Source: an uncultured Chloroflexota bacterium (GTDB lineage Bacteria; Chloroflexota; Limnocylindria; Limnocylindrales; Limnocylindraceae). Taken from it: DNA of 31,801 bases. Under the pieces are notes generated by a model. That model was not told where the DNA came from. It saw only the letters and a program-made list of their open reading frames with translations, and searched no databases. The stretch spans positions 1 to 31,801 of the forward strand of contig CAINNT010000082.1 of the NCBI GenBank assembly GCA_903851225.1, given 5' to 3'. Of this stretch, positions 1-31,801 are shown one piece after another; the stretch's first letter is position 1, and each line of letters opens with the position of its first letter. A program made the translations under genes and the position numbers.

Positions 1-407
1 AGGAAGAGGTCGAGTGCCAGGAAGACGCCGAGCATTCCCGTCTCGAGAATGAGGAAGCTGACGAAATACTCCTTCACGCGCGTCTGGATCGGCCCGAAGC
101 TCGCGAGGATGCAGATCCAGCTGAGCAGCGTCGTCAAGACAACGAGCGCTCCGGAGAGCCCGTCGACGCCGAGGTGGTAGGTGATGCCGAACGACGGAAT
201 CCACGAGAGCTGCTCGCTGAAGGCGAACTCGCCGCTCTGGCCGCGGATGCCCAGCAGCATGCCGAGGCTCAGCGCAAAGGTGACCAGTGAAACACCAAGT
301 GCGGCAGCGCGAATCAGGCCTGGTCGCGACGATGGAAGAAACGCGACGCCGAGCGCGCCGAGGAGTGGTAGGAAGATGATCAGCGAGAGGATCGGCATAT
401 CACTCAT
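1..407 (-). CDS. nuoM: NADH-quinone oxidoreductase subunit M, N-terminal part (runs off the window edge)
   Basis: Not in the ORF track; translated by hand from ATG 407 (ATGA overlap with the nuoL stop): MSDMPILSLIIFLPLLGALG...YHLGVDGLSGALVVLTTLL...KEYFVSFLILETGMLGVFLALDLF, a typical NuoM N-terminus; follows nuoL. Confidence 0.93.
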   Translation of the reverse strand, partial: MSDMPILSLIIFLPLLGALGVAFLPSSRPGLIRAAALGVSLVTFALSLGMLLGIRGQSGEFAFSEQLSWIPSFGITYHLGVDGLSGALVVLTTLLSWICILASFGPIQTRVKEYFVSFLILETGMLGVFLALDLF

Positions 408-2353
408 CCTGCGATCACCAGGTACGCCGCTGCGATGGCAACGAGGCCGAAGGCAATGCCAAGCGCATAGTTCTGCACGCGACCGGTTTGAATCTGTCGC
501 AGGCCACGACCGCCGCTTGAAGTGAGTGAGGCGACACCGTTCACCGTGCCGTCGACTACGCGACGGTCAAACCACCAGAGTGCGTTTGCAAACTTCCGCC
601 CGAAGCGTACGAAGACGAGGTCGTTGAGGTCGTCGAAGTACCAGCGGTTGCGACTCCCGTCGTAGAGCGGCTGCAGCCGCTTCGTCACGCGGCCGAGGAA
701 CTCGCCGTTGTCGCTGCGGAAGAGTCGCACGCCAACAACGGTGCCGATGGAGGCAACGGTGACGCTTGCGAGCATGAGTAGGCCATCGATGCCGAAGAGT
801 GTCCACGCCTCGTGTTCGTGGCCGAGCATCTCGCTCGCTGGGTGGAAGATCGGCTCAAGTGCATGCACCAGAACACCGTCGGCAAATGGGAAGCCGAGCG
901 CAGCGCCGATGGCAATTGATGGCACTGCAAGAATGATGAGCGGCAGCGTCATCGTCCACGGTGATTCGTGCACGTGCGATTCATCGTGCACGCGGCTCTT
1001 CCCCCAGAAGGTGAGTCCCATCAGTCGGAACATGTAGAAGGCGGTCATTGCGGCGACGATCATGCCAACGAACCAGACCCATGCGTACCCAAACTTGAAA
1101 GCCTCGCCGAGGATCTCATCTTTGGAGAAGAATCCGGCGAGCGGTGGCAGTCCAGCGATTGCCACGGTGCCGATCAGCATCGTTGCGTACGTGATTGGAA
1201 TCTTGCGCCAGAGTCCGCCCATCTTCGTCATCTCTTGCTCTCCGTTCACTGCGTGAATGACCGAGCCTGAGCCGAGGAAGAGGAGGCCCTTGAAGAAGCC
1301 GTGTGTGATGAGGTGGAAGATTGCGGGGATCCATGCGCCGACACCGAGGGCCGCAAACATGTAGCCGAGCTGTGAGAGAGTTGAGAAGGCGAGAACACGC
1401 TTGATGTCGGTCTGCGTGAAGGCAATCGATGCAGCGAAGATCGCCGTGAAGATGCCGATCGCCGCAACGATGAGCATTGCATCGTGGCTCGCGGCGAAGA
1501 GTGGGCTCATGCGCGCGACAAGATAGACACCCGCGTTCACCATGGTGGCGGCGTGGATCAGTGCGCTCACCGGGGTTGGGCCTTCCATGGCGTCTGGAAG
1601 CCAGACATGGAGTGGGAACTGCGCCGACTTGCCGACGGCGCCACAGAAGATGAGAAGGGCGATGACGGTGGCGGCGGGACCAACGAGGGCGCCGGCCTCG
1701 ATGCCAGCCAGCACCGTATGGATATCGAGCGAACCGAAGACCACCACGAGGCCCATCAGGCCGAGGGCGAAGCCGACGTCACCGACGCGGTTGGTAATAA
1801 AGGCCTTCTTGGCGGCCAAGCCCGGTGCCGTCTTGGTGTACCAGAACCCAATCAGCAGGTAGGAGGAGAGGCCGACCAGCTCCCAGGCGGCGAAGACCAC
1901 GAGGAGGTTGTCGGCGAGCACCAGCAGGAGCATCGAGAACATGAACAGGTTCAGGTAGGCAAAGAAGCGCCAGTAGCTGTCGTCATGGCTCATGTAGCCG
2001 ACGCTATAGAGGTGCACCAGGGCGCCGACCGTGGTCACCACCAGCAGTAGGGCTCCCGTGAGGGCGTCAACGTGCAGCCCGAGCCCGAAGTTCAGGTCGC
2101 CCGAGGCGATCCAGGTGAAGAGGGGCATCGACGCGCCAGCCTCACCGAGGCCCCCCGTAAGGGCGGGGATCGCGAGGCTCATGGCCAGCGCCCAGGTGGC
2201 GATGATTGCCCCAAGTGGGACCAGGTGGGCCAGCTTGCCGAGGCGGCGGCCGACTGCCGCAGTAAAGGCGAAGCCCATCAGTGGGAGGAGCAGCAAGAGC
2301 GGGGTGTAGCTCGGAAGTGCGCCCACCTCGACCACGGTCTCAGCAGTGAACAT
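404..2353 (-). CDS. nuoL: NADH-quinone oxidoreductase subunit L
   Basis: 649 aa; motifs WELVGLSSYLLIGFW, NRVGD, GKSAQFPLHVWLPDAMEGPTPVSALIHAATMV, STLSQLGYM, HGFFKGLLFL, Q(T)GRVQNY. Confidence 0.97.
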   Translation of the reverse strand: MFTAETVVEVGALPSYTPLLLLLPLMGFAFTAAVGRRLGKLAHLVPLGAIIATWALAMSLAIPALTGGLGEAGASMPLFTWIASGDLNFGLGLHVDALTGALLLVVTTVGALVHLYSVGYMSHDDSYWRFFAYLNLFMFSMLLLVLADNLLVVFAAWELVGLSSYLLIGFWYTKTAPGLAAKKAFITNRVGDVGFALGLMGLVVVFGSLDIHTVLAGIEAGALVGPAATVIALLIFCGAVGKSAQFPLHVWLPDAMEGPTPVSALIHAATMVNAGVYLVARMSPLFAASHDAMLIVAAIGIFTAIFAASIAFTQTDIKRVLAFSTLSQLGYMFAALGVGAWIPAIFHLITHGFFKGLLFLGSGSVIHAVNGEQEMTKMGGLWRKIPITYATMLIGTVAIAGLPPLAGFFSKDEILGEAFKFGYAWVWFVGMIVAAMTAFYMFRLMGLTFWGKSRVHDESHVHESPWTMTLPLIILAVPSIAIGAALGFPFADGVLVHALEPIFHPASEMLGHEHEAWTLFGIDGLLMLASVTVASIGTVVGVRLFRSDNGEFLGRVTKRLQPLYDGSRNRWYFDDLNDLVFVRFGRKFANALWWFDRRVVDGTVNGVASLTSSGGRGLRQIQTGRVQNYALGIAFGLVAIAAAYLVIAG

Positions 2354-2356
2354 CGC

Positions 2357-2677
2357 CTACTGCCTCATCGTGTCGTACTCGTCGACCAGCGGGGTCTTCC
2401 GGTTGCGGAAGATGGCGATCACGATCGCCAAGCCCACGGTGGCCTCTGCCGCCGCCACGGCGATGATCAGAAGCGCAAAGGCTGCACCCTGTCCCGCAAG
2501 TGACGGAATGAAAGCGCCCAGCGCGAGCGCGGCAAGGTTCACGGCGTTCAACATCAGCTCGATGCTCATCAACATGCTGATCGCGTTGCGACGCGCCAGG
2601 AAGCCGAATGAGCCGATGGCGAACAGCATTCCCGACAACACAAGGTATGGCTCAAGGTGTCCGGCGATTTGACTCAT
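2357..2677 (-). CDS. nuoK: NADH-quinone oxidoreductase subunit K
   Basis: 106 aa, 3 TM; RRNAISMLMSIELMLNAVNL and VAAAEATVGLAIVI. Confidence 0.96.
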   Translation of the reverse strand: MSQIAGHLEPYLVLSGMLFAIGSFGFLARRNAISMLMSIELMLNAVNLAALALGAFIPSLAGQGAAFALLIIAVAAAEATVGLAIVIAIFRNRKTPLVDEYDTMRQ

Positions 2678-3234
2678 GGGAGATCCTCGCCAACGTCGTT
2701 GGCCTTTGGCTCCATGGCGAGATAGATGCCGCCAATCACCGCGGCAAGGATGAGCACGCTTGCGATTTCAAATGCGAGCAGGTACGGCCCGAACAGTGCG
2801 GCGGCAACCGGCGCAGTTCCGGTTGCAGCTGGCGTGTCGGAGAAGACGGTTGAGCCCCACTCCGTGCTCCCGAAGGCAAGCCCGAAGACCACCGCAAGCA
2901 ATACTGCGGCAAGGGCCGCTGGAGCAACCTGTGTTTGGAAGGCCAACTTTACCGGTGCGACCTTCGACTGCGTGAGCATGATGGCGAACAGAATCAACAC
3001 ACTGATTGCGCCGATGTAGACGAGCACTTGCGCGCCGGCAACGATTGCGGCACCCAACATCACGTAGATACCGGCGAGTGCGCCAAGGGTGAGGATCAAG
3101 AAGAGACCGCTCTTGATGATGTCGCGGCCAAATACCACGCCGAAGGCGGCGGCGAGCACCACCCCGCCAAGGAGCAAGAAGAGGACGTCTGACCAACCGA
3201 GTCCAATGAACGGGATGACGTCTGGGAGCGGCAT
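2674..3234 (-). CDS. nuoJ: NADH-quinone oxidoreductase subunit J
   Basis: 186 aa hydrophobic; AQVLVYIGAISVLILFAIML and YLLAFEIASVLILAAVIGGI; directly before nuoK. Confidence 0.95.
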   Translation of the reverse strand: MPLPDVIPFIGLGWSDVLFLLLGGVVLAAAFGVVFGRDIIKSGLFLILTLGALAGIYVMLGAAIVAGAQVLVYIGAISVLILFAIMLTQSKVAPVKLAFQTQVAPAALAAVLLAVVFGLAFGSTEWGSTVFSDTPAATGTAPVAAALFGPYLLAFEIASVLILAAVIGGIYLAMEPKANDVGEDLP

Positions 3235-3237
3235 CAG

Positions 3238-5784
3238 TTACTTGCGCAGGCTCTGCGGCAGCACAGGGAGCTGTCGAGCTGGGTCGTAGCGCCGCCCAGC
3301 AACCGTGTTCTCCCAGTTGGCTTCTCCGCGAACGAATGTTGCCTCTGACGTGCGCTCGAGCTTCGACAGCGCGATAAGGTCGATCATTGGCTCACTGCGA
3401 TCGGTGTGTGCGAGCTCAAAGTCGAAGCCGCTGCGCAGCGCGTCATACGGGCACGCATCCACGCAGATGCCGCAGAGGATGCAGCGCGACTCGTCGACTT
3501 CGTACTTAGTGAGGATTCGTGGCTTCGGCATCAGCGCGCCGGTCGGGCAGGTCTCAGCGCAGCGACCACACGAGACACATGGCGATTCGTTCAAGCTCAT
3601 GTCGAGCGGGGTGGTTACGAGCGTATCGAATCCGGTGCGCATGAAGTCGTAGCAGGCGGCCCCAACAACTTCGGCACAAACGTTGGCGCAACGGCCGCAG
3701 TCAATGCACCGTGATGGCTCGCGCAGAATGAATGCGTGCGAGTCGTCGCGCAGGTAATCGTGGTTTGCACCGGTCCAGCGGTTTTCGGTGATTGAGCGGA
3801 ACCCGGCGCCGCCGTGATGATCCTTCTCGAGGGTCTTCAGCGTTGTGCCGTATTCGATGCCGAGGCGTCGCAGGTCGCAGAAGCCGATCGCTTCGCAGGT
3901 GCACTGCAAGCAGCGCGTGCTCTCGGCCATCACCTCTGGCTTGCTGTACGGAATTTCGTACTGGATGTAGTCGTTCTTGCGCTCTTCGGCCGGGAGTGCC
4001 TTCAGGCGCAACCGTGGCTCTTTCACCTCGGCGGTGAACGGCACGATGCTGAGGAACTCTGGCTGTGGCTCGGCGAGTGTCTGTCGGTTGCGAATCTCCG
4101 AAAGGTCGAGCCCCTGGAGGTACGCATCGACGGCGTAGGCGCAGCGTCGGCCGTCGGCGATCGAGGCGACGACGGTTGTTGCGCCGTTGCGCAAGTCGCC
4201 GCAGCCGAAGACGCCATCACGGCCGGTCTGGAAGGTGACGGCGTCTGCCTTGAGTCGGCCGTTCTTCGTGGTGGCAACGCCGTCGGCGCCGACGCTCGCC
4301 CAGGTCATGTCGGGACCCTGGCCGATCGCCTTCAGGATGCGATCGCACTCGATGATGAATTCTGTGCCTGGTGCTGGCTCTGGTCGTCGGCGACCCGATG
4401 CGTCGGGTGCGCCGAGCTGCATACGGATGAACTCGAGGCCGATCACCTTGTTGTTCGCGTCGGTGACGACGCGGGTTGGACCGGCCTGGAAGATGGCGCG
4501 CGCGCCCTCCTCGATCATCTCGTGGACTTCGTCGGCGGCTGGCATGTCCTTCATGTCGCGGCGGTAGACGAGGGTGACCTCCTTGGCTCCCTGGCGCACG
4601 CTGGTTCGGGCGCAGTCCATCGAGGTATACCCGCCGCCAACTACGACGACGCGGCTCCCCTCGTGATCTGGATAGGTGAGGCCGAGCGCGGCGGTGTGCA
4701 GGTAGTCACGTCCGTCGATGACCCCGTCAGCGTCTTCGCCTGGAATGCCGAGGTCGTTCGTGTCATAGCAGCCGATCGCAACAACGACTCCGTCGTAGCC
4801 CTGTGCTTTCAGGTCGGCAACGGTGAAATCACGACCGAGCATCTTGCCGCACTCGAACCGGCCGCCGAGTCGCGTGATCGACTGGTACTCGCCATCGAGC
4901 ACCTCGATCTTCGGCAGACGGTACTGCGGAATGCCGTAGCGCAACATGCCGCCCGGCTCTGGGTCTTTCTCGAAGATGGTGACGTCGTGTCCGGCGACGA
5001 GTAGGTAGTAGGCGGCAGATGCGCCAGACGGACCAGACCCAATCACCGCAACGCGCTTGCCCGTCTTTGGCTGGAGCTCGAATGGCACAGGTGGATCGAG
5101 ATTCTCGTCCCACATCGCCTTCAACACCTGGTCGCCGGCGTAGCGATGGCTATCGCGAATTGCGATCGCCTCGTCGACCTCGTCGCGACGGCAGTGGTCC
5201 TCACATGGTGCTGGGCAGACGCGACCGAGGATGCTCGGGAATGGAATGGTGCGCTTGAAGATGCGTGCAGACTCGCGGAACTGCGACTCAGCGTTCGCCT
5301 TCAAGAACCCAGGAATGTCGATATGGCTCGGGCACTTGTTCTGGCATGGCGGCAAGCAGTAGGCGTTGTGGTCGCTGAAGATCAACTCAAGGTTGGTGCG
5401 GCGAATTTCGCGAATGCGATCGGTCTGCGTCGATACGACCTGCGCAGGCTCAGCTTTCGCGGAACAACTGATGGATGGCTGATCGCACCCTTCGACATCC
5501 ACGACGCACATGCGGCATGCGCCGAATCCTGGAAGCTTCGGGTCGTAGCACAGGGTCGGAACTTCGATGCCGTTGGCGCGGCACACTTCAAGAATCGTCT
5601 GGCCCTCGAACGCTTCAAGCTTCTGCCCATCGATCTCGACGTAGAAGGTTGGTGTGCGCTGTGGTCGCTGTGGGCTGCGTGTGGTGAGCAGCTTGTCGAC
5701 GACGACTTCTGCAGATGGCGCTGGGGTGATCGCGCGAGAAACTGGTGTCACTGCGCTTGCCGGTCGATCAATCAGGTCGGCCAT
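3238..5784 (-). CDS. Chimeric Fe-S flavoprotein: NuoG/HoxU-type N-terminal Fe-S domains + nested GltD/SudA-type FAD/NADPH oxidoreductase + C-terminal half of NuoI
   Basis: 848 aa. 2Fe-2S ligands C79/C90/C93/C107; H139-x3-C143; GltD region aa ~144-629 (RVCPAPCEDHC, GSGPSG, GGMLRYGIPQYRLP, GGGYTSMD, VYRR, AIGQ, GD); C630-x5-C636; two CxxCxxCxxxC motifs (693-703, 736-746); third motif 768-778 in a NuoI-like tail (YEVDESRCILCGICVDACPYDAL..FDFELA). Confidence 0.9.
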   Translation of the reverse strand: MADLIDRPASAVTPVSRAITPAPSAEVVVDKLLTTRSPQRPQRTPTFYVEIDGQKLEAFEGQTILEVCRANGIEVPTLCYDPKLPGFGACRMCVVDVEGCDQPSISCSAKAEPAQVVSTQTDRIREIRRTNLELIFSDHNAYCLPPCQNKCPSHIDIPGFLKANAESQFRESARIFKRTIPFPSILGRVCPAPCEDHCRRDEVDEAIAIRDSHRYAGDQVLKAMWDENLDPPVPFELQPKTGKRVAVIGSGPSGASAAYYLLVAGHDVTIFEKDPEPGGMLRYGIPQYRLPKIEVLDGEYQSITRLGGRFECGKMLGRDFTVADLKAQGYDGVVVAIGCYDTNDLGIPGEDADGVIDGRDYLHTAALGLTYPDHEGSRVVVVGGGYTSMDCARTSVRQGAKEVTLVYRRDMKDMPAADEVHEMIEEGARAIFQAGPTRVVTDANNKVIGLEFIRMQLGAPDASGRRRPEPAPGTEFIIECDRILKAIGQGPDMTWASVGADGVATTKNGRLKADAVTFQTGRDGVFGCGDLRNGATTVVASIADGRRCAYAVDAYLQGLDLSEIRNRQTLAEPQPEFLSIVPFTAEVKEPRLRLKALPAEERKNDYIQYEIPYSKPEVMAESTRCLQCTCEAIGFCDLRRLGIEYGTTLKTLEKDHHGGAGFRSITENRWTGANHDYLRDDSHAFILREPSRCIDCGRCANVCAEVVGAACYDFMRTGFDTLVTTPLDMSLNESPCVSCGRCAETCPTGALMPKPRILTKYEVDESRCILCGICVDACPYDALRSGFDFELAHTDRSEPMIDLIALSKLERTSEATFVRGEANWENTVAGRRYDPARQLPVLPQSLRK

Positions 5785-5786
5785 GA

Positions 5787-7046
5787 TCAGCTCCGTCCGC
5801 TCGTTGATGTTGCCGACAGTGCGGCAACGGCAGGTCCAAACTCAGAGGCAAAGTATCGCACCCCCGTAAGGAGCGGGCTTGGCGCGAGCGCCTCGTGTGC
5901 GCAGAGGGCACTGTCGGCGACATCGGCAGCGAGTTTCTGCAGCCGCTCTGCATCGGCAGGGCCGGCGAGCCCATCGACAAAGCGCTGGCCGATCTCGGCG
6001 AGTCGACGAGTGCCGATGCGGCACGGGATCGTCTTGCCGCACGCCTCGTCGGCGCACCAGCGCGTCAACATGGTGGCGAGTTCGGGGATGGCGACGGAGC
6101 TGTCGAGTGCAAGGAGCGCGCCCGAGCCGATATGCGCGCCAACGCTCTTGAGGCCGGCGCCGCTGTATGGCGTGCCGCCGAAGAGGCTTGCTGGAATGAA
6201 TCCTCCAGTTGGTCCACCCACGAGCAACGCTTTGATTGACGCGCCACCTGCGGTGCCGCCTGCCGCTGCAATGATCTCGTTCAGTGGTGTGCCAGTTGGC
6301 ACTTCAAGCACACCTGGGTGTGCGACGGATCCGCTGATCTGCACGAGGACGGTTCCTGGCTGTGCGGTGTCGCCGATCTGCGCGAAGGCCTCCGCGCCGT
6401 TGTTCAGAATCCATGGCACCGCGGCGAGGGTGGCGACGTTGTTCACGGCGGTTGGCTTGCCGAGGTAACCGACTGTTGATGGGTATGGCGGGGTCTGCTC
6501 TGGCTGACCCCGCTTGCCGGCGAGCGCCTTCATCAGCACCGTCTCTTCGCCAATCATGCTGGAGCCCTGGAGTGGGCGGACGGTGATGATCAGCTCGCGA
6601 CCGGTGCCGAGCAGCGTTGTGCCAAGGATTCCCTCGCGCTCGGCGGTGGCGATTACCGCCTCGAGTCGTTTGATCGCTTCGGTGTACTCGGCGCGCACGG
6701 CGATGAACGCCTCGCGGGCGCCTACGGTGAGGGCGGCGATGGCGAGCCCCTCAACGATCGCCTGTGGGTTCTCCTCCATGAGGAGTCGGTTGGTGAATAC
6801 GGCGGGATCAGATTCATAGCCGTTCGCTACGGCGTAGTACTGGCTGGCTGGCTCGGCGGCCGTCGCCTGCCACTTCGTTCCCGTTAGGAAGCCGCCGCCG
6901 CCGCGCCCACGTAGGCCAGCGGCGATCAGGGTTGCGGTGGTGCCAGCCGGGCCTGCCGCAGCGGCGGCACGGAGCGCTGCCCACGGCTCAGCAGGGGCGG
7001 CAAACAGCAGCTGGCTCCAGCCCTTCGGTGCGTTCAGGCGCTTCAT
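5787..7046 (-). CDS. nuoF: Divergent NuoF/HoxF/HydB-family flavoprotein subunit
   Basis: 419 aa; GLRGRGGGGFLTGTKW, NGYESDP, VRAEY, GEET, GKRGQP, VNNVATL, GGPTGG, CGKTIPC...LCA. The fold is clear but several conserved residues are altered. Confidence 0.9.
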   Translation of the reverse strand: MKRLNAPKGWSQLLFAAPAEPWAALRAAAAAGPAGTTATLIAAGLRGRGGGGFLTGTKWQATAAEPASQYYAVANGYESDPAVFTNRLLMEENPQAIVEGLAIAALTVGAREAFIAVRAEYTEAIKRLEAVIATAEREGILGTTLLGTGRELIITVRPLQGSSMIGEETVLMKALAGKRGQPEQTPPYPSTVGYLGKPTAVNNVATLAAVPWILNNGAEAFAQIGDTAQPGTVLVQISGSVAHPGVLEVPTGTPLNEIIAAAGGTAGGASIKALLVGGPTGGFIPASLFGGTPYSGAGLKSVGAHIGSGALLALDSSVAIPELATMLTRWCADEACGKTIPCRIGTRRLAEIGQRFVDGLAGPADAERLQKLAADVADSALCAHEALAPSPLLTGVRYFASEFGPAVAALSATSTSGRS

Positions 7047-7864
7047 GCGGCGTACCTGCCGGCGAGAGCGGCGGCCCAGCTCGCAGCGTTCTTCGCGCTG
7101 AGGTCACGCTGCGGCTCTCCATCAATGACCACAAGCGGTGACGGTGCGCCAGCAACGTGGCTCGGAAGCGACTCAAGACGCAAGTTGCTCCACGGGATCG
7201 CCCGGCCGAACTCGGTGCCGAACTCGTAGCTCAGGGTACCCATCACTGCACCCGCTCCGGAGACGAGGCAGTTGGCGCAACGGCAGACGGCGATCGAGCG
7301 GGTCACCCCGGGCTCGAATGCGAGGTGCTTATAGAAGGTGGCGGTGCCATAGACCATGGCGTACCAGGCGCCGGTCGCGCGGCTGACACGCTTGAGCGCA
7401 TCGACTGGGAGGTAACCGTATGCGCCTTGGATCGCCTCGAGGATCGCAAGCATGTGGTGAGGGTCGTAGTCGTGCGCTTCGAGAATCTCGTCGACTTTGG
7501 CGATGTCGATGGTTGCCCCTGTCGCCGCCGCCGCGTCGGAAACCGTTCGACCGGAGCGACGGATCGCCGACTCTTCGCGTCGTTCGGCGTACTGCTCGGC
7601 GGGCCCCCAATGCACGGCGAAGCGACCCTTCGTGTCGGTGCCACCCATGTCGATGCACTCAATCGGACAGGCCTGCGCGCACTGGAAACAGGTCTCGCAC
7701 TTCAGCGTGCCGTGTTCGTCGGTGACCAGCTCAAGTCGGCCGCGATTGCGCGGCGCAATGTCGGGCTTCGCCTCTGGATACATCACCGTGCGCTTCGGCT
7801 GGAAGAAACGCGTGAGCGTGAGGCGCATTCCCGAGAGCAGTCCGGAGCCTGGAATACGTGGCAT
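7043..7864 (-). CDS. Fusion of NuoI N-terminal half (one 4Fe-4S motif) and a NuoE/HoxE-like domain
   Basis: Start reassigned to ATG 7864 (GGAGG SD, 2 nt after the nuoH stop) instead of 8140; 273 aa. aa 1-73: GMRLTLTRFFQPKRTVMYPE..PRNRGRLEL..KCETCFQCAQACPIECI (NuoI-like). aa 120-273: LAILEAIQGAYGYLP..VYGTATFY..IAVCRCANC (NuoE-like). Confidence 0.88.
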   Translation of the reverse strand: MPRIPGSGLLSGMRLTLTRFFQPKRTVMYPEAKPDIAPRNRGRLELVTDEHGTLKCETCFQCAQACPIECIDMGGTDTKGRFAVHWGPAEQYAERREESAIRRSGRTVSDAAAATGATIDIAKVDEILEAHDYDPHHMLAILEAIQGAYGYLPVDALKRVSRATGAWYAMVYGTATFYKHLAFEPGVTRSIAVCRCANCLVSGAGAVMGTLSYEFGTEFGRAIPWSNLRLESLPSHVAGAPSPLVVIDGEPQRDLSAKNAASWAAALAGRYAA

Positions 7865-7866
7865 GA

Positions 7867-9207
7867 CTACCTCCCCGCAATCAGCACGGCGAACGCCGTC
7901 GCGAAAATATTGAGCAGCGATGCTGGCAGGAGCCACTTCCAGGCGAAGCCCATCAGCTGGTCGATGCGTGCGCGTGGCAGCGTGCCGCGCATCCACACAA
8001 AGGTGAAGACGAGCGCGAACGTCTTGATGAGGAACCAGATGAGGCTCGCAACGGGTGGCAGCATCACAAAGGCCCAGATGCCAACAGCTGCGGTTGAGAC
8101 GCCGCCGAAGATGAGGAACCCAGCGACAAGTGCCTGCCACCCTTTGACACGACTGCTCGCAAACCAGATTGGGGCCGCAAAGAGCAACGTGCCAACAATT
8201 GGCGCTATGCCTGCGATGAGCGGCAACCCAATCCCAAGCGCGCTCAGGTCAATCAGGATTTGCGGATTGACATCAATGTGAATCGGCGGGTTTGATCCGC
8301 CGAGGAAGACGGCGCTGAAGAGTGCCGAGACGATGAAGACGTTCACGTACTCTGCAAAGAAGAAGAAGCCAAAGCGCATCCCTGAATACTCCGTCGCAAA
8401 GCCAGCGACGATCTCTTGGTCAGCTTCGGCATTGTCGAACGGGGTGCGGTTTGCTTCGGCGGTGATAGCGATGAAGAAGATGATCGCAGCGAGTGGCTGG
8501 CGGAAGATGAACCAGTCGAGGAACGAGCCGTCTTGTGCGGCGACGATCTTCGGCAGCGAGAGTGTGCCGGTGAGGATCACGATTCCCACAACGGAAAGTG
8601 TCAGTGGGATCTCGTAGCTGATCGCCTGTGCTGCGGCGCGAATGCCACCGAGGAGCGAGTACTTGTTGAACGATGACCAGCCGGCCATCATCAGGCCAAC
8701 GACGCTGAGCCCGCCGATTGCGAAGAAGTAGAGGAGGCCAAGCTCAAAGCCCATGCTCGTGAGCTCTGGTGCAAACGGAATGACGAGCAGCGTCATGAAG
8801 CTTGCGAGATAGACAACCACTGGCGCAAGTGTGAAGACTGGAACGTCGACGCTCGGTGGCGTGTAGTCCTCCTTCATCAGCACCTTGAGGCCGTGCACCA
8901 CGCTCATCACCGCGCCCGCTGGGCCGATGCGATCAGGTCCGATGCGCAGGTTCATGAGCGCAATGATCTTCATCTCCATGTAGATCAAGAGGAACGCGAC
9001 GGGTACCGAGATAAGGAAGGTGACGACCGAAGCGACGAGGAAGCGCACGATCGGCAGATTTGCGCCGATGGTCGCGGCGATGGCGCCACCAAATGTTGCA
9101 AGCAGAACGGTTGTTAGTGCGCCGCCGATGGCAAGGACTGGAAGTAGCACGGCGAGGATGCGACCGGCTGGCGTGAGGCGGTTCCAGGCCATCGATGCGC
9201 CGCTCAC
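7867..9207 (-). CDS. nuoH: NADH-quinone oxidoreductase subunit H (long form)
   Basis: 446 aa; LRIGPDRIGP, GLKVLMKE, GWSSFNKYSLLGGIRAAAQAISYE, EANRTPFD, TEYSG, RGTLPR.RIDQLM; GTG start overlaps the nuoD stop. Confidence 0.96.
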   Translation of the reverse strand: MSGASMAWNRLTPAGRILAVLLPVLAIGGALTTVLLATFGGAIAATIGANLPIVRFLVASVVTFLISVPVAFLLIYMEMKIIALMNLRIGPDRIGPAGAVMSVVHGLKVLMKEDYTPPSVDVPVFTLAPVVVYLASFMTLLVIPFAPELTSMGFELGLLYFFAIGGLSVVGLMMAGWSSFNKYSLLGGIRAAAQAISYEIPLTLSVVGIVILTGTLSLPKIVAAQDGSFLDWFIFRQPLAAIIFFIAITAEANRTPFDNAEADQEIVAGFATEYSGMRFGFFFFAEYVNVFIVSALFSAVFLGGSNPPIHIDVNPQILIDLSALGIGLPLIAGIAPIVGTLLFAAPIWFASSRVKGWQALVAGFLIFGGVSTAAVGIWAFVMLPPVASLIWFLIKTFALVFTFVWMRGTLPRARIDQLMGFAWKWLLPASLLNIFATAFAVLIAGR

Positions 9208-10415
9208 TTGTCGACTCCGCCCATGACTGGGTCGAGGCTGGCCATCACCGCCATGGTGTCGGCGATGAGGTTCCCCTTGGTAAGTGGTCCAACAAGTTGC
9301 AGGTGCACGAATGACGGATCGTGGATGCGCATGCGGAACGGCTGGTCGGTGCCGTCGCTGATAGCGTAGGTGCCGTACACGCCGCGTGGCCCTTCGACGG
9401 CGCCGAATGCGCGACCTGGTCGCGGACGCAGCAGTCGCGGCAGTTTCGCCATCACTGGGCCGTCGGGCATCTCATGAAGGACCTGATCGATGATGCGGAT
9501 CGACTGCTTGATCTCGTCCATGCGCACCAGATAGCGGGCCAGCGAGTCACCCTCGTCGCGGGTCGGCACATCGAACTCCAGCTCCGGGTAAACCAGATAC
9601 GGGCGGTCGCGGCGCAGGTCGAACGGCACGCCGCTCGCGCGGAGGTTTGGACCGGTGACGCCCATCTTGAGCGCCGTCTTTGCATCGAGAACGCCGAGGC
9701 CGCGGGTGCGGCGCACGAAGATCTCGTTCTCGTTGATCAGCGCCAGGTTGGAGTCGATCTGCGCGGCGGCGCGGCTCATCCACGTGCCGAGGCGGCTCAT
9801 GAACTCGTGGTTCAAGTCGCCGTTCACCCCGCCGATTCGGTAGTAGTTGTAGAGGAGCTTCTGGCCGGTAAGAGCGGCAAGCATGTCGACGATCTCGTCG
9901 CGCTCGATGAACGCCCAGAGGATCGGGGTGATGCCGCCAAGGTCAAGGGCCATCCAGCCTTGGAACAGGGTGTGACTTGCGATGCGGTTGAGCTCCATCG
10001 TCAACACGCGGATGTATTGAGCGCGGCGCGGCACGTCGACATCCATCAGCTTTTCGAATGCTGCGACGGGTGCCGCCTCGCAGAAGAGCGAGCTCACATA
10101 TTCGAGCGGATCGGTGTAGCAGATCGCCTGGTGGTAATCGGCGTTCTCGCAGAGCTTCTCGACTCCACGATGCAGATAGCCGAGCACCGGATCAAGGTCG
10201 ACGACCTTCTCGCCGTTCACCTTGATGATCACGCGGAGTACGCCGTGGGTCGAAGGATGCTGTGGTCCCATGTTCACGAACATCTCGCCTTCGCGCAACG
10301 TGAGGAACTCTGCCTGGCGCTCCGTCTGTGGAGATGGTGCCGGCTCGTACCACGTTGAGTCGGCGGGGATTGCAACGCGTGGATCGTCGAGCGATGGACG
10401 CATCTGCTGTGTCAT
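9204..10415 (-). CDS. nuoD: NADH-quinone oxidoreductase subunit D
   Basis: 403 aa; NMGPQHPSTHGVLR, GYLHRGVEK, ELNRIASH, GPNLRASG, VEGPRG, DPVMGGVDK; no NiFe-ligating CxxC pairs. Confidence 0.97.
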   Translation of the reverse strand: MTQQMRPSLDDPRVAIPADSTWYEPAPSPQTERQAEFLTLREGEMFVNMGPQHPSTHGVLRVIIKVNGEKVVDLDPVLGYLHRGVEKLCENADYHQAICYTDPLEYVSSLFCEAAPVAAFEKLMDVDVPRRAQYIRVLTMELNRIASHTLFQGWMALDLGGITPILWAFIERDEIVDMLAALTGQKLLYNYYRIGGVNGDLNHEFMSRLGTWMSRAAAQIDSNLALINENEIFVRRTRGLGVLDAKTALKMGVTGPNLRASGVPFDLRRDRPYLVYPELEFDVPTRDEGDSLARYLVRMDEIKQSIRIIDQVLHEMPDGPVMAKLPRLLRPRPGRAFGAVEGPRGVYGTYAISDGTDQPFRMRIHDPSFVHLQLVGPLTKGNLIADTMAVMASLDPVMGGVDK

Positions 10416-10417
10416 CG

Positions 10418-10969
10418 CTATACCCCAGGGCTCTTGCGGAGCACGGTTGCTGCTGTCGCATCAGCCGGCGTTCCAACTCGCTCCATGTTGCGCACGCCAG
10501 CGGCGGGTGATCGAGATGCGTCGTCAGCGAGGTAGAAATCTTTGCGAAGCGGATGGCTTCGGTAATCATCGGGCATATAGATGCGTCGCAGATCACGATT
10601 CCCTTCGAAGATGATGCCAAACATGTCGTACGCTTCGCGCTCCATCCATTCGGCACCTGGCCACATGAATGTGGCCGATGCGATGCGCGGTGCACTGCGA
10701 TCCAGGCCCGAAACGATGACGCGAAGCCAGTCGCCGCTCTTCGACGAAGAGAGGTGGTACACGACCTGCATCTCTTCGCCGGTGTCGACGCCGCAGAGAT
10801 CGATCAGCATTTCAAATCGAAGGGCTGGATGATCGTGAAGGGTTCGCAAGGTATCGGTTGCATCCTTGAGCGCAATGCGAATCTCGCTCTCGTCATAACG
10901 CTGACGCACTGGCGCGAGCAGTCGCTCACCAAACGTCTCTTGTAGGAGTGCAGCGAGACGGCGATCCAC
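10418..10969 (-). CDS. nuoC: NADH-quinone oxidoreductase subunit C
   Basis: 183 aa; LIDLCGVD, VVYHL, AEWMEREAYDMFGIIFEG, HPLRKDF. Confidence 0.95.
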   Translation of the reverse strand: MDRRLAALLQETFGERLLAPVRQRYDESEIRIALKDATDTLRTLHDHPALRFEMLIDLCGVDTGEEMQVVYHLSSSKSGDWLRVIVSGLDRSAPRIASATFMWPGAEWMEREAYDMFGIIFEGNRDLRRIYMPDDYRSHPLRKDFYLADDASRSPAAGVRNMERVGTPADATAATVLRKSPGV

Positions 10970-11677
10970 TTAGATCCCCTTCGGAACGGTTGGACCGATC
11001 GCGCGCTCTGGCCAGTGGCCGCGGCGATCTTTGACCAGCTGCTGCAACTTCATCATTCCGTAGATCAGTCCCTCTGGTCGTGGTGGGCAGCCAGGGATGT
11101 ACACATCGACTGGCATGACACGATCGATTCCTTGCACCACGGAGTAGCTGCGCTTGTAGCGTCCACCAGAGCAGGTGCAGTCGCCCATAGCGACAACCCA
11201 CTTTGGCTCGGGCATCTGCTCCCACAAACGAATCAGCGGTTCGGCCATCTTTGTTGTGAGGGTTCCGGCAACGATCAACACATCTGCCTGACGTGGGCTT
11301 GCGCGGAAGGGGAACATGCCCCATCGATCAATGTCGTTCTTTGGTGTTGCAGTGGACATCATCTCGATCGCGCAGCAGGCCAGGCCAGAGAGCAGCGGCC
11401 ACAGGCTATTTGCCCGAATCAAATCGAGCACGACATCGGCCTTTGTTGGGATTGCAGAGAGCGCGCCGCTCCAACGCGCATCATCAACACGGCCGTCACC
11501 GGTTGCGTCGTATCGCGCAAGCTCTAGGTTTGGGTGTGCCTCGAGTGGCAGCCCACCGTAGGCACGCGGGTCATCGGTGCTCCACAGGGTGTTGCCCACG
11601 ATCGTTGGTGACTGGACGCTGCCGTCTGGCTGCACCTCAGGCAGGTTGCTGAACTTTGGGTCGCGCGTTATCGCCAT
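10970..11677 (-). CDS. nuoB: NADH-quinone oxidoreductase subunit B with N-terminal extension
   Basis: 235 aa; [49 protein letters not shown] (N2 ligands present). Confidence 0.96.
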
Positions 11678-12024
11678 GCCAAGACCCCCTTGCGCCAGGC
11701 GTAGGCGAGGCCAACGAGCAACACGCCGATGAAGATCGCCATGGAGATCAGGCCGTCCATCAAGAGGACCTTGAAGTTCAGTGCCCAGATATAGATGAAG
11801 ACAATCTCAACGTCAAAGGCGACAAAGAGGAGTGCGTACAGGTAGAAGGAGAGCCCGAATCGTCCGTGGGTGTCTCCATAGGTGTTGATGCCCGACTCGT
11901 ACGGGACCTGCTTGCCCCGACTGCCGCGGGTGCGGTGGGAGATCAGCCATGCGATGCCGATGGTGAGGAAGACGAAGGAGATACCTGCTCCTGCGAAGCC
12001 GAGGACGTACCAGAGTCCTGTCAT
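11668..12024 (-). CDS. nuoA: NADH-quinone oxidoreductase subunit A
   Basis: 118 aa; [32 protein letters not shown]; SD GGGGAG upstream. Confidence 0.96.
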
Positions 12025-12093
12025 GAAACTCCCCCGTTCGATCCATCAACCCGGCGCATACCCCGTGGTGGGGACTCGAGTGATTACGCTCAG

Positions 12094-12099
12094 ATTCTA
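12094..12099 (-). promoter_or_regulatory. Candidate -10 element (TAGAAT) for the nuo operon
   Basis: TAGAAT on the minus strand overlapping the methyltransferase stop codon, about 70 nt upstream of nuoA; no convincing -35 seen. Confidence 0.3.
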
Positions 12100-13278
12100 G
12101 ACGAGGGGGCGATTCGGAGCCGCCGCTCCGGGGAGTGACGATACGGAGTCGGCGAGTGCATTTGCCCCTGGGGAGCGACCTGCGACAAACAACTCAACCG
12201 CAAATCCGCCCATGCGCCGCGGGTCCATCAGTTGGGCGAGCGCCGAGCGCAGGGCGATTGCCCCTTCAAGAGTTGCTTCGGCGCCAGCCCGCGATCGGGC
12301 GACTTCGCTGTCGACCCCCGCGCTGGCGAGGAATCTCGCCTGGGTGGTGCTCGCCACATGACGAAGACCACCCGTTTGCGCGGCCTTCCGCAGCAGGGTG
12401 AGGTCCACATGTGCGGTCAGGTCGCGACTCCCAGGCTCGCTGAGCAGGTCGGCGGTAGCCCGATGCCCCTGATAGGCAAGGGCTGTGCCGGCCATTCGGC
12501 TGGATGGGTCCCGTAGGTCAACCCCCTCCCGACCGTAATCCAGCACGAGGACGACCCCCTCGGTGAGCTCGGCCCCCAGCGTGGCGGCCCATTCCGCGGT
12601 CGCAGGGGAGATCTCGGCAAGTTGCCCTTCCGCGAGCGGCGGCCAGTCCGCCATGAGGGGGGTGAGTCGGTCGACGATCCCGGGATCGGGTGGGCCTTCA
12701 ACCCAAGTAAGAGCATTTGTTACAGGATCTACGGTGACGCGGCGCTCCGCGAAGCCACCCGGGGCAGCGGACCGACCGACCACGATATGGAAGGGGAGAG
12801 CGTCGGCGAACTCGTTGGCGACCACGATCCCTGCTGCTGGAGGGCTCCCCGCTGCGACGAGGGGTGGTCCGCCGGCTGGGAACCGTTTCAGCGCAGCCGA
12901 CAGCTCGGCGAGACGGTGGGGGTTTGCCTCGGTCACAGCGACCTCGAGCGCGCTTCGTAAAGGGTGGTCGGATCTGATGAGGTAGTCGAGTGCCGCCAGT
13001 AGGAGAGTCCCCTCGCCCGCACCGAATTCGCGCCAGCGGAAGGGTGCGGGGCGACCGAGCCGCTCCCACGTTGCGGCAGCGAGCCGCGCGATCGCAGCGC
13101 CAAGGATGGGGTGCAGTTCTGGCGCGGTCATGAAGTCACCACTACGGCCCGCCCGACGCTGGGTTGTGGCGTAGTAGCCGAGCCCGGGCTCGAGAGTGGC
13201 GCGCTCCATAAACCGCGCGAAGCTCACCGAGCCCTGGCGTTGGATCTCTTCGCGAATCCGGCGCTCCACCTCTTCCAT
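12097..13278 (-). CDS. SAM-dependent methyltransferase, MidA/NDUFAF7 (DUF185) family
   Basis: Start reassigned to ATG 13278 (393 aa); SFARFME..GYY, GDFMTAPE, EFGAGEG (SAM motif I), ANEFADALP, DYG, DLTAHVD. Confidence 0.88.
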   Translation of the reverse strand: MEEVERRIREEIQRQGSVSFARFMERATLEPGLGYYATTQRRAGRSGDFMTAPELHPILGAAIARLAAATWERLGRPAPFRWREFGAGEGTLLLAALDYLIRSDHPLRSALEVAVTEANPHRLAELSAALKRFPAGGPPLVAAGSPPAAGIVVANEFADALPFHIVVGRSAAPGGFAERRVTVDPVTNALTWVEGPPDPGIVDRLTPLMADWPPLAEGQLAEISPATAEWAATLGAELTEGVVLVLDYGREGVDLRDPSSRMAGTALAYQGHRATADLLSEPGSRDLTAHVDLTLLRKAAQTGGLRHVASTTQARFLASAGVDSEVARSRAGAEATLEGAIALRSALAQLMDPRRMGGFAVELFVAGRSPGANALADSVSSLPGAAAPNRPLV

Positions 13279-13285
13279 GCAGTAG

Positions 13286-13305
13286 ATCCTACGCGGCGCT
13301 ACCGT
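13286..13305. promoter_or_regulatory. Back-to-back -10 hexamers for probable leaderless methyltransferase and folK transcripts
   Basis: TAGGAT (13291-13286, minus) 7 nt before ATG 13278; TACCGT (13300-13305, plus) 7 nt before ATG 13313; neither gene has an SD. Confidence 0.5.
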
Positions 13306-13312
13306 CGGGCAC

Positions 13313-13903
13313 ATGCGTGAACTCGTTGTGCACCTCGGGATTGGGGCCAATCTCGACGATCCTGTCGCCACACTCGCCGAGGCGGTCGTCGCCCTGGCCC
13401 GCATTCCAGGGTGGAACCTTGAACAGGTCTCGCCGCTGTATCGCACGACACCGGTCGGTCTCGTCGACCAACCAGAGTTCTGCAACGCAGCGCTGCGAAT
13501 GCGCGCCGCACTTCCAGATAAGCCAGCTGCAGCAGCGATCGAGGTGCTCATTCGCGTGAAAGAACTAGAGCGACTCTTTGGTCGCGTGCCAACGGTGCGA
13601 TTTGGCCCGCGCCGACTTGACATTGACATCATTGCGATGGGGGATATCGCCGTCGTACATCCGCGACCGCTCGGCACAGAACCCGACGGGATCGATGCAG
13701 ATCGACCGCTCGTCGTTCCGCATCCATCTGCAACCGAGCGACTCTTTGTGTTGGCACCTCTTGCCGACATCTCTCCAACACTCAAGGCGCCGGGGTGGCC
13801 AGGGACTGCCCGTGAGCTACGCGATATACGGCGACGAATCGAGGGTGATGCGGCTGCGCGCTGCGTCGGCGCATGGGATTCGACGGCCCTGCGCTGGGTC
13901 TAA
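13313..13903 (+). CDS. folK: 2-amino-4-hydroxy-6-hydroxymethyldihydropteridine diphosphokinase
   Basis: HLGIGANL, SPLYRTTPVG..DQPEFCNA, RFGPRRLDIDII, PHP..ERLFVLAPLADI. Confidence 0.94.
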   Translation: MRELVVHLGIGANLDDPVATLAEAVVALARIPGWNLEQVSPLYRTTPVGLVDQPEFCNAALRMRAALPDKPAAAAIEVLIRVKELERLFGRVPTVRFGPRRLDIDIIAMGDIAVVHPRPLGTEPDGIDADRPLVVPHPSATERLFVLAPLADISPTLKAPGWPGTARELRDIRRRIEGDAAARCVGAWDSTALRWV

Positions 13904-13919
13904 CGCGTCGCCCTGCACG

Positions 13920-15302
13920 TTACCGTCGGTAGTGCCGTCGCCCGGTAAAGACCATGGCAATTCCGTGGCGGTTGGCAATTTCGATTGCTGCGACGTCACG
14001 TCGTGAGCCACCTGGCTGAACTATCGCGGTGATTCCGGCCGCTGCTGCCGCTGCGATCCCTTCGGCGAATGGGAAGTACGCATCACTTGCCATGACCGCA
14101 CCGCGTGCGCGCTCACCCGCCTGATTCAACGCTATTTCAACTGCAACACGTCTGTTGACCTGTGCCGCGCCGATGCCGAGCGTTGCGGCATTGCGCGCAA
14201 CAACGATGGCGTTTGAGCGAATGTGACGAACGACTCTCCACGAGAAGAGTAAGTCCGTCAGTTCGTCAAGTGTTGGGCGTCGATCAGTGACGACACGAAG
14301 TTGTGATCGCTCGATGTTCCCGGTATCTGCTGTTTGCAGGAGAACTGCCCCGTTGACGCCGAACATGTCCAATCCGTTGCCCTGATGGGTGGGGTGAATC
14401 ACCACGCTTAGCTCCGGTCGCGCGCGCAACACCTCTGCAGCTCCGTCGTCGGCGAGTGCCGGGGCAAGCACCGACTCAAATGTTCCTGCCGCAATCACGG
14501 CAGCAACAGCGCGGTCGATCGGTACGTTCAACACGATGGTTGAACCAGAGCTTGCCGCTGCATCTGTCTCAATCGCACGAGTGAGGGCGCCGAGTGCCGT
14601 CTCTGCGGTTGCTACGCCGATTGGGTCCGTATGGCGAATGAGTGCAACGCTCGGCGTTGGCAGGTCGGCGACGAGGCGCGCGCCTGCGTCAAGGTCGAGG
14701 AGGTCGTTGAGGCTAGGCTCCTGCCCCTGCAGCACGCGAGCCGCCATGACGCCGCCCTCGGTGCTGTGTACCCGACGGTACGCCGCTGCGGCTTGGTGTT
14801 GATTCTCGCCGTGCCCAAACGTTCGTATCCTCTCGAGGACAATGACTTCGCGCGCTGGCATTTCGCTCTCGTTGTCGCGCACATGCGGTGCAACGTAGGC
14901 CGCGATCGCGAGCGCGGCCGAGCGGCGCAGTTCGTTTCGTACTGCGCCAAGGCCTCTCGGAGATGTCAGATCGCTTAGAACGTCGCCGATTGCAGCTGGA
15001 TCCACAACGATGAGTGGTCCGCTCTCCTCCGCAAGAAGCGCCCGGGTGACGGCGACGATTGCGATCGGTGGCGCACCTGCGCCTCCGGGGGCAATGAGGA
15101 GGTCGGAGCTGGTGAGACTTGCCGCCGCTCGATCCAGTTCTGCCGCATCAGCATGCTCGGTGACATGGATCGATTCCGCCCGCAGCTGTGAGGCGACTGG
15201 ACCCGCTTCTACCGTGGCACCGCGGGCGATCAGGGTGGCAAGGATGGGTGCCAGCCCTGCGAGGGTGGGGCTCTCGGGCGAGATCAGCAGTAGGACGCGC
15301 AT
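13920..15302 (-). CDS. Divergent PurH-like protein (AICAR transformylase fold; degenerate IMP cyclohydrolase domain)
   Basis: Start reassigned to ATG 15302 (460 aa); GENQHQ, RSNAIV, GIGAAQ, ASDAYFPF, QPGGSRRD, MVFTGRRHYRR match the PurH C-domain; N-domain motifs are unrecognisable. Confidence 0.82.
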   Translation of the reverse strand: MRVLLLISPESPTLAGLAPILATLIARGATVEAGPVASQLRAESIHVTEHADAAELDRAAASLTSSDLLIAPGGAGAPPIAIVAVTRALLAEESGPLIVVDPAAIGDVLSDLTSPRGLGAVRNELRRSAALAIAAYVAPHVRDNESEMPAREVIVLERIRTFGHGENQHQAAAAYRRVHSTEGGVMAARVLQGQEPSLNDLLDLDAGARLVADLPTPSVALIRHTDPIGVATAETALGALTRAIETDAAASSGSTIVLNVPIDRAVAAVIAAGTFESVLAPALADDGAAEVLRARPELSVVIHPTHQGNGLDMFGVNGAVLLQTADTGNIERSQLRVVTDRRPTLDELTDLLFSWRVVRHIRSNAIVVARNAATLGIGAAQVNRRVAVEIALNQAGERARGAVMASDAYFPFAEGIAAAAAAGITAIVQPGGSRRDVAAIEIANRHGIAMVFTGRRHYRR

Positions 15303-15384
15303 GCTGCTGATGGTGGCATACTCGCTCACACAAACCCGCACGCTGGTGTGCAGGGTGAACCGAAATCTAGCGAGTGAGGACAAG

Positions 15385-15798
15385 ATGTTTCGTTGGCCCT
15401 GGGAATACCTCTTCACCGTCTTGAATGCTGATCTTGGAACGTTTTACACGCCGTTCTGGATCGCCAATCTGGTGCTCTTCCTCGCAACCATCGTTGTCTA
15501 TGCCTACGCGACCCGCGGCAGCCGCGGGCGCGGGGTGATTGGCGACGAGTGGGAGTACATCCTCTGGATCAGCCTGGGCACCTTTGGCATGAACTTGGTC
15601 TACGCCGCGTTCCAGTGGTACGGCCTCTTCCCGATCGCCACCACGCTTGTTGGGCTGCTCGCCCTGCGCGACACCGTTACCAAGCGTTTCCCGCCACTCC
15701 TTGCAGCTGAGGCGGAACACGCTGCGCTGTTGCGCACTCGGCGCCAGGTGGCCGACGGCGTTGAAGCAACCATTCGACCAGCAAATCGCCGCGGGTAG
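15385..15798 (+). CDS. Small hypothetical membrane protein (3-4 TM)
   Basis: ATG 15385 with GAGGA SD; 137 aa, hydrophobic and aromatic-rich stretches, basic C-tail. Confidence 0.7.
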   Translation: MFRWPWEYLFTVLNADLGTFYTPFWIANLVLFLATIVVYAYATRGSRGRGVIGDEWEYILWISLGTFGMNLVYAAFQWYGLFPIATTLVGLLALRDTVTKRFPPLLAAEAEHAALLRTRRQVADGVEATIRPANRRG

Positions 15799-15834
15799 TT
15801 CGTTGAGGTGCGCGTCTGCGCACCGCGATGACGC

Positions 15835-16215
15835 ATGAATATTCGCCAGTTCGGTCCCGGCCATAGACGAACTGACCGCGCCGCGGGCTCCAGCGGGGTC
15901 CTGAGTAGCTCCATCTTCTCCAATGACATCGCACAGATCACGGAATTCACGGTGACACCGGGTGGCACCTACGGTCCTCTTCGCAGCGCTGGAGACGTTG
16001 TGCTGGTGGTAATCGAAGGCGGTGGCTGGGTAGCGACTCACGACGCACACATGCAACTCGCTGCTGGTGAATCGCTCCACCTTGTGCGACTAACGCCATA
16101 TACGGTTACTGCGCGCGAGTTGCCGCTACGCGCGATCCTTGTCGAACTCTCTGCGGGCGGCGGCGCTGAATCGGCTCGCACCATAAGCGCCAGCGGTGGC
16201 GGCGCAGAGGAGTAG
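15835..16215 (+). CDS. Cupin-fold protein
   Basis: 126 aa; FTVTPGG..VVLVVIEGGGWV...LAAGESLHL cupin-like beta pattern; no clear metal-binding His motifs. Confidence 0.6.
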   Translation: MNIRQFGPGHRRTDRAAGSSGVLSSSIFSNDIAQITEFTVTPGGTYGPLRSAGDVVLVVIEGGGWVATHDAHMQLAAGESLHLVRLTPYTVTARELPLRAILVELSAGGGAESARTISASGGGAEE

Positions 16216-19200
16216 CACACCAACCACGAGCGTCGCGCTGCTAACGAGTGTGGTCTCGGCTGGGCTTTCAAGTGTGACACCGAACTGGAACGGCCATGTC
16301 CATGTTGGGATGATTCCCTGATACCAATTGTGGATCCCCGTTGGGAGTGGCAGCGCCGACCAGTTTGGATACCAAACCAGTGCTACCACGGCGATACTGC
16401 TGATGGTGATGGCGAACATCCGCCGCACCTCTCTCGCTCCGAGGATTGACCAGGCGGCCACCGTCGCAGGAACAAGTGCGATCGCGCCAACGAGTGGACC
16501 CGGTGTGCCGAATCCACCTGACAGACACACTTGGCTCTCGGCATAAACGCTCGACACGCCTGCAAGTGCGCACAGCGCACCAGTCGCCATCCAGAGCACC
16601 GGCGCCGCTAGCACCGCGACTGCGCCACCGATGCGCAGGATCTGCGCCGCACGTTGCGATCCGGCGCGCAGATCAGCAAGCAAGAGTGCGAGTCCGATCA
16701 GGGCGATCTGTGAGGTTGGGTAGTAGTGATATTGGAATGCCGCGCGATCAATTCGCGCCCACGGTAGCCAGAGCGCAAGGCCAAGTACGAGCACCGATGC
16801 GAGACCCCAGCTGCGTCGTCGCCATGCTTCTGTAGCGAGCCAGATGGCGCCACCGATACTCAGAATGCGCGAGAGCACATTGCCACCGTCGTACACCGCA
16901 GCGGTCACCGCGCTGTTTTCTGCGGCAAAGCTCGACTGAAAGAACCAGACCGGCTTGAGGTCGAATGGCCACGCCCACCACGGAGAGCTCGCAGCATGCG
17001 CGACGCGCAACGTGTCGTGGTAGCGATACATTGAAGCGGTGAGGTCGGTCAGTGTCTGTCCGGTGTTGCCTGTTGGCCAGCCGGTGATCAACTGATTGCC
17101 CAGCGCCACCCAGGGTAGGTAGCTTGCGATGTAGACGCCGAGTGGTAGTGCAGCGAGGGCGAAGAACACGAGTGTTGCTTCGCCTGGTAGCGAAAGGAGG
17201 CCGAGTAGGGAGCGTGGCGTAGCCTCACGGCGCGAGATGCCGCCAGCGCGGTAGATCGCCGCGCCAGTCGCCGCAAGGAGCACCGTCAGTGCCGCGGCGA
17301 ATGGAAGATTCGGAGTACGGGTGGAACCTTCGGCAACGGTGAGTGCTTGTGGGAGAAGGACGGCGCCGAGAAGGGCGAGTCCGCCTACGACCAGCAGTCG
17401 CCCAGGCGCAGTTCGGGCCAACCAGATGATGCCCAAGCCGAAGATGCCGTAGAGGGCGACCCACTTGCTCGCGAGCGCTCCGCCAAGGAGTAGGCCGGCC
17501 GCGAGAAGCAGGAGCCCGCCAGAGATGGCGCCGCGGAAGCGCCCCTGTAGCCATGCGACAAAGGCGACCGTGCCTCCGAGGAGGAAGGTGAGGAGGTAGA
17601 CGTCATTCATGCCGATCCGGCTCTGCACGAAGCCAGCTCCGTCGAGCAGGGCGAGAACACCGACAAGTGCGGCCACGTCGCGTCGCTCGGTGAGGAGCCG
17701 CGCCAACAGCACCAAGAGAGCTGCGGCCACTGCGCCAGCAATCACCCCGGGCCAGCGCCAGCCAGCGGCCAGTTCGCCGACGCTTACCTGTGTCATGGCA
17801 CCAGACGGCGTGGCAAGAAGGAGCTCCCCATTACCACCGTCGGCACGCTCAGCGGAGGCGTCAAGGGCGGCGCCAGCCGCTCCAAGCACCAGTGTGTCGG
17901 CGTCCACGGCGACATCGGCGAACCGCGCGTTGCCGTTCGGCTCAATTGTCCACAACGATGCACCGGTGCCGTCTGGGCCGGGTGCCACTACGTGCACCAT
18001 GCGACTCGCGTCGCTCGGCACAATCGCCGACGCCCGTGGGATCGTGACCTGCGCCAGCAGCGTCGCGCTCTCGTTGTTGATGTTGTAGACACGCACGCCA
18101 TCGCGGCCCGCCACATACAGTCGCGGCCCGTCAAACCAATCGATCGCCGCGATCGTCGTGGCGCCACCGTCGATCGACGACATTCGTGGGCTGGACAAGT
18201 CGGTTGCGATGAAGCTGGTCATCCCAGTCGCGCTCGTCACAAAGATCCGTTCTTCGCCATCGACCGTACGTGCGACGACTGAGGTTCCACCTGTGAGTGG
18301 CGCGTTCGCCACCACTGCTCCGTTACGCAGGATGAGCACCTCATCGCGACGTACCAGCGCAACGCCGTTCTCGGCTAGCGGTGCTATTCCTGCTATCGGG
18401 CCGCCGGAAGCTGTCCAGGTTCTGAGCCCATCGCTTCCACCCAGATCCGCAGTGGCGCGATCGACTGCGAAGAACGTGCCGTTACTCGTTGCTCCCCAGA
18501 GCGACCCGTCCGCTGCTGCGACCAACGTTGACACAGCTCGAATTGGGATCGCGCCGAGAACCGTACGTGTCGCGGCATCGATGACGCTGATCTCCTCCGG
18601 ACCCGCCACCCACAACCTGCCCCGGCTTAGTGCGTCTTCTGGTCGGGCGGCGATTGCGCCAATCGTGGTTGGGTACGCTGTTCGCGCGTTGACTCTTGGC
18701 GCACCGATTGTCTCAAGTCCAAGCGCGATCAGGTACTTCGCAAGATGCGGGTGGGTGTATTCATAGATTGCATGTGGCTCGCCGTACTTCCAATCTTGCA
18801 TGAACTCAGCCGCCGTCCGTACGTGATACACCTCGTCAAAATGGAAGCGCGTCGGTTCACCTACGCGCCATCCTCGAAGCGACACGGCGCTGACCGCAAC
18901 AAGTATGAGAAGCCAGACGTCGATGCGCGTTATGGCTCGACGGGGTTCCGGCCTTGCGATCACGGTGCGCTTTGGCATCGCGTCGACGTGCTTCCGGAGC
19001 GGTTTCGCAGGCCGCGCGCCGCTGCTCGTTCTCTCGACTCTCCACGCGAGCCCGATCGCCGCAATGAGCGCGGCCGTGATCGCGACGGCCGTAGCGGTGA
19101 TTGCGATGGGTGTCTGTAGTGCGTCGGTGAGCGCGCCCAGATCTGGCAGTCCTGGGTTTTGAAAGTATGGAATGGTCAGCACACCCCAGCTGTTCGCAAA

Positions 19201-20310
19201 GAACCCAACGGAGGTTGTGACTGCGATCCAGCGCCAGGCTGGACGCGCTGCTGCAAGCGCGATCGTGAGCGGGATCGCTGGAAAGAGGTATCGCTCGTGC
19301 ACGCGTGTTGGCAGGACGAAGAAGGCGATCGCGAGGATGGCAACTGCGGTAACGGTGCGAATCGCCGTGTCTCGCCGCACGTAGCGCATCGCCACGAGCA
19401 CGGCGGTGGTGATCGCTGCGCTTCCGAGCGCCACGCCGGGAATACCGATCAGCGGTAACGGATCGATATCCGATGCCCACCCGGTGGCATCGACAACCGC
19501 GCGCCCACCCACCTCGATCAGTGCCCACGGGTTCCAAGCATTCACAGAAAGGTACGGGTAGCCACCTGCCGCCTCCGCCACCTTGGCGAGCACGTCAGGG
19601 AGCGTGAGTCCAAATGGAAGCGCTGCGACTGCGATGGTGGCGGCGCCAGCGAGACCGGTCACGACGAAGGCCCACGGGTCGCGCGCAGACCGTGCGCGCA
19701 CGAAGGCGAGCGCCGCGACGATCGGAATGAGGATGCCGAACTGGGGCTTCAGCACCGCGGCCAGCGCTGCGAGAATCGCACCGCTCACCGTATGGCCGCG
19801 GATCAACGCTGAAAGCGAGAAGAGAAGGGCAACGGTTCCGACGGAATCGACCTGCCCCCACACCGCCGAGTCAAGCCAGATCATTGGCCCAAACGCCATG
19901 GCGGCGGCGGCGATCAGCTGCCCGCGACGGGGAGCACCGAGGTCGCTGGCCAGGCGTGCAGTGCCGAGCACGAGCAGACCGTCGGCGAGGATTGCCGGAA
20001 GCTTGATCAGTGCACCAGGGTCTGTGCTGCCAGCGAAAAGTGCGCCGAGTGATCCGAGCGCCCACAGGATCCACAGGTAGCCAGGGAGGTAGTCGACGAA
20101 GATTCCACGTGCATAGAATCCCCACGGTCCGCGGGTTCCCAGTTCAGATGCCCATGATCGAAACGCGTTGAGATCCGCGGCGAATCCGGCATCTGGAGGG
20201 AGCGCGACGTATGCGATGATCGCTCGCAAGAGAATCCCGAGTGCAGCGATCGACACAAGTGTGCGAAGGCTGACCTGGTCGGTCGGTCGACGAGTCGTCT
20301 GAGAACTCAT
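16126..20310 (-). CDS. Large GT-C glycosyltransferase fusion: GT87/PIG-M-like domain + protein O-mannosyltransferase (GT39/PMT)-like domain with inserted beta-propeller
   Basis: Start reassigned to ATG 20310 (1394 aa). N-domain: DYLPGY, KLPAILAD, DSAVWGQVDS, KPQ, RVHERY. PMT domain: FDEVYH, HPHLAK, GWR, QSRIGMND, ASKW, HAASSPWWAWP, FQYHYYP. Confidence 0.85.
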   Translation of the reverse strand: MSSQTTRRPTDQVSLRTLVSIAALGILLRAIIAYVALPPDAGFAADLNAFRSWASELGTRGPWGFYARGIFVDYLPGYLWILWALGSLGALFAGSTDPGALIKLPAILADGLLVLGTARLASDLGAPRRGQLIAAAAMAFGPMIWLDSAVWGQVDSVGTVALLFSLSALIRGHTVSGAILAALAAVLKPQFGILIPIVAALAFVRARSARDPWAFVVTGLAGAATIAVAALPFGLTLPDVLAKVAEAAGGYPYLSVNAWNPWALIEVGGRAVVDATGWASDIDPLPLIGIPGVALGSAAITTAVLVAMRYVRRDTAIRTVTAVAILAIAFFVLPTRVHERYLFPAIPLTIALAAARPAWRWIAVTTSVGFFANSWGVLTIPYFQNPGLPDLGALTDALQTPIAITATAVAITAALIAAIGLAWRVERTSSGARPAKPLRKHVDAMPKRTVIARPEPRRAITRIDVWLLILVAVSAVSLRGWRVGEPTRFHFDEVYHVRTAAEFMQDWKYGEPHAIYEYTHPHLAKYLIALGLETIGAPRVNARTAYPTTIGAIAARPEDALSRGRLWVAGPEEISVIDAATRTVLGAIPIRAVSTLVAAADGSLWGATSNGTFFAVDRATADLGGSDGLRTWTASGGPIAGIAPLAENGVALVRRDEVLILRNGAVVANAPLTGGTSVVARTVDGEERIFVTSATGMTSFIATDLSSPRMSSIDGGATTIAAIDWFDGPRLYVAGRDGVRVYNINNESATLLAQVTIPRASAIVPSDASRMVHVVAPGPDGTGASLWTIEPNGNARFADVAVDADTLVLGAAGAALDASAERADGGNGELLLATPSGAMTQVSVGELAAGWRWPGVIAGAVAAALLVLLARLLTERRDVAALVGVLALLDGAGFVQSRIGMNDVYLLTFLLGGTVAFVAWLQGRFRGAISGGLLLLAAGLLLGGALASKWVALYGIFGLGIIWLARTAPGRLLVVGGLALLGAVLLPQALTVAEGSTRTPNLPFAAALTVLLAATGAAIYRAGGISRREATPRSLLGLLSLPGEATLVFFALAALPLGVYIASYLPWVALGNQLITGWPTGNTGQTLTDLTASMYRYHDTLRVAHAASSPWWAWPFDLKPVWFFQSSFAAENSAVTAAVYDGGNVLSRILSIGGAIWLATEAWRRRSWGLASVLVLGLALWLPWARIDRAAFQYHYYPTSQIALIGLALLLADLRAGSQRAAQILRIGGAVAVLAAPVLWMATGALCALAGVSSVYAESQVCLSGGFGTPGPLVGAIALVPATVAAWSILGAREVRRMFAITISSIAVVALVWYPNWSALPLPTGIHNWYQGIIPTWTWPFQFGVTLESPAETTLVSSATLVVGVLLLCAATAGAYGASRFSAAARREFDKDRA

Positions 20311-20316
20311 TTGCCG

Positions 20317-20322
20317 AGTGTA
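20317..20322 (-). promoter_or_regulatory. -10 hexamer TACACT, probable leaderless start of the GT-C/PMT gene
   Basis: 6 nt upstream of ATG 20310; no SD. Confidence 0.5.
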
Positions 20323-20335
20323 GCCGTGAAGGGGG

Positions 20336-21094
20336 TTGTGGAAGTTGCCGCTACAGGAGCTCTCGCTCTTCTTCCCGTGCCACAACGAGGCCGAGAACCT
20401 TGAGGCGCTTGTCGCCGATGCGCTTACCGCACTCCCTGCGCTTGCGATGACCTATGAGGTCATTCTCGTCGATGATGGCTCCCGTGATGACACTGCTGCT
20501 GTAGCAGAGCGCCTAGTACGGCAGCATGGCGACACAGTCCGATTGGTACGCCACGACGTGAACCGCGGATACGGCGGCGCGCTTCGCTCAGGATTTGCCG
20601 CCGCTCGATATCGTCACCTTGCGTACACCGACGGTGACCGACAGTTCCGCGTCGCCGACCTGGCTCGCCTTGTTGAGCGTGCGGAGGAGACGCAGTCACC
20701 CGTTGTTATCGGCTTTCGGTTGCAGCGCGCCGATCCACCGTTGCGGCTCGTTTACGCCACGATCTACCGCGCTGCCAATCGCCTCTGGTTTGGGCTTCGT
20801 GTTCGCGACGTCGACTGCGCGGCAAAGCTCTTCCAGCGCAGCGTGTTGCGCGGCATCAATGTGCATTCTGACGGCGCATTCTTCTCTGCGGAACTCCTGA
20901 TTCGTTTACAGCGTGCTGGTGTGAACATCGCCGAGGTTGGTGTGCCGCACTATCCGCGCACGGCTGGATCCCCAACGGGGGCGCGGCTCTCTGTCATCGC
21001 TCGCGCTGTTCGCGATTTTTGGTCGTTGCGCCTACGGTTGTGGCTGAACCGCTCTCAGGCTCTTGCGCGAGGTCGCGCGCTGCTCAACGACTAA
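20336..21094 (+). CDS. GT2 glycosyltransferase, polyprenol-phosphate hexose (mannose) synthase-like
   Basis: FPCHNE, VDDGSRD, NRGYGGAL, YTDGDRQF, DVDCAAKLF; TTG start uncertain (20336 or 20345). Confidence 0.85.
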   Translation: MWKLPLQELSLFFPCHNEAENLEALVADALTALPALAMTYEVILVDDGSRDDTAAVAERLVRQHGDTVRLVRHDVNRGYGGALRSGFAAARYRHLAYTDGDRQFRVADLARLVERAEETQSPVVIGFRLQRADPPLRLVYATIYRAANRLWFGLRVRDVDCAAKLFQRSVLRGINVHSDGAFFSAELLIRLQRAGVNIAEVGVPHYPRTAGSPTGARLSVIARAVRDFWSLRLRLWLNRSQALARGRALLND

Positions 21095-21579
21095 CGCGTC
21101 GGCGGCGGCTCTTCGGCTTCGAGGGAATTCACAAAATCGCGGAAGAGCGAAAGGCGTTCCTCTTCGGCTGCCTCCGGGACGATCCCTTCTGCTGAGAGAA
21201 GATCTGTCGCGATGAAGATTGGGGCGTCGGCACGCAGGGCCAGTGCCACGGCGTCACTTGGTCGCGCGTCAAGCTCCGCCTCTTCGCTGTTCGAGGCGAG
21301 CATCACCATGCGTGCACGAAATGTCTCGTCGCGAACCTCTGTAATGCGCACTTCACGTAGTGTTGCGCCAAGTGCACGAATGGCCCGAAGCGCGATGTCG
21401 TGCGTGAGCGGACGCTCTGGCGCGATTCCTTGAAGGTGATAGGCAATCGCGCTTGCTTCGTTGGGGCCAATTGGAATCGGAAGGTAGCGCGCCTCTTCAG
21501 CATCTCGCAAGAGCAGCACGTGCGTGCCAGAGGTCATCTGGATGCGCACCCCGTCGACAATCGCGCGTCGTAGTTCCAT
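21091..21579 (-). CDS. Bifunctional nuclease family protein (DUF151)
   Basis: LPIPIGPNEASAI, RPLTHD, DARPSDAVALAL are DUF151 signatures. Confidence 0.9.
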   Translation of the reverse strand: MELRRAIVDGVRIQMTSGTHVLLLRDAEEARYLPIPIGPNEASAIAYHLQGIAPERPLTHDIALRAIRALGATLREVRITEVRDETFRARMVMLASNSEEAELDARPSDAVALALRADAPIFIATDLLSAEGIVPEAAEEERLSLFRDFVNSLEAEEPPPTR

Positions 21580-21597
21580 CGCTTTATGATCGCATGC

Positions 21598-24084
21598 TTA
21601 CGGCGTAGGAACTGGTGTTTCGATCACTGGATCAGGTGTTGGGTTGACACTCGCGCCTGGTTCTTGCGTAACTGGCAACCCAAGAACGGCGCTGCGCACA
21701 CGTTCGGCCTCAGCCCAGACAAATGTTGGCGCGCCACCATCGGCGGCGGGAAGGATGTACCCGCCGACAATTTCGCCGAGCGGTCCCGATGGGTCGTTGA
21801 TGACGAACTGCGCAAGCATCGCGCCAGACGTTGCCTTGCTGTACGCGATGACGCGATATGCACTGCTGTCCCAGGCATATACGATCCCGGTGCGGCTCGC
21901 CCCAGCGGACATCACCAGGGTTGGTGTGAGGAGCGGGCGGAGGAGTTCGTCGCCGATCTCCGCTGGGGTCCAGTCGTCAGCGGCTCCGCCTGAGTAGCGG
22001 CGCAGCACACCGTCGATGGTCATGTACACGTCGCCGTCGATGGCGATGCTGGTCATTGCGCCAAGCGACATCGGGCTGATCAGGTAGGCCGTTGGCGTGG
22101 CGGGATACCCAGTGCCGTCGGGGGCCGGTTGATACCGCAGGATCTGACGAGCCGATGGGTCGACGACATAGAGGCGATAGAGCCCTGTCCCCGGGTCAGC
22201 CGCGAAGCCGACGATCGCCTTGACGTCGCTCCCCCACAGCTCGCCGTCGCGAACGCGAAGCTTTACGAGCGTTCCCTTGCCGGCTCCATCCGAGGGCCGC
22301 CAGCGCCAGAGATTCGAAGAGGCATCGAAGACCACAAGGTCGGGCCCCGAGGCGGATAGCAGCAGTGCGCGCCCCGTGCGCGTGCCGTAGAGATCAAACC
22401 CAGGCTGGTACACCACGGTGGCACGACCGCGCTCCGGGTCGATCCTGTACACCGCGCCCGTGATGTTGTCGATGACGTACGGAAGTCCATCAGGGCCCTG
22501 AACGATCGCTGTGATCTCGAACGTTGCCCCGGCCGCATCAAAGTCAAAGAGGTCAATCGGTGTGGTTTCACTAACGAGGAAGATCTTGTTGAGGGTCTCC
22601 GTTGCCTGGGTGCGTAGGGATGCGATTTGACTTGTTGAGCCGCCGCCACTCTCTGCAAGATTCAAGTTGGCGACAGCGGAGAGCAAGAGGGTCTTCACGC
22701 GTGAGGGGTCGTTGACGAGCAGGTTGGTTTGTGGATCAAGCGCTTCGTTGATGCTGATCTCGGCGTTTCGCAGCGCCTCCCGCACCTTCGCCGCCGCGTC
22801 AAGCTCAGAGGTTGATCCGTTCAAGACGAAGGCGGTTGCTCCGCCTACTCCGGCGACGAGCACCGCAGCGAGGAGCAGAGCAGCGGAACGGCGGCGGCGG
22901 CTTCGCTGCACTTCCTGTTCCGTCTGTTCCCCATCATCTGTAACGGCGCGAAGGGATGGTTTAGATGGTCTGATCGTGAGCCACGGCGCTCGACGTTCGA
23001 TCACATCGGCGATGCGCGCTGCAGCACGTTGCCACATAGATGCAGACGTAGCAGCGCGCTCACGCCACGAGCGTTCGATCTGTGGTTCCGCCGCGCTGCG
23101 ATGCTCCGCGCGAAGTCGGGCTTCGGCACGCGCGGCCTCTTGTGCCGCCCGCACCGCATCACTCGTACGCTGATCGCGCGCAGGCGGCGGCTGGCTCTTT
23201 CCGCTGGCGCGCGGCTGCACGCCGCTTCTGGTGCTCGGTCGTCGTGCTTCGATTACGGCTTGGGCGGCGGTGTCAATCGGCTCATACGGTTGCGTGCGAA
23301 CATCCGGTCGCGAAGGATCTGCTTTCGGCGCGACCGGCTTTGCGGCAGCGATACGCGCCTCGCGTTCGAGCCTCCCCTCCTCCCAGCGGGTACGTGCATT
23401 GATCTTTGCTACGGCGACCGGATCGATCGGCACGGCAATGAGCGTGTCGGGCTCTGGCGTAGCTCGCTTAGAAGTCGTTCGCCGAGGCGGTAACACCTCC
23501 AGAAGCGCCGCTGGATAGGTCAGCGGAGCAAACACCCCAGTCGCTGGCATGCGTGCACGCACGGTTCGTCTCGCATCGTCCGCGGTGATTGCAATCGCGA
23601 CTCGATCTTCTAGTGACATCGAGAGGCGGGCTGCTGAGATTCCACCGCGCTCGAGTGTGCGTGATGATGCGCCAGGCACTTCGTCGGGGAGCATGATGGT
23701 TGTTGCTCGACCTTCAACGGTGCGACGCGCGGCAATCGCGACGCCACCGGTTCGCGCAGCGAGCACTTCGCTGCGCGAGAGCGCAACGATTCCAATCGCC
23801 ACCTTCTGGCCGAGCATCTTTTGTGCGGCGGCGAGTGCGCGCCGCGCGCGCTCGGCGGGGCCAGCTGAAGCGTCGCGATCATACTGGTTCAAGGTTGCGG
23901 TGGCGGCGCGCTGAAGCTGATCCGTGGTCGCACTAGCAAGAGTGAGCAGTACGGCGCGCGTGCCTAGTACGCGCTCCTCAGATGGGCCTTTTGGGTTTCG
24001 CGCAAGCAGTAGCCAGCCTGGCCCGAACGCGGGTTCGGTCGCCGTTAGCACTGCCGGGTGAACGGTGAGTTCGGTGTGATCCAT
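21598..24084 (-). CDS. Hypothetical single-pass membrane protein with a C-terminal beta-propeller-like domain
   Basis: 828 aa; Pro/Ala/Arg linker, RRRR followed by one TM (~22820-22885), repeated YVID/VVFD/YVVD/YAWD strands, PTP tail; tight spacing to dciA (15 nt) and DUF151 (18 nt). Confidence 0.78.
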   Translation of the reverse strand: MDHTELTVHPAVLTATEPAFGPGWLLLARNPKGPSEERVLGTRAVLLTLASATTDQLQRAATATLNQYDRDASAGPAERARRALAAAQKMLGQKVAIGIVALSRSEVLAARTGGVAIAARRTVEGRATTIMLPDEVPGASSRTLERGGISAARLSMSLEDRVAIAITADDARRTVRARMPATGVFAPLTYPAALLEVLPPRRTTSKRATPEPDTLIAVPIDPVAVAKINARTRWEEGRLEREARIAAAKPVAPKADPSRPDVRTQPYEPIDTAAQAVIEARRPSTRSGVQPRASGKSQPPPARDQRTSDAVRAAQEAARAEARLRAEHRSAAEPQIERSWRERAATSASMWQRAAARIADVIERRAPWLTIRPSKPSLRAVTDDGEQTEQEVQRSRRRRSAALLLAAVLVAGVGGATAFVLNGSTSELDAAAKVREALRNAEISINEALDPQTNLLVNDPSRVKTLLLSAVANLNLAESGGGSTSQIASLRTQATETLNKIFLVSETTPIDLFDFDAAGATFEITAIVQGPDGLPYVIDNITGAVYRIDPERGRATVVYQPGFDLYGTRTGRALLLSASGPDLVVFDASSNLWRWRPSDGAGKGTLVKLRVRDGELWGSDVKAIVGFAADPGTGLYRLYVVDPSARQILRYQPAPDGTGYPATPTAYLISPMSLGAMTSIAIDGDVYMTIDGVLRRYSGGAADDWTPAEIGDELLRPLLTPTLVMSAGASRTGIVYAWDSSAYRVIAYSKATSGAMLAQFVINDPSGPLGEIVGGYILPAADGGAPTFVWAEAERVRSAVLGLPVTQEPGASVNPTPDPVIETPVPTP

Positions 24085-24090
24085 CTGCTG

Positions 24091-24096
24091 AGAATA
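24091..24096 (-). promoter_or_regulatory. -10 hexamer TATTCT, probable leaderless start of the 828-aa gene
   Basis: 6 nt upstream of ATG 24084; no SD. Confidence 0.45.
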
Positions 24097-24099
24097 CGC

Positions 24100-24441
24100 T
24101 CAGTCTCGTTCGCCGCCCGGGGCAGCAATCCGTACGGTCACGCCGATCGAGCGCTCGCCTCCTGGGCGCTCGCTGAATAGACGTGCAAGCTCGGCGCCGC
24201 GCAAATGCAGCTCTTGTGCAGCGACAGGATTGCGCGCCTCGACGATGAGCCGACTGCGTTCGATAGCAACGAGGTGGCTGACGGCGGCAAGGTGTGGGGC
24301 TACCTCGCGGAGCAGGTCGCCGAAGACGCCCATTGTCCGCGCGAATCGCAGCTCCTCCTCAAGTCCGAGAGCACGTGCCGCTTCGGGGAGCAGGCCGGCC
24401 AGGTCTGCCGGTCGACCTTTTCGAGTGCGCTTCGTGCTCAC
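24100..24441 (-). CDS. DciA / DUF721 family protein (helicase loader)
   Basis: 113 aa overlapping the recF stop; LIVEARNPVAAQELHL pattern; canonical position after recF. Confidence 0.8.
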   Translation of the reverse strand: MSTKRTRKGRPADLAGLLPEAARALGLEEELRFARTMGVFGDLLREVAPHLAAVSHLVAIERSRLIVEARNPVAAQELHLRGAELARLFSERPGGERSIGVTVRIAAPGGERD

Positions 24442-25592
24442 GCTGCCACCACGCTGCCGCGCGGTCCACGTTGGATTTCACGCGACGAGGCCTTTGCCAC
24501 AAGCCCTGGGGCTAGGTCTTCGAGCGCAGTTGCCGTGATGATGCTTTGCGGCAACGCCGCGATTCGCGCCACAAGATGTTCTCGTCGCTGGGGATCAAGC
24601 TCAGAGAATGCATCGTCGAGAAGCAGAACGGGTGGGTGGCCATATTCGTCGGTGAGTAGCGTGATCTCGGCAAAAAGGAGCGCAAGCAGAAGACTGCGCT
24701 GCTGCCCTCGCGACGCTGTCGGGGCAATGTCGCCGCCGCCGACATAAAAGGCGATGTCGTCGCGGTGTGGCCCAACCAGCGTGTAGCCCTGGTATCCCTC
24801 GGCCTCTGCAGTTTGGTCAAACGATTGCGCAAGTCGGGCGGCGCATTCGCTTGCGGCTTCGTCCGGACGATACTCCTCGCGCGACAGATAACGTGTTTCA
24901 AGGGAGGCTTCGTTCGGCGCCACCTCTTCGTGTGTTGCCGAAAGCACTGGGGCGAGTGCGCTCAGGAGAGCGAGGCGGCCAGCCACCACCTCAGACCCGG
25001 TGGTGATCAGCATCTCGGTCCATGGGCGCATCTCACTAGCGATGCCACGGCGCGCGGCGCCGTCCACCTCGAGCGCGTCCTTCAACAGACGATTTCGCTG
25101 ACGAAGCGCTCGCTCGTAGCGCGTCAAGGTTGCCTCATACCCGCGCTGCCACTGTGATGCGACGCGGTCAAGTAGTCCGCGGCGGATGGATGGGGCGCCG
25201 ACGACAAGGCCGGTCTCCTCTGGAACAAACGCTGTGACGCGCAGTCGCTGCCCGAGCGCCGCGGTGGTGCGCGGCGTCCCATTCACGAGATGTCTCGCCC
25301 GCCCGGTGCGCGAGATCTCCACGCCGAGTGTTGAGCGCGCGAGGGTGTCGTCTGGATCTGCGCCGTCTTCTCGCACCGTCACTGTGATCGACGCCTGGCC
25401 TTCGTTGCCAGCGATCACTTCACGAAGCGCTCCTGCGCGGTGTGAGCGACCAGTTGCCGCAATGATGCATGCCTCGAGGATGGTCGTCTTGCCTGCGCCG
25501 TTCTCCCCCCAGAAGATGTGTGTCCCCGGCGCAAGCGCGATGGTGGCGTCTGACCAGCTGCGCATCTGGTGTAGCCGAACGCTCTCAATCAT
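24438..25592 (-). CDS. recF: DNA replication/repair protein RecF
   Basis: Walker A GENGAGKTT, GPHRDDI, ASRGQQRS, LLLDDAFSELD. Confidence 0.96.
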   Translation of the reverse strand: MIESVRLHQMRSWSDATIALAPGTHIFWGENGAGKTTILEACIIAATGRSHRAGALREVIAGNEGQASITVTVREDGADPDDTLARSTLGVEISRTGRARHLVNGTPRTTAALGQRLRVTAFVPEETGLVVGAPSIRRGLLDRVASQWQRGYEATLTRYERALRQRNRLLKDALEVDGAARRGIASEMRPWTEMLITTGSEVVAGRLALLSALAPVLSATHEEVAPNEASLETRYLSREEYRPDEAASECAARLAQSFDQTAEAEGYQGYTLVGPHRDDIAFYVGGGDIAPTASRGQQRSLLLALLFAEITLLTDEYGHPPVLLLDDAFSELDPQRREHLVARIAALPQSIITATALEDLAPGLVAKASSREIQRGPRGSVVAA

Positions 25593-25623
25593 TGCTGCGC
25601 CGCCCGTGTACGAGCGGTGGGGG

Positions 25624-26739
25624 TCAGGAAGGCGTGCGCACCGGCATCACAACGTGCAGGTAGTCGCGACCGTCAAGCGGACGAAGCAACCCGGGTGCGA
25701 CAGGGCCAGTGAGCTCAAGTGCAAATTGATCGGCATCAACCCGCGAGAGCACATCGACGAGGTACTTCGCGTTGAATGCGATCGTCGTTCCCTCGCCCTC
25801 TACTTTCGCTTCGACGTGCGCGGCGTGATCGCCTACGTCTGCCGCTGCGGTGATGTCGATCGCGCCGCCGTTTGTCGTCGTGATCGCGAAGCGCACGATA
25901 TGGGCGGACGCATCGGCAACAACCTGGGCCAACTTCACCGCCGAGAGGAAACTGTCGCGCTCGAGAGTCACCTTTGTGGTGTGGCTCGTTGGAACAACCT
26001 GCTGGAAGTTCGGGAACTGTCCTTCGATCAAGCGGCTGACCAGCATGGTGTCACCAAGCTTGAACTGCAGCTGGTTCTTGGTTGGGGTAAAGGTGATCTC
26101 AACAAGATCCTCCACATCAGAGAGTAGGCGCAACAGCTCTGCATACGAACGGGCGGGCACAATCAGGCTCGTCTCTGGTGCAGCTTCAGCGAGCGCCGCG
26201 CCCGCCACGGCGATGCGGTAGTTATCGGCCGCTGCGAATGTCGCCTTCTCGCCGGTGAACTTCGTCAGCACACCGGTAAGAATCGGTCGCGCCTCATCAC
26301 CGGCGGCGGCAAATACGGTTGATTCAAGTGCAGCCCGTAGGGCCTTTTGGGTAATCCGCGCCGTTGGCCGCTCGCCTGCAGCGCCGACCGGTGGGTAGTC
26401 ATCGGCAGAGGTGGCGCGAAGGTGCGAGGCGTTTCGACCACACTTGATCTGCGCGCGACCGTCGTCGAGAAGCGACAGGTCAATCTTCTCGTTTGGGAGC
26501 CCGTTCACCACATCGGCGAGCAGCCGGGCGGGGATGGTGGTGGAGCCCTTCTCTTCCACCTTTGCTGGCACCCAGTGCGTGATTGCGATCTCCAGGTTTG
26601 TAGCAACTAAGCGAAGCCCGCCATCCTCGGTGCCGAGGTAGACGTTCGACAGAATAGGCAGGGCGTTGCGGACGGCGACGGCATGGCCGACGACGGCGAG
26701 CCCGCGAGCAAGGTGGTCCTGGATTACCGAGAGTTTCAT
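25624..26739 (-). CDS. dnaN: DNA polymerase III beta clamp
   Basis: ATG 26739 with GGAGG SD; LPILSNV, ATNLEI, RPILTGV, RLIEGQFPNF, IAFNAKYL, VVMPVR. Confidence 0.97.
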   Translation of the reverse strand: MKLSVIQDHLARGLAVVGHAVAVRNALPILSNVYLGTEDGGLRLVATNLEIAITHWVPAKVEEKGSTTIPARLLADVVNGLPNEKIDLSLLDDGRAQIKCGRNASHLRATSADDYPPVGAAGERPTARITQKALRAALESTVFAAAGDEARPILTGVLTKFTGEKATFAAADNYRIAVAGAALAEAAPETSLIVPARSYAELLRLLSDVEDLVEITFTPTKNQLQFKLGDTMLVSRLIEGQFPNFQQVVPTSHTTKVTLERDSFLSAVKLAQVVADASAHIVRFAITTTNGGAIDITAAADVGDHAAHVEAKVEGEGTTIAFNAKYLVDVLSRVDADQFALELTGPVAPGLLRPLDGRDYLHVVMPVRTPS

Positions 26740-27056
26740 CTGTTCCTCCACAAGCTGATTCCCCCTCTAGGGTACTAGTCTCTTACCTGTTGTATCTCGT
26801 CATCACCGTATTCGTACTGTGGGCGGCGTGGAGACCCGCGCTCGCCCTCGCACAAACCGGCCGTGGGAAGCCCCCCTCCCCCCGTGGAGAACCCACAGGG
26901 CCACCACGCACAACCCTGTAGCCGCTGGGGAGAGCCTGCGGAGAACCCTCGTCGCTTATCCACACCCCACCCCACACCAGGGCGGGCAGCCCCCCACGAA
27001 ACCACAGCAAAAGCGGCGTTATCCACGAGATGTCCACACTCGCGCCGGCGGTGAGC
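26740..27056. other. Putative replication origin oriC (dnaA-dnaN intergenic region) with DnaA boxes
   Basis: Perfect TTATCCACA 26956-26964 (+); TTATCCACG 27019-27027 (+); ATGTCCACA 27030-27038 (+); TTCTCCACG 26883-26891 (-); TTCTCCGCA 26937-26945 (-); GTCTCCACG 26827-26835 (-); less GC-rich stretch ~26755-26820; gene orientation flips near here. Confidence 0.8.
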
Positions 27057-28484
27057 TTAGGTGCGAGCGGCAACCCCTTGGCCGAGTCGAAGGAGGGCCT
27101 CGCGCAACAAGGCAACCTCTCGGCGCAACTCGCCGTCGTAGGTCATCTCCCGCTCAATTTTGGTGCACGCATGAATGACAGTGGAGTGGTCTCGCCCGCC
27201 GAGGGCGGCACCGATCCGCACGAGGGAGGCGTCGGTCTCCTCGCGAGAGAGGTATGCCGCGATCTGTCGCGGAGTCACGATCTCCCGGTCGCGCTTTGGT
27301 CCACGGAGCTGCTCGACCGTGAGGCTGAAGTGCTCGGCGACCGCGGCGACAACCTGCTCTGGCTCGAGGATGCGCTTCGGGTTCGGGTAAACCGCTTCGT
27401 TCAGAACACGCGCAGCGAGCTCCATTGTGACCGGCATGCCACTCAGGCGGCCAACCGCAACAAGGCGCGTCAGCGCACCCTCAAGTTCGCGCACATTGCT
27501 CTGTACGCGCCGCGCAACTTGTTCCACGACATCGTTTGCAACGATGACGCCGCTCTCTTCCGCCTTTGCGCGCAAGATTGCAATACGCGTTTCAAGATCT
27601 GGCGACGAGATGTCGGCGATAAGCCCCCACTCAAATCGCGAGCGAAGACGCTCCTCAAGCAACGAGATTTCTTTCGGTGTTCGATCCGACGTCAACACGA
27701 TCTGTTTTCCCGCGGAGTGCAGCGCGTTGAACGTATGGAAGAACTCTTCCTGCGTTCGCTCTTTATCAGCAAGGAACTGAATGTCGTCGATGAGAAGTAC
27801 ATCAATCTTCCGGAATCGCGAACGGAACGCCTCAGCACCACCCTGTTGGATGCTGGTGATGAACTCGTTCGTGAACGCCTCTCCGGTGATGTACAACACC
27901 TGACGCTTTGGCGAGCGTTCAGCGACAGCGTTGCCGATTGCGTGCAGCAAGTGCGTTTTACCAAGGCCGGTACCGCCATACAAGAAGAGTGGGTTGTATG
28001 CCCCACCCGGCCGCTCAGAAACCGAGAGCGACGCTGCATGCGCCAATCGATTCGCTGCGCCAACAACGTAGGTGGCAAACGTGTAGCGTGCATTCAAGTT
28101 CGTTGCACGTGTTGGGGCGTCGCGATCAACGATACGCACGCTCTCTTGTGGCGCGGCAACACGTGGGGTCGCATCGCCTGCAGCGACACCCTTCCCTTTT
28201 GCAGCGAGCGCACCGTGCGCATCGAGCTCGGCATCGCTGACGACCTCAACAGAGAGGGTGACGCTATAACCAACAACCTTCGCCAGTGTCTGTGCGATCA
28301 GGGAGCGGTAGCGCTCATCAACCCAATCTTTTGCAAACCCCGAGGGAACGCCGAGAACGAAGGTCGCCGTTGGCTCATCAACGCGGAGAAGTGCGGTGCG
28401 ACGGAACCAGGTCTCAAAGGTGGCCTGCGAGAGGCTGATCTCCAGCTCTCCGAGGACCGCGCGCCAGACCTGTCGTCGATCCAT
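27057..28484 (-). CDS. dnaA: Chromosomal replication initiator DnaA
   Basis: Start reassigned to ATG 28484 (GGAGG SD; 475 aa); FETWF, YNPLFLYGGTGLGKTHLL, LLIDDIQF, EEFFHTFN, RSRFEWGL, NVRELEGAL, GRDHSTV. Confidence 0.98.
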   Translation of the reverse strand: MDRRQVWRAVLGELEISLSQATFETWFRRTALLRVDEPTATFVLGVPSGFAKDWVDERYRSLIAQTLAKVVGYSVTLSVEVVSDAELDAHGALAAKGKGVAAGDATPRVAAPQESVRIVDRDAPTRATNLNARYTFATYVVGAANRLAHAASLSVSERPGGAYNPLFLYGGTGLGKTHLLHAIGNAVAERSPKRQVLYITGEAFTNEFITSIQQGGAEAFRSRFRKIDVLLIDDIQFLADKERTQEEFFHTFNALHSAGKQIVLTSDRTPKEISLLEERLRSRFEWGLIADISSPDLETRIAILRAKAEESGVIVANDVVEQVARRVQSNVRELEGALTRLVAVGRLSGMPVTMELAARVLNEAVYPNPKRILEPEQVVAAVAEHFSLTVEQLRGPKRDREIVTPRQIAAYLSREETDASLVRIGAALGGRDHSTVIHACTKIEREMTYDGELRREVALLREALLRLGQGVAART

Positions 28485-28732
28485 TCCGCAGCGCCCTCCA
28501 CTATTCCGTCGGTGTGCGCCACCAACACTGCGGCAGAAGGGCGGGGTCGCCGAGGAGTCGGCGAAGCCACCCTGTTGCAAGGTAGATTCTGTGCTGACCG
28601 GCCTGCGCCTGCCCCTCCCACAGCCCCGAACCGAGAGCCCAACCGACGGTGTGATGTCGTGTGGTCCCTTTGTGGGGAGGCGGAGAATAGCACCCGCCAT
28701 AGTTCCTGCAAGCCCCGACCCGCTCCAATTTT

Positions 28733-28807
28733 AGATACCCCCTAGGGGTATCTCGGGAAATTCCCGTTACAGGGGTAGTGGCAGGGGTGGCAATTGACAC
28801 CCCTGCC
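28733..28807. repeat. Cluster of three inverted repeats in the dnaA-rpmH divergent promoter region
   Basis: AGATACCCC-CTA-GGGGTATCT (28733-28753); CGGGAA-A-TTCCCG (28754-28766); GGCAGGGGTG-N8-CACCCCTGCC (28780-28807). Confidence 0.75.
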
Positions 28808-28823
28808 CGCAAGGGACGATACT
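28794..28823 (+). promoter_or_regulatory. Sigma70-type promoter for the rpmH-rnpA-yidD-yidC-jag operon
   Basis: Perfect -35 TTGACA 28794-28799, 18-nt spacer, weak -10 GATACT 28818-28823. Confidence 0.5.
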
Positions 28824-28940
28824 TCCCCTCTCAGAACCGCCCCCTTCGCGGCCTGAGAGAAAACCAGGAAGAACCCCTCGGGGGCCACCGCTACCAACGG
28901 CAATCGTGGCACCCGAGACCACCGGATCGGAGCGATACCA

Positions 28941-29075
28941 ATGAAGCGAACGTATCAGCCGAAGAAGCGCCAGCGGTTCCGCGAGCACGGATTCCGCAAG
29001 CGCATGTCGACAACGTCCGGCCGCAGGGTTCTTGCCCGACGCCGCGCACGCGGTCGCAAGCGTCTCACCGTCTGA
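28941..29075 (+). CDS. rpmH: 50S ribosomal protein L34
   Basis: Below the ORF-track cutoff; translated by hand: [44 protein letters not shown]. Confidence 0.97.
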
Positions 29076-29110
29076 TCAGGGCGGCGCGTTCGCGCCCCAG
29101 GAGCATTGAC

Positions 29111-29449
29111 ATGTTGCGCACACCCTCTGACTTCGCCGCGTTGAGCGTCGCACCCGGCGTTACCACGCCGCTGCTCGGCGTTCGTCATCGAACCGTTCCT
29201 ACAACTGATAGTTCGGCACCGCTCCGTCTCGGTATCGCGACGAGCCGCAAGGTTGGGAACGCCGTTGTGCGCAACCGCATTCGACGCCGACTGAAGAGCA
29301 TCGCGCGCGAGCTTGCACCACAGGTCCGACCCGGCGCAGAGATCTTGGTCGGCGTTCGCACTGCTGCAAGCACCGCAACGAGTGCGGAGTTGCGCGCCGC
29401 GCTTACGGATTGTCTGCATCGCGCAAACCTGATGGAGATCGCATCGTGA
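29111..29449 (+). CDS. rnpA: Ribonuclease P protein component
   Basis: ATG 29111 with AGGAG SD; RLGIATSRKVGNAVVRNRIRRRLK (RNR motif). Confidence 0.93.
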   Translation: MLRTPSDFAALSVAPGVTTPLLGVRHRTVPTTDSSAPLRLGIATSRKVGNAVVRNRIRRRLKSIARELAPQVRPGAEILVGVRTAASTATSAELRAALTDCLHRANLMEIAS

Positions 29450-29682
29450 GCACGCTGCGCCGCATCGTTGGCCTCCCAGCCCTCGCCGGACGACTGCTCA
29501 TCAAAGCGTATCGGGTGGTGTTCTTTTGGCTCCCGTCGAGCTGCCGCTTTGAGCCGAGCTGCTCGCGCTACACAGAGGAGGCGATCGTGAAGTACGGACT
29601 ACTCAAAGGTTCATGGATGGGGGCGAAGCGCATCGCGCGCTGCTCGCCACTCAGCGCTGGCGGATTGGATCCAGTTCGATGA
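29446..29682 (+). CDS. yidD: Membrane protein insertion efficiency factor YidD
   Basis: GTG 29446 overlaps the rnpA stop; CRFEPSCSRY, RIARCSP..GGLDPV. Confidence 0.93.
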   Translation: MSTLRRIVGLPALAGRLLIKAYRVVFFWLPSSCRFEPSCSRYTEEAIVKYGLLKGSWMGAKRIARCSPLSAGGLDPVR

Positions 29683-30794
29683 GCCGCCGCACATTGAAGA
29701 CGCTTGGGCTTCTGGGCCTGGCACTTCTCGTAGTTGCCGCATGCGCCCCAGACACTGCTGGCGCAACTGCGACCCCAATCCCATCGCCACTCGCGCCAGT
29801 AAGCCCAGGTGGGGACCCGTTCCAACTTCTCTCGTGGCTCTTCACACCGGTATTCCAAGCGCTCTTTATCGGACTGGTTCTCCTCGACAAGCTGACTGGT
29901 GACATCGGTATCTCCATCCTTCTTCTCACCTTGGTGATTCGCATCATCTTGATCTCGCCGTATCGCAAGCAACTGGTGAGCCAAAAGCGCACGCAGCTAC
30001 TCGCGCCAGAGGTGGCCGAGATTCAGCGTCGCTACAAGGGCGACAAGGTCAAGATCCAGCAGGCGCAGATGGAGCTCTACAGGTCACGGGGTGTGAGCCC
30101 GTTTGGCGGCTGCCTGCCAACTCTGCTGCAATTCATCGTGCTGATCCCGATGTATGCGGTCATCTCAAGCGGACTGACAAACCCAGAGCCTCAGGCGATG
30201 TTGCGAGTCTTCGGCTTCGATATCGGCGCTGCGATCGGGTTCACCTGCGCAACAGCTGATGCAACCCAGCCTTGCATCGAAGCAAGCGTGCCGTGGCTCG
30301 GCTTGGAAAACGCATCGCTCCCATCCGTTATCGACGTCGCTGGGTTCGGCGTTTCAATTCTCGCCGTCATCAGCGCACTGCTTCAGGTTATCCAGACGCG
30401 CATGGTGATCAATCCGAATGCATCGAAGAACGATCCAATGTCAGGCGCACAGGGTCAGACCATGGTGCTCCTGCCGCTCATCTCGGTACTGTACGGCGGG
30501 ATTCTTCCTGCCGGCCTGTTCATCTACTGGATCTCGTCCACGCTGTTCTCGATTGGCCAGCAGTACTTGATCCTCGGTTTCGGTGGGCTCTTCCCGCTCT
30601 TTGGTTGGACGCCCGCCTTTGCCGTTAACCATGCCCCGAGGTTCCCAGTGACGATGCCGGAATCAGTTCCGGATGTTGCTGGGGAGGCGGCGGTTCCACA
30701 CGAGCGAACGGAGCTTGATCGCGCCGCATCAGCGGCCGCCACGATCCGTTCGGCAAAGAAGCGCGACCGACACGGTCGACGAGGGAGTAGGTAA
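29679..30794 (+). CDS. yidC: Membrane protein insertase YidC/Oxa1 with lipoprotein signal
   Basis: ATG 29679; lipobox VAAC, LVIR, EIQRRYKGD, QMELYR, GGCLPTLLQ, GLFIYWISS..QQY. Confidence 0.95.
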   Translation: MSRRTLKTLGLLGLALLVVAACAPDTAGATATPIPSPLAPVSPGGDPFQLLSWLFTPVFQALFIGLVLLDKLTGDIGISILLLTLVIRIILISPYRKQLVSQKRTQLLAPEVAEIQRRYKGDKVKIQQAQMELYRSRGVSPFGGCLPTLLQFIVLIPMYAVISSGLTNPEPQAMLRVFGFDIGAAIGFTCATADATQPCIEASVPWLGLENASLPSVIDVAGFGVSILAVISALLQVIQTRMVINPNASKNDPMSGAQGQTMVLLPLISVLYGGILPAGLFIYWISSTLFSIGQQYLILGFGGLFPLFGWTPAFAVNHAPRFPVTMPESVPDVAGEAAVPHERTELDRAASAAATIRSAKKRDRHGRRGSR

Positions 30795-31696
30795 TGGCGA
30801 ACGAGAGTGCATATCAGGAGTTCACCGGCAAGAGCGTCGAAGAGGCACTGAAGGGTGCGTGTGAGGCGTTCAAGGTTGGCATCGGTGATCTCGATTTCGA
30901 GATCATCGCACCAGGATCACGTGGCGTTCTCGGGATGGGCGCCGAGCCTGCCCGAATCGTCGCTGCGCCAATCAGTGCGCTGGGCGGCGCCGCACCAAAG
31001 CGCGCTGGAGAGCCAAGCCGACCAGCTCCAGCCCCTGTTCGCGAAGAACGCGGGCCACGACCGGCACCACGTCGCGATGCACCGGTAGCGCGAACCGCTG
31101 CCTCGCAAGCGGGGGGACGGCCAGCACCGCGCGGAGATCGCGGACCACGACCTGAGCGTGCACCGCGACCAGAGCGCGCACCACGCGAGGATCGCGAGCC
31201 GCGAGAGCGACGCGAGCGCAGCGAGACAACCCCAGAGATGATCAGCGGCGGCAAGGAGATCCTTGAGACGCTCGTGAAGCATCTCGGCTTTGACGCAGAG
31301 GTGCGCGTGACCGGAACGGGCGCCGACAGCGTGTTGAACGTCGCTGGCACCTCACCAGAGGCAGTCGACGAGCTGAACAGCCTCATCGGTGGTCGCGGCG
31401 AGCGACTGCAGGCGATCCAGCATCTCGTGAACCTGATGCTCAGCCGCAAGATGGGCGAATGGGCCCGCGTCACCGTTGACATCGAAGAGTATCGAGGTCG
31501 ACGCGAGGCGCAGCTCCGCGCACTCGCGCGCAAGGCGGCAGACCGCGTCAAGGAGACCGGCCGCGCAGTGCAGCTTGAGCCGATGACGGCGCTGGAGCGC
31601 CGCTGGATTCACGTTGAGCTTCAGGAGATGGACGGCATTGCGACCGAGTCGGCGGGCGAAGAGCCCGAGCGACGCGTTGTCGTCATCCCGGCCTAA
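30794..31696 (+). CDS. jag: RNA-binding protein Jag/KhpB (EloR)
   Basis: Jag_N (GKSVEEAL..GVLGMG), KH (LIGGRGERLQAIQHL, DIEEYR), R3H (LEPMTALERRWIH, GEEPERRVVV). Confidence 0.94.
   Translation: MANESAYQEFTGKSVEEALKGACEAFKVGIGDLDFEIIAPGSRGVLGMGAEPARIVAAPISALGGAAPKRAGEPSRPAPAPVREERGPRPAPRRDAPVARTAASQAGGRPAPRGDRGPRPERAPRPERAPREDREPRERRERSETTPEMISGGKEILETLVKHLGFDAEVRVTGTGADSVLNVAGTSPEAVDELNSLIGGRGERLQAIQHLVNLMLSRKMGEWARVTVDIEEYRGRREAQLRALARKAADRVKETGRAVQLEPMTALERRWIHVELQEMDGIATESAGEEPERRVVVIPA
31145..31189 (+). repeat. Imperfect 18-nt tandem repeat encoding (PRPERA)2-PRE in the Jag linker
   Basis: CCACGACCTGAGCGTGCA / CCGCGACCAGAGCGCGCA / CCACGCGAG. Confidence 0.7.
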
Positions 31697-31712
31697 TCCA
31701 CTCTCGGCAACC

Positions 31713-31801
31713 ATGCCGACGAAAGATCCAAAACGGGAAGCGCACTTCCCTGCAATCGAGAAGCGGCACGGCGAGCCGATGAAGCACTGGTTCGCTGTGA
31801 T
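31713..31801 (+). CDS. Partial CDS, DUF4287-like protein (runs off the window edge)
   Basis: MPTKDPKREAHFPAIEKRHGEPMKHWFAV resembles the FPxIEKxxG..W start of DUF4287 proteins (recalled pattern, not searched). Confidence 0.55.
   Translation, partial: MPTKDPKREAHFPAIEKRHGEPMKHWFAV

Follow-up and report, generated by a model that had tools for sequence, protein, structure and literature searches.

The window, which is the whole 31,801-nucleotide stretch of DNA that was analysed, comes from a freshwater Chloroflexota, Candidatus Limnocylindrus (class Limnocylindria), and carries on its minus strand a complex I operon with the gene order nuoA-B-C-D-H-I'E-F-like-G*I''-J-K-L-M. Here I' and I'' stand for the N- and C-terminal halves of NuoI, found in the fusion proteins P0001 (I'E) and P0002 (G*I''). 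The genes and the adjoining reading frame are as follows.

12097-13785, minus strand: NDUFAF7/MidA-like methyltransferase ORF (PF02636, E 1e-38; start codon uncertain)
11668-12024, minus strand: nuoA (Pfam)
10970-11677, minus strand: nuoB (Pfam; N2 ligands CC..C..CP read in the sequence)
10418-10969, minus strand: nuoC (Pfam)
9204-10415, minus strand: nuoD (Pfam; GYLHRG present)
7867-9207, minus strand: nuoH, 446 aa (PF00146, E 1.2e-99)
7043-7864, minus strand: I'E fusion gene, 273 aa (P0001), with NuoI N-half, linker and NuoE/NfnC-like thioredoxin-like domain
5787-7046, minus strand: NuoF-like gene of BfuB-core type, 419 aa (P0003; Pfam, profile and PDB matches)
3238-5784, minus strand: G*I'' fusion gene, 848 aa (P0002), with [2Fe-2S], GltD-type FAD/NADPH, HydA/NuoG-type 2x[4Fe-4S] ferredoxin and NuoI C-half
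2674-3234, minus strand: nuoJ (PF00499), starting 3 nt past the stop of G*I''
2357-2677, minus strand: nuoK (Pfam)
404-2353, minus strand: nuoL (Pfam)
from 407, running off the window, minus strand: nuoM (Pfam)

The core of an 11-subunit complex I is thus present, with NuoA, B, C, D, H, J, K, L and M in canonical order and the N2 ligands in NuoB. In relatives, nuoM and nuoN are seen, and the resulting arrangement A-B-C-D-H-[I'E-F-G*I'']-J-K-L-M-N corresponds to that of a canonical 11-subunit operon in which a three-gene cassette, intact in its reading frames and tightly packed, takes exactly the place of nuoI. The ORFs of the window include no standalone nuoI between nuoH and nuoJ, as the initial annotation had read correctly to the base; instead, I' comes straight after nuoH and I'' lies just before nuoJ. 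By length comparison with the 336-aa NuoH of family f3, nuoH is longer at its N-terminus by about 45 residues and carries an insert of about 80 aa. The methyltransferase ORF adjoins nuoA upstream, and in families f1, f2 and f4 it shows synteny with the operon. Within the two fusion genes, the following parts can be distinguished.

7580-7864, minus strand: I', the NuoI N-half, aa 1-95 of P0001 (amphipathic helix, TVMYPE, PRNRGR, first CxxCxxCxxxCP)
7082-7516, minus strand: NuoE/HydC/NfnC-like domain, aa 117-261 of P0001 (PF01257, E 2e-19)
4114-5358, minus strand: GltD/NfnL-like flavin domain, aa 143-557 of P0002 (Fer4_20, Pyr_redox_2; PRK12814 E 1e-162)
3535-3729, minus strand: HydA/NuoG-type ferredoxin domain, aa 686-750 of P0002 (Fer4_Nqo3, Fer4_7; two complete Cys motifs)
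3370-3519, minus strand: I'', the NuoI C-half, aa 756-805 of P0002 (KYEVDESR-CILCGICVDACP-YDAL..FDFELA)
3241-3369, minus strand: variable tail after I'', aa 806-848 of P0002

Profile and structure searches identified both ends of the missing subunit. P0001 aa 10-80 correspond to positions 14-85 of 180 in the NuoI model PRK05888.1-1 (E 8.4e-16) and P0001 to positions 1-64 of 121 in TIGR01971; this part holds the motif C56, C59, C62, C66, P67 (bases 7699-7664), and all 31 of the 31 PDB entries matched by I' are NuoI/TYKY. It is followed by a NuoE-type PF01257 domain (aa 125-261). P0002 aa 756-802 correspond to TIGR01971 positions 71-117 of 121 (E 2e-13), with the motif C768, C771, C774, C778, P779 (bases 3483-3448), and the PDB matches of I'' are single-stretch alignments to the C-halves of NuoI/TYKY. 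The proposal that the gene after nuoH opens with a NuoI N-terminus bearing a single C56-C66 motif before a NuoE domain, and that the gene before nuoJ ends in the missing C-half, was therefore borne out. The two parts meet on the NuoI structure of M. smegmatis (8e9g_I), whose residues 7-89 align with P0001 aa 9-93 and residues 87-129 with P0002 aa 756-798; the cut is clean, without loss of residues.

Neither half passes for a NuoI on its own: in TIGR01971, which has a curated cut-off of 113 bits, they score 45.9 and 50.0 bits separately, the second CxxCxxCxxxCP with its NuoI flank residing not in the same polypeptide but in P0002. In a profile that we built from 40 canonical NuoI sequences, which themselves score 152-229 bits, I' on its own reached 97.3 bits over positions 11-87, and I'' on its own 58.0 bits over positions 86-148. 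Joined in silico, as the initial annotation had suggested, they gave one contiguous domain of 160.0 bits over positions 11-148, within the canonical range, while I' joined instead to the neighbouring ferredoxin motif of P0002 gave only 122 bits. At the level of sequence, these matches support the assignment of the orphan half-motifs specifically to the N-half and C-half of NuoI, and not to generic ferredoxins, which would have spoken against a split NuoI. It had also been claimed that each protein has one unpaired motif. One orphan each is indeed found, but P0002 contains three ferredoxin-type motifs (C693-C703, C736-C746 and C768-C778), the first two of which form the HydA/NuoG-type ferredoxin domain present too in StnC/NfnA, leaving only the third unpaired.

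All eight Cys and both Pro of the NuoI halves are invariant, in 92/92 I'E and 67/67 G*I'' sequences, and persist down to 28-46% overall identity. I' (aa 31-75) has the highest conservation score within its protein (0.85), and I'' scores 0.87. The split layout occurs in 40 of 41 relatives, none of which has a NuoI over the family cut-off, and synteny is conserved. The fusion occurs in 44/44 genomes of families f1-f3 and the split also in family f4, so that the layout extends to each of the four families sampled in the class Limnocylindria; the fusion was found in 0 of about 355 genomes sampled from other Chloroflexota. These data support a genuine and ancient split that is maintained by strong selection. 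Genomes of the genus carry one NuoH each, the five that are at least 90% complete have one NuoF-family gene each, and a search of its near-complete genomes, of the kind initially proposed, found no intact NuoI and no second NuoF. Since the source genome is a metagenome-assembled genome (MAG) of 208 contigs that is 71% complete, the statement that there is no other NuoI rests on these relatives. The complex encoded here is the organism's sole complex I.

The cassette, which the initial annotation had taken for NuoE-F-G, has a different ancestry: it is a trimmed NfnABC/StnABC (Bfu-type) module, the closest solved relatives of all three genes being Nfn/Stn/Hyd-Bfu enzymes. Canonical NuoEFG was rejected, as P0002 scores 83.9 bits in TIGR01973 (NuoG) against a cut-off of 470, nuoD is directly followed by nuoH, and there is no molybdopterin-like domain. 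Over aa 49-~780, P0002 matches 9bov_A (E 6e-164), StnC 8oh5_C (E 1e-141) and NfnA 9n5u_A (E 1e-137); it corresponds to residues 6-700 of the 1178-aa 9bov_A and then runs into the NuoI C-half, lacking the molybdopterin-like NuoG/Fdh C-terminal domain. Its GltD dinucleotide motifs (G249/G251/G254, G383-G385 and Y407-R408-R409) are invariant across the class (36 sequences), as are all Cys of the HydA/NuoG-type ferredoxin domain (67/67 sequences).

The other two subunits have been reduced. P0003 aa 22-403 align to residues 140-521 of the 602-residue NfnB 9n5u_B, with HydB and StnB as the other closest PDB entries. It has no extra Pfam cluster domains and aligns only to the core, without the N-terminal [2Fe-2S] domain and C-terminal 2x[4Fe-4S] ferredoxin-binding domain of NfnB/StnB/HydB that are hallmarks of bifurcation in BfuB (PMC10482914). 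In its N3 motif, the second Cys is replaced by Thr (T339), and its FMN/NADH site is variable and poorly conserved. The NuoE-like domain (AF2 pLDDT 72-96), closest in the PDB to HydC 7p5h_C, 9bov_C and NfnC 9n5u_C, keeps the first Cys pair (C194 and C199) together with C196, each in 88/92 sequences; the second canonical pair aligns to Ser and Gly, so the four-Cys [2Fe-2S] of BfuC/StnA is absent, while H236 is present in 83/92. By these alignments the cassette is of NfnABC/StnABC (Bfu) ancestry but stripped of the components that characterise bifurcating Bfu enzymes, and its best-conserved substrate site is the putative GltD-type FAD/NADPH site. Given the non-canonical cluster ligands of the NuoE-like and NuoF-like subunits and the variability of the nucleotide site, some of the module may have a purely structural role. 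The cassette does lie at the nuoI site, and its capture within nuoI of an 11-subunit operon, as initially suggested, is the parsimonious history; it falls short of proven because in family f4 the genes lie in two operons, B-D-I'E-F-G*I'' and A-C-H-J-K-L-M-N.

In the ferredoxin fold, each cluster takes three Cys from one motif and the fourth from the other, and a lone CxxCxxCxxxCP motif cannot complete a cluster. From this 3+1 ligation and the parity of the motifs, we infer that N6a and N6b are most likely assembled across I' and I''. NuoI would be made as two halves: an N-half, with the membrane-proximal helix, as the first ~95 residues of a NuoE/NfnC-like protein, and a C-half, with the second Cys motif and NuoI flank, as the last ~95 residues of an NfnA/StnC-like protein. 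The two would re-form the 2x[4Fe-4S] NuoI fold in trans, N6a and N6b each drawing three Cys from one chain and one from its partner. The joint fold would connect the flavoprotein module, derived from a transhydrogenase, electronically to N2 in NuoB and at the same time fasten it to the Q module. In Nfn/Stn/Hyd-Bfu enzymes, electrons from FAD enter a chain of clusters that has a Y-junction (PMC12018979, PMC10482914). Electrons here might pass from NADPH to the FAD of the GltD domain, along the Fe-S chain of G*I'' to N6a/N6b (I''+I'), and on to N2 and quinone; a side branch via the [2Fe-2S] and N3 to the NuoF-like FMN site may admit NADH too. How the halves pair, which cofactors and substrate the module uses and in which direction electrons run are all predictions of this model. 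We put at roughly three in four the probability that this sole complex I contains a two-chain NuoI that re-forms in trans, wiring and clamping an Nfn/Stn-derived module. We favour, with less assurance, the fuller proposal of a natural two-chain bacterial-type ferredoxin whose 3+1 clusters serve as wire and clamp for an NADPH (perhaps NADH) module, in a pump that respires NADPH directly.

That the split merely reflects a normal nuoI broken by misjoined contigs, binning or a frameshift might be suspected from the fragmented state of the source MAG, but the chance of this is negligible: there are 2778 full-length homologs of the I'E fusion protein, which is encoded at no fewer than 503 loci of species-representative genomes, closed chromosomes included; the reading frames are intact and the genes tightly packed; and contigs from independent DNA and RNA runs span all four gene junctions without joints or indels, disposing of the misassembly that the initial annotation had allowed for. 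It is harder to dismiss, though still improbable, that the halves are real but do not pair, I' being only a membrane-side anchor, I'' an extra cluster site, self-paired or vestigial, and N2 being reached by another route or ferredoxin-like subunit. Both halves are unstructured in AF2 single-chain models (pLDDT <50 for P0001 aa 24-115 and <35 for P0002 aa 604-848), and some f2 genomes encode other NuoI-like ferredoxin subunits. These, however, are of the formate-hydrogenlyase type and lie beside their own HycD-like genes, and the small genomes of the genus yielded no further NuoI-like gene. Moreover, I' and I'' are complementary N and C parts of one family that abut exactly, their eight Cys and both Pro are invariant across the class, and one such motif does not suffice for a cluster in the ferredoxin fold.

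A slightly stronger contender, although we still consider it unlikely, accepts the same structure and assigns it another job: working mainly in reverse, or as a membrane-coupled transhydrogenase, the enzyme would draw on proton motive force and quinol, or on both nucleotide sites together, to make NADPH instead of respiring it. Complex I is reversible, and the module retains two flavin-nucleotide domains on one Y-shaped cluster chain; its parent enzymes, furthermore, are reversible NADH/NADPH/ferredoxin transhydrogenases (PMC10482914). Against this, the hallmarks of bifurcation are gone, namely the terminal cluster domains in BfuB and the four-Cys [2Fe-2S] in BfuC, and the NuoF-like nucleotide site is poorly conserved. 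The small genomes of this aerobic-type heterotroph have no other complex I and no other NuoF-like protein, which makes respiration the simpler role to assign.

The preferred reading, a NuoI shared between two chains, differs from each of the known systems that it resembles. Like NuoI/Nqo9/TYKY (NDUFS8), the 2x[4Fe-4S] carrier of N6a and N6b, it has the N-terminal helix, both CxxCxxCxxxCP motifs, the C-terminal flank and the nuoH-nuoJ slot, but it is encoded as two polypeptides about 3.5 kb apart, each half fused to a flavoprotein-module subunit and neither over the cut-off alone. NfnABC/StnABC (9n5u, 8oh5, 9bov; PMC12018979, PMC10482914) share the gene order NuoE-like, NuoF-like, NuoG-N/GltD and the [2Fe-2S]-GltD-ferredoxin large subunit, whose molybdopterin-like C-terminal domain is replaced here by the NuoI C-half; they have the BfuB terminal domains and two more Cys at the BfuC cluster, and are soluble, whereas the cassette is, from its genes, probably bound to a membrane complex. 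Canonical NuoE-F-G (T. thermophilus Nqo1-3, E. coli) shares the general folds and likewise serves complex I as a flavin and Fe-S input arm, but lies between nuoD and nuoH rather than inside nuoI, lacks the GltD FAD/NADPH domain, and retains the NuoG molybdopterin-like domain; attachment by fusion to NuoI halves implies that the cassette was acquired independently. FpoF is another alternative input module of complex-I-like enzymes. In Mbx-like operons, a GltD-related NAD(P)H flavoprotein likewise occupies the NuoI position, an instance of modular exchange, but there NuoI is described as replaced (Degli Esposti 2015, PMC4758237), whereas here it is kept, split and its halves fused to a three-subunit module.

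On the prevailing view complex I grew by module addition, and the way in which a new input module is wired and fastened to the core is known only from canonical NuoEFG; the Limnocylindria operon appears to preserve a second, independent acquisition with its seams visible, an Nfn/Stn-type module inside a core subunit gene. A literature search found no published description of a complex I with a split NuoI, and none had been known to the initial annotation. Inter-subunit [4Fe-4S] clusters that take Cys from two chains and hold subunits together occur in photosystem I (FX) and in the nitrogenase Fe protein. In both cases a single cluster sits at a (pseudo)symmetric 2+2 interface, while here two different proteins would share an entire two-cluster ferredoxin fold 3+1 / 1+3, and we are aware of no natural bacterial-type ferredoxin fold that is divided between two chains. 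If the halves pair, this shared fold would be a new docking mode for a redox module, the complex a candidate NADPH-respiring proton pump in abundant lake and soil bacteria, and the system a natural test of half-ferredoxin assembly in trans: a living example of what the gene-duplication origin of ferredoxins assumes. Some f2 genomes contain a second complex-I-like cluster, of the formate-hydrogenlyase type, with its own intact ferredoxin subunit. In family f4, the whole peripheral arm, B-D-I'E-F-G*I'', forms one five-gene operon that is convenient for expression.

The complex I genes of the window are closely packed and all lie on the minus strand, and in their order a standalone nuoI is absent between nuoH and nuoJ:

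11668-12024, minus strand: nuoA
10970-11677, minus strand: nuoB, with the N2 ligands CC..C..CP kept
10418-10969, minus strand: nuoC
9204-10415, minus strand: nuoD, with GYLHRG kept
7867-9207, minus strand: nuoH
7043-7864, minus strand: gene for the fusion protein I'E (P0001), 273 aa
5787-7046, minus strand: gene for the NuoF-like protein (P0003), 419 aa
3238-5784, minus strand: gene for the fusion protein G*I'' (P0002), 848 aa
2674-3234, minus strand: nuoJ
2357-2677, minus strand: nuoK
404-2353, minus strand: nuoL
window edge, minus strand: nuoM, start only

Each of the two fusion proteins carries one half of NuoI. In P0001, the NuoI match is limited to residues 10-80 (PRK05888.1-1 positions 14-85 of 180, E 8.4e-16; TIGR01971 positions 1-64 of 121); the protein has a single CxxCxxCxxxCP motif (C56-C66, P67), and the NuoI half (I') is followed by a NuoE-type thioredoxin-like domain (PF01257, aa 125-261). 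Residues 756-802 of P0002 correspond to TIGR01971 positions 71-117 of 121 (E 2e-13) and comprise the third Cys motif of that protein (C768-C778, P779) together with the flank YDAL..FDFELA. When compared with solved structures, the P0001 fragment matched NuoI/TYKY chains in 31 of 31 cases, and the best single-stretch matches of the P0002 fragment (I'') were the C-halves of NuoI/TYKY; for the latter, polyferredoxins ranked higher only through the sum of many weak repeats. Residues 7-89 of M. smegmatis NuoI align with P0001 aa 9-93, and residues 87-129 with P0002 aa 756-798; the cut between the halves is clean.

The initial annotation had predicted that the two halves, once concatenated, would be recognised as one NuoI, and this was observed. 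On a profile that we built from 40 canonical two-motif NuoI sequences, I' and I'' alone scored 97.3 bits (positions 11-87) and 58.0 bits (positions 86-148), while their concatenation scored 160.0 bits as a single domain (positions 11-148), canonical NuoI ranging from 152 to 229 bits. As a control, I' joined to the adjoining ferredoxin motif of P0002 gave 122 bits (positions 11-119). The similarities of I' and I'' to the same 40 canonical sequences were not significantly rank-correlated (rho -0.17), a value that weighs neither for nor against a common origin of the halves.

A NuoI-model search of the organism's own genome (a MAG 71% complete) yielded just the two complementary pieces and no intact NuoI. 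In 40 of 41 relatives the NuoI-model match is likewise split between two frames about 4.2 kb apart, one covering positions 1-65 and the other 71-117, and none of these relatives, 22 of whose genomes are at least 90% complete, has a NuoI match above the family cut-off. NuoH occurs once per genome in the genus, and NuoF-family genes number one in each of five genus genomes at least 90% complete. The layout itself is real rather than artefactual: full-length homologs of the fusion protein number 2778, and species-representative genomes under the names Candidatus Limnocylindrus, Limnocylindrales or Limnocylindria, closed chromosomes among them, encode it at 503 or more loci. All four junctions (H/I'E, I'E/F, F/G*I'' and G*I''/J) are bridged, with no joints or indels, by independent contigs that come from two DNA and two metatranscriptome runs. 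Across 92 sequences of I', the most conserved stretch of P0001, its four Cys and its Pro never vary, and the same holds for those of I'' across 67 sequences, at identities down to about 30-46%.

Among 401 Chloroflexota genomes, the fusion was present in 44 of 44 from three of the sampled families of class Limnocylindria (f1-f3) and was absent from about 355 others; a split NuoI was also seen in a fourth family of the class (f4). A methyltransferase gene (MT) and the complex I genes keep the order MT-A-B-C-D-H-I'E-F-G*I''-J-K-L-M-N in f1 and f2. In f4 they form two operons, B-D-I'E-F-G*I''-MT and A-C-H-J-K-L-M-N, with J directly after H. Queried with I', a set of 1.84 billion representatives returned the I'E family first and then ordinary two-motif NuoI, and neither cluster look-ups nor the f4-type protein as query led to any taxon other than Limnocylindria or Chloroflexota. 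The I' search also returned two single-motif oddities, P0201, an I' half joined to DUF4019, and P0241, an I' half joined to a carbohydrate phosphorylase C-terminal fragment, which are possible metagenome chimeras or additional cases of NuoI fission.

Family f3 has unrelated genes inserted ahead of nuoJ, and the operon breaks exactly after G*I'' (L107:11963-13348, L108:12297-13543, L111:12516-17541 and L112:12491-13498). We considered a hidden ferredoxin gene in this interval and rejected it; the genes there are of SDR/SRPBCC (SRPBCC with NmrA/SDR-like), PAS, metallo-beta-lactamase and ADH (zinc ADH) types, and differ among loci. The former 3' edge of nuoI appears to have been a site of repeated insertion. 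Extra NuoI-like and NuoH-like matches in f2 raised the possibility of a second complex I, which was also rejected, the ferredoxin subunit being of formate-hydrogenlyase type: some f2 Limnocylindrales (G026:C99:2898-7806 and similar loci) encode, in a second complex-I-like cluster, both a HycD-like membrane subunit and an intact 2x[4Fe-4S] subunit of the formate-hydrogenlyase type.

The 2x[4Fe-4S] ferredoxin fold ligates each cluster through three Cys of one motif plus the Cys-Pro of the partner motif. The first two Cys motifs of P0002 pair mutually, as in StnC/NfnA, leaving P0001 and P0002 with one orphan motif each. Since these orphans are the N-half and the C-half of the same family, one per protein, the simplest reading of the sequences is that they would re-form NuoI in trans. 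In that case both of its [4Fe-4S] clusters, N6a and N6b, would link the chain of I'E to that of G*I''. Single-chain AF2 modelled the NuoE-like domain of P0001 well (50 sequences); the I' half (aa 24-115), at pLDDT below 50, was neither folded nor docked onto it. For P0002 (36-sequence alignment), mean pLDDT was 58, with the C-terminal third (aa 604-848) below 35. These models are uninformative for both I' and I''.

The initial annotation had taken the inserted cassette for NuoEFG. This assignment is refuted, as the best solved relatives of all three proteins are subunits of the Nfn/Stn/Hyd-type bifurcating (Bfu) family. P0002 best matched 9bov_A (E 6e-164), StnC 8oh5_C (E 1e-141) and NfnA 9n5u_A (E 1e-137); for the NuoF-like protein, NfnB, HydB and StnB ranked above true NuoF among solved structures; and the NuoE-like domain was closest to HydC, 9bov_C and NfnC. 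P0002 comprises, in order, a [2Fe-2S] domain, a GltD-type FAD/NADPH domain, a HydA/NuoG-type 2x[4Fe-4S] ferredoxin domain and the NuoI C-half, which begins about 20 residues past the last Cys of the ferredoxin domain, where the parent Nfn/Stn-type enzymes instead start their molybdopterin-like domain. In Nfn/Stn enzymes, electrons pass from FAD into a chain of clusters that has a Y-junction (PMC12018979). The branch that in these relatives runs toward the catalytic/molybdopterin-like domain would here lead to N6a/N6b, N2 and quinone.

Bifurcation in the Bfu family is defined by the BfuB N-terminal [2Fe-2S] and C-terminal ferredoxin domains and by the BfuC [2Fe-2S] (PMC10482914, PMC12018979), and all three features are missing or altered in this cassette. 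P0003 has only the core of BfuB. The NuoE-like domain (P0001 aa 117-261, 7082-7516, minus strand) has lost the canonical second [2Fe-2S] Cys pair; C194, C196 and C199 are each present in 88 of 92 sequences and H236 in 83 of 92, and the cluster may have 3Cys+His ligation instead, or may have been lost. This domain is shorter in part of the f2 and f4 genomes (220-239 aa proteins), where its Pfam match is gone. P0003 has Thr at the second Cys position of the N3 motif in 71 of 79 sequences; C336, C342 and C382 are invariant and H384 is conserved. Because the GltD dinucleotide motifs of P0002 are invariant and the FMN/NADH site of the NuoF-like protein (NGYESDPA in place of canonical NADE..PG) varies within the class, NADPH via FAD is the best-supported electron input; NADH may enter via FMN, though this is uncertain. 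For the NuoF-like protein, the PF01512 score was only 70.7 bits in one species of the genus, compared with about 131-135 bits in the other four genus genomes.

Our literature search found no description of this split-NuoI/Nfn-type cassette architecture, and we class this complex I as combining an independently acquired input module with a split core subunit. The nearest published remark, from 2015, describes GltD-type flavoproteins as taking the place of NuoI in Mbx-like operons (PMC4758237).

Other subunits also vary in length. NuoH has 446 aa in f1 and f2, whereas it has 336-342 aa in f3, the longer form having an additional hydrophobic segment at its N-terminus and an insert (aa ~309-388, about 80 aa) that holds two further hydrophobic segments. 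NuoB (10970-11677, minus strand) has an N-terminal extension of about 100 aa ahead of its Oxidored_q6 domain, shorter in f3. Directly upstream of nuoA lies the NDUFAF7/MidA-like methyltransferase gene (PF02636; 12097-13785, minus strand), which adjoins complex I genes in f1, f2 and f4, being 3' of G*I'' in f4; its position suggests a bacterial factor for the assembly of complex I or for Arg methylation. Beside it is a PurH-like ORF (13920-15416, minus strand) with the AICARFT_IMPCHas domain only (aa 136-431).

Follow-up and report, generated by a model that had tools for sequence, protein, structure and literature searches.

The window analysed here, a stretch of 31,801 nucleotides, belongs to Candidatus Limnocylindrus, a lake bacterium, and carries a nuo operon on its minus strand. 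The genes follow the order A-B-C-D-H-[NuoI N-half::NuoE]-NuoF-[848-residue protein with NuoI C-half]-J-K-L and comprise the following features.

7870..12024, minus strand: nuoA, nuoB, nuoC, nuoD and nuoH, upstream; N2 ligands of NuoB and quinone-site motifs of NuoD canonical
7046..7864, minus strand: 273-residue protein joining the N-terminal half of NuoI to a NuoE-like thioredoxin fold (profile matches)
5790..7046, minus strand: NuoF-like subunit of 419 residues, of BfuB descent (profile and structure-chain matches)
3241..5784, minus strand: 848-residue subunit in the nuoG/nuoI slot, with the NuoG N-terminal Fe-S wire, a nested GltD-type flavoprotein and the NuoI C-terminal half
404..3234, minus strand: nuoJ, nuoK and nuoL, downstream (profile matches); nuoM runs off the window

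This gene order recurs in every Limnocylindrales locus compared (80/80). Three genomes of the genus, of which two are 92-93% complete, each encode a single NuoD and a single NuoF, and no complex I other than the one with this module was found in the genus. Contigs of four freshwater RNA libraries cover the operon patchily, DNA carry-over being a possible source.

The 848-residue protein and its nested flavoprotein domain

The stop codon of the 848-residue protein lies at 3238-3240 (translation of 3238-5784, minus strand), and the chain divides into eight parts.

5410..5643, minus strand: [2Fe-2S] domain of the N1b/HydA type, residues 48-125, with C79, C90, C93 and C107 (Pfam Fer2_4 at residues 49-121, E 7.5e-17)
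5356..5409, minus strand: first half of the N5-type His-ligated cluster motif, residues 126-143, H139-x3-C143 (PF10588 positions 1-17)
5080..5355, minus strand: GltD Fe-S subdomain, residues 144-235, ligands C147, C151, C190, C194 and C198 (Fer4_20 positions 27-110)
4105..5079, minus strand: FAD and NADPH Rossmann domains, residues 236-560 (Pyr_redox_2 at residues 244-545, E 1.3e-28; motif conservation; model)
3898..4104, minus strand: linker and returning segment, residues 561-629, with the permuted GltD Fe-S start RCLQC at 624-628 (Fer4_20 positions 3-29)
3850..3897, minus strand: second half of the N5-type motif, residues 630-645, C630-x5-C636-DL (residue mapping)
3520..3714, minus strand: HydA/HoxU-type two-cluster ferredoxin domain, residues 691-755, with C693/696/699/703 and C736/739/742/746 (Fer4_Nqo3 and Fer4_7 matches; aligned to 9bov_A)
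3355..3519, minus strand: NuoI C-terminal half, residues 756-810, second CxxCxxCxxxCP motif at 768-779 (TIGR01971 positions 71-117)

The four ligands of the [2Fe-2S] domain are unchanged across 80 relatives. The first 17 profile positions of PF10588, the NuoG N5 model, fall at residues 128-144, and H139 and C143 are invariant among the relatives. From C143 a gap of 486 residues leads to C630, where the motif is completed as RCLQC-x-C630-x5-C636; residues 630-645 are the best-conserved block of the protein (mean identity 99%). Mapped by script, H139 occupies 5368-5370, C143 5356-5358, R624-C628 3901-3915, C630 3895-3897 and C636 3877-3879, which gives the span of 3877-5370 already reported in an earlier note on this DNA. 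The intervening part is a GltD/NfnL-type FAD/NADPH domain. Positions 27-110 of Fer4_20, the profile of the GltD/DPD Fe-S domain, match residues 143-222, and positions 3-29, which hold RCLxC, match residues 604-630, weakly if taken alone (E 0.012); because the two matches are exactly complementary, they support a circular permutation. C625 and C628 are invariant in the 80 relatives. The nucleotide-binding motifs are all in place (GSGPSG at 249-254, GGGYTSMD at 383-390, VYRR at 406-409, GRRRP at 464-468 and GD at 529-530), and the Rossmann domains are modelled with pLDDT >90 and superpose on NADP(H)-bound NfnL (5jca_L) with an rmsd of 2.3 Å. The earlier note had described an N5 motif interrupted by a GltD-like domain, a circularly permuted GltD unit, intact FAD and pyridine-nucleotide motifs of the NADPH type and the absence of the NuoG molybdopterin-like domain; all of these features are borne out, the first to the residue.

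Across 80 species-level Limnocylindrales genomes, all 31 Cys/His ligands of the protein are invariant, as are GxGPxG, GGG[FY]T[SA]MD, VYRR, GRRRP and GD, and the protein is among the best-conserved subunits. These observations support strong purifying selection on the nested domain. A decayed relic or pseudogene is ruled out by the same ligands and motifs. The protein matches NCBIfam PRK12814 with E 1e-162 and NfnA (9bov_A) with E 5.8e-164 over residues 49-779, and by these values the homology lies far beyond chance. The top Foldseek matches of its model are 9bov_A (NfnA), 8oh5_C (StnC) and 9n5u_A, from Caldicellulosiruptor saccharolyticus, Sporomusa ovata and Thermococcus sibiricus, respectively, the last also being an NfnA. 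Invariant motifs, homology to 9bov_A and an NfnL-like model fold together support the reading of the insert as a whole FAD/NADPH unit of the GltD/NfnL type that bears an NADPH-type signature.

Neither GltD nor NuoG is an adequate name for the protein. It possesses the Rossmann folds and the YRR 2'-phosphate signature of GltD, the binding being predicted from the motifs, but its RCLxC...CP domain is not collinear, it reaches 303.6 bits with TIGR01318 (GltD), for which the cut-off is 483, and its gene is flanked by nuo genes and not by a GltB partner. As for NuoG, the gene lies in a nuo operon beside nuoF and encodes N1b- and N4-type sites, but the contiguous H-x3-C-x2-C-x5-C motif is broken, the match to TIGR01973 (NuoG) reaches 83.9 bits where the cut-off is 470 and covers profile positions 1-134 and 124-214 only, and the profile search of the protein gave no molybdopterin domain (no PF00384 match).

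A divided NuoI and remodelled NuoE- and NuoF-like partners

NuoI is distributed over two polypeptides. Its N-terminal half, with the first CxxCxxCxxxCP motif, is fused to the NuoE-like protein (start ATG 7862-7864, preceded by GGAGG), and its C-terminal half ends the 848-residue protein, whereas NuoI proper carries both motifs on one polypeptide of ~160-180 residues. The halves match TIGR01971 without overlap, at positions 1-64 and 71-117, and each scores 45-50 bits against a NuoI cut-off of 113. The C-terminal half has pLDDT <50 in the single-chain AlphaFold model, as expected of half a domain. Profile searches of the genome found no further NuoI or NuoG. Through its NuoI half, the 848-residue protein is tied to complex I more closely than the earlier note had stated.

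This arrangement bears directly on the idea that the three-gene cassette specifies a soluble enzyme of its own, placed within the nuo operon but not needed by complex I. Many Chloroflexi have indeed been counted as being without complex I because they were 'lacking only NuoG' (Spero et al., 2015). Since the essential NuoI halves are fused to the two outer proteins of the cassette with no other NuoI found in the genome, the gene order is fixed in all of the Limnocylindrales loci, and nuoB accompanies the cassette in Ktedonobacteria, we regard a separate enzyme as hardly credible.

The NuoE-like fold lacks the second N1a cysteine pair, and cluster N1a is lost. The NuoF-like subunit scores best against Bfu B subunits; the additional domains of BfuB are missing, and Thr339 replaces the second N3 cysteine. 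NuoF is the fastest-evolving subunit, with a median identity within Limnocylindrales of 54% compared with 75% for the 848-residue protein. It nevertheless retains G50, F53, K58, E168 and Y188, which correspond to the full set of five NADH-contacting residues of the solved NfnB from C. saccharolyticus, and the canonical FMN loop is kept across most of the order; NADH may therefore still be a substrate, or even the main one. The idea that NuoF is dead was rejected in this plain form in view of these NADH contacts and of the divergent residues, which show conservation of their own and not random change. The earlier note had called the GltD domain the real electron entry point, in effect the sole one; the retained NADH contacts of NuoF, and the two nucleotide sites kept intact in Thermoleophilia relatives, leave sole entry no more than possible.

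Related forms occur in Ktedonobacteria, including the cultured Thermogemmatispora, and in Thermoleophilia. Thermogemmatispora carboxidivorans and strain T81 have nuoB followed by the NuoI-NuoE fusion, the nuoF-like gene and the large-subunit gene (WP_052888283), the large subunit there having 802 residues, and encode a canonical complex I as well. They make up one clade with those of Limnocylindrales, and the complex-I-linked forms have a single phylogenetic origin. Within Chloroflexota, erosion proceeds stepwise in the NuoF/NuoE motifs and spares the NADPH motifs of GltD. A strict reciprocal decay, with GltD intact where NuoF is eroded and the reverse, fits the Chloroflexota lineages and a single subclade of Thermoleophilia. 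The main lineage of Thermoleophilia, in which both nucleotide sites look intact, does not obey it, and the pattern is therefore treated as a trend only.

The same partners speak to the question of whether the module is still a bifurcating or confurcating Bfu enzyme, in which NADPH and either reduced ferredoxin or NADH would jointly drive quinone reduction. Descent from BfuABC, the confurcating Nuo-Bfu complexes predicted in other phyla (Schut et al., 2022; PMC9304861) and the retention of the BfuB C-terminal ferredoxin domain and the BfuC cluster in some Thermoleophilia relatives would all agree with such an enzyme. The NuoF of the window is missing two BfuB parts, the thioredoxin-like domain at the N-terminus and the two-cluster domain at the C-terminus; its NuoE-like partner offers no complete cluster site, and the FMN-adjacent cluster is one cysteine short. 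These are the parts named in the Bfu papers as the bifurcation site, and joint use of two donors here seems very unlikely.

NADPH as a probable electron donor

In the solved StnC/NfnA enzymes, NADPH reduces FAD and the electrons exit through a cluster chain. By analogy, the 848-residue protein would be the BfuA/StnC-type large subunit of an input module that derives from a transhydrogenase and has become part of respiratory complex I. Its GltD-type domain would bind FAD and oxidize NADPH, and electrons would pass singly through the two GltD [4Fe-4S] clusters to the His139-ligated N5-type cluster, whose motif holds the inserted domain. Their path would continue over the ferredoxin-like clusters to the two clusters of a NuoI put together from two half-domains, the C-terminal tail of the 848-residue protein and the N-terminal part of the NuoE-like protein, and then to N2 in NuoB and on to menaquinone, with proton pumping by a normal membrane arm; the NuoE/NuoF-like pair would be retained in remodelled form. 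With a predicted NADPH-oxidizing flavoprotein in the NuoG slot of the only complex I, the proton pump would probably be able to burn NADPH, and from the sequence evidence we consider NADPH input likely. Cofactor binding, specificity for NADPH, the electron path, the way in which electrons flow and their coupling to pumping are all predicted in this scheme.

The genomic setting is that of an aerobe. Each of the five genomes checked encodes a heme-copper oxidase, two relatives give a clear match for MenA, which falls under the family cut-off in the genus itself, and PntAB/PntB is encoded in the genomes examined. The earlier note had proposed a check for NDH-2 and transhydrogenases: PntAB is present, and PF22366 (NDH-2) has no match in the genus in a search of low sensitivity, its control being detected in just 3/14 reference genomes. 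PntAB cuts both ways, either supplying NADPH or making the module unnecessary. Two further observations speak against NADPH input: the preference for NADPH over NADH rests on the YRR/GRRRP motif and homology, and the burning of NADPH would be physiologically odd for an aerobic heterotroph.

The flow might instead be reversed. NADH oxidized by NuoF could be the working input, and the GltD domain mainly an NADP+-reducing outlet, as an NADH-to-NADP+ transhydrogenase or in pmf-driven reverse flow from menaquinol. The NADH contacts of NuoF, the reversibility of the parent StnABC/NfnABC transhydrogenases and the two intact nucleotide sites in Thermoleophilia relatives are consistent with an outlet. 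We consider it unlikely, as in Limnocylindria N3 is short of a cysteine, N1a is gone and NuoF evolves fastest, PntB is already encoded, and uncoupled leakage from NADPH to NAD+ would presumably cost much; moreover, by established redox potentials the step from menaquinol to NADP+ is steeply uphill. The GltD domain could also accept NADH, or both nucleotides equally, in which case the complex would be an ordinary NADH:quinone oxidoreductase with its dehydrogenase site replaced. The NuoF site is modified, and if NDH-2 is absent then some other site must take over NADH oxidation. The invariant VYRR and GRRRP, which match the NADPH-using NfnA, StnC, NfnL, GltD and DPD, make such a use of NADH quite unlikely, and NADH-dependent GltD-like domains are not known to carry the Arg pair.

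NADPH input, as preferred here, could be taken further, such that the sole complex I of Limnocylindria would be a strictly NADPH-dependent proton-pumping NADPH:menaquinone oxidoreductase, with NuoE/NuoF reduced to cofactor-poor scaffolds and NADH entering only by way of PntAB-made NADPH. The higher driving force of NADPH would then offset the low potential of menaquinone. We regard this strict version as possible, though less likely than not. Complex I is usually regarded as an NADH enzyme, and its known variants use ferredoxin, F420 or an unknown donor. If NADPH input at N5 and a NuoI assembled from two chains are both true, the Limnocylindria form would be a natural experiment on grafting input modules onto an ancient membrane pump, would imply that two chains can jointly form a two-cluster ferredoxin fold and would call for revised energy-metabolism models of very abundant freshwater and soil Chloroflexota whose genomes were formerly scored as "lacking NuoG". 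As Thermogemmatispora provides cultured carriers, the idea is directly testable.

Comparison with known systems

Canonical complex I, as in Thermus thermophilus (Nqo1-14) and Escherichia coli (NuoA-N), shares with the window ordinary A, B, C, D, H, J, K and L subunits, the N2 ligands, the NuoD motifs and the N1b, N5-type and N4-type sites. The window differs in that N5 is split by 486 residues, the molybdopterin-like domain is absent, an extra ferredoxin-domain cluster is present, NuoI lies on two polypeptides, nuoH precedes the input genes, N1a is missing and three cysteines remain at N3. In the Mbx-like clusters of Thermotoga and proteobacteria, NuoI is replaced by a GltD-related flavoprotein (Degli Esposti, 2015; PMC4758237); these clusters likewise combine a GltD-type NAD(P)H flavoprotein with a complex I-related membrane module, beside the NuoI position. 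Those systems are Mrp/Mbx-type, ferredoxin-oxidizing and NADP+-reducing and have no NuoE/F/G-like part, whereas in the window NuoI is retained, although split, and the module is of the StnABC type.

Nuo-Bfu comprises predicted 14-gene nuo clusters with BfuABC-type E/F/G genes in Deferribacteres, Proteobacteria, Planctomycetes and Nitrospirae, with NADH and ferredoxin as the predicted substrates (Schut et al., 2022; PMC9304861). It resembles the window in placing a Bfu-family input module for a complex I-like proton pump in the middle of a nuo cluster. In Nuo-Bfu, BfuA is conventional and has no GltD domain, BfuB is of the full bifurcating kind and nuoI is intact; its description includes no Chloroflexota or Thermoleophilia forms, NADPH site or split NuoI; the window shows Bfu descent and the position within the cluster but not the BfuB ferredoxin domain, which is present in some Thermoleophilia.

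The closest likeness is to StnABC/NfnABC, in which E-like, F-like and large subunits are encoded in the same gene order. Identity to StnC/NfnA is 37-39% over ~730 residues, H139-x3-C143 aligns with HRGDC of 9bov_A, and the layout is shared: a HydA/NuoG-type [2Fe-2S] N-terminus, a GltD/NfnL-type domain with two [4Fe-4S] clusters nested at the His-ligated [4Fe-4S] motif, and then a two-cluster ferredoxin domain. The differences lie at the ends and in the partners. The Fdh/molybdopterin-like C-terminal domain of StnC with its further clusters, which is needed for the Stn tetramer, is replaced by the NuoI half. Lys170 of StnC is a cluster ligand (PMC10482914); at this fourth-ligand position of the FAD-adjacent cluster, which is Glu in NfnL, the window has His213, invariant in all complex-I-linked forms examined. 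BfuB carries a thioredoxin-like [2Fe-2S] domain at its N-terminus and a 2x[4Fe-4S] domain at its C-terminus, and BfuC a [2Fe-2S] cluster, whereas the B-like subunit of the window lacks both, together with one cysteine, and the C-like subunit has no cluster and carries the other NuoI half; Thermoleophilia relatives partly keep the BfuB/BfuC features. A full-text literature search found no paper on this arrangement. The nesting itself, which the earlier note had likened to soluble anaerobic Bfu enzymes such as NfnA, agrees with the 9bov_A and Foldseek matches and is not new, being the solved StnC/NfnA layout of the Nfn-Bfu transhydrogenase large subunit. What is unusual is its context: StnABC and NfnABC are soluble, electron-bifurcating enzymes of anaerobes with a ferredoxin-dependent NADPH:NAD+ activity, whereas the module in the window is encoded within the nuo operon of an aerobe.

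Organization of the operon and anatomy of the 848-residue subunit

On its minus strand the window holds a nuo operon with the following genes.

11671–12024, minus, nuoA
10973–11677, minus, nuoB
10421–10969, minus, nuoC
9207–10415, minus, nuoD
7870–9207, minus, nuoH
7046–7864, minus, gene for a 273-residue NuoI'–NuoE fusion (start ATG 7862–7864)
5790–7046, minus, nuoF
3241–5784, minus, gene for the 848-residue protein
2677–3234, minus, nuoJ
2360–2677, minus, nuoK
407–2353, minus, nuoL

The true start of the fusion gene is almost certainly ATG 7862–7864, which is preceded by GGAGG and lies directly past the nuoH stop; the longest open reading frame, from GTG 8140, would overlap nuoH by about 270 bases (7867–8140). 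Four RNA libraries from rivers and lakes yielded contigs, some of them mismatch-free, that run along the whole operon, a pattern that fits, but does not prove, its expression. The close relatives of the source genome bear the name Candidatus Limnocylindrus (Chloroflexota, Limnocylindrales).

Pfam matches in the 848-residue protein

Residues 49–121, [2Fe–2S] domain
Residues 128–144, NuoG N5 model, profile positions 1–17
Residues 143–222, GltD/DPD Fe–S domain, profile positions 27–110
Residues 244–545, flavoprotein

The residue numbers assigned to this protein in the earlier note are all correct: His139 and Cys143 (5356–5370) are parted from Cys630 and Cys636 (3877–3897), with 486 residues between Cys143 and Cys630. 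The circular permutation proposed there for the GltD unit is real at the profile level, because the absent head of the Fe–S profile (positions 3–29, with RCLxC) matches residues 604–630 when this piece is scanned alone. The NuoG molybdopterin-like domain is indeed missing, as that note also held. In a model built from 34 sequences the flavoprotein has a pLDDT above 90, and a fold search with this model returned NfnA/StnC chains first, followed by NfnL (r.m.s.d. 2.3 Å), GltD and DPD.

A divided NuoI and its distribution

Of the three CxxCxxCxxxC(P) motifs in the final third of the 848-residue protein, the first two (693–746) align to the two-cluster ferredoxin domain of NfnA/HydA, and the third (768–779) with its flanks corresponds to NuoI model positions 71–117. 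Positions 1–64 and the first motif of NuoI are found at the beginning of the gene that precedes nuoF, followed by a NuoE-like thioredoxin fold. Since the halves lie on two genes and profile searches of the assembly (1.17 Mb, 71% complete) found no further NuoI or NuoG, NuoI is, judged by sequence, split, with its halves fused to the outer proteins of the E-F-G' cassette. This split lay outside what had previously been linked to the nested GltD domain.

The order A-B-C-D-H-[I'E]-F-[G'GltD-I'']-J-K-L, where I'E is the 273-residue fusion and G'GltD-I'' the 848-residue type, recurs in 80 of 80 loci from species-level Limnocylindrales genomes, read as far as each contig extends. All cluster ligands, GxGPxG, GGG[FY]T[SA]MD, VYRR, GRRRP and GD are invariant in this set. 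Outside the genus, the 848-residue protein has a median identity of 75% to its window counterpart, against 76–77% for NuoD and NuoB; NuoF, at 54%, ranks lowest among all subunits. The operon is kept in the sister family of the class Limnocylindria, and relatives of the 848-residue protein (E ≤ 1e-120) occur in 68 of 301 sampled Chloroflexota genomes, the majority extending into the NuoI half. Ktedonobacteria, including the cultured Thermogemmatispora carboxidivorans, have a four-gene cluster, nuoB-I'E-F-GX, away from the remaining nuo genes and in addition to a canonical complex I; the same genomes hold elsewhere a second NuoD, of the type found in the window. In T. carboxidivorans (L095:3930-10675) the cassette and an isocitrate/isopropylmalate dehydrogenase gene lie back to back. 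Thermoleophilia (Actinomycetota) possess the same operon with a split NuoI, and two of their large-subunit relatives (P0320 and P0362) show a C-terminal NuoJ match (PF00499), which suggests a further nuoJ fusion or a merged gene call. For Thermomicrobium roseum, a cultured species with RNA-seq data, the type I NADH dehydrogenase is given as 'nuoA-E,H-N', a list lacking F and G, and nuoA-D are trd_1780–1783 (Islam et al., 2019; PMC6776052); an operon of this type may be present there too.

A 61-protein phylogeny has a fully supported branch (100%) that separates all complex-I-linked forms from 44 long StnC/NfnA-like proteins, compatible with a single origin of the former.

Nucleotide sites and the probable electron path

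Nucleotide-site features by lineage

Thermoleophilia, NuoE-like: four cysteines retained
Thermoleophilia, NuoF-like: BfuB-like, carrying a thioredoxin-like domain at the N-terminus and, in some, a ferredoxin domain at the C-terminus; FMN, NADH and N3 motifs canonical
Thermoleophilia, GltD: NADPH motifs retained in about 96 of 107 proteins, absent in one subclade
Ktedonobacteria, NuoF-like: N3 intact; adenine-stacking Phe and several motif residues altered
Ktedonobacteria, GltD: NADPH motifs retained
Limnocylindria, NuoE-like: second N1a pair missing throughout, the first one deleted in 39 of 73
Limnocylindria, NuoF-like: second N3 cysteine missing in 78 of 78; NADE to NGY[EG]; GxPR to GQPE
Limnocylindria, GltD: NADPH motifs retained

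The Thermoleophilia subclade (loci L102:7079-11487 and L093:8-3687) has lost the GltD NADPH signature (GDGFAA, no YRR, no GRRRP) and retains a complete NuoF of BfuB type, C-terminal ferredoxin domain included, a trend opposite to that in Limnocylindria.

Thr or Ser takes the place of the second N3 cysteine in every one of the 78 Limnocylindrales NuoF proteins (window 5790–7046, residues 331–342 and 382–385). His384 and Glu385, directly past the fourth N3 cysteine, are invariant, and 60 proteins have a spare Cys331. His384 may replace the missing ligand, and a 3Cys+His cluster is possible. The NuoE-like fold (window 7046–7513) is very probably clusterless, because the second N1a pair is absent throughout and the first is deleted in about half. 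Caldicellulosiruptor saccharolyticus NfnB contacts NADH through G156, F159, K164, E274 and F294, which correspond to G50, F53, K58, E168 and Y188 of the window NuoF; all five are kept. Since these contacts persist and the diverged residues of Limnocylindria NuoF are themselves conserved, the site is remodelled, not demonstrably dead. The earlier note took the GltD domain as the real electron entry point; its retained NADPH motifs support it as an entry, but not as the sole one, since the NuoF contacts for NADH are all kept. NuoF may supply NADH as a second fuel or serve as a scaffold. An NADPH-only complex I is possible but not favoured, and use of NADH by the GltD domain, with its NADPH motifs kept, is less likely than use of NADPH.

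NuoB retains the N2 cysteines and NuoD the quinone-site motifs, and MenA is clear in relatives. Three genus genomes (two of them 92–93% complete) each encode one NuoD and one NuoF-like protein, the nested-GltD form being their only complex I. They also encode a heme-copper oxidase and, in answer to the earlier suggestion to look for transhydrogenases, PntB. A scan of the genus for NDH-2 with PF22366 gave no match, and the same model matched only 3 of 14 reference genomes used as a control. We moderately favour, as the most likely mechanism, a path in which the FAD of the GltD domain would oxidize NADPH, electrons would join the Fe–S wire at the N5-type cluster, and the two-chain NuoI would then pass them to N2 and menaquinone, powering ordinary proton pumping. 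Reverse or transhydrogenase operation, retained electron bifurcation and a separate soluble enzyme are each less likely.

A second GltD-like flavoprotein is encoded directly upstream of a cytochrome b gene in the same genome (contig C158, L005:2-1863). Its tail, 'AESTRCLMC', is permuted as in the 848-residue protein, and it has YRR and, at the C-terminus, a two-cluster ferredoxin domain; paralogs of this type, 36–39% identical to residues 142–630, occur in every relative searched. The pair on C158 is reminiscent of the Rieske/cytochrome b complexes, equipped with an NAD(P)H module, that have been proposed for anammox bacteria.

Comparison with soluble Nfn–Bfu enzymes and described nuo clusters

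Among solved structures, the best matches to the 848-residue protein are C. saccharolyticus NfnA (9bov_A, E 5.8e-164), S. ovata StnC (8oh5_C) and T. sibiricus NfnA, large subunits of soluble transhydrogenases. Each aligns continuously over residues 49–780, and they share the H-x3-C ... RCLxCxC-x5-C arrangement. The Stn and Nfn–Bfu structure papers describe the GltD nesting in the NuoG-like part and an electron path from NADPH through FAD and two clusters to the NuoG-like wire; the nesting by itself is therefore already known, and its previously claimed occurrence in soluble NfnA-type enzymes is borne out by these papers and by the alignments. The window NuoF-like protein scores about 300 bits against Bfu B subunits, versus 225–250 bits against complex I NuoF.

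Bfu modules have been predicted in nuo clusters of other phyla (Schut et al., 2022; PMC9304861), but these have neither a GltD domain nor a split NuoI; a GltD-like protein replaces NuoI in mbx-like clusters (Degli Esposti, 2015; PMC4758237), and Chloroflexi that "lack only NuoG" have been noted (Spero et al., 2015). None of the three describes the arrangement in the window, and a full-text literature search found nothing closer. New in this analysis are the comparison of both nucleotide sites by lineage, the NADH-contact mapping in NuoF, the tree and the Lys170-to-His213 change. Unlike StnC, the 848-residue protein lacks the Fdh-like domain and carries half of NuoI, and StnC Lys170, a cluster ligand in the structure paper, is replaced by an invariant His213.
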